The notes: generated by a model not told the origin, from the letters alone. A DNA stretch of 64,000 nt from Clostridia bacterium (GCA_017517685.1 JAFWYK010000010.1:130499-194498); one strand, 5' to 3'; shown: positions 1 to 64,000, counted from the first letter of the stretch. Program-made: numbers and translations.

Positions 1-2
1 TT

Positions 3-1577
3 TGTTTTGATGACTTAGAAAGAGCAAATGTAGATGTTATTGATATTTTAGGTTATATTAATAACTTCGTTGAACATGATCATATCAAAACAATTATTAT
101 ATGTAATGAAAAAGAACTTGCTACAAAATTAAAAAGCTCTAATCTTGAAATGAAAACATTTATTGCAACATACCTTTTGGACAAAGAAGGAGATCTTTTA
201 AAATCAGATAAACCAATGGTAGAAAAAATTGGTGAAAAGATTGAACATGTTTTTGATAAAGCAAATGATTATGAAAGAATTAAAGAAAAATTAATTGGTG
301 AGACATTTGAATATGCACCACAATTTAGTTATATTATCAATGGTCTTTTGATGAGATATGAATCAAATCCAGATTTAATAAGATTTTTAAGAGAACATAC
401 AAACTTGATAACTAATACATTTATTAAATCAGGAACAAGAAATTTAAGAATTTTAAAACATGCATTAAATGACTTCAAAAAAATATTTGAAACAGTTAAT
501 AAGTTTTATCCAAATACAAATATTAGAGTATTACAAACGATGCTTATATTTACTATTGCTGTATCATTTGAGATTAAAGCAGGTAAGATAACAAAGGATA
601 AATTTATTAATATTAATTCAAATGAAGAATATAAAGCAATTTTAGTTTCTTCGAGAGTATTAAGTGATAATAGACAATTTTATATTAGAGAATTTGATAA
701 TAACTATTACTTTAATTTTAAAGCTGATTATAGATTCTTTAAATTTATTGAAATGTATGTAAGAACAAGAATATTTGATATGAAAGTATTTAAAACAGAT
801 ATGGAAATGATCATACAAACAATAGATACAGAGAAACTACCAGGATATAAAAGATTATTGACAGAAGAATACTGGAAAATATCAGATGATCAATTCCCAG
901 ATGTAATTGAAGAAGTATTAGAAAATGTAAAAAATGGTGATTTAAAATTAATAGAATTAGTTAAATTATTTGCATACTTTAGTTATTTTTCAAGAAGAAA
1001 ATTAATTGATTATGGAATGGTTGAGATTAAATCTATATTCATGGATGGGATGGAACTTGTTGCTAAGAAATCTGAATATTGTGATAATAAAGATGAAGAG
1101 TTATCAAGAATTGGTATAGATGTTGGGGAAGATATGAATGAAATTTTAAAATACTTCCATGCATTAAATAAAGAATTAAAAGCTCAAATGAATAAAAATA
1201 GAGCTGAAGAGTTATTTAAATGTATACCAATGAAGATGGAACAATTCTATGAAAAATTCTTAACAGAATATATGAATAAACCAATATTAAATTATTATGA
1301 TGTTAATTCAATGATGCAAAGAATTACTTGTGCAAGCAATGAAGATATAGTAAAAATAAAAGAAATGCTTTTAGATAGAGCAAAGAAAAATAGACATGCA
1401 CTAGAACCAGAGTTAAACTTTATTATTACATTAAAATCTGCTTTAGAGATATATTGTAAAGGTAGAGAAACAAGTATAAAGATTGTAATGCTTAAAGAGT
1501 TTGCAAGAGATTTAGGTACTGTTGTTGAAATATTAAAGAATTTACCTAAGAAAACAATTTATAAAAGAAAAATTTAA
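3..1577 (+). CDS. P-loop NTPase-like protein, 5' end outside the window (KAP/STAND-style Walker B segment plus long helical C-terminal region)
   Basis: The ORF track starts at 150, but the same frame is open back to nt 3 (CFDDLERANVDVIDILGYINNFVEHDHIKTIIICNEKEL...), so the gene enters from upstream. hhFDDLER is a Walker-B-type signature as in KAP-family NTPases. I recognise no motif in the remaining 470 aa. Confidence 0.4.
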   Translation, partial: CFDDLERANVDVIDILGYINNFVEHDHIKTIIICNEKELATKLKSSNLEMKTFIATYLLDKEGDLLKSDKPMVEKIGEKIEHVFDKANDYERIKEKLIGETFEYAPQFSYIINGLLMRYESNPDLIRFLREHTNLITNTFIKSGTRNLRILKHALNDFKKIFETVNKFYPNTNIRVLQTMLIFTIAVSFEIKAGKITKDKFININSNEEYKAILVSSRVLSDNRQFYIREFDNNYYFNFKADYRFFKFIEMYVRTRIFDMKVFKTDMEMIIQTIDTEKLPGYKRLLTEEYWKISDDQFPDVIEEVLENVKNGDLKLIELVKLFAYFSYFSRRKLIDYGMVEIKSIFMDGMELVAKKSEYCDNKDEELSRIGIDVGEDMNEILKYFHALNKELKAQMNKNRAEELFKCIPMKMEQFYEKFLTEYMNKPILNYYDVNSMMQRITCASNEDIVKIKEMLLDRAKKNRHALEPELNFIITLKSALEIYCKGRETSIKIVMLKEFARDLGTVVEILKNLPKKTIYKRKI

Positions 1578-1585
1578 TAAAGATT

Positions 1586-1612
1586 AAGGCACTAAAAATA
1601 GTGCCTTTTTTT
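1586..1612 (+). terminator. Rho-independent terminator of the NTPase-like gene
   Basis: Stem AAGGCAC/GTGCCTT with an 8-nt loop, followed by a T-run. Confidence 0.8.
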
Positions 1613-1766
1613 AATCTTAAGGAAACTTTAAGTTTAATTTAAAGTTAAATTAATATTTGAGCTATATAATAAGTCCATAAACAAAAGAAAAGGGGGAGTG
1701 ATAAGAAAACAATGATTATCTTTTTAAGAAAAGTACATAACTAAATCCTCAAGATAATAATGAAAA

Positions 1767-1798
1767 AGATGCTATAAATCCCCGTTATAGCATCTTTT
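1767..1798 (+). promoter_or_regulatory. Terminator-like hairpin in the pyrBI leader (candidate attenuator)
   Basis: 11-bp stem AGATGCTATAA/TTATAGCATCT followed by TTTT, about 100 nt upstream of the pyrB start. Tiny ORFs lie ahead of it (1712..1744) or overlap its 5' arm (1760..1777). Confidence 0.5.
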
Positions 1799-1896
1799 CA
1801 AATTTAGAAAATCTTTTTTATAAAAATAAGATTTAGTCCTTTACAATACATATATTGTTTGATAAAATGATAAAAATTCAAAAAGGAGTATTAAAA

Positions 1897-2811
1897 ATGA
1901 AGCATTTAATCGATATTAAAGATTTGTCAGTAAAAGAAATTGATGATTTGATAGAAGTAGCTAAAGATATTATCAATCACAGAGATAATTATTCTCATAA
2001 ATGTGATGGTAAGAAATTAGCTACTTTATTTTTTGAGCCAAGTACAAGAACAAGATTAAGTTTTGAGGCTGCAATGATGGAATTAGGTGGAAATGTGTTA
2101 GGATTTTCTGAAGCATCATCTAGTTCTGTATCAAAAGGTGAAACTGTAGCAGATACAATTCAAGTTGTTGGATGTTATGCTGATATAATTGCTATGAGAC
2201 ATCCTAAAGAAGGTGCACCATATGTTGCAAGTGTTAAATCAACTGTTCCTATTATTAATGCTGGTGATGGAGGACATAATCATCCAACACAAACATTAAC
2301 AGACCTTCTTACAATTAAATGTGAAAAGGGAAGATTAGATAATTTAACAATTGGTTTATGTGGAGACTTAAAATTTGGTAGAACAGTACATTCATTAATA
2401 ACAGCTATGGCTAGATATAATAATATTAAGATAGTATTAATTTCACCAGATGAATTAAAACTTCCAGAATATGTAAAAAAAGAAGTTTTAGAGAAAAACA
2501 ATATTGAATATGTAGAAACAAAAGATATAGAAGAATATATGTCAGAACTTGATATTTTATATATGACAAGAGTTCAAAAAGAAAGATTTTTTAACGAAGC
2601 AGATTATATTAGATTAAAAGACTATTACATATTAAATAAAGATAAATTAAAAGTTGCTAAGAATGATTTATGTATTATGCATCCACTTCCAAGAGTAAAT
2701 GAAATATCAACAGATGTTGATGATGATCCAAGAGCATGTTATTTTAAACAAGCAAATTATGGAAAATATATAAGAATGGCATTAATATTAAAATTGTTGG
2801 AGGTAAAATAA
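1897..2811 (+). CDS. pyrB: Aspartate carbamoyltransferase catalytic subunit
   Basis: Motifs STRTR, HPTQ and HPLPR. Start moved from the TTG at 1855 to ATG 1897 behind AAAGGAG. Stop abuts the pyrI start. Confidence 0.95.
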
Positions 2812-3237
2812 ATGAATATAGATAGTATAAAAAATGGTTATGTAATTGATCATATCAAAGCTGGTAAAGCTATGAGAATATACGATATATTAGGATTAGC
2901 TGAACTTGATTGTCAAGTTGCATTAATTACAAACGCTAAAAGTAAAAAACAAGGCAAAAAAGATATTATTAAAATTGACAAAGATATTCCACTTAATTTA
3001 GATGCTTTAGGATTTATAGATCACAATATCACAGTTAACGTTGTTAAAGATGATATTATAGTAGAAAAAAGAAAATTAAATTTACCACAAAGAGTTGTTA
3101 ATGTTGCTAAATGTACAAATCCAAGATGCATAACATCAATTGAAAAAGATTTAGATCAAGTATTCAACTTAACAGATAAAGAAAATGAAGTATATAGATG
3201 TTTATATTGCGAATCTAGCTTAAAAAATAAAGAATAG
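2812..3237 (+). CDS. pyrI: Aspartate carbamoyltransferase regulatory subunit
   Basis: 141 aa directly coupled to pyrB. C-terminal Zn-cysteine pairs CTNPRC and CLYC are typical of PyrI. Confidence 0.9.
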   Translation: MNIDSIKNGYVIDHIKAGKAMRIYDILGLAELDCQVALITNAKSKKQGKKDIIKIDKDIPLNLDALGFIDHNITVNVVKDDIIVEKRKLNLPQRVVNVAKCTNPRCITSIEKDLDQVFNLTDKENEVYRCLYCESSLKNKE

Positions 3238-3356
3238 TTAAAAGATATTGACCTTATAAAAAATAAGGTCAATTTTTTTATTTTGGTTAAAATAAATGCA
3301 TAAATTTTTCCTTATAAGTCATAATAAAATTATAAATACAATATAAGGAGGATTAT

Positions 3357-3911
3357 ATGAAAGCAACAGGCGTTGTAAGAAGAATAGATGATTTAGGAAG
3401 AGTAGTTATACCTAAAGAAATAAGAAAAGTTCATAGAATAAAAGAAGGCGATCCTTTAGAAATTTATACTGATAAAGAAGGAGAAATTATATTAAAGAAA
3501 TATTCTCCAATTGGAGAACTTACTGAATTTGCATCAACATATGCTGATACAATCTCTAAAACAACAGGACATATTGCATGTATTACTGATAAAGATACTG
3601 TAATAGCTGTTTCTGGTGGATTTAAGAAAGATTTACTAGAAAAGAATTTAAGTAAGGAACTTGAAGAGGTAATCGAAAATAAAGAAGTATTTAAAAGTAA
3701 AGAAAATAATGAAATTGCAATTCCAATAACACAAAACGAAGGAAGAGAAAGAATATATAATTCTCAAGTTATATATCCAATAATTACTGATGGAGATGTT
3801 GTTGGTACAGTAATACTTTTATCTAAAGAACCATACAAAAAGATGCTAGAATCAGACGATAAAGTTGCACAATCTGCAGCTAGCTTTTTAGGAAATCATT
3901 TAGAAATTTAA
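3357..3911 (+). CDS. spoVT: Stage V sporulation protein T (AbrB-type swapped-hairpin N-domain plus GAF-like C-domain)
   Basis: N-terminus MKATGVVRRIDDLGRVVIPKEIRK..GDPLEIY is near-identical in pattern to Bacillus SpoVT. 184 aa, SD AAGGAGG. Confidence 0.9.
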   Translation: MKATGVVRRIDDLGRVVIPKEIRKVHRIKEGDPLEIYTDKEGEIILKKYSPIGELTEFASTYADTISKTTGHIACITDKDTVIAVSGGFKKDLLEKNLSKELEEVIENKEVFKSKENNEIAIPITQNEGRERIYNSQVIYPIITDGDVVGTVILLSKEPYKKMLESDDKVAQSAASFLGNHLEI

Positions 3912-4073
3912 CTTACAAAAGGGACTTAAAATCTTAAGTTCCTTTTTGACTTTTTGTTATCAATTTGTGTTATTAATGTAACAGAAAATTTATAGTAAAT
4001 TATGGAAAATAATGGTATTATTTTTATACAAAGAAAGAATGGCAAGATTATGTCATTTAAAGGGGGAAAACTT

Positions 4074-4580
4074 ATGGAATCTAAAGATATTAAAGTATTA
4101 GAAGAATTAGCTGGAAAAGGTGACGTTGGAGCACTTTGCAAATTAGGAGAAATGTACTTAACAGGTAATGGTGTTGGAGTAAACTTTGAAAAAGCAAAAG
4201 GATTATTTGAAGAAGCTTCAGCAAAAGGATCAAATGGAGCTAATTATAATTTAGGAAAAATGTACTACAATGGAACAGGTGTAGGAACAAACCATGTAAA
4301 AGCAAAAGAATATTTTGAAAAATCAGCTAGTGCAGATAATGTATTTTCTAAATATTATTTAGGAAAATTATATTATTGGGGAGATGGTGTAGAAAAAGAT
4401 TACACTAAAGCTAATGAATATAAAGTATCTATTTTAAATAGACCAATTTATTCAAATCAAGAAGCTGGACTTGAAGAATTCTATAGCTTAACAGATTTTG
4501 AAAAAGTAACAAAAGATTATGTTGGTGCTTTACAAAATAAAGTTTTAACAGAATACAAAAACCTTTATGGTGAAGAATAA
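4074..4580 (+). CDS. Sel1-repeat (TPR-like) protein
   Basis: Repeated G.G(V)..(N/D)..KA.E(Y/L)FEKAA motifs (Sel1/SLR). Start placed at ATG 4074 behind AAAGGGGGA rather than 4002. Confidence 0.75.
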   Translation: MESKDIKVLEELAGKGDVGALCKLGEMYLTGNGVGVNFEKAKGLFEEASAKGSNGANYNLGKMYYNGTGVGTNHVKAKEYFEKSASADNVFSKYYLGKLYYWGDGVEKDYTKANEYKVSILNRPIYSNQEAGLEEFYSLTDFEKVTKDYVGALQNKVLTEYKNLYGEE

Positions 4581-4638
4581 TATTTTTAGATGATTTAATA
4601 TATAGATTATCTAAAAGTAGATAATCAAAAATGTTTTC

Positions 4639-4667
4639 AAAGAGCTAATTTAATTAGCTCTTTTTTG
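4639..4667 (+). terminator. Terminator of the Sel1 gene
   Basis: AAAGAGCTAAT/ATTAGCTCTTT hairpin followed by a T-run. Confidence 0.8.
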
Positions 4668-4695
4668 CGTGTGATACCATAAAATAAAGGAAATA

Positions 4696-4724
4696 TTGCA
4701 AAACTTTACATAATATGGTATAAT
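4696..4724 (+). promoter_or_regulatory. Sigma-A-type promoter of GC-rich cassette A
   Basis: TTGCAA, 17 nt, TATAAT, with TGG immediately upstream (extended -10). About 90-nt leader to ATG 4815. Confidence 0.65.
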
Positions 4725-4814
4725 AGTAACGTATGACAAAATTACACTGGCTGTGGAAATTGTCTGCAATAGTACATTGAAAAAACTTTTAATAACAGAA
4801 AGGATGATTGCCCA

Positions 4815-6650
4815 ATGATGAAAACGAAAACCCCTGGCAAGACAACAGCGACTCCTGAGAATGTTCTGATGATGAAGAACTATAAGCCTGGCTTCTTCAA
4901 GCCTGCTAGAACCATCATCGAATATGAGGGAATTACCCGTACGGATCGCGATGCGATAGTGAAGCTCTATGAAGCTTTGGTACCGAAAGATACGCAGCGC
5001 ACTATCAATCTTCGGATGATGGTTGAAGAAGCGTTCCCGAAATTTGAAGAGACTATTGGTGAGGCGAACTTCACTAAGGTTAAGAAGTATTTCGGTATCG
5101 GTGTCAAAAAGCCCAATAAGGGAGCACTTCGCGAAGGCGAGATCAATGCCATGATTGGCAAACTCAGAACCATTGAGAATGCTCAGTACTACATTACCGG
5201 CTTTGCAGAACTCATCGAGAAGATTGCAAATAAGCTTGGTGGTGCGCCTGAAGCAATGACCAGCCTTGAAAAGGCAAAGGTCGTACGTATGTTTATGGTG
5301 ATTTTCGCTGGTTATTTCTATTTCATTGAAGATTGTAATTACAGAAGAAATGGAGATACCATCGAGACCATCATCAACTATGCCAAGGTGCCGGATCTTA
5401 ACAGATTCCCGTTCCATCCTGAAGAACTCTTTGTGCTGTATGATTACAAGCTCAAGACCTACAGTGATAACGGAATCATTTACGACATCGTACAGATGGA
5501 AGTTATGGATCTGGACAAGAGAACCAGAAATGAACTGCTTACATTCGCAGAACTCAAGCTTGATCCTGAGAAGGAATTTGTTTCTGTGAATGAAACGGTA
5601 GCCTGCCAGACTTTTGGCAGCGTAAGAACCCTGAAGAGAAAAGTGCATCAGGAGCCTGGTGTATTCCCGATGGAGATCTTTACATGCAGAGACATGTTCG
5701 TCAAGATCGATTTTGACGATCTGTACGCTGTGTATAAAGCACTTAGATCTTTCCCACTCGAGAATTTCCCGACTGTGGACAGAGATGTTCCGGTATATGA
5801 GGGATCCAGATTGGTGCATAATAAGCACACATGCTATGAGATTATCAAAGGCATGGAAATCGCAGGACCGGCCGAAGCTAATCGTTTCGTAAGACTCATG
5901 GAGTATGCTATTACTGCCAATTACAATATTCCTGTTCGTCATGACAAGGATGGCAAGGAGCTTCCTATTGAGGAAGTTAAGTTCTATAATGCAAGGAATT
6001 ACCTGGCAGCCATTAAGTTTGCGAACGCAATGGGATATCTGGATGCATACACCGAGGTTGAAAGGGATTACGAAGTTGCAGAAATTCTTATTGAAAGAGA
6101 TGTGGATGATGGCTTGAAGCGCTATATTCACGGCGAGATCAATGAGATGCAGTTGAAGGAAATCCTGGAGATCGATGATCAGTTTGAAGAAGATGCCTTT
6201 GGTATCACTCATGAAGCTCCTCGAGCACCTATCGAAGAAATTGTACTTGCTTTTGCTATTGATAATGGCTATCTCGAGGAAAAGGCTGAGACCACGATGC
6301 AGCTGATTACTGAGGTGGTTTTGCCTGGTAATGAAGAGTTCTTTGAGCAGTATGAAAGCGGCGAAATCGACGCTCAGACCCTGGAAGGTAAGATTGGATT
6401 TGAAGATGAGTTTGCAGAGATGTATTTTGACGCCGAGAAGATTGACGTTACAGCTATCGAAAGTAAACTCCAGGATATGAAGCGTTCTATGGCCGACAAG
6501 AAAAAGATGCAGAAATCTGCATTGGCAATCTCTCTTTACTGTTATGTAGTTGAAGAGCAGATTCCGTGCGGAACGAAGAAGAAGGCTCCTAAGAGAAATA
6601 AGGGCCTGAAGCCTTCTAACTTGAAGGCACTTATCGCAAAATCTGCATAA
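4815..6650 (+). CDS. Hypothetical 611-aa protein, compositionally foreign (cassette A)
   Basis: Long ORF at about 43-47% GC in sampled lines, in a roughly 30% GC background. Codon usage is CTG/AAG/GAG/ATC-rich, with zero TTA/CTA/TCA codons. It has its own promoter, SD (GAAAGGA) and GC-rich terminator. I recognise no motif. Confidence 0.85.
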   Translation: MMKTKTPGKTTATPENVLMMKNYKPGFFKPARTIIEYEGITRTDRDAIVKLYEALVPKDTQRTINLRMMVEEAFPKFEETIGEANFTKVKKYFGIGVKKPNKGALREGEINAMIGKLRTIENAQYYITGFAELIEKIANKLGGAPEAMTSLEKAKVVRMFMVIFAGYFYFIEDCNYRRNGDTIETIINYAKVPDLNRFPFHPEELFVLYDYKLKTYSDNGIIYDIVQMEVMDLDKRTRNELLTFAELKLDPEKEFVSVNETVACQTFGSVRTLKRKVHQEPGVFPMEIFTCRDMFVKIDFDDLYAVYKALRSFPLENFPTVDRDVPVYEGSRLVHNKHTCYEIIKGMEIAGPAEANRFVRLMEYAITANYNIPVRHDKDGKELPIEEVKFYNARNYLAAIKFANAMGYLDAYTEVERDYEVAEILIERDVDDGLKRYIHGEINEMQLKEILEIDDQFEEDAFGITHEAPRAPIEEIVLAFAIDNGYLEEKAETTMQLITEVVLPGNEEFFEQYESGEIDAQTLEGKIGFEDEFAEMYFDAEKIDVTAIESKLQDMKRSMADKKKMQKSALAISLYCYVVEEQIPCGTKKKAPKRNKGLKPSNLKALIAKSA

Positions 6651-6670
6651 GACAAATCAAAACCACAGCA

Positions 6671-6709
6671 ACCGCCGTCTGGACAATTCCAGATGGCGGT
6701 TTTCTTTTT
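6671..6709 (+). terminator. Terminator of cassette A
   Basis: ACCGCCGTCTGG/CCAGATGGCGGT stem followed by TTTTCTTTTT. Confidence 0.85.
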
Positions 6710-6806
6710 GTTTTACATAATTTGTTTTGCTTAAATACTTGAAAAATATGCTATTTTATAATATAATTACAAATGTTATTTTAGAAGAAATTAAAGGAGA
6801 AGAATT

Positions 6807-8558
6807 ATGAAAGCTATAGAAATTAGAAACAAATACTTAAACTTTTTCAAAAATCATGGACATAGTGTGATTCCATCAGCGCCAGTAATTCCAGAAAACG
6901 ATCCATCTGTTTTATTTACAACAGCTGGAATGCAACCATTAGTACCATATCTTTTAGGACAAAAACACCCAGCTGGAACACGTTTAACAGATTTTCAAAA
7001 ATGTGTTAGAACTAATGATATAGATGAAGTTGGAGATAATAGACACTTAACATATTTTGAAATGTTAGGAAACTGGTCTTTAGGTGATTATTTTAAAGAA
7101 GAATCAATTGCAATGAGTTATGAATTCTTAACAAAAGAATTAGAAATTCCACAAGAAAAATTATCAGTAACATGTTTTGCTGGTGATGAAGATTGTAGTA
7201 GAGACGAAGTTGCGTATGCTGCATGGAGAAAAGCTGGTATACCAGATGAAAGAATTTATTTCTTTGGTAAAGATGATAACTGGTGGATAGCAGGAGAAGA
7301 AGGACCTTGTGGACCTGATACAGAAATGTTCTATGACACAGGAAAAGAAAAATGTTCTGAAGAATGTAATCCTTCTTGTGGTTGTGGAAAATATGTTGAG
7401 ATTTGGAATAACGTTTTTATGGAATTCTATAAAGATAAAAATGGATATTCTAAATTATCACAACAAAACGTTGATACAGGTTTAGGACTTGAAAGAATGG
7501 CTATGCTTTTACAAGGCAAAGAAACTCCTTTTGAAATAGAATTATTTGCTCCAGTAATGGAAAAATTAGTTGAGTTACAATCAAAAGATTTAATTCAAAG
7601 TAGAAGAATTGTTGCTGAACATTTACGTTCAAGCATGATGATTATCAATGATGGTGGAAGACCAAGTAATGTTGATAGAGGATATATTTTAAGAAGATTA
7701 TTAAGAAGAATGACAAGACATTTAAATAAATTAGAAATTAATTTAGATGAACTTGCTACAATTATTGATATTTCAATTGATAGTTTAAAAGAACTATATC
7801 CAGAATTAGATGCTAATAGAAATACAATTAAAGAAGTTATTATTGAAGAAAAAAATAAATTCATGAAAACACTTCAAAATGGTGAAAGAGAATTTGAAAA
7901 AGTTGCAAATAGAACAAAAAATGCAGGTAAAACAGTACTTGATACTCAAGCTGTATTTAATCTATATGAAACATATGGATTCCCACCAGAAATGACAGAA
8001 GAGTTAGCTCAAGAACAAGGATTAAAAGTTGATATGTCTGATTATCAAAGATTATTTGAAGAACATCAAGCAAAATCAAGACTTGGAAGTGAGCAAAAAT
8101 TTAAAGGTGGTCTTGCATCAAGTGGTGAAATGGAAACTAAATATCATACAGCAACACATCTTTTAAATGCAGCACTAAAAGTTGTATTAGGTGATCATGT
8201 TCACCAAAAAGGAAGTAATATTACTGCTGAGAGAATGAGATTTGATTTTTCTCATGGTGCAAAAATGACTGATGAAGAAAAACAAAAAGCAGAAGATTTA
8301 GTAAATGAATATATTGCTAAAGATATTCCAGTTGAAAAAATGGAAATGAAAAAAGAAGAAGCTATTAGTTTGGGAGCTGAAGCTATGTTCTTAGATAAAT
8401 ATGGTGACATAGTTACAGTTTATAAAATAGGTGATTTCTCAATAGAATTATGTGGTGGACCTCATGTTGAAAGAACAGGTGAATTAGGACACTTTAAAAT
8501 AAAAAAAGAGGAAGCATCATCATCAGGGGTAAGAAGAATTAAAGCAATACTTGAATAA
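6807..8558 (+). CDS. alaS: Alanine--tRNA ligase, short form lacking the C-Ala domain
   Basis: Class II AlaRS N-terminal core (FTTAGMQP, GNWSLGDYFK, WNNVFMEF). Editing-domain Zn motifs HTATHLL and CGGPHV. Only 583 aa, ending right after the editing domain. Confidence 0.85.
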   Translation: MKAIEIRNKYLNFFKNHGHSVIPSAPVIPENDPSVLFTTAGMQPLVPYLLGQKHPAGTRLTDFQKCVRTNDIDEVGDNRHLTYFEMLGNWSLGDYFKEESIAMSYEFLTKELEIPQEKLSVTCFAGDEDCSRDEVAYAAWRKAGIPDERIYFFGKDDNWWIAGEEGPCGPDTEMFYDTGKEKCSEECNPSCGCGKYVEIWNNVFMEFYKDKNGYSKLSQQNVDTGLGLERMAMLLQGKETPFEIELFAPVMEKLVELQSKDLIQSRRIVAEHLRSSMMIINDGGRPSNVDRGYILRRLLRRMTRHLNKLEINLDELATIIDISIDSLKELYPELDANRNTIKEVIIEEKNKFMKTLQNGEREFEKVANRTKNAGKTVLDTQAVFNLYETYGFPPEMTEELAQEQGLKVDMSDYQRLFEEHQAKSRLGSEQKFKGGLASSGEMETKYHTATHLLNAALKVVLGDHVHQKGSNITAERMRFDFSHGAKMTDEEKQKAEDLVNEYIAKDIPVEKMEMKKEEAISLGAEAMFLDKYGDIVTVYKIGDFSIELCGGPHVERTGELGHFKIKKEEASSSGVRRIKAILE

Positions 8559-8689
8559 AAATATAGGATAAGAAGTAATTTTTTGTTACTTCTTATTTTT
8601 TTTATTAATATTATGTAAAATTACTTGTAAATTATATGAATTATATGTAAAATATAAGTAGTATAATTGAAAAACACCGGTTTTTATGG

Positions 8690-8695
8690 TATAAT
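8690..8695 (+). promoter_or_regulatory. -10 box of the sortase gene promoter (TTGAAA 8667..8672, 17 nt, TATAAT)
   Basis: TTGAAA-17-TATAAT with TGG upstream of the -10. Confidence 0.55.
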
Positions 8696-8741
8696 ATAAT
8701 TAAGAAAATGTGTGAAAAATAAGGGATAGGAGAGAAAAATT

Positions 8742-9530
8742 ATGTCTAACAAATATGGTAATTTTTTAACAATGTTTTTAGTAGTTTTAATTGTTGCTAT
8801 TCTAGGTATTTTAGGATATTTTGTGTATGATATGATGCATTCTAAATCAGTAAATGCAAATGCGCAAACAGCTTTAGAACAATTTGAACAAGCAACTTCA
8901 GCAGTAAAGAAAGATAATGCAAGTTTATCGACATCTAAAGATGGAAAAGAAGAAACAAATACTGCTGCAACAAATACAACAAATACAGTTACAAATACAG
9001 CAACAAATGAAACAGGAAATACAGTTTCAAATACTGCAGCTTTAGATAAGTTAAATCAATTTGATAATTATTTAAATGCTACACAACCAGAAACAACAAC
9101 ACCAGATAATGGTGAAACAGAAAAAGTATATATGGAAGATTATGAAGTTTTAGGTAGAATTGAAATACCAAAAACAAAAGTTGATTATCCAATACTTGAA
9201 AATGTTACAAAAAGAAGTTTAGAGATTGCTGTAGGTAAAGCTTATGGACCTGGATTAAACTTACCAGGAAATACAACAATATTTGGACATAATTATAGAA
9301 ATGGACTATTCTTTTCAAATAATAAAAAATTATCAAATGGAGATAAAATTTATATAACAGATGCTCAAGGAAATAAAGTTACATATGTAATTTATAATAT
9401 TTATCAAACAACACCATCTGATGCATCATATATGCAAAGAGAAACAAATGGTAGAAGAGAGATATCATTACAAACATGTACAGATGATAGTTCAGCAAGA
9501 ATTATTATATGGGCAGCAGAGCAAGAATAA
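8742..9530 (+). CDS. Sortase-family transpeptidase, membrane anchored
   Basis: N-terminal TM segment, low-complexity T/N linker, catalytic His (TIFGHNY), Cys in SLQTC (TLxTC-type) and a downstream Arg. Confidence 0.85.
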   Translation: MSNKYGNFLTMFLVVLIVAILGILGYFVYDMMHSKSVNANAQTALEQFEQATSAVKKDNASLSTSKDGKEETNTAATNTTNTVTNTATNETGNTVSNTAALDKLNQFDNYLNATQPETTTPDNGETEKVYMEDYEVLGRIEIPKTKVDYPILENVTKRSLEIAVGKAYGPGLNLPGNTTIFGHNYRNGLFFSNNKKLSNGDKIYITDAQGNKVTYVIYNIYQTTPSDASYMQRETNGRREISLQTCTDDSSARIIIWAAEQE

Positions 9531-9602
9531 AAAAGTAGGACCTTCTAAAGAAGGTCCTTTTGTTATGCAAAAAAAGTGCTATTTTAAAATAGCACTTTTT
9601 AT

Positions 9603-10124
9603 TTAATCTCCAAATATTTTAATAATAATATTTTTAATAGTATTTAATACTTTTTTACATACGTCTAAAAATGATCCTTGAAGAACAGGTAAATTATCAT
9701 TATGAGTGTTACTATCATCACTAGATACATCTATTTTTGTGAATATATTATCTTGTTCTAGTTGTGAATTTAATTGGCTTTGAGTTCTTTTATCCATGAT
9801 AGCGTAATCCATAATCAATTCTTCTTTAGATTTTTTTCTAGATGACCAATAATTTGAATGAAGAAGTGAAAGAAGAGCTAATGTTTTATCATTTAATTTT
9901 TCTTCACCTATAGATTTTGTCATTGTAAATTCGTAATCTAAAGAACAATTATCATAAAAGAACATGATAAGTTTTTTAGGAATTTTGTCTACATATAATT
10001 TATCCATATGTCTTAAAACTTCTAATACTTCACTATATACTTGACGTTGTTCTAATGATATAACCATGTTTTTCTCCTTATTAATTATTTCCTCGGCAAT
10101 TCTGTCCTTTTTTCTTTTGAACAT
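9603..10124 (-). CDS. Hypothetical protein
   Basis: ORF 9603..10139. Start preferred at the second ATG (10124), which is behind GAGG. Shares a bidirectional terminator region (9530-9600) with the sortase gene. Confidence 0.6.
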   Translation of the reverse strand: MFKRKKDRIAEEIINKEKNMVISLEQRQVYSEVLEVLRHMDKLYVDKIPKKLIMFFYDNCSLDYEFTMTKSIGEEKLNDKTLALLSLLHSNYWSSRKKSKEELIMDYAIMDKRTQSQLNSQLEQDNIFTKIDVSSDDSNTHNDNLPVLQGSFLDVCKKVLNTIKNIIIKIFGD

Positions 10125-10153
10125 TTTTATCAACCTCATTTGTGCATAAAAAA

Positions 10154-10549
10154 TTATAAATCTAAATCTTGACCATCTATTTCTTCAGTTTCTTTTGTTG
10201 GTGTTTCTCCAACATTCATATCTTCAAGTTTAAGTGTAGTCGAAGATGTTTTTTCATCTTTTCCTTTAAGACGATTTTTTAATTCTTCAATTCTTTCGTT
10301 AATTACTTGAGAACCATCAACCATTAAAGTTGTTTGTTCATTAACGTTAGCTTCATATGTTGTTGGATCAACAGCATGAGCAGCTTGTTCAACTTGATCA
10401 GCAGATGTGTTTTCAGAAACTGCTTTTGTTCTATTTTTTTGATTCATTACAACATTAAGAAAATCACTTCCTGATTTTGCATTTAATGCTTTTTTTAAAT
10501 CTTCATCTGATAATTTATCTAAATTTTTTTCTCCATCAACAACTGGCAT
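10154..10549 (-). CDS. Hypothetical acidic protein
   Basis: 131-aa ORF with SD AAGGAG, directly upstream of 9603..10124 in the same orientation. Confidence 0.6.
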   Translation of the reverse strand: MPVVDGEKNLDKLSDEDLKKALNAKSGSDFLNVVMNQKNRTKAVSENTSADQVEQAAHAVDPTTYEANVNEQTTLMVDGSQVINERIEELKNRLKGKDEKTSSTTLKLEDMNVGETPTKETEEIDGQDLDL

Positions 10550-10636
10550 AGGTATAATTCTCCTTATAAATACTTATATATAGAAATTATAGCATTAATA
10601 AAAAATTGCTTCAATAATTGTAATCAAAATGAGAAA

Positions 10637-10669
10637 TAAAAAAAGAGATTAATCTTTCGATTAATCTCT
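10637..10669 (-). terminator. Terminator of the tRNA-His/tRNA-Gln operon
   Basis: AGAGATTAATC/GATTAATCTCT stem followed by a T-run on the minus strand. Confidence 0.8.
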
Positions 10670-10671
10670 TT

Positions 10672-10747
10672 TGGCTGGGCTGGATAGATTCGAACTATCG
10701 AAATGCCAGAGTCAAAGTCTGGTGCCTTACCGCTTGGCTACAGCCCA
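10672..10747 (-). tRNA. tRNA-Gln (anticodon UUG)
   Basis: The reverse complement folds as a cloverleaf. Acceptor TGGGCTG/CAGCCCA, anticodon stem CCAGA/TCTGG with loop CTTTGAC, GTTCGAATC T-loop, encoded CCA. Confidence 0.9.
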
Positions 10748-10753
10748 ATGTAA

Positions 10754-10831
10754 TGGGGTGGAAGATGGGACTCGAACCCACGGTCTTCAGTGCCACAAAC
10801 TGACGCGTTAACCAACTACGCTACATCCACC
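10754..10831 (-). tRNA. tRNA-His (anticodon GUG) with encoded G-1
   Basis: The reverse complement GGTGGATGTAGCGTAGTTGGTTAACGCGTCAGTTTGTGGCACTGA... has anticodon stem TCAGT/ACTGA with loop TTGTGGC, an extra 5' G pairing with C73, and encoded CCA. There is one T-T mismatch in the acceptor stem. Confidence 0.85.
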
Positions 10832-10861
10832 ATGTTGTGTCGATTCTCACAACGCTCTTAT

Positions 10862-10890
10862 ATTTTAAAACAAAAATAATCTTTTGTCAA
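10862..10890 (-). promoter_or_regulatory. Promoter of the tRNA-His/Gln operon
   Basis: Minus strand TTGACA, 17 nt, TAAAAT. Confidence 0.6.
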
Positions 10891-10924
10891 TCTATTTTAT
10901 TAAAAAAGTTAAATAATTTATTAA

Positions 10925-10952
10925 AATAATAAAAAAGGGAGGAGCACTCCCG
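10925..10952 (-). terminator. Terminator of cassette B
   Basis: GGGAG/CTCCC GC-rich hairpin followed on the minus strand by TTTTTTATTATTTT. Confidence 0.7.
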
Positions 10953-11001
10953 ATTTTGAGTTAGCCCCAAAAGAGAGTGCCCCAGAGTTCAAGAATGACG
11001 G

Positions 11002-11547
11002 TTAATTCTGGTTAATCAAGCCAATGTAGAATCTCATGAACTTAACGATGCTGACACCACCGACACAAGCTTTGACAGTTTCATAGTATTTCCAGGTCTG
11101 GAACTCATTGTAGAGGTCAGCAGGATTTACCAGAATTTTGTGCTCATGGTCAAGGATGCCGATAAGGGTATCGATGTTCAGAAAACCTACAGACTCTTTC
11201 GCAGCAAGGCTCTGTGCAAGCCGCACAACGTTCGGAGTGTCGATGGAATCGAACTCGAAGCCGTAGCAGAATGCGTTTGCCTTATCTTTGCGGGTAGGTG
11301 CGTCCTTCAACTCATCTAAATAAGCGTTGTACTCCTTGATCTGTTTTGCCATTGCTGCTGAAAGCTTTTCAGATTTGGTGGCGGTCAGGTTAGGAGCGTA
11401 AACGGTAGATTCGTTGTATGCCTTGATGATAGCGCGCTGAAGACTGTCGTCGAGAGTGGAAAATTCGATGGTCTTAGGCAGCTTTTCACCAGGGATTTTA
11501 AGGACAAGCTTGTCATCCAGAATTGCATAAGTTGTTTGTTTTTTCAT
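11002..11547 (-). CDS. Hypothetical 181-aa protein, compositionally foreign (cassette B)
   Basis: About 45-57% GC in sampled lines. SD AAAGGAG 8 nt before the ATG. Own promoter and terminator. I recognise no motif. Confidence 0.8.
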   Translation of the reverse strand: MKKQTTYAILDDKLVLKIPGEKLPKTIEFSTLDDSLQRAIIKAYNESTVYAPNLTATKSEKLSAAMAKQIKEYNAYLDELKDAPTRKDKANAFCYGFEFDSIDTPNVVRLAQSLAAKESVGFLNIDTLIGILDHEHKILVNPADLYNEFQTWKYYETVKACVGGVSIVKFMRFYIGLINQN

Positions 11548-11678
11548 AAAGTGATCTCCTTTGCATTGGTATTCTTGAATATATAATCATTACCGGACAC
11601 ATTCATTAGAATGCATTGTCCTAGTAAAAAGATTATCAATATTTTCAATGTGCATTATTTACATAAAATCTACTAAAT

Positions 11679-11707
11679 ATTATAACATGTTTTTGTAATA
11701 AAGTCAA
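11679..11707 (-). promoter_or_regulatory. Sigma-A-type promoter of cassette B
   Basis: Minus strand TTGACT, 17 nt, TATAAT. The roughly 130-nt leader contains a GGACA..CATTC/GAATG..TGTCC hairpin (11601-11632). Confidence 0.6.
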
Positions 11708-11898
11708 AAACATACAAAACAAGCCAATATTTTACAGGAAATAGAAAAAATAAATGGGGAACATAAATAAAAGTTAGCAAAAAAGTTTATGAATTTTTAA
11801 TAAAAATCATGTACAAAATGATTGAGTATTGTTATACTTAATATATTGTGAAAAATGTTGAAAAATGTTTTTTAATAAAAGTGATATTGGTGACAAAT

Positions 11899-13005
11899 AT
11901 GAATATACTATTAGAGAAAGTAAAGAGTAGTATTATTAATAATTGGCAACGAAAACTTATAATTTTTTCAATATGTTTTGCTGTTATTTTTATGATATTA
12001 CTAATAAATTTTATTATAGAATATAAAAGAAATAATATAGATACTATGTATGCAATACATGGTGTTGTTATGACTGATGGTGCTGAATATTATAAAAAAC
12101 CAAAAGAATCAAGATGGTTTTTTAATAGAATATCAAAATTAAAAATAGGTACAGATTCTTATATTGTAGGTTCTGAAACAACAGAAGATGGAAAACAATG
12201 GTATAAGATAAAATCTGGTAAAAAAGTAGGATATATATTAAAAGAAAATATTGATTATTATGAAATAGATTTAGAGTCAGAATATGCTTTAATGGCAGAT
12301 GTTTCGAAATTTAATGTTATTCAAAAAGATTTTGAAACTAAAGAAGAATTTCAAGTATTTTTATTAAAACATAATTTTAATTATGCTTATATAAGAGCTG
12401 GAGGTAGAGGTTATGGAAAAGATGGTAACTTCTATATAGATCCAAATTTTAAAATGTTTGTTGAAGCTTGTGAATATTTGGGAATACCTTATGGTTTTTA
12501 TTATATAGATGAAGCGTTAAATTCTGAAGAAGTAGATGAAGAAGTTGAATTTATGTATGATTTTATCTGCAAAAATTCGACAAGTAAAAATATACTTCCA
12601 TTAGTAATTGATATTGAAAAATATGATGACAATATTAATTCTAGAACGAAAGATATTTGGGAAGATAGAAAATATTTAGCAACTGAATTGGTAGACAAGT
12701 TTTTAGCCAAAGGTATTTCTTCGATAATATATACAAATGCTAATATGGCAAATGAATATTTATCAGAAGTTAATACATGTTTTTGGCTTGCGTATTATGA
12801 TCGTGAAAACAGAATACCAAAACAATGGTATACAAGTTTAGAGGATCAAGAAGCAACTAAAAATGAAGAATTAATGAATAAAATGATAGCTTGGCAATTT
12901 ACAGAGTCAGGTGCAGGTAAAGAAATTGATTATAAAGTTGATGTTAATTTAGTAAAAAATGATTTCTTTATCGAATATGTAAAAAAATATACGAAAGATA
13001 AGTAA
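11899..13005 (+). CDS. GH25-family muramidase with N-terminal TM anchor and SH3b-like domain
   Basis: The ADVSKFN..., AYIRAGGRGYG...D..F and GIPYGFYY pattern is typical of GH25 lysozymes. An SH3-like segment (KIGTDSYIVG..WYKIKSGKKVGYI) precedes it. Start placed at ATG 11899. Confidence 0.7.
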   Translation: MNILLEKVKSSIINNWQRKLIIFSICFAVIFMILLINFIIEYKRNNIDTMYAIHGVVMTDGAEYYKKPKESRWFFNRISKLKIGTDSYIVGSETTEDGKQWYKIKSGKKVGYILKENIDYYEIDLESEYALMADVSKFNVIQKDFETKEEFQVFLLKHNFNYAYIRAGGRGYGKDGNFYIDPNFKMFVEACEYLGIPYGFYYIDEALNSEEVDEEVEFMYDFICKNSTSKNILPLVIDIEKYDDNINSRTKDIWEDRKYLATELVDKFLAKGISSIIYTNANMANEYLSEVNTCFWLAYYDRENRIPKQWYTSLEDQEATKNEELMNKMIAWQFTESGAGKEIDYKVDVNLVKNDFFIEYVKKYTKDK

Positions 13006-13024
13006 TGTAAAATACGGAGGAAAA

Positions 13025-14236
13025 ATGAAATTAAATAGAATATTTATCAAAGTGCTAGCAATTATATTATGCTTAGCGCAAGGACTTTTATTGGGCAATT
13101 TTATGCCTAAAGTAAAGGCTAGTCAAGGAGATTTGGTAAATAATACGAAAGATAAAAAGATTGATGTTTATTCTGAAGCAGCAATTTTAATTGAACAAGA
13201 AACAGGTAAAATATTATATAAAAAGAATATAGATAATAAGATGTATCCTGCTAGTACAACTAAAATATTAACAGCTATAATAGCAATAGAGAATTGTGAT
13301 ATGTTTGAAAAAGTTGTGGCTAGTAAAGAAGCAATAAGAAGTGTGAAAACTGGATATAGTAATGCAGCGATACAAGTAGGAGAAAGTTTTACTGTAGAAG
13401 AACTTTTAAAAGTATTGATGGTTCATTCAGCAAATGAAGCTGGTAATATATTAGCTGAACATATATCAGGTTCAGTAGAAGAGTTTGCAAAATTAATGAA
13501 TGTGAAAGCAAAACAAATTGGATGTAAAAATTCTAATTTTGTTAATCCGCATGGAGTGCATGATGAAAACCATTATACAACAGCATATGATTTAGCTTTA
13601 ATTGGAAGATATGCAATGCAAAATGAAAAGTTTAGAGAAATTGTATCATGTATGGAATGTAGTCTTCCAAATACAGAACTATGGACAGAAGAACATTCTG
13701 ATAGATATGGAGAAAGAAATTTTTATAACACAAATGACTTAATGCTTCAAAATAGCAAATATTATTATCCATATGTAAATGGAATTAAATCTGGATATAC
13801 AACTCCTGCTAAAAACTGTTTGGTTACAGGAAGTAATAGATATGGCTTTGAATTAATTGCAGTTGTACTTCATGCCGAAACAACAAGTAGCGGTGAGAGT
13901 GCAAGAAATATAGATACGATAAATCTTTTAGAATATGGTTATAATAATTTTAATAAAGAGGATATTTTAGAAGAATATGAATATGAAAAAGAAATGGAAA
14001 AAGGTTTTATTACAGGAATAGTAGAAAATTCAAATGATGATATCGATAAAACTGGAACATCTGGAAATAAAGAAAGTGTTTTTGTAGCTTTAAAGAAAGT
14101 AATAAAACTTGGAACTGTTTTTAGCTTAATTTCATTAGTAGGAATATATATTTATAGAAAGAGAAAAGAACATAGGGAATATGTATACAATGAATATTCA
14201 ATTGATTTATATCATTTCGAATTGGATACAAATTAA
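13025..14236 (+). CDS. Serine-type D-Ala-D-Ala carboxypeptidase (PBP5/S11 family)
   Basis: Signal peptide, SxxK (ASTTK), SxN (HSANE), KxG (IKSG) and a C-terminal membrane anchor. Confidence 0.85.
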   Translation: MKLNRIFIKVLAIILCLAQGLLLGNFMPKVKASQGDLVNNTKDKKIDVYSEAAILIEQETGKILYKKNIDNKMYPASTTKILTAIIAIENCDMFEKVVASKEAIRSVKTGYSNAAIQVGESFTVEELLKVLMVHSANEAGNILAEHISGSVEEFAKLMNVKAKQIGCKNSNFVNPHGVHDENHYTTAYDLALIGRYAMQNEKFREIVSCMECSLPNTELWTEEHSDRYGERNFYNTNDLMLQNSKYYYPYVNGIKSGYTTPAKNCLVTGSNRYGFELIAVVLHAETTSSGESARNIDTINLLEYGYNNFNKEDILEEYEYEKEMEKGFITGIVENSNDDIDKTGTSGNKESVFVALKKVIKLGTVFSLISLVGIYIYRKRKEHREYVYNEYSIDLYHFELDTN

Positions 14237-14277
14237 ACAAAAAACCAACTAACGCCTGTTAGTTGGTTTTGTTTTTA

Positions 14278-16305
14278 TTATCTTCTTGCTTGTTCTGGAA
14301 CAGTAAATAAACTAGTTAATTTATTAGAATTATCAAACATGTTATTGAATTGAATGTAATGATAATTTTCAATTAATTTTGTATATTCATTTGTTTCAGA
14401 AAAATCATGATATACACCTGTTTTATCTATATAACCATTTCCTGTTATGATTGGTATTTCTGATCTTAATTCGTCTAAGAATTGAAGATAAGGTGTTTTT
14501 TGAATGTTAGCTACATCTAATAGTAGTGATGCTAAATAGTTTGCACTAATATCAGTTATATCTTTATATTTGTCTTCATCTATATCGTAGTTTGCCCAGA
14601 TAATAAATGGAGTCATATATTTTCTTTCAGTAGCTTCTTTTGAATTTATATCATCAAAGCTTTGAGAAAGTAATTCTTGATAAAATTCATCTTCAACATA
14701 TGGTTGATGATCTCCAAACATTACTATAATTGTTGGTTCTTCTTGTTTTGAAAAATAATCAATTAAGTATTCAAAAGACTCATCTGCAATTTTAATTAAA
14801 GAAAGATATTGATTTAATTTTGGATATTGTCCATCTTCAGCAATTACAGTGTTTTCAAAAGATTGATCTGTGTAACTTCCGTGGTTTTGCATTGTAAGAG
14901 TAAAGTTGAACATTTTCTTTCCTGGTTCTTTATTTTCATAAATATCTATAATGTTTTTATATGTACTTAAATCATCTGGATATTCTCTAATAAAGTTTAA
15001 ATCTTTTAGGGTACCCATATATAAGAATCTTTCAAATCCTAATCTTGGATATGCTAAGTTTCTATTGTATCCTTGTGGGTAATAACAATGTATTGCAGAT
15101 GTTGTATATCCTTGATCTTTTAAAATTGATGCTAATGAATAAGAGTTTCTAAGTACATATTGTTGATATGGAACAGTTCTTTTTGGAACATATGCCATAG
15201 AGTTTGATGTTAAAAATTCCCATTCACTGTTGGGTGTTGTTGCACCAAATATTGAAACGTGTAAGTTTCCTTTTATAGTATTTTCTTTTAAACTGTGGTA
15301 GAAAGGAAGATACTCTTCATTTGTTTTGAAATCTCCAACTACTTTTAGTTCTGCAAATGATTCGTTCATTATTGCAATAACATTTGGCATTTCTGTATTT
15401 TCTTTATGTTCTATTAATGGTACTTGTATTTTATTTGCAAGAGATGTAATAGATACAATGTCATAACCATCTGGTTCTGTGATTATTAAGTTTCTAGATT
15501 GTTTAAACAAACTTGCTATTAAACCATTGTTGTGATATTCCTCTTTGGGATCCCAGTTTTCATCTAACCCAAATATTGAAATCATATTTGTTAAATAGAA
15601 GTTGAAGATGAATGTTACTGTAAGTATCATTACTGCAACTCTATATGATTTTTTTAGTTTACCATTTCTAAAACTATCTATTTTTACTTTTCTTAAGTAT
15701 AAAAGTCCGATTACAAATAAAATAACACCAATTACAAATTTCTTAGTAAGTTTAAATTGAAATGTTGGTAATACAGTTAAGGCTACATTTAGTGAAAATA
15801 TATCCCATGGAACAAATGGTGTTCCTCTGAATTCAGATATGAAATGATTTACAAGTCCGATTAAAAATGTAAGTACCATTGTTATATATAAACTTATTTT
15901 GACTTTACCAATTATACAATAGAAGAATCCAATTAAAAGATATATGAATATATAATTTAAAATCATTCTTCCAGGTTCAAAGAATATTTTTCCATTACAA
16001 AACATTTGGCAGTAATAGAATATAATTATTGGAATAACTATTAATGTAATGAATTTTTTGTAATGTCTTTTAGTTATCTTTTTACTTTTTTCATATGCTT
16101 TATCAAGTTTTAAAAATTTGCAAAGTTGTGGCAGATGTAAAAAGTTTGATAATTTTATTAATTTATCTTTTATAAAGTTTGTGATAGGAGAAAGTTTCTT
16201 TCCTATAAACTTAAATATTTTTTTCGACACTTTTTTAATTTTTGATTTGGTACTTTTAAAGATAGTTTTAATTTTATCTTTAAAAGCTATGAACTTTTCT
16301 TTCAT
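14278..16305 (-). CDS. LtaS-like sulfatase-family transferase (polytopic N-domain plus extracellular alkaline-phosphatase-fold domain)
   Basis: Multiple N-terminal TM helices. MNESF, NSEWEFLT, MQNHGSY and FGDHQP are characteristic of the LTA-synthase/phosphoglycerol-transferase family. Confidence 0.8.
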   Translation of the reverse strand: MKEKFIAFKDKIKTIFKSTKSKIKKVSKKIFKFIGKKLSPITNFIKDKLIKLSNFLHLPQLCKFLKLDKAYEKSKKITKRHYKKFITLIVIPIIIFYYCQMFCNGKIFFEPGRMILNYIFIYLLIGFFYCIIGKVKISLYITMVLTFLIGLVNHFISEFRGTPFVPWDIFSLNVALTVLPTFQFKLTKKFVIGVILFVIGLLYLRKVKIDSFRNGKLKKSYRVAVMILTVTFIFNFYLTNMISIFGLDENWDPKEEYHNNGLIASLFKQSRNLIITEPDGYDIVSITSLANKIQVPLIEHKENTEMPNVIAIMNESFAELKVVGDFKTNEEYLPFYHSLKENTIKGNLHVSIFGATTPNSEWEFLTSNSMAYVPKRTVPYQQYVLRNSYSLASILKDQGYTTSAIHCYYPQGYNRNLAYPRLGFERFLYMGTLKDLNFIREYPDDLSTYKNIIDIYENKEPGKKMFNFTLTMQNHGSYTDQSFENTVIAEDGQYPKLNQYLSLIKIADESFEYLIDYFSKQEEPTIIVMFGDHQPYVEDEFYQELLSQSFDDINSKEATERKYMTPFIIWANYDIDEDKYKDITDISANYLASLLLDVANIQKTPYLQFLDELRSEIPIITGNGYIDKTGVYHDFSETNEYTKLIENYHYIQFNNMFDNSNKLTSLFTVPEQARR

Positions 16306-16564
16306 TTTTTGAGTTCATTCCTTTCTTATATATCTATATATGAATATTTGTTAGCATTAAAATTCACATTTAAATATAACATAAAAAGGAAAAAAAGTGA
16401 AGTAAATTGACGAAAATAGATAAATAAGCAAATAATTTGTTGCAAAAAGACAAAAGAACAGAAAAGGCGATGAAATCAATCATAAACAATTGGTTAACCA
16501 AACAAACATACTGTACACATAAAAAATGGTAATAATATTGGAAGTTATGGTATCCAAAAAATGG

Positions 16565-16673
16565 TGTGAATAATATATGTCGAAAAAAGATGAATAAATA
16601 GGTTATTCACAAACTTATCCACATTATCCACAATATAAAAAGTGGATAAATTTTGATTAAAAAATGTGGAAAA
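16565..16673. promoter_or_regulatory. DnaA-box cluster
   Basis: TTATCCACA at 16615..16623 and 16624..16632 (abutting). TTATTCACA at 16603..16611, and reversed at 16565..16573. TTATCCACT reversed at 16641..16649. TTTTCCACA reversed at 16665..16673. Confidence 0.7.
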
Positions 16674-16772
16674 ACTTAACATAACGTAAATAAAGATAAA
16701 ATTCAAAAATGTATTGAAGTATTTAAAAAAGTGTGATATTAATGTATTTATAAGGAATTCGGAGGTTTGAAT

Positions 16773-17390
16773 ATGAAATATTATATTGATTTTGATAATA
16801 CATTATATGAAACAGCGAAGTTAACTACATGTATGCTTGATGCTATTTGTAAAACTGTTGTGGAAAAATTAGGTAAAGAATATAGTGAAATAGATGAATA
16901 TGTAAAAGCAAATTTTAATTCTACTACAGATAATATTTTTACATTTGCTAGAGAAACAGGAAGTTATTACGGAATAGATCCGGATTTAGTAGAAAACAAT
17001 GTTAAAGCTGTAGTAGATAATGGAAATAATATTGTATTTGAGGATGCAGAAAGATTTTTAGCTAGATTAAAAGAAAATGGACATGAAGTTCATATATTAA
17101 CATATATACCAAAAACAAATCAAGAATATCAAATGAAAAAATTATTAGGTTCTGGATTAATGAAATATTTTGATACAATTACAATTACATCAAAATATAA
17201 GTTTTTACTTGATATGGATTATACACAAGGTATATATATAGATGATGATCCAAGAGATTTAAATGGATTATATGAAAAAAATCCAATTAAAGTAATTAGA
17301 ATAAGAAAACCAAATAATAAACGTTCTAAAATTGATATTGATAACAAAAATATTGAAGAATACGTATCGTTTGATGATATTGAAGTGTAA
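16773..17390 (+). CDS. HAD-superfamily hydrolase
   Basis: N-terminal DxDxT motif (YYIDFDNTLY). Start placed at ATG 16773 behind GGAGG. Confidence 0.7.
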   Translation: MKYYIDFDNTLYETAKLTTCMLDAICKTVVEKLGKEYSEIDEYVKANFNSTTDNIFTFARETGSYYGIDPDLVENNVKAVVDNGNNIVFEDAERFLARLKENGHEVHILTYIPKTNQEYQMKKLLGSGLMKYFDTITITSKYKFLLDMDYTQGIYIDDDPRDLNGLYEKNPIKVIRIRKPNNKRSKIDIDNKNIEEYVSFDDIEV

Positions 17391-17587
17391 AAAATTAAAA
17401 AATTACGTTATATATAGAAAATTTGTGAAAAATGCTATATATAGCGTATTATTTTTGTGCATAAAAAGAGAAAAACGATAAAAATATAAAATTTAACGAA
17501 AAACGTTAAAAAAGTGTTGACAAACATAAAATAGCGTGTTAACATAAGAATGTAAATTTAATTTTTTAAAAATGTAAGGAGATTAAA

Positions 17588-18112
17588 ATGAAAAAAGAAA
17601 TGAAAGAAAAAACAAAAGATACAAATAATATACAAAAGTTAATTAAATTTTTATCATTTGGTCAAGCTTTTTTAATAGCAGTACCATTAGTAAGATTAAT
17701 GCTTGTTATAATTGTAACAGTAGGATCAATGATTGCAGGTGAAAATGTAACTATAACTGAAGTTGCATATGAATTCTTTAATTTAGAAAAACCTGTGTTT
17801 ACAACATTAAAAGCTCAAGTAGTATATTATGCTTTTGTTATTTTTTCTGTTTTAGGATATATTATAAATATTTCATTATTAAATAAAATTGAAAAAATAT
17901 TAAGAAATACTGAAGAAGCGAAAACACCATTTACAGAAAACAATATTGTTTTACTTGATAAAATAAAAGGTTTAGTTTTTGTAAGTTTTATTACAATGTT
18001 TTTAGGAAATAAATTTGGAATGAGTTTAATTCCACTTGTTGTTGTAATAGGATTAATTGGAGTATTTAAACATGGATATAAATTACAACAAGAAGTAGAT
18101 GAGACATTATAA
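17588..18112 (+). CDS. Membrane protein (DUF2975-like partner of a YozG-type regulator)
   Basis: Four predicted TM segments. Overlaps and precedes a small XRE HTH gene, a recurrent Firmicute gene pair. Confidence 0.55.
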   Translation: MKKEMKEKTKDTNNIQKLIKFLSFGQAFLIAVPLVRLMLVIIVTVGSMIAGENVTITEVAYEFFNLEKPVFTTLKAQVVYYAFVIFSVLGYIINISLLNKIEKILRNTEEAKTPFTENNIVLLDKIKGLVFVSFITMFLGNKFGMSLIPLVVVIGLIGVFKHGYKLQQEVDETL

Positions 18113-18128
18113 TAAGGAGATGATAAAA

Positions 18129-18338
18129 ATGCCAATTATATTAAGATTAGATAGAATGATGGCTGATAGAAAAATATCATTAAATGAACTTTCAGAAAAA
18201 GTTGGAGTAGCAAATGTTAACTTATCAAAGATGAAAAACGGAAAAATAAGTGCTATAAGATTTTCAACATTAGAAGCTATTTGTGAAGTTCTAGATTGTC
18301 AGCCAGGAGATATATTAGAATATAAAAAAGAAAATTAA
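18129..18338 (+). CDS. XRE-family HTH transcriptional regulator (YozG-like)
   Basis: MPIILRLDRMMADRKISLNELSEKVGVANVNLSKMKNGK is a canonical short Cro/C1 HTH. Start placed at ATG 18129. Confidence 0.8.
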   Translation: MPIILRLDRMMADRKISLNELSEKVGVANVNLSKMKNGKISAIRFSTLEAICEVLDCQPGDILEYKKEN

Positions 18339-18375
18339 TGGTTGACTAAATCTTAAAAGTATTGTAAAATAGATT

Positions 18376-18590
18376 ACATAATATGAATCACGATGAAAAA
18401 GAGGAAATATTCAAATAGTGATTTACAGTGAGTTTGTGATAGTGAGAAACAAATAAGAGCTTAGATATTTTGGAACTTTGGAGTGATATTAATTAAGGTG
18501 GGTATTTTATACCAATTAGGGTGGAACCGCGCAAGTTGTTAGCTTACGTCCCTAGCTTTATGCTAAGGAAGTAAGCTATTTTTGTTTTTA
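18376..18590 (+). promoter_or_regulatory. T-box leader (glycine) with terminator
   Basis: Promoter TTGACT-17-TAAAAT at 18342..18370. Conserved T-box AATTAGGGTGGAACCGCG at 18514..18531. Terminator AGCTTAC.../...GTAAGCT plus a T-run at 18541..18590. Lies upstream of glyQS. Confidence 0.85.
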
Positions 18591-18667
18591 TAAAACTTAC
18601 TCCTTAGAAAAACTGTGAAAAAGGTTACCATGATTTTCACAGAATTAAATATAAAGGAGGTTTTATT

Positions 18668-20050
18668 ATGGTAGAATCAATGGAAAAAATTGTTAGTTTA
18701 TGCAAATCAAGAGGATATGTATATCCAGGATCTGAAATTTATGGAGGTCTTGCAAATACATGGGATTATGGACCACTTGGAGTTGAATTAAAAAACAATG
18801 TAAAAAAAGCATGGATGAAAAAATTTGTGCAAGAATCAAAATATAATGTTGGACTTGATGCAGCAATTCTTATGAATCCACAAACATGGGTTGCATCTGG
18901 ACACGTTGGAGGATTCTCAGATCCATTAATCGATTGTAAAGAATGTAAAACAAGACATAGAGCTGATAAACTTATTGAAGAATGGGCTCATGATAATGGA
19001 AAAGATATGATTGCTGATGGAATGAGTGATAGCGAAATGATTAAATTCATGGATGATAATAATATTAATTGTCCATCATGCGGAAAACATAATTTTACAG
19101 ATATTAGAAAATTTAACTTAATGTTTAAAACATTTCAAGGTGTTACAGAAGATGCTAAAGCTGAAATTTATTTAAGACCAGAAACAGCTCAAGGTATATT
19201 TGTAAACTTTAAAAATGTATTAAGAACTACAAGAAGAAAAATGCCAATGGGTATTGCTCAAATTGGTAAATCATTTAGAAATGAAATTACACCAGGAAAC
19301 TTTACTTTTAGAACAAGAGAATTTGAACAAATGGAACTTGAATTCTTCTGCAAACCAGGAACAGATATGGAATGGTTTGAATATTGGAAGAGTTATTGTA
19401 AAAAATGGCTTCTTGATTTAGGTATGAAAGAAGAAAATATGAGAATGAGAGATCATTCAAAAGAAGAATTATCTCACTATAGTAAAGGAACAACTGATAT
19501 AGAAGTTAAATTCCCATTTGGATGGGGAGAATTATGGGGAATTGCCAATAGAACTGATTTTGATTTAACGCAACATCAAAATCATTCTAAAGAAGATATG
19601 TCTTACTTAGATCCAGAAACAAACGAAAGATATGTACCATATTGTATCGAACCATCACTTGGTGCTGATAGAGTTACACTTGCTTTCTTATGTAATAGTT
19701 ATTATGAGGAGGAAGTAGGAGAAGGAGATGTAAGAACTGTATTAAAATTACATCCAGCACTTGCTCCATATAAATTAGCTGTACTTCCACTTTCTAAAAA
19801 ATTATCAGATAAAGCAGGAGAAGTATATGCAGAACTTTCTAAATACTTTATGTGCGACTATGATGAAGCAGGAAGTATAGGAAAGAGATATAGAAGAGAA
19901 GATGAAATTGGTACACCATATTGTGTAACAGTTGATTTTGAAACATTAGAAGATGGATGTGTAACAATAAGAGATAGAGATACAATGGAACAAATTAGAA
20001 TTAAAATTGAAGATGTTAAAGCATATATTGAAGAAAAAATAATGTTCTAA
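18668..20050 (+). CDS. glyQS: Glycine--tRNA ligase (alpha2 type)
   Basis: 460 aa. N-terminus [26 protein letters not shown] and the overall class II GlyRS pattern. Preceded by the T-box leader. Confidence 0.95.
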
Positions 20051-20263
20051 AATATTGACCGGCAGAAATGTCGGTCTTTTTAATGTAAAAAATTTAAAAA
20101 GTTAATATTCAGTTCAAATTGTAATGATATAAAAAGAGTATATTGTAAGAGAAAATTTACAATATAAATCCCCAAGTTTAAAATAAGGTTCAAAACTCTC
20201 TCTATTGGACCTTATTTTTTATTTATAATTATAAAATTTTTTTTGAAATATTTAAAAAAAGTG

Positions 20264-20292
20264 TTGACATCTTAATTTTTAGATAGTATAAT
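20264..20292 (+). promoter_or_regulatory. Promoter of tRNA-Leu
   Basis: Perfect TTGACA, 17 nt, TATAAT. Confidence 0.7.
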
Positions 20293-20330
20293 AAGTCTTG
20301 TCAGTTGGAAAACTGATTTGCCAGTAATAT

Positions 20331-20419
20331 GCAGATGTGGCGGAACTGGCAGACGCACAGGACTTAAAATCCTGCGGGCTTCAAATCCCGTGCCGGTTCG
20401 ATTCCGGCCATCTGCACCA
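20331..20419 (+). tRNA. tRNA-Leu (anticodon UAA), long variable arm, encoded CCA
   Basis: Acceptor GCAGATG/CATCTGC, anticodon stem CAGGA/TCCTG with loop CTTAAAA, variable arm, T-arm GCCGG TTCGATT CCGGC. Terminator at 20421..20454. Confidence 0.92.
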
Positions 20420-20717
20420 AAAGACGACTTTGAAAAAAGTCGTCTTTTCTTTTTATATCAGCACTTTCAGCCTTTCTCAACTGCTTTCAACTCTTTTTAG
20501 TTGCGGCTCTAAGAGTAAAGCTTTCAAAGCATTGAAATTATTGTTATTTTTTGTTAAATTTACATAAAATTTTATATATACTTATAAATATTTATGGGAT
20601 GAGCAAGGGATGAGTTTTTTAAAATATAAAAAAATGTGAATTTTGAATATATATGATATAATTAAGATAATACATTATAATTCTATATAATATATGTCAT
20701 ATACAGGAGGATTTTTA

Positions 20718-21185
20718 ATGAAAGAAATACCAATATTAGAAATACCAATATATTCTATGAGCCCCCAAAAATTTAGTGATAAATGGAATAATTTTTTTAA
20801 AAATAATTTTCCTCAAAATCATTTACTTAATGATATAAAAAGAACTTATTATCCTTTAAATATTTGGCAATATAATCAAATTATTGGATATATCACTATT
20901 AGTTGTTCAAAAAATGATATTTGGTTTGAAGAATATTTATCTTTTAATAAAGAAAAATTTTGGTTTAGAAGTAAAAATAAGGTATTTGTTCAAAAAATGA
21001 ATTTAAATGGATTTCATTTTAGAATAGAACCAGATGATACAAACGAAACAATAAGAAATCAAATTTTAGAATGGTTAGATTATTTACTTGATGATAAAAT
21101 ATTTAAAAATAGATATATTGATAGAAGTTTATTTGACATTCAATTACATAATCTTGATATTATAAAAATTATAAATGAATTATAA
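20718..21185 (+). CDS. Hypothetical protein (islet 1 cargo)
   Basis: ORF 20694..21185. Start placed at ATG 20718 behind AGGAGG. I recognise no motif. Confidence 0.6.
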   Translation: MKEIPILEIPIYSMSPQKFSDKWNNFFKNNFPQNHLLNDIKRTYYPLNIWQYNQIIGYITISCSKNDIWFEEYLSFNKEKFWFRSKNKVFVQKMNLNGFHFRIEPDDTNETIRNQILEWLDYLLDDKIFKNRYIDRSLFDIQLHNLDIIKIINEL

Positions 21186-21328
21186 TTTTTATAATATCAT
21201 AAGATGTTGTACGAGGAATAAATTAGCAATATAAAAGCAGAGATTTATAAAAATCTCTGCTTTTAATTAGTTTCCCCTAATTATCTATTTTTAAGTTTTA
21301 ATAAATGATAGAAAATGTTTAAAAGGAT

Positions 21329-22583
21329 TTAACGAACATCTTCTTTATCATCTAATAAATTATTTCTTTCATAATACGCATTAACTTTGTTGATTTCGTC
21401 TAATTTGAAATCATTAAAAATAGATGTATAAGTATTTAAAGTAATCTTAACATCAGAATGTCCCATTAATTTTTGTAATACAACAGCAGGCATACCAGCT
21501 TCGATCGAACGAGTTGCATAAGAATGTCTTAAAATATGTGTTGAGATTCCGGGGTCTCATAATATTTAAATTCTTACACATTCTTTTAAGCTGTGAATTC
21601 ATAGAATGTGGATGAACCAATTTATCTCCATAAGTAAATAAAAGGTTATCTTTATTGTTTTTTGAATATTCTAACTGTTCTATTATATGCTCTTTTAAAA
21701 ATTGGGGAATTGGTAACAATCTTTTTCCAGTTGCTGTTTTTGTAGATTTTCCCATAATGACAGCTCCAGTTTCATTAGTCGTTAGAGTTCTTGAAATTTG
21801 TATTGTGTCATTATCAAGATTTATATCGGTCGATTTTAAAGCTAAAGCTTCGCCAACTCTTAAACCAAGATATAGTTGAAGAAGAAATACATTCTTATAT
21901 TTTTCTTCGCTTATTTTTGATTTTAGAAGATATTGAGATAATATTTTGTGCTCTGTTAACGATAGTGCCGATAATTCTTTTTTATCTAATCTACTTTTAG
22001 GTTTTATTACATCTTCCATTGGATTGTCTTGAATAAATTTGCTTTTAACTGCAAATTTAAAAGATTGAGCAACTTGTTCCCAAACTTTCTTAATTGAAGA
22101 ATCACTATATTTATGTGAAAGTTCATTAAAGAATTTTTGAAGTTGCATATAAGAAATATCTTGAATATTTAATTTTCCTATAGAACTATTTTCAATAATT
22201 CTAATAGTATCTAATGTTCTTCTATAATAGCCAGGAGATATATCATTAGCTTCATATCTTTGTTGAAGATGTTTTCTTATAAGTTCGATTAAAGGTAATC
22301 CATGTTTAGTAATAAATTTAAAGTCATTAGATTGAAACATTAATTGTTTATATTTTTTTAAAGCTTCTTCCTTTGTTTTTCCAGATACACATTTTCTAAT
22401 TCTAGTTCCGTCAATACAATCATAAACATAAAATTTGTATTGCCAAGATTTATATCGTTTATCATAATAATATTGCCCTTCACCATTAGAGTGTGTGGCT
22501 TTTTTCTTTAGTTCGTCTAAATTTAGTTCCTTTTTAATTGCTTCGATTAATTCAGGATCTACACTAATTTTTGAATTGGTCAT
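21329..22583 (-). pseudogene. Tyrosine recombinase/integrase, frameshifted
   Basis: The 376-aa ORF has a SAM-like N-domain and a core-binding region, then loses sense after ...KNLNIMRP. The adjacent frame continues GISTHILRHSYATRSIEAGMPAVVLQKLMGHSDVKITLNTYTS (the HxxR and catalytic Y boxes) to a stop at 21329. Removing one G from the G4 run at 21551..21554 restores a single ORF. Confidence 0.85.
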
Positions 22584-22606
22584 AAATTCTCTCCATTCAT
22601 ATAAAT

Positions 22607-22735
22607 TAGCTCGAACGCCAAATGACTTCGACAGTCAAATATTTTAAAAAGGAGTATTTGATTTATGTGTGTGCCAAAAGAAAAAACACACAACAATATT
22701 ATATCAAAAATAGAAGAGAAAATCAATATTATGTA
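22607..22735 (+). repeat. Copy 1 of a roughly 128-bp repeat (region upstream of the integrase)
   Basis: Aligns by eye at about 85% with 26677..26804. Contains an SD plus a 23-codon mini-ORF (22665..22736) and two hairpins. Confidence 0.8.
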
Positions 22736-22998
22736 AACAAATCATCTATATAGAGAAGTATTTTTTATACTTTAATATGAGAAGTTATCTAATAGATAAC
22801 TTTTTATATTAAAGTATGCAAAGGGGTTATAAGGGGAAAATCCCCTTATCATACAGAGAACTTTTTTTAAGTTCTCTAGTATGTTATAGCACTTATAATT
22901 AAATGCTATTAGATATTCAAGCAATATACCAAGAATTGATAATTCATCATTTTTATGATATTATGAATAAAACTTATAATCGAGGTGATTTTTTGAAA

Positions 22999-23790
22999 AT
23001 GCCAAAAAGTGATAATTTCATTTTACATTTTGGAGTGTTATTAGATAGTTCTAAAATAAGAATGAATTTAACAAGAGATAATTACTCAATAATAGATAAA
23101 AATAATTATACAAAAAGGCGTGATGAATTATTAATTTTACTTAATTGGGATAAATGGAAAAAGCAAAAAGAAGAATTAGAATTTGATGAGTTTAAAACTA
23201 TAGTTTGTCCTCCTGGACTTAAGTTTGAAAAAGAAGATGGAAAATTAGTATTATCTAAAGAGTATTGTAATAGATATCATGAATTGTGTTTAAAAAATTA
23301 TGATTTAAATATGAAATTTTTAAGTAATTTAAATGAAAATGATTTTAATAACACTATTAATAAAATAATAAAAAAATTTAAAATGACAGAAATTAATGAT
23401 TTAAATAATTATGCTTCTAAGTTTGGTATATATATGTGTGTATTGGATAATTATAAACAGATATATATAGGACAAACCAAAACAAGTTTTAAAGAAAGAA
23501 TTTTACAGCATTGGAAAAATAAACCAAAATTTGATAAAATATTATTTGGTAATTCAAGAAAATCAGTTATATCATATGATTCTTATGGAGCTTTAGATAC
23601 AACAAGAATTTTTACTATATGTGAAACTAATCAAGATAAAATTGACACTCTTGAGAAAAGGATTGTAGATGCCATTTCAAAAGATTATCTTTGTAATAGA
23701 ATTGGTGGCGGAATTCATTTGAATAACATTAATGATCATTATGCTGCTATAAATAGTATGAATTTAAGAAAACTAGAAGATAATTTTTAG
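22999..23790 (+). CDS. GIY-YIG nuclease-domain protein with an unknown N-terminal domain
   Basis: C-terminal FGIYMCVLDNYKQIYIGQTKTSFKERILQHW matches the GIY...YIG...R...H pattern. Start placed at ATG 22999 behind GAGGTGA. Confidence 0.7.
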   Translation: MPKSDNFILHFGVLLDSSKIRMNLTRDNYSIIDKNNYTKRRDELLILLNWDKWKKQKEELEFDEFKTIVCPPGLKFEKEDGKLVLSKEYCNRYHELCLKNYDLNMKFLSNLNENDFNNTINKIIKKFKMTEINDLNNYASKFGIYMCVLDNYKQIYIGQTKTSFKERILQHWKNKPKFDKILFGNSRKSVISYDSYGALDTTRIFTICETNQDKIDTLEKRIVDAISKDYLCNRIGGGIHLNNINDHYAAINSMNLRKLEDNF

Positions 23791-23823
23791 ATAAATTTAA
23801 AAGATAATATAAATGGAGAAATT

Positions 23824-24813
23824 ATGGGAATATTAGATATATTTGATAAGTTTAGAGATGCAATAATTTTAAAAGAAGATTGTGAGTTAGAAAGAAAAGT
23901 AAAATATTTAGAAGAATTAAAAAATAAAAATCCTAATAATAAGAATATCACTCAACAATTATATATGGCACAAAAAGGATTAGAAGGCGAAAATGAAATA
24001 ATATATCAATTAAAAAAATCTAATATTGGTATGTTTATTCTTCATGATGTTAATTTAGTATATGAAGATTTAAAAGCCCAAATTGATTTTATTGTAATAA
24101 CTCCTTGGTGTTGTTATTTTATAGAATGTAAAAATCTAATTGGAAATATTTCAGTTAATGAAAAAGGAGATTTTATTAGAGAATATTCTTTTAAAGGTCA
24201 TAAAGTAAAAAAAGGAATGGAATCTCCTTATAGACAAGTTCAAGCACAAAGAGATGTTTATAAAAAAATTTGGTTAAAATTACAAGGAAAATTAAAAGGC
24301 TTTCTTTTTGAAAGAAACTTTGAAAGTTTTCATAGAGTATTAGTTGTTGCAGCTAATGGTGAAAATATATTAAATACCAAATATGCTCCTAAAGAAATGA
24401 AAAACAATATAATAAAAGCTGATGCTTTAATAAGAAAATTAGAATATGATAGAGATCATAGCGATAGAGATTTATGGGATAATAAAAAATCTATGGAACA
24501 ATGGGCGAATCATTTTATAAAATTAAATGTAGAAAAAGAAGAAAAATTTGAAATTAAATTTGAAGATTGTGAAGATAAAGTTGAAGCTTCAAATACAGAT
24601 GTATTAAAAGAAAAATTAATTGAATTTAGAAAACAAAGGTCAAAAGAAAAAAACATACCTGCTTATTATGTTTTTAATAATGACGAATTAGAGAAAATTT
24701 TGGAAATATTACCAAAAACATTTGAAGATTTAAAAAATTCTAAAATATTAACAGATGTTAAAATTAATTCTCATGGAAAAGATATTGTTAATATAATTAA
24801 TGAAATACAATAA
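23824..24813 (+). CDS. NERD-domain nuclease-like protein with a C-terminal HRDC-like domain
   Basis: GENEIIYQLK...HDV......QIDFIVITPWCCYFIECKN is the NERD (PD-(D/E)xK-like) pattern. C-terminal NIPAYYVFNNDELEKILEILPKTFEDLKN resembles HRDC. Starts 33 nt after the GIY-YIG gene with its own SD. Confidence 0.7.
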   Translation: MGILDIFDKFRDAIILKEDCELERKVKYLEELKNKNPNNKNITQQLYMAQKGLEGENEIIYQLKKSNIGMFILHDVNLVYEDLKAQIDFIVITPWCCYFIECKNLIGNISVNEKGDFIREYSFKGHKVKKGMESPYRQVQAQRDVYKKIWLKLQGKLKGFLFERNFESFHRVLVVAANGENILNTKYAPKEMKNNIIKADALIRKLEYDRDHSDRDLWDNKKSMEQWANHFIKLNVEKEEKFEIKFEDCEDKVEASNTDVLKEKLIEFRKQRSKEKNIPAYYVFNNDELEKILEILPKTFEDLKNSKILTDVKINSHGKDIVNIINEIQ

Positions 24814-24893
24814 TTACTAAAAAATCTATCAAAATGGGATGAGCAAAAAATAAAGTGTAGATGTATCAAGGGTTTGAGTATGCCACTTGTTAT

Positions 24894-24905
24894 CATCTGC
24901 ACCAA
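24894..24905 (+). repeat. att-type direct repeat of the tRNA-Leu 3' end (copy 1), followed by terminator 24904..24933
   Basis: CATCTGCACCAA is identical to 20409..20420. Upstream bases resemble a degenerate T-arm. Confidence 0.8.
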
Positions 24906-25801
24906 GCTTGAGTGAAAACTCAAGCTTTTTTTTATTATTTAACATTATTCAACATTATTTAAAAGTATTGCTACAGGCTAGTTCTGTAGCTTTTTTGATT
25001 TTTATCATTATTTGTCGTTATTTAAAATTATTGAACATTATTTGAATTTTACTACCCATTTTACTACCCACTTTTGAAAGAGAATATAATCTATGAAAGT
25101 GTTGAAATAAGTTGAATAGAGAAGTTTTATTATTTGTCGATATATAACATTATTCAATTTGATTTACCGACCATTTTACACACAAATTTATAAGTATTAT
25201 TTTTAAAACTTTATTTTTTGACAAGATGTTGAGAAAAAAGTGTATTTGTGATATATAGTATAAGAAGAAAATAAAAATAATATTATGATTGAATTGGAGA
25301 AAAAATCGATATAGATACAACTGAAATAAAATTAGCTACTTTAGATAAATATTCACAAGAATATAGTAAAGAGAAATTATTTAATGAATTAGAAAAAAAT
25401 AGTACGAAAAAAAATGAGCAGTATATATATTTAGTATATAGCATGTATATGGATTGTATGTGATGAAATATTATTAATTATGAATTTAAAGATAAAAAAT
25501 AAAACGATTATAAATGCTGCAGTTCTAAATAAATCAATCTTTTTACAGTATTGATTATAAATAATGGAAGACAAAAATAAAAAACTAGCAATTCTTACTT
25601 ATGTAAGTGTTCGTTAGTTTTTTTGTGGAGGCTCTAGCCATTCTTATTGATTGAAAATGTTGATATATAGTCATTTTATTTTCAAAATGGAGGAATTGGA
25701 GACAAATATAATTTTAAATAAAAAGAAATAATAAATAAATTTATAAAAGGATAAAAAATTAAAAACACTATTCGTCATTGAATAGTGTTTTTTTTATGTA
25801 T

Positions 25802-26380
25802 TTAAAGATCTTTTGATGGTTTTAAAACATCTTCCTCTGTTACAGTATTGAATTTAAAAATATATGTTTCCTCTAAAAATGGTTCTTCACAAGTAATTTT
25901 TTCTAAAGAATAGTTTTCTGAATTATAATATTTTTTGAAAATGTCTTGCATTTTATAAACATAGTTATTGTTTTCTTTCTTTAAAAAAGAAGTATTAGAA
26001 TTGTCTATACTAACTACGGATTTAATTTTTTCAATTAATGTATCATTAAATGAGTTAGATTCTAGGATTCCTTCATCTAATGTATAAATGTATGATATTT
26101 TTTCACCAGTTATAGTATTTTTCCAGTCTGTTGTTTGTAAAATATTGTTTTCATAGTTGTTAATTAAAATAATGTTATCTTTAAAATAAATTTCATTTAT
26201 AATTATTTTTTCATAATTATGTCTAGTTTCTAATTTTATATACATATTTTTGGCTGTAGTTATTTCAGCCGATTTTTTGTTTATATTATTAGTAATAATT
26301 TTTTGTGTTATAAGATTAGTTATTATAATTGAGATTGCAATTATAATAACTAAAATAATTATTTTTGATATTTTTTTCAT
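25802..26380 (-). CDS. N-terminally anchored hypothetical protein (paralog family with 29636..30340)
   Basis: Signal-anchor TM, SD AAAGGGG. The C-terminal FKFNTVTEEDVLKPS resembles IEFDCVTDEDMIVPD of the islet-3 protein. Confidence 0.65.
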   Translation of the reverse strand: MKKISKIIILVIIIAISIIITNLITQKIITNNINKKSAEITTAKNMYIKLETRHNYEKIIINEIYFKDNIILINNYENNILQTTDWKNTITGEKISYIYTLDEGILESNSFNDTLIEKIKSVVSIDNSNTSFLKKENNNYVYKMQDIFKKYYNSENYSLEKITCEEPFLEETYIFKFNTVTEEDVLKPSKDL

Positions 26381-26676
26381 AGTATAAACCCCTTTCGATG
26401 TATATGTGCAATGTATTTCGTTTTTTTATAGTAAACAATATTAAGTGAAATACTATAATAGACTTCATAAAAATAATATTTACTAATATTATATACTATA
26501 TAATTAGTGTTTGTCTAGAAAAAAGATAGAAATTAATCAAATTTTGAATAAAAACGATATAGTGAGTAAATCTAGTTGTATACTGGGATTGCTCACTATT
26601 TTTGTCGATTTTTCAATGAAATTCAAGGTAATTCAATGAAATTTTAAAATAAGCTTTTTTTCGTGCTATTATGAAG

Positions 26677-26804
26677 TTAGTTCGAACAACAAATGATTTC
26701 CGGAAATCAAATATTTTTAAAAGGAGTATTTGATTATGTGTGTGCCAAAAGAAAAACACACATAACTATTATATCAAAAAACAGCAAAAGTGATATTATG
26801 TTAA
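26677..26804 (+). repeat. Copy 2 of the roughly 128-bp repeat
   Basis: Same order of elements as 22607..22735. A 1-nt shorter A-run truncates the mini-ORF to 9 codons (26736..26765). Confidence 0.8.
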
Positions 26805-26922
26805 CTTTTAAGACTATTTAACATTATTCATTTGTATATATACTTGTCTGAAAAACAGTAAAAATGGGATGAGTTAAAAATAGAGTTTGCTTGTCCCAAG
26901 GCTTACAGAGTTCGTGTATTAA

Positions 26923-26935
26923 CCATCTGCACCAA
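26923..26935 (+). repeat. att-type direct repeat (copy 2), followed by terminator 26935..26965
   Basis: CCATCTGCACCAA, preceded by GTTCGTGTATTAA resembling the tRNA T-arm GTTCGATTCCGG. Confidence 0.8.
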
Positions 26936-27314
26936 ATCCTGAGTTTTTTGACTCAGGATTTTTTTATATTCAAAATTATATAAAGTTATACAACTGTTGA
27001 AAATAGTGGTTTTGCGAGTAGTTGTCAAAAATGCTTGCAAATTTTTTTTATTCAAAAATACTTAAAATTACCTAAAAATAACCCCATTTGTTCCCAATTT
27101 GTTCCCAGCATTTGTCCCCAAAAATAAAACCGCAAATTCTTGTATAGACAGGGATTGCTAAAACACGTTGTATAAAAATTTGTGCCCCAAATATTTAATA
27201 TCATACTTAGGATTTGCATAAGCTTAGAAGACTTATACATCAATGGTTTGATTGATTTTGTGATAAATAACAAAATATTTTAAAAAAAATTTGTTATCAA
27301 AATAAAAAAATATA

Positions 27315-27360
27315 TTGACACCGACATTTGTATGTGTAATAATATAGACAGACAATTGTC
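27315..27360 (+). promoter_or_regulatory. blaI-like promoter and operator
   Basis: TTGACA at 27315..27320. The perfect palindrome GACAATTGTC (27351..27360) sits inside ATAGACAGACAATTGTCTAT and resembles BlaI/MecI/CopY ACA-N2-TGT boxes. Confidence 0.55.
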
Positions 27361-27377
27361 TATTAGGAGGTGTTGAA

Positions 27378-27758
27378 ATGGAAGAAATATTTAAAAGTCT
27401 ACCAGATTCAGAATTAAAAGTAATGATGGTTATTTGGGAAAACGGAAGTAAAATGTCTACAGGAGAAATTTTAGCAGAATTAAAAGCTGATGTTGATTGG
27501 AAATTATCAACTCTACAAGTAATTCTTACAAGATTAACTGAAAAAGGTTTTTTAAAAAATGAAAAGGAAAACAGATTAAATTATTATACTTCAATAGTTG
27601 ATTGCTCAAAATATACAAAACATGAAACAAAAAATTTTATTAAAAAGATGTATAATAATTCAGCAAAAAAACTTATTGCATCTTTAGTTGAAGGAGATGA
27701 TTCTTTAACTGATAATGATATTGAGGAGATAAAAAGAATATTAGACAGGAGTAAATAA
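27378..27758 (+). CDS. BlaI/MecI/CopY-family transcriptional repressor
   Basis: Winged-helix N-terminus LSDSELKVMMVIWE....ST.EI...L......W..STLQVILTRLTEKGFL. Confidence 0.85.
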   Translation: MEEIFKSLPDSELKVMMVIWENGSKMSTGEILAELKADVDWKLSTLQVILTRLTEKGFLKNEKENRLNYYTSIVDCSKYTKHETKNFIKKMYNNSAKKLIASLVEGDDSLTDNDIEEIKRILDRSK

Positions 27759-27761
27759 TAT

Positions 27762-29453
27762 ATGATTGAAAATATTTTTTATAATGTTGTGTTCTTTGGA
27801 TCAATTATAAGTTTGTTTATAATCCCATTATTATTATTTTTGTCCAAGAACAAACACAAATACAAATTAAAAAATGTTTATAAAATTTATATGATAATTG
27901 TACTATTATTGATGTTGCTTATTACAGGTATTGATTTTTATAGTATAAAAAGAATTATTAATAAAAACGCAACTTTTAGTAATAATGATGTGCATGTAGA
28001 AAATATGCAACCTGAAATTATACTTGAAAAACCTGAAATAATAATTGAGGTAAATGAAAGTATTAATATAAAAAATAATTTCTTGTCTGACATTTATCAT
28101 GTTTTACCTAAATTATGGATTACAATAACTATATTACTTTTGGCGTATAATTTATTTATGTATATGAATTTCTTAAGTCGCGAAAAGAAGTATTTTTGTA
28201 AGGTCTATAATAAAGAAATAGATCTTATAATCTCAAATATATGTAATATATTAGGTCTGAATAAGGTTGATTATAAATTTTCTGATAAAGTAACAACACC
28301 AATGGTAGTTGGGTTATTCAAAAAAATTATAATACTTCCAAGCAATATTACAAGTATAGATAATTATGATATGGTTTTAAAACATGAAATTGTTCATATA
28401 AAAAATAAAGATATAGAATGTAAATTCTTGTTATTATTTTTAAGAATTATTTATTGTTTTAATCCTATAATATATAAATTTGTTGAACAAATAGATGAAG
28501 TATTAGAATTAAGATGTGATGAGATTGTTCTAGAAAATCAATCACAAGAATATAAAATAAAATATGCTCAAGTACTATTAAATCAAATTGAATCTAATAG
28601 AAAACAAAGATATGTTTTTTCTATGAATTTTGCAAATAAGAGAGGTAATATAATGAGAAGATTTTCTAACATTGTAGATAAGACAAAAAAGAAAAATGTT
28701 ATTGGAATATCTTGTGTAACTGCTGGAATTATTATTGTTTCTTCAGCAATTATTTTCTCAATACCAAGTGTGAATTTTGCAGTATTTAAAGAAAATGGTT
28801 TAGAAGAAGTTGAGAATAATACAGTTTTAGAAACTACAAAAGAAGAAACAGTAGAAAATATTGTAAAAGATAATACTAGTGATAATACAGAAACAGCCAA
28901 AAATGTTGTTGTAGAAGAACAAACTAATACAACAATAAGTGAACCTGTATTAGAGAATGAAACAAAAGATGAATCTAATAATGTTGATGATGTAAAGAAT
29001 AATGATAAAGCAGAAAAAATAGTAGAACCAACTGTGCAAGAAGAACCTAAATTAATAACAACAAAGAAAGTTTCAACGGTAAGTAAAGAGTTTTTTTCAC
29101 CTGTTAGTGGTGGAATACCAATTACAACTAAATTTAGTGGAGTAGGAAACCATGCAGGAGTAGATTATAAATTAGAACAAGGAAAAACAATTCAAGCAGC
29201 AGCTTCCGGTAAAGTTATATATTCAGGATATAAAGGTTCTTATGGTAATTGTATAATTATTGAACATGAAAATGGATTTAGGACTGTATATGCACATTGT
29301 AGTGAATTATTAGTAACAGTTGATGAGCAAGTAACTACTGGACAAAAAATAGCAGAATCAGGTGCAACTGGAAATGCAACTGGACCATGTTTACATTTTG
29401 AAATTAGAGATGCGGAAGGAAGGTATGTAGATCCAGAAATGTATTTAAATTAA
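27762..29453 (+). CDS. BlaR1-type M56 peptidase/sensor fused to a C-terminal M23 (LytM-type) peptidase domain
   Basis: HEIVHIKNKD (M56 HExxH) in the polytopic N-half. C-terminal HAGVDY...GSYGNCIIIEHENGFRTVYAHC...GPCLHFEIR is the M23 signature. No PBP-type sensor domain. Confidence 0.8.
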   Translation: MIENIFYNVVFFGSIISLFIIPLLLFLSKNKHKYKLKNVYKIYMIIVLLLMLLITGIDFYSIKRIINKNATFSNNDVHVENMQPEIILEKPEIIIEVNESINIKNNFLSDIYHVLPKLWITITILLLAYNLFMYMNFLSREKKYFCKVYNKEIDLIISNICNILGLNKVDYKFSDKVTTPMVVGLFKKIIILPSNITSIDNYDMVLKHEIVHIKNKDIECKFLLLFLRIIYCFNPIIYKFVEQIDEVLELRCDEIVLENQSQEYKIKYAQVLLNQIESNRKQRYVFSMNFANKRGNIMRRFSNIVDKTKKKNVIGISCVTAGIIIVSSAIIFSIPSVNFAVFKENGLEEVENNTVLETTKEETVENIVKDNTSDNTETAKNVVVEEQTNTTISEPVLENETKDESNNVDDVKNNDKAEKIVEPTVQEEPKLITTKKVSTVSKEFFSPVSGGIPITTKFSGVGNHAGVDYKLEQGKTIQAAASGKVIYSGYKGSYGNCIIIEHENGFRTVYAHCSELLVTVDEQVTTGQKIAESGATGNATGPCLHFEIRDAEGRYVDPEMYLN

Positions 29454-29635
29454 ATAATTGAAATATAATAAAAAATAAGCTATAATACAAATAACTTAAG
29501 TGATAATCGTATGAAGACACGATTGAAGATTAGAGATATGTTGACCACATATCTCTTTTTTGTTGATTTGATATTGAATAAAATATTATTATATGATTTA
29601 ATTTTATTAAATAAATATATAAAAGAGGTGTTTAT

Positions 29636-30340
29636 ATGAAAGATAATAATGTAAATAATAAGAAGAATAAAATATTATTTGTGGTATTAATAATAATAGC
29701 AATTATATTAATTCATTTTGTAAGAAATGCAATTATTATAAAATCTTTAGCTAATAAAGTGGAAGAATTGAAAAGTAGTGAATTAAATAATTATCATATT
29801 AAGTGGGTATCGTATTCTTTTGATACTACAACTGTATTTGATATTTATTATAAAGATGGAATGTATAGAAAAGATACATATAAATTAGATTATACTCATC
29901 CAACGCTACCGTATACAAAAGTATCTGAATATAAATTAAAAGATGGTTCAAAAGTTGGTATTTTTGAATTAGATCAAAAAGTAAAAACATATGATAAAAA
30001 TGATGAGCAAACTCAAGATGATTCTTTAATTTCTATAGCAAATTTTTCACATATTGAGATGTATTTGGTTACACCAAGTTCATTTATTAATAATTGTTTA
30101 TTAAATATAATAACAAAAGATAAAAATAATGGAGAAGATGTTTATAAAGTAACCTCAATATTTGATGATAAAACAGAATATTTTAGTTGTGATACAGGTT
30201 TAACTGTAAGATCAGATTCTTGGTATAGTACTAATACTAATTTTTATAATACACGTACAGATATTTTAATAGAGTTTGATTGTGTAACAGATGAAGATAT
30301 GATAGTACCAGATTTGGAAGGATATACTAATATTGATTAA
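29636..30340 (+). CDS. N-terminally anchored hypothetical protein (paralog of 25802..26380)
   Basis: TM anchor, SD AGAGGTG, shared C-terminal motif. Confidence 0.65.
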   Translation: MKDNNVNNKKNKILFVVLIIIAIILIHFVRNAIIIKSLANKVEELKSSELNNYHIKWVSYSFDTTTVFDIYYKDGMYRKDTYKLDYTHPTLPYTKVSEYKLKDGSKVGIFELDQKVKTYDKNDEQTQDDSLISIANFSHIEMYLVTPSSFINNCLLNIITKDKNNGEDVYKVTSIFDDKTEYFSCDTGLTVRSDSWYSTNTNFYNTRTDILIEFDCVTDEDMIVPDLEGYTNID

Positions 30341-30403
30341 TTTTTAATTGATATACTTATCGATTATGATAAGATAATAAGCAATCTTAGAAGGGAATAA
30401 TAA

Positions 30404-31072
30404 ATGATGAAAAAAGTATTTATTGTTATTATAGTTTTTGTTTTGATATTATTAAGTTTAGGATTGATATTTAAACAAAATATTGCTGAATTTTACACTG
30501 AAAAAATTTTAATGAAAGAATATGAAGAAAAATATTCAAAAGTAAAAAGCATTGATTATGAAATTGAATATAATAAAATTGAAAATAAGGTTTTAGAAAA
30601 TGAAATAGAATTAGGAAATTTAAAGGCTTCAATAATAAACTTTAATATCTCAGAAGAAAATAAAATGGAGATAGACTTAAAATTTTTTGGTAAAGAGCAA
30701 TTAAATGCAGTAGGGTATATTTTAAGAGTATATAATGATAAATACCATTTAGGAGATAGATATGATGGTAGTGTTTCAATAACAGGTGCTGATAATGCAA
30801 TGTATAGTGAAGTTTTTTATTCAAAAGTGTTTGAAGAATATTCTTTTGAAAAAAACTTATTAAATGTTACTAGTTTTTCATCACAAAAAGAATTGTTAGA
30901 TAGTGGTGAAGTAATATATAAGCTAATTTATGAATTGCCAGAAGAATTTCTTGTGCAAGATAAATTAAATATAAATTTATTTGATATAAATTATCAGTAT
31001 ATAGGAAATAAAGAATTTTATAAAGTTGCAGAACCATTATGTGAATTAAATTATACAATTAATATTAAATAA
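30404..31072 (+). CDS. N-terminally anchored hypothetical protein
   Basis: Signal-anchor followed by a 200-aa soluble region. Terminator at about 31170..31212. Confidence 0.6.
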   Translation: MMKKVFIVIIVFVLILLSLGLIFKQNIAEFYTEKILMKEYEEKYSKVKSIDYEIEYNKIENKVLENEIELGNLKASIINFNISEENKMEIDLKFFGKEQLNAVGYILRVYNDKYHLGDRYDGSVSITGADNAMYSEVFYSKVFEEYSFEKNLLNVTSFSSQKELLDSGEVIYKLIYELPEEFLVQDKLNINLFDINYQYIGNKEFYKVAEPLCELNYTINIK

Positions 31073-31255
31073 TAAAAAATAGAGAATATGATTCGTTAAT
31101 TATAGTTGTTTACAAGTATGAATGCAGAAAATAATTATAAAGTTTATGAATAGGATAATTAAGAGGAAATAAAGTACCCCATCTTGTATTTATATTACAA
31201 GATGGGGATTTTTATTCATCATATAATAAATATTCTATAAGATTTGAACGATAAC

Positions 31256-31669
31256 CTAGACGACGATCTTGGTATGAATATAAAATGTAATAATTTTAAT
31301 ACTTGTATCAGGAAGTGTTTTGGGTACTTCTGTTATTGCATAATATAAACATAAGTATTCTGTAGATTCATTGTATACTATTTTTTTAATAAAAAACCAA
31401 GGTTTTTTATTATGAGATATTAGGTATTGGTTTGTCAGAAATGTAAAAATAAAAAAAAGAATAATAATTATTTCTAATATTATTATAAATAATCGATTTT
31501 TTTTATTGCATCTATTCATATAAATGATAGAACCTATAAAACAAAGTAAAATGAAAATATTTAAATATAAATGGCTTTTTGCAACAGCTAATATCCATAA
31601 AGAAAAGGTAACAAATAAAAATGACAATATAAAAATTATTGATAAAATATGTATTAAAAATTTTTTCAT
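31256..31669 (-). CDS. Small polytopic membrane protein
   Basis: Three or four hydrophobic helices, SD GGGTGA. Confidence 0.55.
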   Translation of the reverse strand: MKKFLIHILSIIFILSFLFVTFSLWILAVAKSHLYLNIFILLCFIGSIIYMNRCNKKNRLFIIILEIIIILFFIFTFLTNQYLISHNKKPWFFIKKIVYNESTEYLCLYYAITEVPKTLPDTSIKIITFYIHTKIVV

Positions 31670-31920
31670 ATTAATAATTCACCCGTTTAAATATATTGAA
31701 ATAATTATATCATATATTGGATGTTAGTAAATAATATTAAAAAAGATTAATAAAAGATCTTATTATTGAATTTTATTAAATAATAAGAATGATGAAAAGA
31801 TTTATAAATTATAACATAATTTAAAAGTATTTGGGATTATTGGTTATGAATTCCTAAATTCACACCCTTAAAATGATTGTAAGCCTTAGAAAATAAATGA
31901 ATAGAGTGTTTTTTTCTGAG

Positions 31921-31932
31921 CATCTGCACCAA
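31921..31932 (+). repeat. att-type direct repeat (copy 3, distal end of the islet array), followed by terminator 31932..31961
   Basis: CATCTGCACCAA. Its terminator AATCTTGAG/CTCAAGATT is related to those after copies 1 and 2. Confidence 0.8.
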
Positions 31933-32074
31933 ATCTTGAGAGAAATCTCAAGATTTTTTTTATTTAATCAAAAATCTATTTAATTAAATGTATTAATGTG
32001 ATAATATATATTAAATGCTTTTTTGGCATTTGCATTTAAATTTTATTAGTAAGAACACTAGGAGGTAGTAAATT

Positions 32075-32758
32075 ATGAAATTACTTATTGATGATGCAGA
32101 TATCGAAAAAATTAGAAAAATTTATGAATTTTATGCAATAGATGGTGTAACAACAAATCCATCAATTTTAGCAAAATCAGGAAGAAAGCCATATGAAGTT
32201 TTAAGAGAAATTCGTGATCTTTTAGGTGAAGATGCAGAACTTCATGTACAAGTAGTATCTTCAAAAGCTGATGATATGGTAAAAGAAGGAAAGAAAATAG
32301 TAGAGAAATTAGGTAAAAACACATATGTAAAAATTCCTACAGTGCCAGAAGGATTAAAGGCAATGAGAATATTACATAATGAAGGATATAAAATAACAGC
32401 TACTGCAATTTATACACCACTTCAAGCATATTTAGCAGCAAAAGCTGGAGCTAATTATGCAGCACCATATGTAAATAGAATTGATAATTTAGGAACAAAT
32501 GGTATTGAAGTAACAAGAAAAATTCATGATATTTTTGAAAATAATGGATTTAAAACAGAAATTTTAGCAGCAAGTTTTAAAAACTCACTTCAAGTATTAG
32601 AACTTTGTGAATATGGAGTTGGAGCTGCTACAGTTGCACCAGATATTATTGAAGGATTTATTAATAATACTACAAATGTTCAAGCAGCTGTACAAGATTT
32701 TACAGATGATTTTGAAAAATTATGTGGTGAAGGAAAAACAATGTTAAATTGTGATTAA
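32075..32758 (+). CDS. Transaldolase-family protein (fructose-6-phosphate aldolase/Tal type 3B)
   Basis: MKLLIDDADIEKI...GVTTNPSILAK and the Schiff-base lysine context YVKIPT. 227 aa. Confidence 0.85.
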   Translation: MKLLIDDADIEKIRKIYEFYAIDGVTTNPSILAKSGRKPYEVLREIRDLLGEDAELHVQVVSSKADDMVKEGKKIVEKLGKNTYVKIPTVPEGLKAMRILHNEGYKITATAIYTPLQAYLAAKAGANYAAPYVNRIDNLGTNGIEVTRKIHDIFENNGFKTEILAASFKNSLQVLELCEYGVGAATVAPDIIEGFINNTTNVQAAVQDFTDDFEKLCGEGKTMLNCD

Positions 32759-32813
32759 TATGATTATTATAATAAAAAAATACCGCAGTATAAATGCTGC
32801 GGTATTTTTGCCT

Positions 32814-33641
32814 TTATATATTTATTTCATCATCAATATTTTTTGTGTCATTAGATGGTGAATTGTTTTCTATAGTAGTTGGTTGTGCTTTTGGTTTTTC
32901 TATAGTAGAGTTTTCACTATATTGAGATAAATCCCAAGCAGGAGCTTCTGACTGTTTTATATTTTCTACATTTGGACTTATATTTATTTCTTCAACCTCA
33001 AGAGGTGATTTAACAGGTGTTGATTTATCTTTATGGTTGCCTTTTAATTTGTCTTCAATGGCATTGATTGGTTTGGTAATTGCTTTTGAAGCAATTCTAA
33101 TTTTTTCCAATCCACTTGCAGTTGTTTCAACAAGATCCAATTTGTGGAAAGCAGCAGTACCAATAGCAGCACCACCAATATCAGCTGCATATTGCCACCA
33201 TTGAAAAATTCCTGAATTGTTAAATTGAACTGCTTCTGTTCCAAGAGTTCCATAAGCATATGCAATACCAACAGCTGCAGTTGAAAGTAATTTTATAGCA
33301 TTTTTAACTTTTGGATTTATTTCAAAAGGTTCTTTTTTGTTTTCTGGATGTTTTTTATTATACATATTAATTCCAAAATTTGTAATGTCTTCAATTCCAT
33401 TTAAAACTACAGATGATGCAAAGGCACCACCAGCTGGAATGGCCATAGCTCCAAAAAGGTGAGCACCAGTTCTTGCTATTTGATTCCAATCAATAAGATA
33501 TGTATAAAAACCAGTAGCAAAAGTTGCAGCTACAGTTCCAAGCCAAGCGTTTGTTCTGTTTTTTTCTTGTTTTTCTTGTGGAAGAAATTTGGCTATAGTG
33601 TCATCAATTTTCTTTTCAAAAGCTTCGGTTTTTGGATCCAT
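32814..33641 (-). CDS. Hypothetical Gly/Ala-rich membrane protein
   Basis: Several GxxxG/A-rich hydrophobic segments and a polar C-terminal tail. SD AGAGG. Confidence 0.6.
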   Translation of the reverse strand: MDPKTEAFEKKIDDTIAKFLPQEKQEKNRTNAWLGTVAATFATGFYTYLIDWNQIARTGAHLFGAMAIPAGGAFASSVVLNGIEDITNFGINMYNKKHPENKKEPFEINPKVKNAIKLLSTAAVGIAYAYGTLGTEAVQFNNSGIFQWWQYAADIGGAAIGTAAFHKLDLVETTASGLEKIRIASKAITKPINAIEDKLKGNHKDKSTPVKSPLEVEEINISPNVENIKQSEAPAWDLSQYSENSTIEKPKAQPTTIENNSPSNDTKNIDDEINI

Positions 33642-33855
33642 AAGATACCTCTTTCTTAATATTGTTTATTTGACATTATTATAGCAATATGAAAAATAAA
33701 ATTCAACATGTATAAATTGTGAATTTTCACAATTTTCACAAATTATACATAATTTAATAACGGTTATGTAATACAATTCGTTTCACACAGTTTTGAAATG
33801 AACTTGATTTTGGATTTCTATAGATGTTTTGAAATGACTAAAGAGGTGAGACAGT

Positions 33856-34389
33856 ATGAGATATAAAGAATTAGACATCGATAGAATGAAAAAGAATGTA
33901 AGACCTCCGCATATTAGTACCGGTAAGGAAGAAGAAGCGTGGAGGCATTATGACATTGCAAATTGCTATTCGTATGCACTTGGTGTGTTTGAAGATATTG
34001 ATTATTTAAGACCAGGTGAAATTGCGAACATGGAATATAAACCAGAATATTCCGACGAAGAGATTTTAGAAAGAGTAATGCGCGATTTGGAAGTGTTGGG
34101 ACTTGAGACCACACAATCTTCTTTGGAAGAGGTAATTGAAGATGAGTACTCTTGGAAAATTGCTATTATGAATGTAGAAACAGGAGAAGCTCATATTTTT
34201 TATGATTATCATTTCTTAAAGCAAGGAAAAAATCAAAAGTGGTATCATAAACAACCTTATGACCAATTTCCGTCCAGATTCGATTCGCGAAATAAAGAGA
34301 TAGAAAATCCTGAAACAGCAACGTATTCGTTTCACTATCATTTAGTTGGATACTTAGTTGTTCGTCAAGTTCAAACTGCGAGAGCCTAA
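33856..34389 (+). CDS. Hypothetical protein, possible Cys/His papain-fold hydrolase; mildly GC-elevated (cassette F)
   Basis: About 38% GC, with CG dinucleotides that are rare in the host. NCYSYALG (candidate nucleophile Cys) and DYHFLKQGKNQKWYHKQ (candidate His) are spaced as in small cysteine peptidase/amidase folds. Terminator at 34381..34405. Confidence 0.6.
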   Translation: MRYKELDIDRMKKNVRPPHISTGKEEEAWRHYDIANCYSYALGVFEDIDYLRPGEIANMEYKPEYSDEEILERVMRDLEVLGLETTQSSLEEVIEDEYSWKIAIMNVETGEAHIFYDYHFLKQGKNQKWYHKQPYDQFPSRFDSRNKEIENPETATYSFHYHLVGYLVVRQVQTARA

Positions 34390-34610
34390 TTGGGCTCTTT
34401 TTTTATTAGATTTGAAGCGTTTTTTGTTTTGGTATAAAATGTTATATATTTGTTATAGCAAATGATTTTTTTATTTGATAAAATAGCTTAAAGAAATATA
34501 TCTATTAGGAGAATTGTTTGTGATAACAGAAGTTGGTATGAAAAGATTTTTAATAAGGTAAAATTATTGTTTTCTAGATTACTTAATAAAGAATAATTAT
34601 GGAGGTATAT

Positions 34611-35210
34611 ATGAAAAATTTAGACATATTAAGAAAAATTTCACAAGGAATGTATGTTTTGACAACACAAAATGGTGGTTGTATTGTAGATGCAGTTAGT
34701 CAAGTAAGTGCAGGTGATAATCCACTTATAGCTGTTTCTGTAATGAACAAAAATTATACTAATGAACTAATGAAAGTAAATGATAAATTTGCTCTTTCAA
34801 TATTAGATGAGAAAGTAAATGGTGAAATAATTAAAACATTTGGTTTTAATTCAGCAAGAGATATAAATAAATTTGAAAAAGTAAAAACAGAAGAAGTAGA
34901 AGGCGTTAATATAATTTCTGATTCGATTGGATATATGGTTTGTGAAATTATTGATAGAATTCAAAATGATACACATACTTTATTTATCGGAAAATTAATA
35001 GAAGCTGATATGTTTAAAGAATCAAAAGAAATGACATATGCTTATTACCAAGAACATAAAGAAGATATATTAAAAGTTACTACAGAAAATGGAAAAACAG
35101 CATGGGTTTGTATGGCGTGCGGATATGTTTATTATGGAGATGAACTTCCAGAAGATTTTGTATGTCCAGTGTGTGGATTAGGAAAAGAAATGTTTAAGAA
35201 AAAAGAATAA
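34611..35210 (+). CDS. Flavin reductase-like domain fused to a rubredoxin domain (high-molecular-weight rubredoxin type)
   Basis: The N-terminal part is a flavin-reductase-like fold. C-terminal [25 protein letters not shown] carries the rubredoxin CxxC...CxxC. Confidence 0.75.
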
Positions 35211-35247
35211 AAAATAACGGTCATATTTATATATGACCGCTTTTTTA

Positions 35248-35751
35248 TTATAAGTCTAATTCAATTATTTTGTTGTGTTCAATGCATTTTTTTAAATCAA
35301 GAATTCTTTGATTATCAGAGCCACGAAATCTGATTTCAGGATTCTTTTTTTCTTCAATAAATCTACCATCGACAAGAACATCAATTTTGTTTAAGGTATC
35401 ATTTGTTGTAGGATCATTTCTGTTTTTTAATTCTTCTAAAGTATATCCTGTATAACACCAAATGTTAAAGTTTGGTTTTTCTTTTTTTACACTGTCTATA
35501 AATTTGTTAACACATGCTATGTTTTCTTTACATAGTGGTTCACCACCACTAATTGTAATTCCTGATAAAATTGAATTATCCTTTATTCTATTGATAATAT
35601 TTGCTTCATTAAAGTCTTCACCATAGTTATAGTCTTGAGCAATTTTGTTATGACATCCAGGGCAATTATGAGGACAACCACTAACGAATAAAACTGCTCT
35701 CCAACCTAAACCATTTGAAATACTTTCATCATAAAAGCCTGCTACTTTCAT
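35248..35751 (-). CDS. nrdG: Anaerobic ribonucleoside-triphosphate reductase activating protein (radical SAM)
   Basis: CPHNCPGCHN cluster motif, 167 aa, immediately downstream of nrdD. Confidence 0.9.
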   Translation of the reverse strand: MKVAGFYDESISNGLGWRAVLFVSGCPHNCPGCHNKIAQDYNYGEDFNEANIINRIKDNSILSGITISGGEPLCKENIACVNKFIDSVKKEKPNFNIWCYTGYTLEELKNRNDPTTNDTLNKIDVLVDGRFIEEKKNPEIRFRGSDNQRILDLKKCIEHNKIIELDL

Positions 35752-35761
35752 AAATTATCTC

Positions 35762-38053
35762 CTAAACTAAATTTTGATCAAAACCTGTATGTGTAACTCT
35801 ATCACGAAGTTCAGCAAGTTTTGCTTTATTCCAACGAGATGTTGTACCTACTAAATAACCTGTAATTCTTTGGATTGTGTCGATATTTTCACTTCCGCAT
35901 TTTGGACAAGTAATTAAGTTAGCATCTGCGTTTTCGAATCCACAAGATAAGCATCTTGCTCTTGTATGATTTACACTTCCGTATCCCATATTGTATTTAT
36001 CCATTAAATCTACTACAGCTTTAATTGAGTCAGGATTGTGTGTTGCATCACCATCAAGTTCTATATAAAAAATATGACCTGCTCTACACATTTCATGATA
36101 TGGAGCTTCAATTTTTGCTTTATGTTCTGCTGTACATTTATACCATACAGGAACATGGTTACTATTTGTATAATAATCTCTATCTGTAACACCTGGAATT
36201 ACACCATAAGTTTTTCTATCAAGTTTTGTAAATCTTCCAGATAATCCTTCAGCTGGAGTAGCAATAACAGAATAGTTTAAATTGTATTTTTCAGAAAATT
36301 CTTTTGTTAAATCCCACATTTCGTTGATGATTTCAAGACCAAGTTTTTGTGCTTCTTCGTCTTCACCATGATGTTTTCCAACTAATGCGATTAAACATTC
36401 TGCAAGACCTATAAATCCAACACTTAATGTACCGTGTTTTAATACTTCTGCTACAGAATCATTTGGTTTTAATTTTTCGCTATCAAGCCACATTCCTTCC
36501 ATTAATAATGGGAATTGTTTTGCAATAGCTGTAGATTGGAATTGATATCTTTCATATAATTGTTGTGCAGCAATAGATGTATATTTTTCAAGTTCATTCA
36601 TGAAAATTCTTTTTACTGCTTTTCTATATAAATCTGTCATGTGTTCTGAACTACCGATACCTAAATCGAATTTTTTACCAATTTTTTCTTGCGCTTTTAA
36701 AGCAGATTCAATTGCGATTTTTGGTAAGTTAATAGTAGTAAATGAAAGGTTACCTCTACCAATAGATGTTTTTTCACCATGTCTGTTTTCGAACACTCTA
36801 GTTCTGCAGCCCATTGTAGCACATTCATAATACCAACGTCTTGGATCTGATTCATCCCATTTGTCGTTGTGATTATATGGTGCATCTAAGTTAATGTAGT
36901 TAGGGAAAAATCTTTTTGCAGCAACTTTACAAGAGAATTCATATAAGTCATAGTTTCTATCTTCTGGTAAGTAGTTAAGACCTCTTTTTTTCTTCCAAAT
37001 TTGAATAGGGAATATAGCAGTCTCATTATTACCAACACCTTCTAATGTAGATTGTAATAACTCTCTGATTACGCATCTTCCTTCAGGAGATGTATCAGTT
37101 CCATAGTTAATAGAGCTAAATACAACTTGATTTCCACCTCTAGAGTGGATAGTATTCATGTTATGAATGAATGCTTCCATAGATTGATGTACTCTATCTA
37201 CAGTTCTATTGATAGCAACTTGAATAATTCTATCTTTTCCTTTAATACCTTTTAAATCTTTTTTAATATAGTCTTTAACAGGAGTGTCTAATAATTTTGT
37301 AATATCTTCATTTAGAATTTCACCTTGTTTTTTTATTTCTTCTTCAAATGTTTTTCTAACATATGGAGCTAAGAAGTAATCGAAAGCAGGGATTGCTTGA
37401 CCACCATGCATTTCGTTTTGAATTGTTTCCATAGAAATACAACCTAAAATACTTGCAGTTTCAATTCTTTTAGCTGGTCTAGATGAACCATGTCCAGCTT
37501 TGAAACCATTAGCTAATATTTTATCTAAAGGATGTTGAATACAAGTTAGTGACTTTGTTGGATAGTAATCTTTATCATGAATATGTATATATCCAAGGTT
37601 AACAGCTTCTCTAACTTCTTTTGAAAGTAAAAAGTCATCAACAAATGGTTTTGTTGTTTCAGAAGCAAATTTCATCATCATTCCAGCTGGAGTATCTGCG
37701 TTCATATTTGCATTTTCTCTTGTAATGTCATTAGCTTTGGCACTGATGATATCTATAAACATTTCTCTAGTTTTTGATTTTCTAGCTACATCTCTGTTGT
37801 ATCTATATGTGATATAACTTTGAGCAACTTCTTTTCTACTAGAGCCCATTAATTTCTTTTCAACAGCATCTTGAATTTCATAAACACTTACTTGTGTTTG
37901 ATTTTCAAATTGCTTTTCAACACTCTCAGCAATTTTTGTTGCTAAATCTAAATCTATTCCTTCAATTGTGTGTGACATTGCTTTTGATATCGCATCAACA
38001 ATTCTTTCTCTTTTGAATTCAACTAATCTTCCATCTCTTTTTATAACTTGCAT
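35762..38053 (-). CDS. nrdD: Anaerobic ribonucleoside-triphosphate reductase
   Basis: ATP-cone N-terminus (VIKRDGRLVEFKRERI), C-terminal Zn cysteines and glycyl-radical motif RITGYLV. Start placed at ATG 38053 behind AAGGAGG. Confidence 0.95.
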   Translation of the reverse strand: MQVIKRDGRLVEFKRERIVDAISKAMSHTIEGIDLDLATKIAESVEKQFENQTQVSVYEIQDAVEKKLMGSSRKEVAQSYITYRYNRDVARKSKTREMFIDIISAKANDITRENANMNADTPAGMMMKFASETTKPFVDDFLLSKEVREAVNLGYIHIHDKDYYPTKSLTCIQHPLDKILANGFKAGHGSSRPAKRIETASILGCISMETIQNEMHGGQAIPAFDYFLAPYVRKTFEEEIKKQGEILNEDITKLLDTPVKDYIKKDLKGIKGKDRIIQVAINRTVDRVHQSMEAFIHNMNTIHSRGGNQVVFSSINYGTDTSPEGRCVIRELLQSTLEGVGNNETAIFPIQIWKKKRGLNYLPEDRNYDLYEFSCKVAAKRFFPNYINLDAPYNHNDKWDESDPRRWYYECATMGCRTRVFENRHGEKTSIGRGNLSFTTINLPKIAIESALKAQEKIGKKFDLGIGSSEHMTDLYRKAVKRIFMNELEKYTSIAAQQLYERYQFQSTAIAKQFPLLMEGMWLDSEKLKPNDSVAEVLKHGTLSVGFIGLAECLIALVGKHHGEDEEAQKLGLEIINEMWDLTKEFSEKYNLNYSVIATPAEGLSGRFTKLDRKTYGVIPGVTDRDYYTNSNHVPVWYKCTAEHKAKIEAPYHEMCRAGHIFYIELDGDATHNPDSIKAVVDLMDKYNMGYGSVNHTRARCLSCGFENADANLITCPKCGSENIDTIQRITGYLVGTTSRWNKAKLAELRDRVTHTGFDQNLV

Positions 38054-38111
38054 TTTTGGAACCTCCTTATTGTTTCTTGAGTACATTTTAAAACATAAAA
38101 AACAAAAATAC

Positions 38112-38127
38112 TGTTGCTATAGCAACA
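38112..38127. promoter_or_regulatory. Palindrome TGTTGC-TATA-GCAACA (candidate operator, nrdD side)
   Basis: Perfect 16-bp inverted repeat about 60 nt upstream of the nrdD start. Confidence 0.5.
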
Positions 38128-38255
38128 AAGAGTTTAAAATGTTTTTGTGAATGGGGGAATTGGTTTAGCTAACCGTGTTTGGCGTTTTGTTAAGATTGTG
38201 TTACAAATGAATGATGTGTATAAATTGGGCTTTTAAAGCATAAAGAAAAAATAAA

Positions 38256-38273
38256 TTGTTGCCATGGCAACAA
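38256..38273. promoter_or_regulatory. Palindrome TTGTTGC-CATG-GCAACAA (candidate operator, crp/fnr side)
   Basis: Perfect 18-bp inverted repeat about 30 nt upstream of the regulator gene start. Same half-site as 38112..38127. Confidence 0.5.
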
Positions 38274-38304
38274 AAGTGTGATATATTGATTTTGGTGATG
38301 TATT

Positions 38305-38931
38305 ATGAAAAGAAATTTTGATGTAGATAACTTTATTAAAAGACTACAGTCACATTGTAGGTTGTGTGAAACAAAAGAGTTTCAAGAAGGGGAAGTAATA
38401 ACAACATTCTTACTAAGAAGAAATCAGTTTTGTATATTGCTTGAGGGTGAAGCTCAATTAATAACTTATGATATAGAAGGAAATAAAAAAATTCTGTATT
38501 ATTATAAAAAGAATGAAATATTTGGAGAGGCTTTGTTTAAAGTGCATATGAATAAAGAATTATTTGTTCTTGCTAAAAAGAAATGTAAAGTGCTTTTTTA
38601 TCCATATGATACTGCAGAGAATTGTACGGATTCATCATGCTTTTTTCACTTAGAGATATTAAGAAACTTGCCTGATTTAATTCTACACAATATTGCTGAG
38701 CAAAATTTTAGAATGATTCTTTTAACTTATAAAGGTGTAAGGGATAAATTATTAACGTATTTTAATTATTTATCATTAGAAAGTTCGAGTAAAACAATTG
38801 AAATTCCGTTTTCATTAACAGATCTTGCGGATTACTTAATGATAGAAAGAACAGCAATGATGAGAGAACTTAAGAGATTACAAGATGAAAATATAATTAG
38901 GAAGAATAAAAATAAAATAATATTATTATAA
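38305..38931 (+). CDS. Crp/Fnr-family transcriptional regulator
   Basis: An N-terminal cNMP-binding-like barrel and a C-terminal HTH (LTDLADYLMIERTAMMRELKRLQDENII). Confidence 0.75.
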   Translation: MKRNFDVDNFIKRLQSHCRLCETKEFQEGEVITTFLLRRNQFCILLEGEAQLITYDIEGNKKILYYYKKNEIFGEALFKVHMNKELFVLAKKKCKVLFYPYDTAENCTDSSCFFHLEILRNLPDLILHNIAEQNFRMILLTYKGVRDKLLTYFNYLSLESSSKTIEIPFSLTDLADYLMIERTAMMRELKRLQDENIIRKNKNKIILL

Positions 38932-38937
38932 AAAGAA

Positions 38938-38971
38938 AAGACTACAAACCTTGTGGGAATGTAGTCTTTTT
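38938..38971. terminator. Bidirectional terminator between crp/fnr and cassette C
   Basis: AAGACTACA/TGTAGTCTT stem flanked by an A-run and a T-run. Confidence 0.75.
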
Positions 38972-38985
38972 GCAGTTTTTCCACT

Positions 38986-39600
38986 TCAGAAAGCGGAATG
39001 GCTTTTGATTTTCTTGCGGTTTTGCTTTTCGAGAGTGCGTCTTGCTTCGAGCTCTGCAAAGAACTTTTCGGTTTTTGTGCGATCGCTCGCTGTGGTGATA
39101 GAACGTTTCCGAACATCTTCGAACACCTTGTCAGAGATGATGAGTTCAACACAAGCAAGATACAACACGTAGTCAAGGGGAGTCGTCTTATGGAAAGAAA
39201 ATACACGAGCGATTTCTGCTTTTGTTTGTTCAGGATGATTAGCAAAATATCTTGCGATATGAGCAATATCCTGTTTGGTAAATGCAGATAAGTGTTTTCT
39301 CTTTTCTATAAGCAAGTCATACTTGAGTTGACTCTTGTGACCGTTGTTGCCATGTGCTTTTTGGTTGACCTTGATTTTATCAAGGATCTTCTCTGCAGTT
39401 TCAATGCTCACCAAATGATGGGTGATTGCCATTGCGAGTAAGGTGTAGTAGGTACTTTCGGTAACGTTATATTTCTCAGTGAGAGAAGAGCGAGCATAAG
39501 TCGCGGACGACTTTGCATAGTCTACAGCAATAGCCCGTGCGAGTTTGTAAACTCCGGCTACAGTATTGCACCGACGAATGTCAAGAATTGTTCTTGCCAT
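38986..39600 (-). CDS. Hypothetical 204-aa protein, compositionally foreign, possibly DNA-binding (cassette C)
   Basis: About 45% GC. Start placed at ATG 39600 behind GGAGGTG. Two HTH-like stretches (EKYNVTESTYYTLL and TKAEIARVFSFHKTTPLDYV). Basic C-terminal tail. Confidence 0.75.
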   Translation of the reverse strand: MARTILDIRRCNTVAGVYKLARAIAVDYAKSSATYARSSLTEKYNVTESTYYTLLAMAITHHLVSIETAEKILDKIKVNQKAHGNNGHKSQLKYDLLIEKRKHLSAFTKQDIAHIARYFANHPEQTKAEIARVFSFHKTTPLDYVLYLACVELIISDKVFEDVRKRSITTASDRTKTEKFFAELEARRTLEKQNRKKIKSHSAF

Positions 39601-39649
39601 AGTAACACCTCCAATTGTAATAGTGTGTGAATTAATAAACTGCATATTA

Positions 39650-39678
39650 ATTATATCACAAAAAAGCGATTAAATCAA
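39650..39678 (-). promoter_or_regulatory. Sigma-A-type promoter of cassette C
   Basis: Minus strand TTGATT, 17 nt, TATAAT, preceded by TGA (extended -10). Confidence 0.6.
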
Positions 39679-39800
39679 TGTTTTAAGCGGTTTGATGAAA
39701 AGAATGAAATAGTTTAATTAAATTTATGAAAATTATTGATAAAAATTTTAATTTGTTATAAATTAATAATATAAGGAAAATTAATTTTAGGAGGTTACTT

Positions 39801-40175
39801 ATGAATCAAAAATTTTTAAAATGTGAACATTGTGGTAATATGGTTGCAGTAGTTAAAGAAACTGGTGTGCCAGTAATGTGCTGCGGAGAAGCTATGAAAG
39901 AAGTTATTCCAGGAACAGTAGATGCATCAAGAGAAAAACATGTACCAACTTATGTTGTTGATGGAAATAAAGTTATTGTTAAAGTAGGAGAAATAGAACA
40001 TCCAATGCAAGATGAACATTATATTGAATGGGTGTCTCTACAAACAAAAGCAGGAAATCAAAGAAAAGCTTTAAAACCAAATGATAAACCAGAAGTATGT
40101 TTTGTTATTTGCGATGGAGATGAAATAGAAGCTGTATATGCATATTGTAATTTACATGGACTATGGAAAGCTTAG
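39801..40175 (+). CDS. dfx: Desulfoferrodoxin (2Fe superoxide reductase)
   Basis: N-terminal CEHCGN...CCGE desulforedoxin-type site. Center II ligands in KHVP, EHPM..HYIEW and CNLHGLW. 124 aa. Confidence 0.9.
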   Translation: MNQKFLKCEHCGNMVAVVKETGVPVMCCGEAMKEVIPGTVDASREKHVPTYVVDGNKVIVKVGEIEHPMQDEHYIEWVSLQTKAGNQRKALKPNDKPEVCFVICDGDEIEAVYAYCNLHGLWKA

Positions 40176-40193
40176 AATATAAATACATATAAG

Positions 40194-40227
40194 AAAAGCA
40201 CCCTGCCGGTATGGTAGGGTGCTTTTT
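40194..40227. terminator. Bidirectional GC-rich terminator between dfx and cassette D
   Basis: GCACCCT/AGGGTGC stem flanked by AAAA and TTTTT. Confidence 0.75.
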
Positions 40228-40269
40228 GTCAGATAAATGCCAAGTAGATGCGTCTGGTTTATGAGTTAC

Positions 40270-40632
40270 TTAAATTTGTTTTTTGGGTTCAATGCAGTAT
40301 CTTGCAAAAGGTTCTTGTTCCTCAAGTTTGTCATATTCTGCATTGTAATTAAATTCAACAACCTTGAAATCTTCTTCGAAAGACCGAAGAAGTTCAACAG
40401 CGTTTTCAAAAGAAAAATTGTTGGTTACGACGATACTCAAAATATTATCAGACTGGATGAACTGGCAGGTATCGGAAGTAATATAAAATTTAGATAAGAT
40501 GTCTTCAATATCTATAAATGTTTTTTTCCATTCTCTTTTCCGTTTCGCCATAGTTTCATCATGATCTTTTTGCAGTTTATAGATTACATCATTGCCTAAC
40601 AGGGCAATTACAATTTCTTTCACAGGTGTCAT
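40270..40632 (-). CDS. Hypothetical 120-aa protein (cassette D, mildly atypical composition)
   Basis: SD AGGAGGG. 30-37% GC in sampled lines, with local CG-rich patches. Own promoter. I recognise no motif. Confidence 0.65.
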   Translation of the reverse strand: MTPVKEIVIALLGNDVIYKLQKDHDETMAKRKREWKKTFIDIEDILSKFYITSDTCQFIQSDNILSIVVTNNFSFENAVELLRSFEEDFKVVEFNYNAEYDKLEEQEPFARYCIEPKKQI

Positions 40633-40706
40633 TCTAACCCTCCTATTATAGAAAACGTCTTACACTCTGACTAATGTAAATATTTCAATAAACTTGACAT
40701 AATATT

Positions 40707-40735
40707 AGTATAGCATAGAAAGGGCTATAAGTCAA
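40707..40735 (-). promoter_or_regulatory. Sigma-A-type promoter of cassette D
   Basis: Minus strand TTGACT, 17 nt, TATACT. Confidence 0.55.
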
Positions 40736-40797
40736 AAATGATAAGGGATAGGAGAAAATAAAAGAACACTTAAGTTTTTACTTAAGTGTTCTTTACT

Positions 40798-41955
40798 TTA
40801 ACTAAAAGGTCTATCAATTTCGATTACATAGTAATACATTTCTTTTTCTGGAACTATAGTTTGAGTTAAGTGATTGATAATTAATTCTTCTGTATAATCT
40901 TTTTCAAAAGGTACTATACAATCGAAAAGAATATTTGTATGGGTTATTCCTTCTACAATTCTAAAATCATGTATTTTAAGTTCTTGATCTAATTTTTTTA
41001 TTGATTCGATGACTAATTTATGTAATTTGTCTACTTTTGGATTATTAAGTTCAATAGGGTCCATATGTATTGTAAGTTGAATTCCAAGTTCATCTTTAAA
41101 ATCTTTTTCAATATTGTCCATCATATCATGTGCCTTCATAATATCAAGTTTTGAATCGATTTCAACATGTACTGTGACGAAGTCATTATGAACTCCATAA
41201 TTATGTATTACTAAATCATGAATTCCTTGAACATTTTCATAAGATAATAATTTTTTTGATATTTCTTCTACTTGTTCTTCTGTTGGAACGATACCGATAA
41301 TTGGTTCTAATACCTCTTTAATCATTCCTGTTGCACTATAAATAATTAAACCTGAAACAGCTAGTCCTAAAATACCATCTAAATTAATTTTAAATATTCC
41401 CATGATAATCATAGAAATTAAAATTGCAGTTGTTGAAATAATATCATTTCTTGTATCAATAGCATTTGTTTTTAATGTATTTGAATCAATCGCTTTTGCA
41501 AAATCTAAATAAACAAACATTTGGATAATTTTTCCGATGATTGCGATTACTAAAATAATGTAAGTAATACTGTTAATAGTTAATTCCTCTGGATTAAATA
41601 TTTTTGTAAGTGATTCTTTTGCAAATGTAAGTCCCATTATAAGCATTAAAATAGCAATTACAAAACCTGCTACATATTCATAACGAGCATAACCATATGG
41701 ATGATTTTTATCAGGTTTTTTACTTGAAAGTTTAAAACCAATTATAGTTAAGATTGATGATGCGGTATCTGCAATGTTATTAATTGCATCTGCCATAATA
41801 CTAACACTATTTGAAATAATACCTATAATGATTTTGATTATTCCAAGTACTAAGTTTGTAACTATTCCAAATGCACCAGCAACTTTTCCATAATTATTTC
41901 TTACTTCAGGATCTTGTGTATTTGTATAGTTTTTGATAAATAATTTTTTTAACAT
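40798..41955 (-). CDS. Cation diffusion facilitator (CDF) family metal efflux transporter
   Basis: Six TM helices with the DA..N..D pattern in TM2/TM5 and a C-terminal cytoplasmic domain. Hairpin terminator at 40766..40797. Confidence 0.85.
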   Translation of the reverse strand: MLKKLFIKNYTNTQDPEVRNNYGKVAGAFGIVTNLVLGIIKIIIGIISNSVSIMADAINNIADTASSILTIIGFKLSSKKPDKNHPYGYARYEYVAGFVIAILMLIMGLTFAKESLTKIFNPEELTINSITYIILVIAIIGKIIQMFVYLDFAKAIDSNTLKTNAIDTRNDIISTTAILISMIIMGIFKINLDGILGLAVSGLIIYSATGMIKEVLEPIIGIVPTEEQVEEISKKLLSYENVQGIHDLVIHNYGVHNDFVTVHVEIDSKLDIMKAHDMMDNIEKDFKDELGIQLTIHMDPIELNNPKVDKLHKLVIESIKKLDQELKIHDFRIVEGITHTNILFDCIVPFEKDYTEELIINHLTQTIVPEKEMYYYVIEIDRPFS

Positions 41956-42022
41956 ACATAACTCCCTTAAACATATTATTTTAATAAAGTTTACTATAAA
42001 AAATGGTAAAAATCAAGAAATG

Positions 42023-42670
42023 TTATGTAGTTGATAATATAGTTAAAAGAATAGAAATTATTTCTTTGGGAGAATTATCTTTTGAAAATGGAAGTGAAGA
42101 TGCTTTTGATGTAGATATACTATCGATAATTTCTATAACGGATCTTTTGATTGAGTTAGTGATGCTGTTAGTACTTATGTTATATTTTTCGGATATAAAT
42201 GAATATATGCGATTTATAGATTTATTGTTGATAATTTTTTCACTATGTGTTAACGCATAGTAAAGTGAATCTCTTAGCAGATAAGTTCCTTCTGAAAATG
42301 GATTAAATTTGTAAGATATTAAAAGACCATTTATTGCGAGTTTTATAGACATAGAAGTAATTGGGTCTAGTATTAATTGGTTTGAATTGTCTTGTGGGAG
42401 ACTTGTATAAAAAATCGAATTTTTTATATTAATATATTCAGAGCTAATTAATATAATTCTAGTTGATTTATTAAGTTTTAGAAACTTTAGTTCTAAATTA
42501 TCTGTAATCAATAAATCAATTTTATACTTCTTTAAATATTTCTTAAGAGTTTTAATATTTGAAATAATTGATAATGTTTTTATGTGTATAAAATTATTTA
42601 GTTCTGGCTTTATATATTTGATAAGTTGATTAGTATTTTCTGTATTATTGTTAAAAATTACTACATTCAT
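42023..42670 (-). CDS. Orphan regulator-like protein with a degenerate receiver-like N-domain and a Spo0A-C-like DNA-binding C-domain
   Basis: The N-terminus has a CheY-like beta-alpha periodicity but no clear acidic pocket. The C-terminal part (TNSITNSIKRSVIE...SPKEIISILL) resembles the Spo0A effector-domain pattern. Confidence 0.45.
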   Translation of the reverse strand: MNVVIFNNNTENTNQLIKYIKPELNNFIHIKTLSIISNIKTLKKYLKKYKIDLLITDNLELKFLKLNKSTRIILISSEYINIKNSIFYTSLPQDNSNQLILDPITSMSIKLAINGLLISYKFNPFSEGTYLLRDSLYYALTHSEKIINNKSINRIYSFISEKYNISTNSITNSIKRSVIEIIDSISTSKASSLPFSKDNSPKEIISILLTILSTT

Positions 42671-42859
42671 TTTAAAAATACCTCCAATTTATTATTAATT
42701 TTTAAATTTAAAAAAGTGACATAAATATTCTGGTGACTTGGTTATAACTATTTTTTTGGAAATTTAATTTTGTGTATGAAGAAAAAAATTATATATTTTT
42801 TTGTGTTTTTGTATTATTTTATTTCTTGTTGAAAAATTTAAAATTAGGGGGTACAAAAA

Positions 42860-43787
42860 TTGAAAAGTTTATTGGTAAAGAATAATAAAGAAGAGGAGGA
42901 AAAATCCGGAATAGTACTAGAAAAAATGTATTATATGTTTATAATGTTACTTACATTAACATTTGGATTTGATGTGTATACACAACTTGGAGAATATCAT
43001 GTTTATAGTGATAAGAATAAATTTGATTTCTGCCTCAAAAATTGCGTTTTATTAATGATGATTATATCATCAATAGTGTATTCATCTTTAATAAGACGCA
43101 TTATAATAACAGATAAAGCTAAAATAAGTAATCAAGAATGTGTTAATAAAACATTGATGGAAGTGAATGAAGAATTAAAATGTTTTAAACATGATTTTTA
43201 TAATATTATTCAAGCTATAAATGGTTATTTGTATTTAAATGATTTGATTCGGATTAAAAAAGTATTATAATCGTTTGATAACTGATATAAATGAAGTGGA
43301 ATTGTTAGAAAGTGTAGGAATAAGGTTAAAAAATAATCCCGCGATTTTAGGAATAGTATTAGATAAATTAAAGAGATGTAAAGATAATGGAGTGGAATTT
43401 TATATAGAAATAGATCATGTTGTTGAAGAGTTGGGATGTAAAAACTTTAATGCAGCTAGAGTGTTAGGAATACTAATAGATAATGCAATTGAGGCTTCTT
43501 TAGAATGTGAGAAGAAAATGGTGTTTTTGAAATTTACTAAATCAATAGTAAATAGTAATGGAAATGAAAAACAAGAAGAGAGTATTGAAATAAAAAATAC
43601 TTATATAGATATAGGATTAGATATGGATAAAATGTATGATAAATATTATACGACAAAAAATAATGGAAAAAATCAAGGTCTTGGACTTTGGAAAGTGGGA
43701 AAAATTGTTAGAAAAAACGATGATCTTGAAATATATACAACAGTAAATGAAGAGATATTTACTCAAAATTTAAAAATATGTGTATAA
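42860..43787 (+). pseudogene. AgrC/HPK10-like GHKL histidine kinase split by a frameshift in an A6 run
   Basis: ORF 42860..43270 carries TM segments and the H-box FKHDFYNIIQAINGY. ORF 43275..43787 carries the N-box LIDNAIEAS and the G-box GLGLW. Deleting one A from 43256..43261 joins them as ...LIRIKKYYNRLITDINEV... Confidence 0.7.
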
Positions 43788-43823
43788 ATTGTGGAAAAAC
43801 TTTAAAAAAGTTATTAAAAAGGC

Positions 43824-43852
43824 TTGCATAAGTAGAAAAAAACTGTTATAAT
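43824..43852 (+). promoter_or_regulatory. rpsB-tsf promoter
   Basis: TTGCAT, 17 nt, TATAAT. A roughly 120-nt structured leader follows. Confidence 0.6.
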
Positions 43853-43974
43853 GTCATAGTTATTAGATAACACACATAAATGGAGTTTTAAATTGTGCTA
43901 ATTACTAAGGAGTAATAGTTGTTTGAGACGTTGAAGTTTATGGAGGAAAAAACAAATTTAAGGAGGAAATTAAA

Positions 43975-44745
43975 ATGGCAGTAGTTGCAATGAAACAATT
44001 ACTTGAAGCAGGTGTTCATTTCGGACATCAAACAAGAAGATGGGATCCTAAAATGGCTGAATATATTTTCCAAGCTAGAAATGGTATCCACATTATCGAT
44101 TTACAAAAAACATCAAAAAAATTAGATGAAGCTTACAAATTCATCAAAGAACAAGCTGAAGAAGGAAAAACAGTTCTTTTTGTAGGAACTAAAAAACAAG
44201 CACAAGAGTGCGTAAAAGAAGCAGCTCAAAAATGTAACATGTACTATGTTGACCAAAGATGGTTAGGTGGTATGCTTACAAACTTCAAAACAATCGAAGG
44301 AAGAATCCAAAGATTAAAAGACTTAGAAGTAATGTCAACAGATGGAACATTCGAAGTTTTACCTAAAAAAGAAGTTGCTGGATTAAAAAATGAAATGGAA
44401 AAATTAGAGAAAAACCTTGGTGGAATCAAAGATATGAAAGAAATGCCAGGAGTTATGTTCGTAGTTGATCCTAAAAAAGAAAGAATTGCTATTTTAGAAG
44501 CAAGAAAATTAGGTATTCCAGTTGTAGGATTAGTTGATACAAACTGTAACCCAGAAGATGTTGACTATGCTATTCCAGGAAACGATGATGCTATAAGAGC
44601 TGTTAAATTAATAGCTGATGTTATGGCTAACGCTGTTATCGAAGGAAGACAAGGAGAAGATGCTGAAGTATCTTCAGAAATGGAAGAAATCGCTAACGCT
44701 GAAGAAGCAACAGATATGGAAACAGTTGCTCAAGACGAAGAATAA
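43975..44745 (+). CDS. rpsB: 30S ribosomal protein S2
   Basis: [27 protein letters not shown] is the canonical S2 N-terminus. Confidence 0.97.
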
Positions 44746-44823
44746 TAAATAGTTAATTATAAAAAGGGCGCATTACTAGATAAAGTATAAACGCCCTAAT
44801 TTTAAATATTGGGAGGTAACAAA

Positions 44824-45699
44824 ATGATAACTGCTGAATTAGTTAAAGAACTAAGAGAAAAAACAGGTGCAGGAATGATGGACTGCAAAAAAGTTTTAAC
44901 AGAAACAGATGGAGATATGGAAAAAGCAGCTGAATTATTAAGAGAAAGAGGAATAGCTAAAGCAGCTAAAAAATCTGGAAGAATAGCAGCTGAAGGACTT
45001 GTTGCTACATTCGTATCAGCTGATAAAAAAGTTGGATCAGTAGTAGAAGTTAACGCAGAAACAGACTTTGTTGCTAAAAATGAAGAATTTGTTAACTTTG
45101 TTAACGACGTAGCTGAAATCGTAGCTACAGAAGCTCCAGCAGACGTTGAAGCATTACTTGCTACAACATATAAAAATGCTGGTAAAACAGTTCAAGAAGT
45201 ATTAACAGAAAAAATCGCAACAATCGGAGAAAATATGTCAATCAGAAGATTTGATAGATTTGAATCTCAAGGATTAGTTGAAAGTTATATTCACGGAGCA
45301 GGAAAAATCGCTGTATTAGTAGATTTCGCTAAAGGTGAAACAGAATTAGCTAAAGACGTTTGTATGCAAATCGCTGCAGCTAAACCAGAATACTTTAACA
45401 GAGAAGCTGTTCCACAAGAAAGAGTTGCTAAAGAGATGGAAATCTTAAAAGCACAAGCTATGAATGAAGGAAAACCAGCTGAAATAGCTGAAAAAATGGT
45501 TCAAGGAAGAATCGGAAAATTCTATTCAGAAATTTGCTTATTAGACCAAGAATTTGTTAAAGATTCAAGCGTTAAAGTTGGAGATTTAATCAAAAACAAA
45601 GGTGCTGAAATGGTAAGATTTGCAAGATTTGAAAAAGGTGAAGGAATCGAGAAAAAAGAAGAAAACTTTGCTGAAGAAGTAATGAAACAATTACAATAA
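44824..45699 (+). CDS. tsf: Translation elongation factor Ts
   Basis: ITAELVKELREKTGAGMMDCKKVL is the UBA-like N-terminus of EF-Ts. Start placed at ATG 44824 behind GGGAGG. Confidence 0.97.
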   Translation: MITAELVKELREKTGAGMMDCKKVLTETDGDMEKAAELLRERGIAKAAKKSGRIAAEGLVATFVSADKKVGSVVEVNAETDFVAKNEEFVNFVNDVAEIVATEAPADVEALLATTYKNAGKTVQEVLTEKIATIGENMSIRRFDRFESQGLVESYIHGAGKIAVLVDFAKGETELAKDVCMQIAAAKPEYFNREAVPQERVAKEMEILKAQAMNEGKPAEIAEKMVQGRIGKFYSEICLLDQEFVKDSSVKVGDLIKNKGAEMVRFARFEKGEGIEKKEENFAEEVMKQLQ

Positions 45700-45773
45700 T
45701 AAATTTAAGACACATCGAAAGATGTGTCTTTTTTTATGTTGATTTATAAGTACTTATATTATATAATTTTATT

Positions 45774-46358
45774 ATGAAACAAATAAGCAGATTAAAAATG
45801 AAAAAATATTTAAAGACAGTTACATTATTATTTTTTTTAATAATTGTTATGTTTTCAATAAAAGTAAAGGCTCTTGAATTTGAGCCGATTGATGAATTTT
45901 CAATTAATAGCACACCAATTGTAGAATTAATTGTTAATCTAAAACTAAATAAAAAAGACTATTCTAATTATAAAATAAGTTTTTTTGATAAGTTCGATAA
46001 TAGCATTAAATTACTAGAAAAAGTTGATGAAGATACTTTTAGATTAAGTGATAGTTATTGCGTTGGTTGCCAACCTAATATAGAAGGATATTTTTTAATT
46101 GATGATGGAAAAAAAGTTTTGGCATCAAAAGATTATTCATTTGTTACTAAAGGTTTAAAACACGAAGTTAATATTTCTAGCGTTTCATTATTGATTTTTA
46201 CGGTTTTATCTACGCCTAAGGTACTAGTGCAAAATTTCTTACATTCTAATGGAATGCTTGGAATGTTAATGGTTGAAATATTGAAAATATTATCTATAGT
46301 AGTATTACTTGTAATAATAACATTAATTGTTGTTGGGAAAAAAAGGAAAAATAAGTAA
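45774..46358 (+). CDS. Hypothetical secreted/membrane protein
   Basis: Signal-like N-terminus (the start may be ATG 45798) and a C-terminal TM anchor followed by KKRKNK. Confidence 0.55.
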   Translation: MKQISRLKMKKYLKTVTLLFFLIIVMFSIKVKALEFEPIDEFSINSTPIVELIVNLKLNKKDYSNYKISFFDKFDNSIKLLEKVDEDTFRLSDSYCVGCQPNIEGYFLIDDGKKVLASKDYSFVTKGLKHEVNISSVSLLIFTVLSTPKVLVQNFLHSNGMLGMLMVEILKILSIVVLLVIITLIVVGKKRKNK

Positions 46359-46452
46359 TGTGTCTTTTTTGTAACTTTAATAAAATTTTCTTGATTTTTA
46401 AAAATAAATATAGTAAAATTTTTAAGAATGTAAATAACGAAAGGAATACAAA

Positions 46453-46569
46453 ATGGCAAGATTAGTAAAAACTAACAAAATAAGAACAGATGCGACATTC
46501 AAGGCTATGTATTTAGTTTTATTTATATTCTCAATTTTAAATTTAATATTATTTTTTATAAAACACTAA
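46453..46569 (+). CDS. Candidate 38-aa small membrane protein or leader peptide upstream of carAB
   Basis: Not in the ORF track because it is under 60 aa. Promoter TTGATT-17-TAAAAT at 46391..46419, SD AAAGGAA. Sequence MARLVKTNKIRTDATFKAMYLVLFIFSILNLILFFIKH. The stop codon lies inside terminator 46562..46593. Confidence 0.4.
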   Translation: MARLVKTNKIRTDATFKAMYLVLFIFSILNLILFFIKH

Positions 46570-46593
46570 TTTTTTTAATTAGTGTTTTTTTTT
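46562..46593 (+). terminator. Terminator/attenuator between the sORF and carA
   Basis: AACACTAA/TTAGTGTT stem followed by nine T, 41 nt before the carA ATG. Confidence 0.7.
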
Positions 46594-46634
46594 GAAGCTA
46601 AACATAAAATGTTAAATAAAGAAAGGATGAAAAA

Positions 46635-47678
46635 ATGGTAGGCTATTTAGTACTAGAAAATGGTGAAATTTTTGAAGGAGAAAGAATAGGGGTTACTAAA
46701 GATACTGTTTGTGAAGTTGTATTTAATACTTCAATGGTTGGGTATATAGAAACCTTTACAGATCCATCTTACTTAGGACAAGGAATTGTTATGACATATC
46801 CATTAATTGGTAATTATGGAGTTATGCCAGAAGATTATGAATCAGATAAAATATATGCTAAAGCGATATTTGTTCATGAAGTTGCAGATTTTGAAAGTAA
46901 TTTTAGATCAAAATCAAATTTAGAGAAATTTTTAAGGGACTATAAAATTCCAGGACTTTCTGGAATAAATACAAGAAAACTTACACGTATGTTAAGAGAC
47001 GCTGGGACAATGAAAGGTTATTTAACATCAAATATTGATAATATTGATGATATTATGCAAAAGATTAAAGAATATAAAATTGAAAATCCAGTTGAATATG
47101 TAACTTGTAGACAAGCTAAAACATATGGAAAGGGAAAGTCAAAAAAGGTAGCTGTTTTAGATTGTGGAGTTAAACATAACTTAATTAATTCATTATTAAA
47201 AAGAGATGTTGAAGTTACTGTTTTTCCAGCGACGGCTGAACCAGAACAAATATTAAATTTAAGACCAAATGGAATATTAATATCAAATGGTCCTGGAAAC
47301 CCAATGGATTATAAAAAACAAATTAAAACAATACAAAAATTATATGATTCAAAAATTCCAATGTTTGGAGTTGCACTTGGTCATCAATTAATAGCGATAG
47401 CAAAAGGGGCTAAAACAGAAAAATTAAAATATGGACATAGAGGACCAAATCATCCAGTTAAAGATTTAAAGAAAGATAGAGTACATATCACATCGCAAAA
47501 TCATGGATATTATGTATCGGAAGATAGTTTAGATAAAAGTGTGGTTGAGATATCACATGTTAGTTTAAATGATAATACAGTAGAAGGATTAAGATATAAA
47601 GATAATAAAGTATTTACAATTCAATTTTATCCAGAAGATGCAGATTATATATATGATGAATTTTTAAAAATGATGTAA
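46635..47678 (+). CDS. carA: Carbamoyl-phosphate synthase small (glutaminase) subunit
   Basis: Class I GATase with the Cys-loop position occupied by GVALGHQL (Ala where the nucleophile Cys is expected), plus the N-terminal CPSase small-chain domain. Followed by carB. Confidence 0.93.
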   Translation: MVGYLVLENGEIFEGERIGVTKDTVCEVVFNTSMVGYIETFTDPSYLGQGIVMTYPLIGNYGVMPEDYESDKIYAKAIFVHEVADFESNFRSKSNLEKFLRDYKIPGLSGINTRKLTRMLRDAGTMKGYLTSNIDNIDDIMQKIKEYKIENPVEYVTCRQAKTYGKGKSKKVAVLDCGVKHNLINSLLKRDVEVTVFPATAEPEQILNLRPNGILISNGPGNPMDYKKQIKTIQKLYDSKIPMFGVALGHQLIAIAKGAKTEKLKYGHRGPNHPVKDLKKDRVHITSQNHGYYVSEDSLDKSVVEISHVSLNDNTVEGLRYKDNKVFTIQFYPEDADYIYDEFLKMM

Positions 47679-47688
47679 GGAGAAAAAG

Positions 47689-50600
47689 ATGCCAAAATAT
47701 AAGAGTATAAAAAAAGTATTAGTTATAGGATCAGGTCCAATAATAATTGGACAAGCAGCAGAGTTTGATTATGCAGGTACACAAGCTTGTAGAGAATTAA
47801 AAAAAGAGGGATTAGAAGTTGTTTTGATTAATTCAAATCCAGCAACAATAATGACTGATAAAAATATGGCAGATAAAATATATATTGAGCCATTAACTGT
47901 TGAAACTGTAAAGAAAATAATAGAAATTGAAAAACCAGATAGTATACTTCCAAATCTTGGTGGACAAACTGGACTTAATTTAGCTATGGAATTAGAAGAA
48001 GCCGGATTTTTAAAACAAATGAATGTAAAACTTCTAGGAACAGGTGTAGATGGAATAAGAAATGCTGAAGATAGACAATGTTTTAAAGATATGATGGAAG
48101 CAATAAATGAACCATGTATTGCAAGTAAAGTTGTTCATACTGTAGAAGATGCTGTAGAATTTACGAAAGAAATAGGATTACCAGTAATAATTAGACCAGC
48201 TTACACTTTAGGTGGTACAGGTGGTGGTATTGCTTATACAATGGAAGAATTGGAAGAAATTGCTGGTTCTGGAATAAGAATGTCTAGAGTAAATGAAATA
48301 TTAGTTGAAAAATGTATCACAGGTTGGAAAGAGATTGAATTTGAGGTAATGAGAGATAGAAAAGGAAATGCTATTGCTATCTGTAGTATGGAAAATATAG
48401 ATCCAGTTGGCGTACATACAGGTGATAGTATAGTTGTTGCACCAGCACAAACTCTTTCAAATGTAGAATATACAATGCTTAAAAATTCAGCAATGAAAAT
48501 AATAGAAGCATTAAAAATAGAAGGTGGATGTAACGTACAATTTGCACTTCACCCAACAAGTTTTGAATATGCAGTAATAGAAGTAAATCCAAGAGTTAGC
48601 CGTTCTTCAGCATTGGCTTCTAAAGCTACAGGTTATCCAATTGCAAAAGTATCTAGTAAAATTGCATTAGGATATACATTAGATGAAATAAAAAATGAAG
48701 TTACTGGAAAAACATTTGCATGTTTTGAACCAACTATAGACTATGTTGTTGTTAAAGTTCCAAAATGGCCATTTAAAAAATTTTTAACTGCAAATCGTAC
48801 TTTAGGAACACAAATGAAAGCAACAGGAGAAGTAATGGCGATAGCTCCAAATTTAGAAGCGGGACTTATGAAAGCTATCAGATCATTAGAAGAAAATGTT
48901 GAATATCTAAGATTAGATTCATTAGCAAGATTAGAAAAAAATGATATAGAAGAAAAATTAAGACAAGTTGATAATGAAAGATTATTTGTGATAGCAGAAG
49001 CTATAAGAAAAGAAATTTCAGTTGAAAGAATATCAGAACTTACAACAATTGATAGATTCTTTATAGGAGCTATTTATAAATTGATTAAAATGGAAAAAGA
49101 ATTAGAATTTAATCAAATGAATTCTAAGATGCTTGAGAAAGCTAAAAAACTAGGCTTTACTGATAAAATTATAGCTAAAATTTCAGGTAAAACAGAAGAT
49201 GAAATTAGGAAATTACGTGAGAAATTTGGAATTAAAGCAAACTTTAAATTAGTAGATACATGTGCAGCTGAGTTTGAAGCGCAAACTCCATATTATTATT
49301 CAAGTTATGATGATGAGTGCGAATCTAAACCGTCAAATAAAAAGAAAGTTATGGTTTTAGGTTCAGGACCTATTAGAATTGGACAAGGTATAGAGTTTGA
49401 TTATTGTAGTGTACATGGAGTGTGGGCACTAAAAAAACAAGGTTATGAAACAATTATAGTTAATAATAATCCAGAAACAGTAAGCACAGACTTTGATATT
49501 GCTGATAAATTATATTTTGAACCATTAACACGTGAAGATGTTGAAAATATAGTAAATACAGAAAAACCAGATGGGGCAATAGTACAATTTGGCGGTCAAA
49601 CAGCTATTAAATTAACAAAAGCTTTAACTGAAATGGGTGTTAAGATTTTAGGAACACAAGAAGTTGATATGGACAGAGCTGAAGATAGAAAAGAATTTGA
49701 TGAAGCATTAAGTAATTGCGGAATTTTAAGACCAAAGGGTAGTACAATATTTACTGTAGAAGAAGCAAAGATGGTTGCAAATAAACTAGGATATCCAGTT
49801 TTGGTTAGACCATCATATGTTCTTGGTGGACAAGGTATGGCTATAGCTTATGATGATAGAGAAATTGAGACATATGTAAATGAAATTAATACAATTGAAC
49901 AAGAACATCCAATATTAGTAGACAAATATATTTTAGGTAGAGAAGTTGAAGTAGATGCAATTTGTGATGGAGATGATATATTAATTCCAGGTATAATGGA
50001 ACATTTAGAAAGAGCAGGAGTTCACTCTGGAGATAGTATTTCAGTATATCCTACACAAAATGTAACTTTAGATCAAGAAGAGAAGATTATTGAGTATACA
50101 GAAAAAATTGCAAAAGAATTAAATATTATTGGTATATTAAATATTCAATTTATTATAAGCGAAGGAGAAGTATATATAATAGAAGTAAATCCACGTTCAA
50201 GTAGAACAGTTCCTTATATAAGTAAAGTTACAAACTTGCCAATGATAGATGTTGCAACAAATGTTATTTTAGGAAAAAAACTAAAAGATTTAGGATATGG
50301 TACTGGATTATATAAAAAGAGCGATTATATATGTGTTAAAATGCCAGTATTCTCATTTGAAAAAATAAAAAATGCGGATACATCTTTAGGTCCTGAAATG
50401 AAATCTACAGGTGAAGTTTTAGGAGTATCTAAGAAGTTTGAAAATGCTGTATTAAAAGCGTTTATTGGAAGTGGTGCGAATGTATCTAAAAAAGGTGCTA
50501 TATTAATTACAGTAAGAGATAAAGATAAAGCAGAAGTAGTTCCGATAGCAGAAAGATTTAAAGCAAAAGGGTTTGATATTTATGCAACTTCTGGAACTGC

Positions 50601-50886
50601 TAAATACTTAAAAGAAAATGGAGTAGAGTCAATAGTAATTGAAAAACTATGGGAAGGAAGAAATAGTATAATTGATCTAATTGAATTTGGAAAAATTAAC
50701 TTTGTTGTTAATACTCCAACTAAAGGAAAACAATCAAATAGAGATGGTTTTAAAATTAGAAGAATGGCTGTTGAATGTAAAATTCCATGTTTTACATCAT
50801 TAGATACAGCTTGGGCTTTATATAAAGCAATTGAAACTGGAATAGAGGAGAAGAACTTAAAACCAGTTGATATAACAAAAATATAA
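47689..50886 (+). CDS. carB: Carbamoyl-phosphate synthase large subunit
   Basis: 1065 aa, duplicated ATP-grasp halves (VLVIGSGPIIIGQAAEFDYAG and VMVLGSGPIRIGQGIEFDYC) and a MGS-like C-terminal domain. Confidence 0.97.
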   Translation: MPKYKSIKKVLVIGSGPIIIGQAAEFDYAGTQACRELKKEGLEVVLINSNPATIMTDKNMADKIYIEPLTVETVKKIIEIEKPDSILPNLGGQTGLNLAMELEEAGFLKQMNVKLLGTGVDGIRNAEDRQCFKDMMEAINEPCIASKVVHTVEDAVEFTKEIGLPVIIRPAYTLGGTGGGIAYTMEELEEIAGSGIRMSRVNEILVEKCITGWKEIEFEVMRDRKGNAIAICSMENIDPVGVHTGDSIVVAPAQTLSNVEYTMLKNSAMKIIEALKIEGGCNVQFALHPTSFEYAVIEVNPRVSRSSALASKATGYPIAKVSSKIALGYTLDEIKNEVTGKTFACFEPTIDYVVVKVPKWPFKKFLTANRTLGTQMKATGEVMAIAPNLEAGLMKAIRSLEENVEYLRLDSLARLEKNDIEEKLRQVDNERLFVIAEAIRKEISVERISELTTIDRFFIGAIYKLIKMEKELEFNQMNSKMLEKAKKLGFTDKIIAKISGKTEDEIRKLREKFGIKANFKLVDTCAAEFEAQTPYYYSSYDDECESKPSNKKKVMVLGSGPIRIGQGIEFDYCSVHGVWALKKQGYETIIVNNNPETVSTDFDIADKLYFEPLTREDVENIVNTEKPDGAIVQFGGQTAIKLTKALTEMGVKILGTQEVDMDRAEDRKEFDEALSNCGILRPKGSTIFTVEEAKMVANKLGYPVLVRPSYVLGGQGMAIAYDDREIETYVNEINTIEQEHPILVDKYILGREVEVDAICDGDDILIPGIMEHLERAGVHSGDSISVYPTQNVTLDQEEKIIEYTEKIAKELNIIGILNIQFIISEGEVYIIEVNPRSSRTVPYISKVTNLPMIDVATNVILGKKLKDLGYGTGLYKKSDYICVKMPVFSFEKIKNADTSLGPEMKSTGEVLGVSKKFENAVLKAFIGSGANVSKKGAILITVRDKDKAEVVPIAERFKAKGFDIYATSGTAKYLKENGVESIVIEKLWEGRNSIIDLIEFGKINFVVNTPTKGKQSNRDGFKIRRMAVECKIPCFTSLDTAWALYKAIETGIEEKNLKPVDITKI

Positions 50887-50961
50887 AATTTACAAAACTT
50901 ATAAAATGCGCGATTCATGTGGATTGCGCGTTTTTTATTTATTAATAATATCTTAAGGCTA

Positions 50962-51011
50962 TTGACATATATTATATAAATAAATATAATTGTACTAGTA
51001 CAAATAGTACA
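50962..51011 (+). promoter_or_regulatory. ABC-operon promoter with a palindromic operator
   Basis: TTGACA-17-TATAAT (50962..50990), immediately followed by the perfect palindrome TGTACTAGTACA (50991..51002) and an extra AGTACA half-site (51006..51011). This fits GntR/YtrA-type GT-N-AC operators. Confidence 0.55.
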
Positions 51012-51033
51012 AACAAAAATAAGGAGGTTTGTT

Positions 51034-51930
51034 ATGATTAAAATTACAGACTTGAATAAAACCTTTGGTAATAAAAAGGTTTTAGAAAATCTTAATTGTA
51101 ATATTCAAACTGGTTCGATATATGGCTTAATAGGAGCAAATGGAGCTGGTAAATCAACACTTTTAAGAATCATAAATGATGTATACAGAAAAGACTCTGG
51201 AAGTGTATTAATTGATGGAGAAGAAGTACAAGATAATGAAAAATTAAAACAAAGATTAGCTTTTTTACCGGATGATTTATATTTGATTCAAGGTTATACA
51301 TTAAAAGATATGGCTAAATTTTATGAAGCTATGTATGAAAAATTTGATATGAAATATGTAGAAGAACTAGCTGGGATATTAAAACTTGATTTAAATACAA
51401 AACTTGATAGTTTTTCGAAAGGTATGAAAAGACAATGTGCGTTAATATGTATTTTAGCAACTAATGCGGATTATATGTTTTTTGATGAAACATTTGATGG
51501 ATTAGATCCTGTTGTAAGAAATCTTATGAAAAAAATACTAGCTAAACATATGGCAAATAAAAATACAACAATTATTATGACAAGTCATAACTTAAGAGAA
51601 CTTGAAGATATATGTGATAATTTAGGAGTGCTTTATAAAGGTGGAGTTTTATTCGAAAGTGATATAGATACATTAAAGACAAATATGTTTAAAGTTCAAA
51701 TATCATTTAAAGAAGAATTTAATGAAGAAATTTTTAAAGATTTAAATCCAATTTCATATAAAAAAGTTGGTTCAGTTGCAACTGTAATTTTTAAAGATGA
51801 AAAAGAAAAAGTAGAAGAAGCATTAAAGAAAATGAATCCAGTAATACTTGATTTTTTATCATTAACTCTAGAAGAAATATTTATTTATGAAATGGAGGTA
51901 ATTGGCTATGAATTTAATCAAGTTTTTTAA
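51034..51930 (+). CDS. ABC transporter ATP-binding protein
   Basis: Walker A GANGAGKST, signature FSKGMKRQ, Walker B MFFDE. Confidence 0.9.
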   Translation: MIKITDLNKTFGNKKVLENLNCNIQTGSIYGLIGANGAGKSTLLRIINDVYRKDSGSVLIDGEEVQDNEKLKQRLAFLPDDLYLIQGYTLKDMAKFYEAMYEKFDMKYVEELAGILKLDLNTKLDSFSKGMKRQCALICILATNADYMFFDETFDGLDPVVRNLMKKILAKHMANKNTTIIMTSHNLRELEDICDNLGVLYKGGVLFESDIDTLKTNMFKVQISFKEEFNEEIFKDLNPISYKKVGSVATVIFKDEKEKVEEALKKMNPVILDFLSLTLEEIFIYEMEVIGYEFNQVF

Positions 51931-53998
51931 GAAAAATTATGCACTTCAAAATATGAAAAAATCTAAAGGAATATTAGCAATAATGTTAATAGTTATTCCT
52001 GTAATAACAACGTTTTGTTTATACGCACATGATTCATCAAGATATGTAAATCCTTATGAAATATTTGTAGCTGGTGGTGCAAACTTTTTTGGAATGATTA
52101 TAATTCCATTTATATTATCTAATGTTTTATTTGGATATGTATATAAGAGAAACAGTATTGATTTTATAAATTCAATGCCAATAAATAGGAAAAATTTATA
52201 TTTTACCAATATTGTCGTTGGTATATTATATATATTAATTTTACAAGTAATAACATTTTTATTTGCATCTATTTATATTGTTTCAGTTGGTGATTCTCTG
52301 TTTAGTATAAAATTGATGTTTGATATAGCACTTGCTATGTCACTTGCATATGCGTTTTTATATATTTGTTCGACTTTAGCATTAACTGTATCTGGAAATA
52401 GATTCATACAACTTGTTGTATTAATAATTGTGTTATTTACAATACCATTTGTAAGAATGACTAATTTAGGTAGTTTTATACAAAATTCAAAATCAATATT
52501 TTTAGTTAATGATAATGGTATTGCAACAGAACATTTTATTGATGAAGAGCATGTGTTTGCAATGCCTCTTACAACATTTATCTCATTTGTTGGTGAGGAT
52601 CGTGTTTTAGAACCTAAATCAGCATTACTTACACTTGGTTTAGCAGTTTTATATACAATAATTGGATATAAATTATTCGAAAAAAGAAAAATGGAAAATA
52701 CAGGGAATTCTTTTGAAAGTGAAAAATTACATTTATTAGTAAAGGGAATTACACTTTATCCAGTATGGGTAGTTTTATATCAAATATATGATGAATTAGA
52801 GATTCCACAATTATTATTAATTATGTTTGTTGTGTTTGTATATTATTTTGTATACGATTTAATAACAATTAAAAAGATTAAATTTAAAACAACATGTGTA
52901 GCATTTGTAGTTACATCAGTAGTGTTATTATTAACAACTATGGGGCTTACAAAAGTAGGTGAATTAACAAATGAACAAAAAGAATACTATTATGCTAATG
53001 AAATTAATAGTATGGAAATAAGACTTTCTGAATTGTTTTATGGAAATATGAGTTATGGCGAAATTAAAGATGAAAATTTAAATAAATTAATTTTATCTCA
53101 AATAACCAAAAATGATTATACAAGACATGGATATGGAGGGTCTGTTGCTGTTGATGTATCAAAAGTAGATAGCTATGTTAAAAATTACTCTATATCAGTA
53201 AAATGTAATTTTAACAATAATGAAGATATAAAAATTTCAGGAACAATTGATAAGGATACGTATATTCAATTATTAAATTATGTTTTAAATGATGAAGAAT
53301 ATATTAATGGATTAGTTGAAGAATGGAAAATTTCTAAAGATGCAATGCTTGAAATTGTAGATGGAACTTCTGATAAAGTGTTTGTTGGAAAAGAAGCTGA
53401 AAGAATAAAAGAAGTTATTAATAAAAATTTACATGAACATTTAAAAGAAAAAATATCACAAGAATTGAATTCAATAGAAAATGGTTCAAATTATAAAATG
53501 GATTATTACGATTATAATTATTATGCAGTAGACAATATTGAAATATATGAATATGAAGATTTTGAAGTAAAAAATTATAATGTTAGCTTTGATGTACGTT
53601 CAGAAGTTGCTCAAGTTATTTATGATGAATTAAATAAAGCTGCTCTTGAAATTAGTGAAGAATATTTAAAAGATATTGATGGTGAAGATGAGTTTGATTA
53701 TAGATATGAAACAAATGGAAGAATAGCAAGATTTAATAATGATTCATATGTAGAATATGCAAATATTTATGATGCTGATATTAGATTAATAAAAGAATAT
53801 ATCGAAAAAGTAAAAGATATAGAATTTGATGTAACAAAAGAATTTTATCAAATTGATTTGTATAGTATGGATTGTATATTGTTTGTTAACTCTATTGAAG
53901 AATTTGAAAGAACAATCCCAGGTGTAACAAAAGACTATAATGATGATACATATAGATATTCAGATATAAATACGGATGTAAATTCATTAAATTATTAA
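51908..53998 (+). CDS. ABC-2-type permease-like membrane protein with a large C-terminal extracytoplasmic region
   Basis: Multiple TM helices in the first 350 aa, then a 330-aa soluble region. Start overlaps the ATPase gene end (ATG 51908 behind GGAGG). Confidence 0.7.
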   Translation: MNLIKFFKKNYALQNMKKSKGILAIMLIVIPVITTFCLYAHDSSRYVNPYEIFVAGGANFFGMIIIPFILSNVLFGYVYKRNSIDFINSMPINRKNLYFTNIVVGILYILILQVITFLFASIYIVSVGDSLFSIKLMFDIALAMSLAYAFLYICSTLALTVSGNRFIQLVVLIIVLFTIPFVRMTNLGSFIQNSKSIFLVNDNGIATEHFIDEEHVFAMPLTTFISFVGEDRVLEPKSALLTLGLAVLYTIIGYKLFEKRKMENTGNSFESEKLHLLVKGITLYPVWVVLYQIYDELEIPQLLLIMFVVFVYYFVYDLITIKKIKFKTTCVAFVVTSVVLLLTTMGLTKVGELTNEQKEYYYANEINSMEIRLSELFYGNMSYGEIKDENLNKLILSQITKNDYTRHGYGGSVAVDVSKVDSYVKNYSISVKCNFNNNEDIKISGTIDKDTYIQLLNYVLNDEEYINGLVEEWKISKDAMLEIVDGTSDKVFVGKEAERIKEVINKNLHEHLKEKISQELNSIENGSNYKMDYYDYNYYAVDNIEIYEYEDFEVKNYNVSFDVRSEVAQVIYDELNKAALEISEEYLKDIDGEDEFDYRYETNGRIARFNNDSYVEYANIYDADIRLIKEYIEKVKDIEFDVTKEFYQIDLYSMDCILFVNSIEEFERTIPGVTKDYNDDTYRYSDINTDVNSLNY

Positions 53999-54016
53999 AG
54001 AAAGGAGTTTGATGTA

Positions 54017-54370
54017 ATGATTAATTTAGATTACCAAAGTAGAAAACCAATTTATATGCAAATAGTAAATGGTATTGAAAGATATGTAGCTTTGGAAATA
54101 TTAAAACCAGAACAACAAATTCCATCTATTAGAGACTTAGCTACAGAGCTTGGAGTTAATCCTAATACTGTAAAAAAAGCTTATTCAATTTTAGAACAAA
54201 GAGGAGTTATAGTAACATTATCAACAAAAGGAACTTTTATTACTATAAAAACTGATAAAGTTTTTGAAAAAACAGTTGAAGAAAAAATTGAAGAGATAAA
54301 AAAACAAATTAATGAACTTGAAAAGTTCGGAATTGATAGAAAAGAAATAATAAAAAGAATATCAAAATAG
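54017..54370 (+). CDS. GntR-family (YtrA-subfamily) transcriptional regulator
   Basis: PIYMQIVNGIERYVALEILKPEQQIPSIRDLATELGVNPNTVKKAYSILEQRGVI is a winged HTH, with a short helical C-terminus. Confidence 0.85.
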   Translation: MINLDYQSRKPIYMQIVNGIERYVALEILKPEQQIPSIRDLATELGVNPNTVKKAYSILEQRGVIVTLSTKGTFITIKTDKVFEKTVEEKIEEIKKQINELEKFGIDRKEIIKRISK

Positions 54371-54496
54371 GTAATTGCCATGCTATTTAGCATGGCAATT
54401 TTTTTCATTATATGTAAAAATTGCATTAAAAAATGAGATATGTTATAATTATAAGTGAGATGATATTTATTTCTAAAGAACATTAGGAGGTTACAT

Positions 54497-55708
54497 ATGG
54501 AAACTTTCAAAATAAACTACAAAGGAGAAAAGATTGATGCTGTTAAAACAGATCATGGAGGATATACTGCTACTTTGCCTGTAAGATTTGGGGATAAAGG
54601 AACTGTATATACAGAGACTGTTTCAAGAGTAGAAAATGGATGGAGATTTACATCAACAGAGTCAGAACATGCTGATTATTATTTTGATGTTTATTTATAT
54701 GATGATGGTACAACTGGATGGACAAATGATATGCAAAATCGTATAGTAAAATCAGATTCAAAATTTAATCCAAGTTTTTATGATAAATCAGATCCAGTTG
54801 CAAAAGTTTGTGCAGATATGTATGAAGTTATACAAGGTTTTTATGAACATGAAAAAAGAGGTATAGATGCAGAAAAAGTTATTGGATTAAGACAAGCTTA
54901 TCTACATACAATGCTTAAAATGCTAGGTTATACAAGTACAGACAGAGTAGGTAAAGAATTAGATCCAAACAAAAGCTTTAAAGCGTTAGGAAAAGTAGCT
55001 AGTATGCTTGAAAGATATAAAAACTTAGCGACAATGTTTAAACAAACAAAACCTGGAGTTTATGAAGTTAATGTACCAGAAGGAATGACACAAGATGAAT
55101 TGAAAGATGTTATTATTGCCGTTGGTACTGATGTTAGAAAATTAAATGAGAGAATGGATGCAGAAGAAGATTTGAATCAAACTAAAAGAGCTGTTCTTCC
55201 AAATTTTGGGTTAACAATGACAGACGAAGTTAAACCCGATGAATATGCAGTTTATTCAGAGAATGTTGCTAAAGTAGCGGAATTATTATTAGAACTTAAC
55301 TATGATATTGTAGCCGAAAATGATAGAAAAACAATAAAAGATGAAAGTGGACTAGATGGATTAGAATTAGGAGATAAAATATCTAGAGTAATAGATACAA
55401 AAGAATTTTCAGAAGCTTGTCACACAGAAGATAATTATGTAAAAGCTGAAAATGAAAGATTAGCAGAAGAAATAGATAGATTAATTGATGATTCTGAAAG
55501 AGTTATTAATTCTTCTGTTGGAGCAGCATTAGATTTTTTAAAAAGACAAGCGATGATATCAAGAGACGAAAGAAAAGAATTTATCGAAAAATATCAAGAA
55601 ATTGAAAAATTGTATTACTCAAAATTAGGAATGAAAAAACCAGAAGATCCTGTACAAGACGAAGAAAAAGTTGAAGAGGAAGAAGGTATTGAGCCATATG
55701 ATGAATAA
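54497..55708 (+). CDS. Hypothetical acidic protein
   Basis: 403-aa ORF with SD AGGAGG. I recognise no motif. Confidence 0.65.
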   Translation: METFKINYKGEKIDAVKTDHGGYTATLPVRFGDKGTVYTETVSRVENGWRFTSTESEHADYYFDVYLYDDGTTGWTNDMQNRIVKSDSKFNPSFYDKSDPVAKVCADMYEVIQGFYEHEKRGIDAEKVIGLRQAYLHTMLKMLGYTSTDRVGKELDPNKSFKALGKVASMLERYKNLATMFKQTKPGVYEVNVPEGMTQDELKDVIIAVGTDVRKLNERMDAEEDLNQTKRAVLPNFGLTMTDEVKPDEYAVYSENVAKVAELLLELNYDIVAENDRKTIKDESGLDGLELGDKISRVIDTKEFSEACHTEDNYVKAENERLAEEIDRLIDDSERVINSSVGAALDFLKRQAMISRDERKEFIEKYQEIEKLYYSKLGMKKPEDPVQDEEKVEEEEGIEPYDE

Positions 55709-55895
55709 TGATGAATTTGAAAAATTAAGATTAGAATATGAAAAAGGAAAAATTGCAGTAAAAGAACTATCTTACGAAGAAATAAATAAATTGTCAGAAT
55801 ATTATAAAGATGAAATTGAAACTAATAAAAGAGAAATAGAAGAAACGAAACGTAAGATTGAAGAAATGAGAAAGAAAATAGAAAGTATTATATAA
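55698..55895 (+). CDS. Small coiled-coil protein
   Basis: 65 aa, E/K-rich heptad pattern. The ATG overlaps the stop region of the upstream gene (ATGATGAATAATGA). Confidence 0.5.
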   Translation: MMNNDEFEKLRLEYEKGKIAVKELSYEEINKLSEYYKDEIETNKREIEETKRKIEEMRKKIESII

Positions 55896-56042
55896 CTTTA
55901 AATAGCTGTCTGGTTATGCTAGATAGCTATTTGTTTTTTGGTCAAAAAATCGAGCTAATTTTGATAAAAAACGCATCTAGTTTTTGATACCAAATTGGCT
56001 TGTATCAACAAACTGACCGATTATTCACTTTATATAAATTAC

Positions 56043-56082
56043 TTGCAAATTTGATTTAAAAAATATATAATACATATGTATT
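56043..56082 (+). promoter_or_regulatory. TetR-operon promoter with an overlapping palindrome
   Basis: TTGCAA-17-TATAAT (56043..56071). The perfect 14-bp palindrome AATACATATGTATT (56069..56082) overlaps the -10. Confidence 0.55.
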
Positions 56083-56106
56083 TTAAATAGGAATAAAGGT
56101 AAGCTT

Positions 56107-56685
56107 ATGAATAAAACAAAAAGAAAGATATTTGAAACATCATTAAAGCTTTTTTCAGAAAAAGGTTATGATGCAACAAGTATTGAAGAAATAACTGCGA
56201 CAGTAGGCGTTGCTAAAGGGACTTTATATTATCATTTTAATAGCAAAGAAGAAATTTTTAATTTCTTAGTTGAAGAGGGAATGAAACTATTAATTAATAG
56301 TATTGAAATTAAAATATCAAAATGTGATAACACATTAGATAAATTAAAAGCTGTTTCACTAATTCAATTAAAAGCTGTTGCAAAATATGAAAATTTATTA
56401 ACTATTGTATTAAGTCAAACATGGGGGAATGAAGCACGTAATGTTTTCTGTAAAGAAAAGGTTATCGAGTATGTGGATAAAGTACAGGAAATAGTACAAG
56501 AAGGTGTGGATAACGGAGATATAGTAAATTGTAATGCTGAAATGTTAGCGTCTGAACTGTTCTCATTAACATGTGCAGCACTTATTTATAAAAGAAAAGC
56601 AAATTTAGAACAAATTAGCGTTCAAGATATGTATAAAGAATATGAAAAAACTTTTTTTAATAAATTAGTATCAAGAGGAGAATAA
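56107..56685 (+). CDS. TetR/AcrR-family transcriptional regulator
   Basis: KRKIFETSLKLFSEKGYDATSIEEITATVGVAKGTLYYHF is the TetR HTH signature. Confidence 0.9.
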   Translation: MNKTKRKIFETSLKLFSEKGYDATSIEEITATVGVAKGTLYYHFNSKEEIFNFLVEEGMKLLINSIEIKISKCDNTLDKLKAVSLIQLKAVAKYENLLTIVLSQTWGNEARNVFCKEKVIEYVDKVQEIVQEGVDNGDIVNCNAEMLASELFSLTCAALIYKRKANLEQISVQDMYKEYEKTFFNKLVSRGE

Positions 56686-56687
56686 AA

Positions 56688-58430
56688 ATGAAAGAAAGAA
56701 TTTATAAAGGATGTAAAAGAGAAGTACCTGCAAAAAAATTCAATAATTTAAAAGAAATCCTTGCAAATTGTAAAGAAGAATTTGGAGATAAAGCTGTATA
56801 TAAATTCAGAAATCCAGAAACAAAAGAACATTATACAATGAGTTATTCTGAACTATATGATGATGTTAATGCTTTGGGAACAGCTTTAATTAGTATAGGT
56901 CTTAAAGATAAAAGAATAGGTGTTATTGGAGAAAATAGATACGAATGGCAAGAAGCATATTTAGCAACAACTTGTGGAACTGGTATCGTAGTTCCTTTAG
57001 ATAAAGCTTTAACAGAAAATGAATTATTAAGTTTAATTGAAAGATCTGAAATAGAAGCTGTATTCTATTCATCAAAATATGATGAAATGATGCAAAGAGC
57101 TAGAACTGAAAATATAGGAAATGTTAAGTTCTTTATTTCAATGGATTTAGAAGAGAAAACAGATGATGTTTATTCTCAAAAAGAATTAACTAAACTTGGT
57201 AAAGACTTAATAAAAAATGGTGCTAGAAGTTTCTTTGATGCTGAAATAAACAATGATGCTATGGCAATTATGTTATTTACTTCAGGAACAACATCTCAAT
57301 CAAAAGCAGTAATGCTTTCAAATACAAATATATGTACAAATATATATGATATTTCATCAGTATTTGACCTTAATAAAGATGATACATTACTTTCATTCTT
57401 ACCACTTCATCATGTGTTTGAATGTACAGTTGGATTTTTATATGCAATAAGTAGAGGGGCAACTATAGTATTTTGTGAAGGAATTAGACATATTGCAGAT
57501 AATTTAAAAGAATTTGAAGTAACAGTTATGATTGCAGTTCCAGTATTATTTGAAAATATGTACAAAAAAGTAATGCAAGGAATTGATAAAAAAGGTAAAA
57601 CAAAAACTGTAAAATTTGGTATTAAACTTTGCAAATTCTTAAAACTTTTTGGTATAGATTATAGAAGAAAAATATTTAAAGATATTCATGCAAATTTTGG
57701 TGGAAAATTAAGATTATTAGTTGGTGGTGGAGCTGCATTAGATCCAGAAACAGAAAAAGGATTTACAGATTTAGGTGTAGATACATATCAAGGATATGGA
57801 TTATCAGAAACAGCACCAGTTGTTGCTGCTGAAAACCCATTTAATCATAGACTTGGATCAATTGGAAAAACATTCCCAAGTATAGAAACAAAGATTGTTG
57901 AACCAAATGAATTAGGAATAGGTGAACTTGCAGTTAAAGGTCCAACAGTTATGCTTGGTTATTATGGAAATGAAGAAGCAACAAAAGAGTGTATGATAGA
58001 TGGATGGTTCCACACAGGAGATTTAGCTTATATTGATAAAGATGGATTTATATTTATAACAGGAAGAAAGAAAAGTGTTATCGTATTAAAAAATGGTAAA
58101 AATGTATTCCCAGAAGAAACAGAAACATTAATTAATAAAATTCCAGGTGTAAAAGAATCATTTGTGTTTGGAAAACCAGATGAAGAAGATCAAAATGATT
58201 TGAAAATGTGTGTAGAAGTTGTTTATGATAAAGATGTTATGAAATCTGAATATAATGTAGAAACAGAAGAAGATATTCATGCAAAATTATGGGAAAAAAT
58301 TAAAGAAATGAACAAAACAATGCCAAAATATAAATACGTAAAAGAATTGATTATAACAGAAGAACCATTGATTAAAACAACAACATTAAAGATAAAAAGA
58401 CATGAAGAAATTAAAAAAGTATTAAAATAA
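56688..58430 (+). CDS. AMP-dependent synthetase/ligase (long-chain acyl-CoA synthetase-like)
   Basis: AMP-binding motif LFTSGTTSQSKAVMLS, GYGLSET, and the TGDL...D.DG...I.GR.K pattern. Confidence 0.85.
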   Translation: MKERIYKGCKREVPAKKFNNLKEILANCKEEFGDKAVYKFRNPETKEHYTMSYSELYDDVNALGTALISIGLKDKRIGVIGENRYEWQEAYLATTCGTGIVVPLDKALTENELLSLIERSEIEAVFYSSKYDEMMQRARTENIGNVKFFISMDLEEKTDDVYSQKELTKLGKDLIKNGARSFFDAEINNDAMAIMLFTSGTTSQSKAVMLSNTNICTNIYDISSVFDLNKDDTLLSFLPLHHVFECTVGFLYAISRGATIVFCEGIRHIADNLKEFEVTVMIAVPVLFENMYKKVMQGIDKKGKTKTVKFGIKLCKFLKLFGIDYRRKIFKDIHANFGGKLRLLVGGGAALDPETEKGFTDLGVDTYQGYGLSETAPVVAAENPFNHRLGSIGKTFPSIETKIVEPNELGIGELAVKGPTVMLGYYGNEEATKECMIDGWFHTGDLAYIDKDGFIFITGRKKSVIVLKNGKNVFPEETETLINKIPGVKESFVFGKPDEEDQNDLKMCVEVVYDKDVMKSEYNVETEEDIHAKLWEKIKEMNKTMPKYKYVKELIITEEPLIKTTTLKIKRHEEIKKVLK

Positions 58431-58640
58431 TTTTTTAAGAGTAGGCTATAAGCTTACTCTTTTTTTATATATTTAACATAAAAATAATTATAAAAATTAT
58501 AAAATGGAAAAAACATGAACTGTTACGGAAATACGAAAAATGTAACACAAATGTAATCAAAAATCTCTTGTTTTTTTAAATAAAAGTCGATATAATATCA
58601 GTAGTATTTAATTAGATTGATACGAAGGAGGTAGTTTACA

Positions 58641-59645
58641 ATGTCATTTTTCGGTAAATCAGGCATAGTAAACGTGAAAATGGTAATCACGGAAGAAAAA
58701 ATTTTATCAAATATAGATAAAGTTCAAAAATTAATTAATCCAAATAGTAAAAAACAAATAGTACAATTAGAGGATGATTCTTATTTTAAAGATTTAGTAG
58801 AATCAATTAAAACATATTTAATTGAATATCCAAAGAAAAAGAATTTTCCATCTAGTGTTTATAAAGCTGCTTATGATTTAGTTGAGTATGCTACAAATCA
58901 ATTTGAGGAAAATACAAAAAAAGTTGAAGATTTAATTAGACAAAGAGAAAAAAATATTAAACTTGCAACTGTATTAAGAGATGCTACAACAGCAGTAAAA
59001 GCAAAAGCTAAAAACTGGAAAGAAATAGTTAAAAAGTTAGAAGCTAAATATCCAGCTGATGTTGCTGAAGCTTTAACAATTATTGGTAAAGCAAAAGATA
59101 AAGCATCAGAAGAATACAATGGAGCAGTTAAATTAATAGATGCTAAAATTAATAATTTAGAGTCAAACTTACATATTGAAATAGATATGGAAAGAATTGA
59201 AGATAAATCAAAAGCATTAAGCTATATTGGAATAGAAATTGCAGAAGCTTTAAAATATATACCAGCACCAGTTGATGAAGTTCTTGGTGGAACAGAAGTT
59301 GGTGGAGGAGTTGAAGAAGCTACAGTTACACCAGCTGCAGTTGTTGAAACAAAAGTTGAACCAGTTGCTGTTGCAGCTCCTGAAACAGGATCTGAAGAAG
59401 TTGGAACTACAGAAGGAACAACAGTTGGCGGTGGAGTTGAAGAAACAGCTGGAACACCAGTTGTTGAAGCTACTACAACAGAATCTGAAATGGATACATA
59501 CTTTGAAGAAACAAGATTTGAAGCAAAACCTTCATTATGGCAAAGAATTAAAAATAGTAAATTCGTTAGAACAATTAGATATATTATGCAAATTAGAGTT
59601 GTTCTTGATTACCCAGCTTTACCAGAAGGAAGAGAAGATTTCTAG
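58641..59645 (+). CDS. Hypothetical protein with a V/E/T/G-rich repetitive linker
   Basis: SD GGAGG. Helical N-half. Repeated GGGVEE(A/T) motifs at about 59290..59460. Confidence 0.65.
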   Translation: MSFFGKSGIVNVKMVITEEKILSNIDKVQKLINPNSKKQIVQLEDDSYFKDLVESIKTYLIEYPKKKNFPSSVYKAAYDLVEYATNQFEENTKKVEDLIRQREKNIKLATVLRDATTAVKAKAKNWKEIVKKLEAKYPADVAEALTIIGKAKDKASEEYNGAVKLIDAKINNLESNLHIEIDMERIEDKSKALSYIGIEIAEALKYIPAPVDEVLGGTEVGGGVEEATVTPAAVVETKVEPVAVAAPETGSEEVGTTEGTTVGGGVEETAGTPVVEATTTESEMDTYFEETRFEAKPSLWQRIKNSKFVRTIRYIMQIRVVLDYPALPEGREDF

Positions 59646-59722
59646 TAAAAAATATATAAAGCAAGAGTTTAAAGCTCTTGCTTTTTTTGTGTTAAAAAAT
59701 TTTTTTATTAAGTAATATATTA

Positions 59723-59784
59723 TTGACAGTGTTTTAAAATAGCAATATAATACAAACATATGAACAGATATTCACATGTTCATA
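59723..59784 (+). promoter_or_regulatory. arsR/cadA promoter and operator
   Basis: Perfect TTGACA-17-TATAAT (59723..59751), followed by the inverted repeat TATGAACA-N10-TGTTCATA (59759..59784). This is typical of the ArsR/SmtB (CadC-type) operator arrangement. Confidence 0.6.
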
Positions 59785-59796
59785 CAAGGAGGTCAT

Positions 59797-60153
59797 ATGG
59801 AAACATTTATAAAATGTGATGAAGAAGTTTCAAATATTGAACTTGTAAATAAAGTTAAGAATAATCTATTATCAGATGAAGAGATATTTGATTTGGCAGA
59901 GTTGTTTAAGGTATTTGGTGATTCAACAAGAATGAAGATAATAAATGCTTTAATGAAACAAGATTTATGTGTATGTGATATTGCATTAATAACTAATTCT
60001 ACACCATCAGCAATTTCTCATCAATTAAGGGTTTTAAAACAAGCTAAACTTGTTAAATATAGAAAAGAAGGAAAATCTGTAATATATTCATTAGATGATG
60101 AACATGTTAAAGAAATATTTGAGAAAGGTCGTGAACACATTGAAGAAATATGA
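59797..60153 (+). CDS. ArsR/SmtB-family metalloregulator (CadC-like)
   Basis: ELFKVFGDSTRMKIINAL....LCVCD......S.SAISHQLRVLK. Start placed at ATG 59797 behind AAGGAGG. Confidence 0.88.
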   Translation: METFIKCDEEVSNIELVNKVKNNLLSDEEIFDLAELFKVFGDSTRMKIINALMKQDLCVCDIALITNSTPSAISHQLRVLKQAKLVKYRKEGKSVIYSLDDEHVKEIFEKGREHIEEI

Positions 60154-62332
60154 GTTTATTTTAGAAGGATTAGATTGTGCAAACTGTGCTAATAAAATTC
60201 AATATAAGTTTACTGAAAACATTAATTATTATAATGTAGTGGTAAATTTTAATACACTTAAATTATCATTTGAAACAGAAGATGATTTTGAAGTAGATTT
60301 AGATGAAGTATCAAGAGTTGTAAAATCATTAGAACCAGATGTAATTGTTCATTATATAGATGAACATTACAAAGAAGTTGTTACACATGATGACGAGAAT
60401 GAACATGTACATGATGAACATTGTGAACACGAACATGAAATGCATCATGAGCATGAAGATGATAAAGAAGAACATAATCATGATGTAGAAAACAAGACCT
60501 CAAAAACTAAAAAGAAAAATAATAATTTATTAAGAATATTGTGTGGATTAATAGTAATGTTAACAATTGCACTTGTTGATATGCCAGAAGAATATTCGTT
60601 AGTTCTTTCAATAGTTGCTTATATAATTTTATTATTTAGAACAACAAAAAATGCAATTAAGCTTTTAAAATCAAAAGTAATAGAAGAAAATTTCTTAATA
60701 ACAGTATCTTGTATAGGAGCTTTTATAATAGGAGAAAGATTTGAAGGATTAATGGTTATCTTTCTTTATGAAATAGGAAAATATTTAGAAGATAAAGCTG
60801 TTAATAATACAAGAAAATCAATAGCAGAATTAATGGATATAAGACCAGAATATGCAAATTTATTACATAAAAATCATGAACATAAAGTTGATCCTAGCCA
60901 AGTAAATATAGGAGATATAATAGTAGTTAAGCAAGGAGAAAAAATACCTTTAGATGGTATTGTAGTAGAAGGGGAAGCCAGTTTAAATACAGCAAGTTTA
61001 ACTGGAGAATCTAAACCTGTTGATGTGAAGATAGAAGATAGAGTATTATCTGGAAGTATAAACGTAAATGGTCTTATAAATGTAAGAGTTACAGAAAAAT
61101 ATGAAGATAGTACAGTAGCAAAAATATTACATTTAGTTGAAAATGCAACAGATAAAAAAGCTAAAACGGAAACGTTTGTAAATAGAGCATCTAGAATTTA
61201 TACACCAGTTGTATTAATATTAGCATTACTTGTGGCAATTGGTCTTCCAGTAGCTCTTGATATTACATATACAGAGAGTATATATAGAGCACTTATATTT
61301 TTAGTTGTTTCTTGCCCTTGCGCGATAGTTATTTCAGTTCCGCTTAGCTATTTTTCTGGAATTGGTAAAGCGTCTAAAAAAGGTATATTAATTAAAGGAA
61401 GTAATTATATAGATGCTGTAAGAGATATTAAATATATTGCGTTTGATAAAACAGGAACATTAACCAAAGGAAAGTTTGAAGTTGAAAAAGTAAAAGTATA
61501 TGATAAAGACTTTTCAGAAGATGAAGTGCTAGAATATGCAGCCTATGGTGAAAGTTTTTCTAATCATCCATTAGCAATAGCTATTTTGGATGAATATAGT
61601 AAAACTATAAACAAAGATAGAATATCAGGTTATAAAGAAGTTGCAGGTAATGGTATTACATATAAATATGATAATAAAAAGGTTAAAATAGGAAATGCAG
61701 AATTTACAGGTGCTAAAGAAGAAAAAACAAATGGTACTTGTATATATATTAAATTAGACGATATTGTAATTGGCTCTATTATATTAAGTGATACAATTAA
61801 AGAAGAATCGAAATCTGCAATCACAGCCTTAAATAAACTTGGAATAAAAACAATGATGTTTACTGGCGATAATGTAGAAGTAGCAAAAACAGTAGCAAGT
61901 ATTATTGGTATAAAAGAAGTAAAAGCAGAAATGCTTCCAAATGATAAATATAATGAAATTGAAAAATTAATAAAGAATAAAACAAAAGGAAATGTTGCAT
62001 TTGTAGGTGACGGAATTAATGATGCACCAGTTTTAGCTTTAGCTGATGTTGGTATAGCAATGGGAGGAATAGGAGCAAGTTCTGCAATTGAGGCATCAGA
62101 TGTCGTTATTATGACAGATAACTTAAATAAAGTTGCAGAGACAATAAAACTTTCAAAATTTGTAACAAGAGTAATAAAACAAAATTTAATGTTTGCATTT
62201 TTAGTAAAATTAATTGTTTTAGAACTTAGTGTTTTTGGATTAGCACAAATGTGGATGGCTATATTTGCAGATGTTGGTGTTACATTATTAACAATATTAA
62301 ATACAATGAGAATTTTATGGAAAAGAAAATAG
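60095..62332 (+). CDS. Heavy-metal (Cd/Zn/Co-type) P1B-ATPase
   Basis: HMA-like CANC motif, His/Asp/Glu-rich tract, CPC in TM6, DKTGT, GDGINDAP. The exact start is uncertain, as the ORF overlaps the arsR end by 59 nt. Confidence 0.9.
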   Translation: MMNMLKKYLRKVVNTLKKYEFILEGLDCANCANKIQYKFTENINYYNVVVNFNTLKLSFETEDDFEVDLDEVSRVVKSLEPDVIVHYIDEHYKEVVTHDDENEHVHDEHCEHEHEMHHEHEDDKEEHNHDVENKTSKTKKKNNNLLRILCGLIVMLTIALVDMPEEYSLVLSIVAYIILLFRTTKNAIKLLKSKVIEENFLITVSCIGAFIIGERFEGLMVIFLYEIGKYLEDKAVNNTRKSIAELMDIRPEYANLLHKNHEHKVDPSQVNIGDIIVVKQGEKIPLDGIVVEGEASLNTASLTGESKPVDVKIEDRVLSGSINVNGLINVRVTEKYEDSTVAKILHLVENATDKKAKTETFVNRASRIYTPVVLILALLVAIGLPVALDITYTESIYRALIFLVVSCPCAIVISVPLSYFSGIGKASKKGILIKGSNYIDAVRDIKYIAFDKTGTLTKGKFEVEKVKVYDKDFSEDEVLEYAAYGESFSNHPLAIAILDEYSKTINKDRISGYKEVAGNGITYKYDNKKVKIGNAEFTGAKEEKTNGTCIYIKLDDIVIGSIILSDTIKEESKSAITALNKLGIKTMMFTGDNVEVAKTVASIIGIKEVKAEMLPNDKYNEIEKLIKNKTKGNVAFVGDGINDAPVLALADVGIAMGGIGASSAIEASDVVIMTDNLNKVAETIKLSKFVTRVIKQNLMFAFLVKLIVLELSVFGLAQMWMAIFADVGVTLLTILNTMRILWKRK

Positions 62333-62342
62333 TATAAAAAAC

Positions 62343-62373
62343 AAAAGCTCGTAGCGCATGCTACGAGCTTTTT
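62343..62373. terminator. GC-rich bidirectional terminator between the P-type ATPase and cassette E
   Basis: AGCTCGTAGC/GCTACGAGCT stem with loop GCAT, flanked by AAAA and TTTTT. Confidence 0.8.
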
Positions 62374-62383
62374 GCTTGCCCCT

Positions 62384-62920
62384 TTAGAGGATAAAGAAAA
62401 ATTCTTTGGGGCAGGGTAATGACTTTCGTTCGGCGTACTTTTCGAGAATAACGTTGAGTTCTTCGCAAGTTACGTCATCTGAAATCCAGGCAAGAACAGG
62501 ATTGTTCTTCTTGACTTTGCTTTTTGCGGGATTGTCGCTGTTGATGTGTTTGTCGGCAATCACGAGGGCATAGCGTCCATAGTTGATGATGGTTGCAATG
62601 TTGCGGATGATATCATCCTTTACCAGCTGATCATATTTTTCATAAAAAGCAGCTTGTGTAGGCATACATTTATCATCACCGATATAGGACAAGGCCCATG
62701 CGATTTTTGCACCCCGTGTGGTAGGTAGTTCAGCGCGGCTTAAAAGAGGCGGCTTTTTCTGGCCTTGAGGCACGATGTAAAAAGCTTGGCCTAACTTGGC
62801 AGGCTGAGACAGTACCATTTCGCCACAGAGTTTAGTTTGTAGGAACCGTCCGTCGAATTTGCATTCGATGAACTCATTGATTGAGAAGTCTTGCGGCGTT
62901 TTCGTGATGAAAATCAGCAA
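62384..62920 (-). CDS. Hypothetical 178-aa protein, compositionally foreign (cassette E)
   Basis: 43-50% GC in sampled lines. TTG start 8 nt after GGGAAAGG, with an in-frame TAG six codons upstream. I recognise no motif. Confidence 0.7.
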   Translation of the reverse strand: MLIFITKTPQDFSINEFIECKFDGRFLQTKLCGEMVLSQPAKLGQAFYIVPQGQKKPPLLSRAELPTTRGAKIAWALSYIGDDKCMPTQAAFYEKYDQLVKDDIIRNIATIINYGRYALVIADKHINSDNPAKSKVKKNNPVLAWISDDVTCEELNVILEKYAERKSLPCPKEFFFIL

Positions 62921-63055
62921 TGTCTTTACCTTTCCCTACGGTATAGAAGTCTATACTTTCGTTCCCAGAAATAAATTATTTGTTTGTAAAGTCTGGGCTG
63001 CTTTGGTCTATGTCGAGTTTGACTGTTACCGTTAACAAAAAAAGTTAACGGGATA

Positions 63056-63084
63056 ATTATAACATAATTTACATAAAATGTCAA
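63056..63084 (-). promoter_or_regulatory. Sigma-A-type promoter of cassette E
   Basis: Minus strand perfect TTGACA, 17 nt, TATAAT. The roughly 130-nt GC-rich leader contains the hairpin CCGTTAAC-T7-GTTAACGG (63029..63051). Confidence 0.65.
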
Positions 63085-63090
63085 AAAACA

Positions 63091-63119
63091 TTGATTTTTA
63101 AGACAAAATACAGTATAAT
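63091..63119 (+). promoter_or_regulatory. trpS promoter
   Basis: TTGATT, 17 nt, TATAAT. It sits back to back with the cassette E promoter, with 6 bp between the two -35 boxes. Confidence 0.6.
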
Positions 63120-63155
63120 ATAGAATGTACTTTTAAGATAAAGAGGTAAAAAGAA

Positions 63156-64000
63156 ATGGGAAATAAAAAAAGAATTTTAACAGGTGATAGACCTACAGGA
63201 AGATTACATATTGGACATTATTTTGGTTCTTTGAAAAAAAGAGTTGAAATGCAAAATTCAGGTGAATATGAACCTTATATACTAATTGCGGATGTTCAAG
63301 CATTAACAGATAATTTTAATAATCCAGAAAAAGTTAGAAAAAATGTTAGAGAAGTTGCAATGGATTATTTATCAGTTGGTATTGATCCTGAAAAATCAAC
63401 AATATATATTCAATCAATGATACCAGAAACAGCTGAACTTACAGTATTTTATTCAAACCTAGTTACAATAGCTAGACTTCAAAGAAACCCAACTGTAAAA
63501 ACAGAAATAGCTCAAAAAAGAGATTTATTTGGAGAAAGTGTAACATATGGTTTCTTAGGATATCCAGTAAGTCAAGCTGCTGATATTACAGCTTTTGAAG
63601 GTGAACTTGTACCAGTAGGTGAAGATCAAGCACCTTTAATAGAACAATGTAAAGAAATAGTTAGAAAATTTAATAGCATATATGGAGAAAATATCTTAAA
63701 AGAACCTGAGATTGTTTTATCAGAAGGTAAAAGAATAAAAGGTTTAGATGGAAACGAAAAGATGGGTAAATCACTTGGTAATGCAATTTACTTATCTGAT
63801 TCAGAAGAAGAAATAACTAAAAAAGTAATGTCTGCTGTGACAGATCCAAATAGAATAAAAAAAGATGATTTAGGTAATCCAGATGTATGTATGGTTGCTT
63901 ATTATCATAATTTATTCTCAAGTAAAGATTCTTGCGAAAAAGCTTGCAATGAATGTAAAGCTGGAGCAAGAGGATGTGTTGCTTGTAAAAGAGAACTTGC
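63156..64000 (+). CDS. trpS: Tryptophan--tRNA ligase, 3' end outside the window
   Basis: Not in the ORF track because there is no stop in the window. My translation gives MGNKKRILTGDRPTGRLHIGHYFG (HIGH motif), GEDQ and KMGKSLGNAI (KMSKS motif). SD AAGAGG. Confidence 0.85.
   Translation, partial: MGNKKRILTGDRPTGRLHIGHYFGSLKKRVEMQNSGEYEPYILIADVQALTDNFNNPEKVRKNVREVAMDYLSVGIDPEKSTIYIQSMIPETAELTVFYSNLVTIARLQRNPTVKTEIAQKRDLFGESVTYGFLGYPVSQAADITAFEGELVPVGEDQAPLIEQCKEIVRKFNSIYGENILKEPEIVLSEGKRIKGLDGNEKMGKSLGNAIYLSDSEEEITKKVMSAVTDPNRIKKDDLGNPDVCMVAYYHNLFSSKDSCEKACNECKAGARGCVACKREL

What the first reader, a model, noticed from the sequence alone, without database searches (positions are those of the whole stretch)
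22999..24813. GIY-YIG protein plus NERD/HRDC protein: candidate two-nuclease defence module on islet 1
Two co-oriented genes lie 33 nt apart, each with its own SD. They sit at the distal end of the integrase-bearing islet.

The first is a 263-aa protein with an unknown 170-aa N-domain and a C-terminal GIY-YIG nuclease motif. The second is a 329-aa protein with a NERD nuclease-related domain and an HRDC-like C-terminus.

I do not recognise this pairing of two predicted nucleic-acid-cleaving or binding proteins on a mobile islet as a named defence system. The context and domain content fit an anti-phage or anti-plasmid function.
Basis: inference. Interest (0 to 1): 0.65.

Follow-up and report, generated by a model that had tools for sequence, protein, structure and literature searches.

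The report
Uzume gene beside lone NERD-HRDC nuclease
The two genes are real, but the first belongs to Uzume, an already named one-gene anti-phage system, and the second is a separate, uncharacterised nuclease gene that lies next to it only in this one mobile islet, so they are not a new two-gene defence system.

Summary
Two co-oriented genes lie 33 nt apart, each with its own SD. They sit at the right end of a 4.5-kb islet bounded by a 12-nt repeat of the tRNA-Leu 3' end.

- Gene 1 (22999-23790) matches the PADLOC UzuA model at E 5.5e-61. UzuA is Uzume, a named single-gene defence system with a GIY-YIG domain. All GIY-YIG catalytic residues are invariant.
- Gene 2 (23824-24813) is a NERD (PD-(D/E)xK) plus HRDC protein with an intact D..ExK motif. 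It matches no known defence model.

The pairing is not conserved.
- 0 of 80 UzuA loci from species-representative genomes carry a NERD/HRDC gene nearby.
- 0 of 80 NERD-HRDC loci from metagenomes carry a UzuA gene nearby.
- At 93% identity the NERD-HRDC gene sits alone between two att copies.
- At 86% identity a Fic protein takes UzuA's place.

The locus is therefore two independent single-gene cargo modules, probably co-transcribed and joined recently in one islet lineage.

The only part that may be new is the standalone NERD-HRDC family. It is a plausible but untested single-gene defence nuclease. Its neighbours include several defence genes (bSEFIR, SoFic-like, UvrD-like helicase) and also housekeeping genes.

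The parts
20331..20419 (+). tRNA-Leu (anticodon taa), the integration target of the islet array
   Evidence: ARAGORN
20409..20420 (+). attL core CATCTGCACCAA, the 3' end of the tRNA
   Evidence: Exact 12-mer found 4 times in the window against 0.01 expected. Alignment.
20594..20606 (+). ATGGGATGAGCAA motif inside the left end of the islet. It may be an integrase arm site.
   Evidence: 2 exact copies in the window against 0.08 expected. A similar motif lies near att3 and near the L124 att.
20694..21185 (+). 163-aa cargo ORF with no family match. This slot varies between islet copies.
   Evidence: No hit in Pfam, PADLOC, NCBIfam or PHROGs. Relatives carry a 155-aa ORF or a 288-aa DUF5677 protein here instead.
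21329..22583 (-). Tyrosine integrase split by a frameshift into a 376-aa ORF and a 54-aa ORF that holds the catalytic Tyr box
   Evidence: Pfam Phage_integrase hits on both pieces. The alternative frame reads HILRHSYATRSIEAGMPAVV..GHSD..TLNTY. The same split is present in all close relatives.
22936..22964 (+). Promoter-like site (TTGATA-17-TATTAT with TG) ahead of gene 1
   Evidence: Consensus scan, 10 of 12 matches. This is weak evidence in AT-rich DNA: 21 sites found against 24 expected.
22999..23790 (+). UzuA homologue (Uzume): an N-terminal domain of unknown fold plus a C-terminal GIY-YIG nuclease
   Evidence: PADLOC UzuA 5.5e-61. Invariant Y145, Y156, R167, H171, E219 and N233. AF2 pLDDT 93.6. 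Foldseek finds the GIY-YIG domains of UvrC and I-TevI.
23824..24813 (+). Standalone NERD (PD-(D/E)xK) plus HRDC protein
   Evidence: Pfam NERD 57.2 bits and HRDC 47.8 bits. Invariant E56, E58, D75, D88, E101 and K103. AF2 pLDDT 86.2. HRDC TM 0.86 to D. radiodurans RecQ HRDC3.
24834..24846 (+). Second copy of the ATGGGATGAGCAA motif, inside the right end of the islet
24894..24905 (+). attR core CATCTGCACCAA, the right border of the islet
   Evidence: blastn homology with L001-L016 ends at 24905/24907.
24904..24937 (+). Intrinsic terminator after attR. It is the likely end of the two-gene transcript.
   Evidence: 10-bp stem followed by a T-run. No terminator was found between the two genes.

Best explanation
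A 4.5-kb islet integrated into the 3' end of tRNA-Leu(UAA) carries two unrelated single-gene nuclease modules. They have been brought side by side and are probably read as one transcript.

**Gene 1: a Uzume (UzuA) homologue.** It has an N-terminal domain of unknown fold, presumably the part that recognises the target or trigger. It also has a catalytically intact GIY-YIG endonuclease, presumably the effector that cuts nucleic acid during phage infection. Family membership is shown. The cutting mechanism is inferred, because the literature read here lists Uzume's mechanism as unknown.

**Gene 2: a standalone NERD-type PD-(D/E)xK nuclease fused to an HRDC nucleic-acid-binding domain.** It belongs to a separate family that moves as a one-gene cassette. 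It most likely acts on its own, with HRDC holding a DNA or RNA structure and NERD cutting it. I rate it about as likely as not to be a single-gene defence effector.

The two proteins do not form an obligate system. The juxtaposition is a recent event specific to this islet lineage.
For: **Gene 1 is Uzume.**
- PADLOC UzuA at 5.5e-61, covering profile positions 50-267 of 277 and 97% of the protein.
- 21 of 21 relatives also hit UzuA.
- The GIY..YIG, R, H, E and N positions are invariant.
- The AF2 model is confident, and only its C-terminal domain matches GIY-YIG structures.
- Uzume is described as a single-gene GIY-YIG system and as enriched in Actinobacteria. That fits the Arthrobacter and Microbacterium hits.

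**UzuA has no fixed partner.**
- 0 of 80 UzuA loci have a NERD/HRDC ORF within 5 kb.
- The downstream ORFs fall into 60 unrelated clusters.
- A Pfam scan of 69 downstream ORFs finds no NERD or HRDC.
- UzuA relatives at 49-61% identity have other neighbours.

**NERD-HRDC is independent.**
- 0 of 80 NERD-HRDC loci have UzuA within 8 kb.
- Its neighbours fall into 154 clusters, and the largest is found in only 10 loci.
- At 93% identity the gene sits alone between two att cores 1343 bp apart, in 21 contigs.
- At 87% identity it follows an att copy directly, and homology with the window begins exactly at the UzuA stop codon.
- At 86% identity a Fic-motif protein sits 31 nt upstream in UzuA's place.

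**The two genes probably share a transcript here.** The gap is 33 nt, there is no terminator between them, and there is a terminator after attR.

**The islet is mobile.**
- att repeats bound it.
- It is 98% identical in L009, where the flanking glyS is only 84% identical.
- Its GC content is lower than that of the core genes.
Against: - In every contig with a NERD-HRDC protein at 96% identity or more that I examined, the pair is kept with the same 32-33-nt spacer and no internal terminator. Functional cooperation within this lineage is therefore not excluded.
- No experiment was done here, and no transcript evidence is usable. The RNA-labelled runs gave only fragmentary low-depth contigs.
- My NERD-HRDC profile was built from relatives at 57% identity or more, so very distant NERD proteins near UzuA could be missed. 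The Pfam scan covers only the immediate downstream ORF.
- A defence role for NERD-HRDC rests on association only. Many of its neighbours are housekeeping genes.
Confidence: 0.75

Rival explanations
1. One reading: the GIY-YIG and NERD/HRDC proteins work together as a dedicated, previously unnamed two-nuclease defence system.
For: - The two genes are co-oriented with a 33-nt gap and no terminator between them.
- The pair is kept in all islet copies whose NERD-HRDC protein is at least 96% identical.
- Both proteins have intact active sites.
Against: - Co-occurrence is 0/80 and 0/80 across both families.
- The pair breaks at 93%, 87% and 86% identity.
- The homology boundary in L124 falls exactly at the UzuA stop codon.
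- UzuA's family is described as single-gene.
- NERD-HRDC genes usually lie within 150 nt of a co-oriented neighbour, and those neighbours are unrelated to one another. Close spacing is therefore not informative.
Confidence: 0.07
2. The NERD-HRDC gene is not a defence gene. It is a DNA repair or recombination accessory nuclease, or an RNA-processing one, that happens to ride on islets. Only UzuA is immune cargo.
For: - Relatives sit in housekeeping settings: between plsX-acpP-HD and rnc, next to hpt and transaldolase, directly before a true Ogt with a PCHRV site in 6 loci, and next to BipA.
- HRDC is typical of RecQ and RNase D.
- There is no PADLOC system hit beyond the HRDC tail of DpdF.
- The gene is rare on plasmids and phages.
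Against: - The position is highly variable, with no conserved synteny.
- The gene recurs as an att-bounded cassette or as islet/IME cargo.
- Its neighbours include UzuA, Fic/SoFic-like proteins, bSEFIR, TIR/nSTAND3 and a GajB-like UvrD helicase.
- NERD nucleases are established effectors in HEC-02 and ZwsA.
Confidence: 0.3
3. Gene 1 is a selfish GIY-YIG homing-type endonuclease rather than an immune gene.
For: - The best structural neighbours are I-TevI and phage intron-associated or Seg-like endonucleases.
- One relative also hits a PADLOC homing-endonuclease model.
Against: - Only the ~90-residue catalytic domain matches.
- The full length matches UzuA far better, at 204.7 bits.
- There is no NUMOD or IENR DNA-binding module, and no PHROG hit.
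- The family is chromosomal across Bacillota and Actinomycetota.
Confidence: 0.05

Closest known systems
Uzume (UzuA), a single-gene anti-phage system (Millman et al. 2022, as catalogued in PADLOC and DefenseFinder)
   Same: - Full-length match to the UzuA profile.
- A C-terminal GIY-YIG domain with all catalytic residues.
- No conserved partner gene.
   Different: - The window protein belongs to a long Clostridial subgroup of about 260-280 aa. It has an insert of about 45 residues (roughly residues 40-85) that the ~220-aa Bacillus/Clostridium forms lack.
- It lacks the first ~50 positions of the PADLOC profile.
- It is at most 61% identical to anything in the species-representative genomes.
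ZwsA (Zowangsin), a standalone NERD-domain RNA endonuclease active against RNA phages (bioRxiv 10.64898/2026.04.06.716636)
   Same: - One polypeptide combining a NERD nuclease with a nucleic-acid-binding domain, acting alone.
- An E/D...ExK catalytic set (compared).
   Different: - ZwsA has VHS, DUF647, NERD and S4 domains and is much larger. Here the architecture is NERD plus HRDC only, in 329 aa.
- No sequence relationship was tested or claimed.
- The substrate is unknown here.
HEC-02 (ABC ATPase plus NERD effector) and Nhi (NERD-like nuclease fused to a helicase)
   Same: A NERD-type PD-(D/E)xK nuclease serves as the immune effector.
   Different: - There is no ABC ATPase gene next to the gene and no helicase domain within it.
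- In a few relatives a UvrD-like helicase gene lies 4-61 nt upstream, which resembles a split nuclease-helicase. That is not the case in this window.
Other single-gene GIY-YIG defence proteins: PD-T4-3 and PD-Lambda-1
   Same: A GIY-YIG effector in a one-gene system. PD-T4-3 structures appear among the weak Foldseek hits.
   Different: PADLOC assigns gene 1 to UzuA, not to these. The N-terminal domains are unrelated as far as could be seen.

Membership tests
Uzume (UzuA) | Significant full-length match to the UzuA profile HMM | tested here: met
   PDLC03975 at E 5.5e-61 and 204.7 bits. Protein residues 6-260 match profile positions 50-267 of 277. 21 of 21 aligned relatives also match, best 6.2e-94.
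Uzume (UzuA) | GIY-YIG nuclease domain with catalytic residues | tested here: met
   Pfam GIY-YIG at 22.7 bits against a cut-off of 22.6. Y145, Y156, R167, H171, E219 and N233 are invariant in 21 sequences. Foldseek finds UvrC and I-TevI GIY-YIG domains, TM 0.58-0.64 normalised to the target.
Uzume (UzuA) | Single-gene system with no obligate partner | tested here: met
   The downstream ORFs of 69 family members form 60 clusters with no recurrent Pfam family. The system is described as single-gene in 10.1101/2024.10.26.620412.
Uzume (UzuA) | Confers resistance to phage | not testable with these tools
   Needs cloning and phage challenge.
NERD (PF08378), PD-(D/E)xK nuclease | Pfam match above the gathering score, and a D...(D/E)xK motif | tested here: met
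   57.2 bits against a cut-off of 22.1. D88 and E101-C-K103, plus E56, E58 and D75, are invariant in 31 sequences.
NERD (PF08378), PD-(D/E)xK nuclease | Restriction-endonuclease-like fold | tested here: inconclusive
   The AF2 model is confident at pLDDT 86. Foldseek hits to SduA, Bax1, VC1899, AF1548, Can2 and Cas4 have weak E-values of 0.01-0.5.
HRDC (PF00570) | Pfam match and the five-helix HRDC fold | tested here: met
   47.8 bits against a cut-off of 23.8. TM 0.86 and rmsd 1.6 Å to D. radiodurans RecQ HRDC3. PDB sequence hit 2rhf at 3.4e-4.
Nhi (nuclease-helicase immunity) | Nuclease fused to an SF1 helicase | tested here: not met
   The protein is 329 aa with only NERD and HRDC domains. 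There is no helicase domain and no PADLOC Nhi hit.
HEC-02 | ABC ATPase gene adjacent to the NERD gene | tested here: not met
   The neighbours are UzuA and attR. No ATPase ORF lies in the islet and there is no PADLOC hit.
Shedu (SduA, DUF4263) | Match to the SduA/DUF4263 model | tested here: not met
   No PADLOC or Pfam hit. There is only a weak structural similarity of the nuclease core.
Dpd (DpdF) | Full-length DpdF helicase | tested here: not met
   The PADLOC DpdF hits cover only the C-terminal HRDC tail: profile positions 513-605 of 611 against protein residues 234-327.

The most novel reading that the evidence does not exclude
The standalone NERD-HRDC protein is the founding example of an undescribed single-gene defence family. 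The family has about 176 clusters at 50% identity with E<=1e-30. It travels as a one-gene, att-bounded cassette and is repeatedly placed beside other one-gene defences: UzuA here, Fic/SoFic-like proteins and bSEFIR elsewhere. On this reading, its HRDC domain recognises a phage nucleic-acid structure that the NERD nuclease then cuts. It may do so with the help of a host or neighbouring SF1 helicase, as in the loci where a UvrD-like gene lies directly upstream.
Probability: 0.4. Interest if true: 0.5.

Novelty: new member of a known kind. Interest (0 to 1): 0.3.

Why it matters
- **What the result removes.** There is no new two-nuclease system here. The GIY-YIG gene is a divergent Clostridial member of Uzume. 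It is at most 61% identical to any species-representative genome.
- **A possible use for gene 1.** Uzume's mechanism is still listed as unknown. A confident AF2 model and the list of invariant residues could help to dissect it.
- **What remains worth a test.** The NERD-HRDC family is moderately widespread in gut Clostridia. It has an intact active site, moves as a single-gene cassette and has no described function in the literature searched. If it protects against phage, it would add a compact nuclease-plus-HRDC effector to the known single-gene systems.
- **A side benefit.** The locus is a clean small example of how islets pile up in tandem at one tRNA gene and swap cargo.

Tried and rejected
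- **A hidden common partner for UzuA.** The small ORFs after UzuA relatives are unrelated to each other and to NERD. One is a 158-aa MGMT-like protein with no active-site Cys, and another is a 154-aa unknown.
- **A phage origin for NERD-HRDC.** The IMG/VR pattern scan found nothing. There was one unannotated phage record and 8 plasmid records at under 40% identity. The PHROG hits were weak only.
- **Transcript evidence for an operon.** The RNA-labelled runs gave fragmentary Logan contigs at depth 1-10 with no strand information. One run covers only the NERD gene, with different upstream sequence. I judged this inconclusive.
- **The fold of the UzuA N-terminal domain.** It has no match in the PDB or BFVD. 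The PDB profile search gave only chance hits.
- **A longer start for gene 1 (22903 or 22963).** Neither has an SD, and homology to relatives does not extend upstream. I kept 22999.
- **The Millman 2022 preprint.** It does not use the name Uzume in its text. The single-gene and GIY-YIG description is therefore cited, and the experimental validation rests on my own knowledge of the published paper.
- **A formal defence-score for NERD-HRDC neighbours.** This could not be computed, because the family-scan tool returns family counts and not per-gene calls.

Full report
**1. What is in the sequence**

The window comes from a very AT-rich Clostridia-like genome. GC is 0.20-0.25 in the islets and 0.28-0.32 in core genes.

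- Gene 1 runs 22999-23790 (+) and encodes 263 aa. A GAGGTGA Shine-Dalgarno sequence precedes it.
- Gene 2 runs 23824-24813 (+) and encodes 329 aa. A GGAGA sequence precedes it.
- 33 nt separate the two genes.

Pfam finds these domains:

| Gene | Domain | Residues | Score |
|---|---|---|---|
| 1 | GIY-YIG | 141-224 | 22.7 bits (cut-off 22.6), borderline |
| 2 | NERD | 51-153 | E 2.8e-15 |
| 2 | HRDC | 263-325 | E 1.4e-12 |

The described observation is therefore correct. The pre-GIY-YIG domain is nearer 140 than 170 residues.

**2. The islet**

- tRNA-Leu(taa) lies at 20331-20419.
- Its last 12 nt, CATCTGCACCAA, recur at 24894-24905.
- Sixteen related metagenomic contigs share 97-98.6% identical DNA with the window, and this identity stops at 24905/24907.
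- In each contig long enough to show both ends, two copies of the core bound the block, 4.5-4.8 kb apart.

The islet contains, in order:
- a 163-aa ORF with no family match;
- a tyrosine integrase on the minus strand, split by a frameshift near 21551-21560. The second frame reads HILRHSYATRSIEAGMPAVV...GHSD...TLNTY, so the catalytic Tyr is out of frame;
- gene 1;
- gene 2.

In contig L009 the islet is 98% identical to the window, but the nearby glyS gene is only 84% identical and lies on the other side in the opposite orientation. This points to horizontal spread of the islet.

**3. Gene 1 is a Uzume homologue**

- Against PADLOC-DB, gene 1 matches UzuA at E 5.5e-61 (204.7 bits) over residues 6-260.
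- All 21 members of my alignment of relatives match the same model.
- Uzume is listed as one of three single-gene systems with a GIY-YIG domain (10.1101/2024.10.26.620412).
- Its mechanism is listed as unknown (PMC12926258; PMC10482375).
- The alignment shows the full GIY-YIG catalytic set as invariant: Y145, Y156, R167, H171, E219 and N233. It also shows a conserved NYDLNM helix in the N-terminal domain.
- AlphaFold2 gives a confident model, with pLDDT 93.6.
- Foldseek recognises only the C-terminal domain. Its matches are the UvrC and I-TevI GIY-YIG domains and phage intron-associated endonucleases. The N-terminal domain matches nothing.

**4. Gene 2 is a NERD-HRDC protein with no described role**

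- In 31 relatives the PD-(D/E)xK positions D88 and E101-x-K103 are invariant, as are E56, E58 and D75.
- The AF2 model has pLDDT 86.2.
- Its C-terminal domain superposes on RecQ HRDC domains at TM 0.86 and rmsd 1.6 Å.
- Its N-terminal domain gives weak hits to PD-(D/E)xK nucleases such as SduA, Bax1, VC1899 and Can2.
- PADLOC returns only the HRDC tail of DpdF.
- NCBIfam returns only RecQ and RNase D tails.
- No paper in the library links NERD plus HRDC to any function.
- The family is of moderate size: 176 clusters at 50% identity with E<=1e-30, and 556 with E<=1e-10. Most members are 320-350 aa and match end to end.

**5. Do the two genes belong together?**

They are kept together in the close islet copies I examined, where the NERD-HRDC protein is about 96% identical. 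Beyond that the association disappears in both directions.

Starting from UzuA:
- Relatives at 49-61% identity have no NERD neighbour.
- None of 80 UzuA loci from species-representative genomes has a NERD/HRDC-family ORF within 5 kb.
- Their downstream ORFs fall into 60 clusters and include no NERD or HRDC domain.

Starting from NERD-HRDC:
- None of 80 metagenomic loci has a UzuA ORF within 8 kb.
- Neighbours fall into 154 clusters, and none is present in more than 10 loci.

The closest informative relatives show most clearly that the pairing is recent:

| NERD-HRDC identity | Loci | What lies around the gene |
|---|---|---|
| 93% (P0105, 21 contigs) | L208-L211 | The gene sits alone between two att cores 1343 bp apart. 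There is no integrase and no UzuA. |
| 87% | L124 | The gene directly follows an att copy. Homology with the window starts exactly at the UzuA stop codon. |
| 86% | L212 | A Fic-motif protein (HPFSDGNGRTAR) lies 31 nt upstream, where UzuA lies here. |

Close spacing is not informative either. Most NERD-HRDC genes lie within 150 nt of a co-oriented neighbour, and those neighbours are unrelated to one another.

I conclude that the pair is two independent cassettes joined in one islet lineage. They are probably co-transcribed here, because there is no terminator between them and there is a terminator at 24904-24937 just past attR. The promoter assignment at 22936-22964 is weak.

**6. How it most likely works**

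*UzuA.*
- Shown: family membership and intact GIY-YIG chemistry.
- Inferred: the N-terminal domain recognises a phage feature or trigger, and the GIY-YIG domain cleaves nucleic acid.

*NERD-HRDC.*
- Shown: an intact PD-(D/E)xK motif, an HRDC fold, and cassette-like mobility.
- Inferred: HRDC binds a structured DNA or RNA, and NERD cuts it.

Evidence for an immune role of NERD-HRDC:
- It is cargo on islets and on an integrative mobilisable element.
- It has defence-type neighbours: UzuA, Fic/SoFic-like proteins, bSEFIR, TIR/nSTAND3, and a GajB-like UvrD helicase directly upstream in three loci.
- NERD nucleases are proven effectors in HEC-02 and ZwsA.

Evidence against an immune role:
- Many neighbours are housekeeping genes, such as rnc, ogt, bipA and tal.
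- No formal enrichment could be computed.

I put the defence reading at about 0.4-0.5.

**7. Verdict**

The two genes are nuclease-type, probably immune cargo on a mobile islet, but they are not a new two-gene system.
- Gene 1 is a new, divergent member of a known kind.
- Gene 2 is an uncharacterised family worth a simple phage-challenge test.
- Overall interest is modest.

Noticed in passing
window 20409, 24894, 26924, 31921 (all + strand): The 12-nt att core CATCTGCACCAA occurs four times against 0.01 expected. Each copy is followed by its own hairpin and T-run terminator. tRNA-Leu therefore carries a tandem array of three att-bounded islets: A 20409-24905, B 24906-26935 and C 26936-31932. 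Core genes resume with transaldolase at 32075.
   Followed up: partly
window 21329-22583 (-), frameshift near 21551-21560: The islet integrase is split into 376-aa and 54-aa ORFs, with the catalytic Tyr box in the second frame. The identical split is present in all related contigs from different samples and flanking contexts. It is therefore not a sequencing error. How the islet still spreads is unexplained. A helper integrase, frameshifting and recombination are all possible.
   Followed up: partly
window 20694-21185, compared with L001:3461-4327 and L009:2894-3361: The left cargo slot of the islet varies between copies, while the int-UzuA-NERD block stays 97-98% identical. It holds a 163-aa unknown here, a 155-aa ORF in L009 and a 288-aa DUF5677 protein in L001.
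   Followed up: no
window 24928-25170: AT-rich repeats with a 10-nt phase (ATTATTT..., families D1 and D2) and three TTTACTACCCA-like repeats lie just right of attR, in the small integrase-less islet B. They look like iterons or protein-binding sites.
   Followed up: no
window 20594-20606 and 24834-24846; also near 26870 and L124:925-940: The motif ATGGGATGAGCAA occurs twice against 0.08 expected, inside both ends of the islet. Related AAAATGGGATGAG copies lie next to other att sites. It may be an arm-type integrase binding site.
   Followed up: partly
L009 (contig ONAT22-1...scaffold_64), compared with window 15823-24905: The islet plus tRNA region is 98% identical to the window. The glyS gene is only 84% identical, and it lies downstream of the islet in inverted orientation. 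This indicates a different host lineage and gene order around the same islet.
   Followed up: no
L147:5682-7940, L195:5685-7952, L205:5685-7952: In three metagenomic loci a 753-756-aa UvrD-like helicase (PADLOC GajB/RTasHel-like hits) ends 4-61 nt before the NERD-HRDC gene. This resembles a split nuclease-helicase pair.
   Followed up: partly
L212:989-1972 and L042:6161-7249: Fic-domain proteins with a C-terminal wHTH flank NERD-HRDC genes in two unrelated contexts. One of them is 31 nt upstream, in the position UzuA occupies in the window. One member of the neighbour set hit PADLOC SoFic at 3.9e-88.
   Followed up: partly
window 27378-29453 (+): Islet C carries a BlaI/MecI-type repressor followed by a BlaR1-type M56 sensor protease. 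The protease's C-terminus is an M23 peptidase domain rather than a penicillin-binding domain.
   Followed up: no
L141, L143, L146, L148, L149, L155: In six loci a genuine Ogt (169 aa, with a PCHRV active site) starts immediately after the NERD-HRDC stop codon. This is a DNA-repair-type association that argues against a purely immune role.
   Followed up: partly
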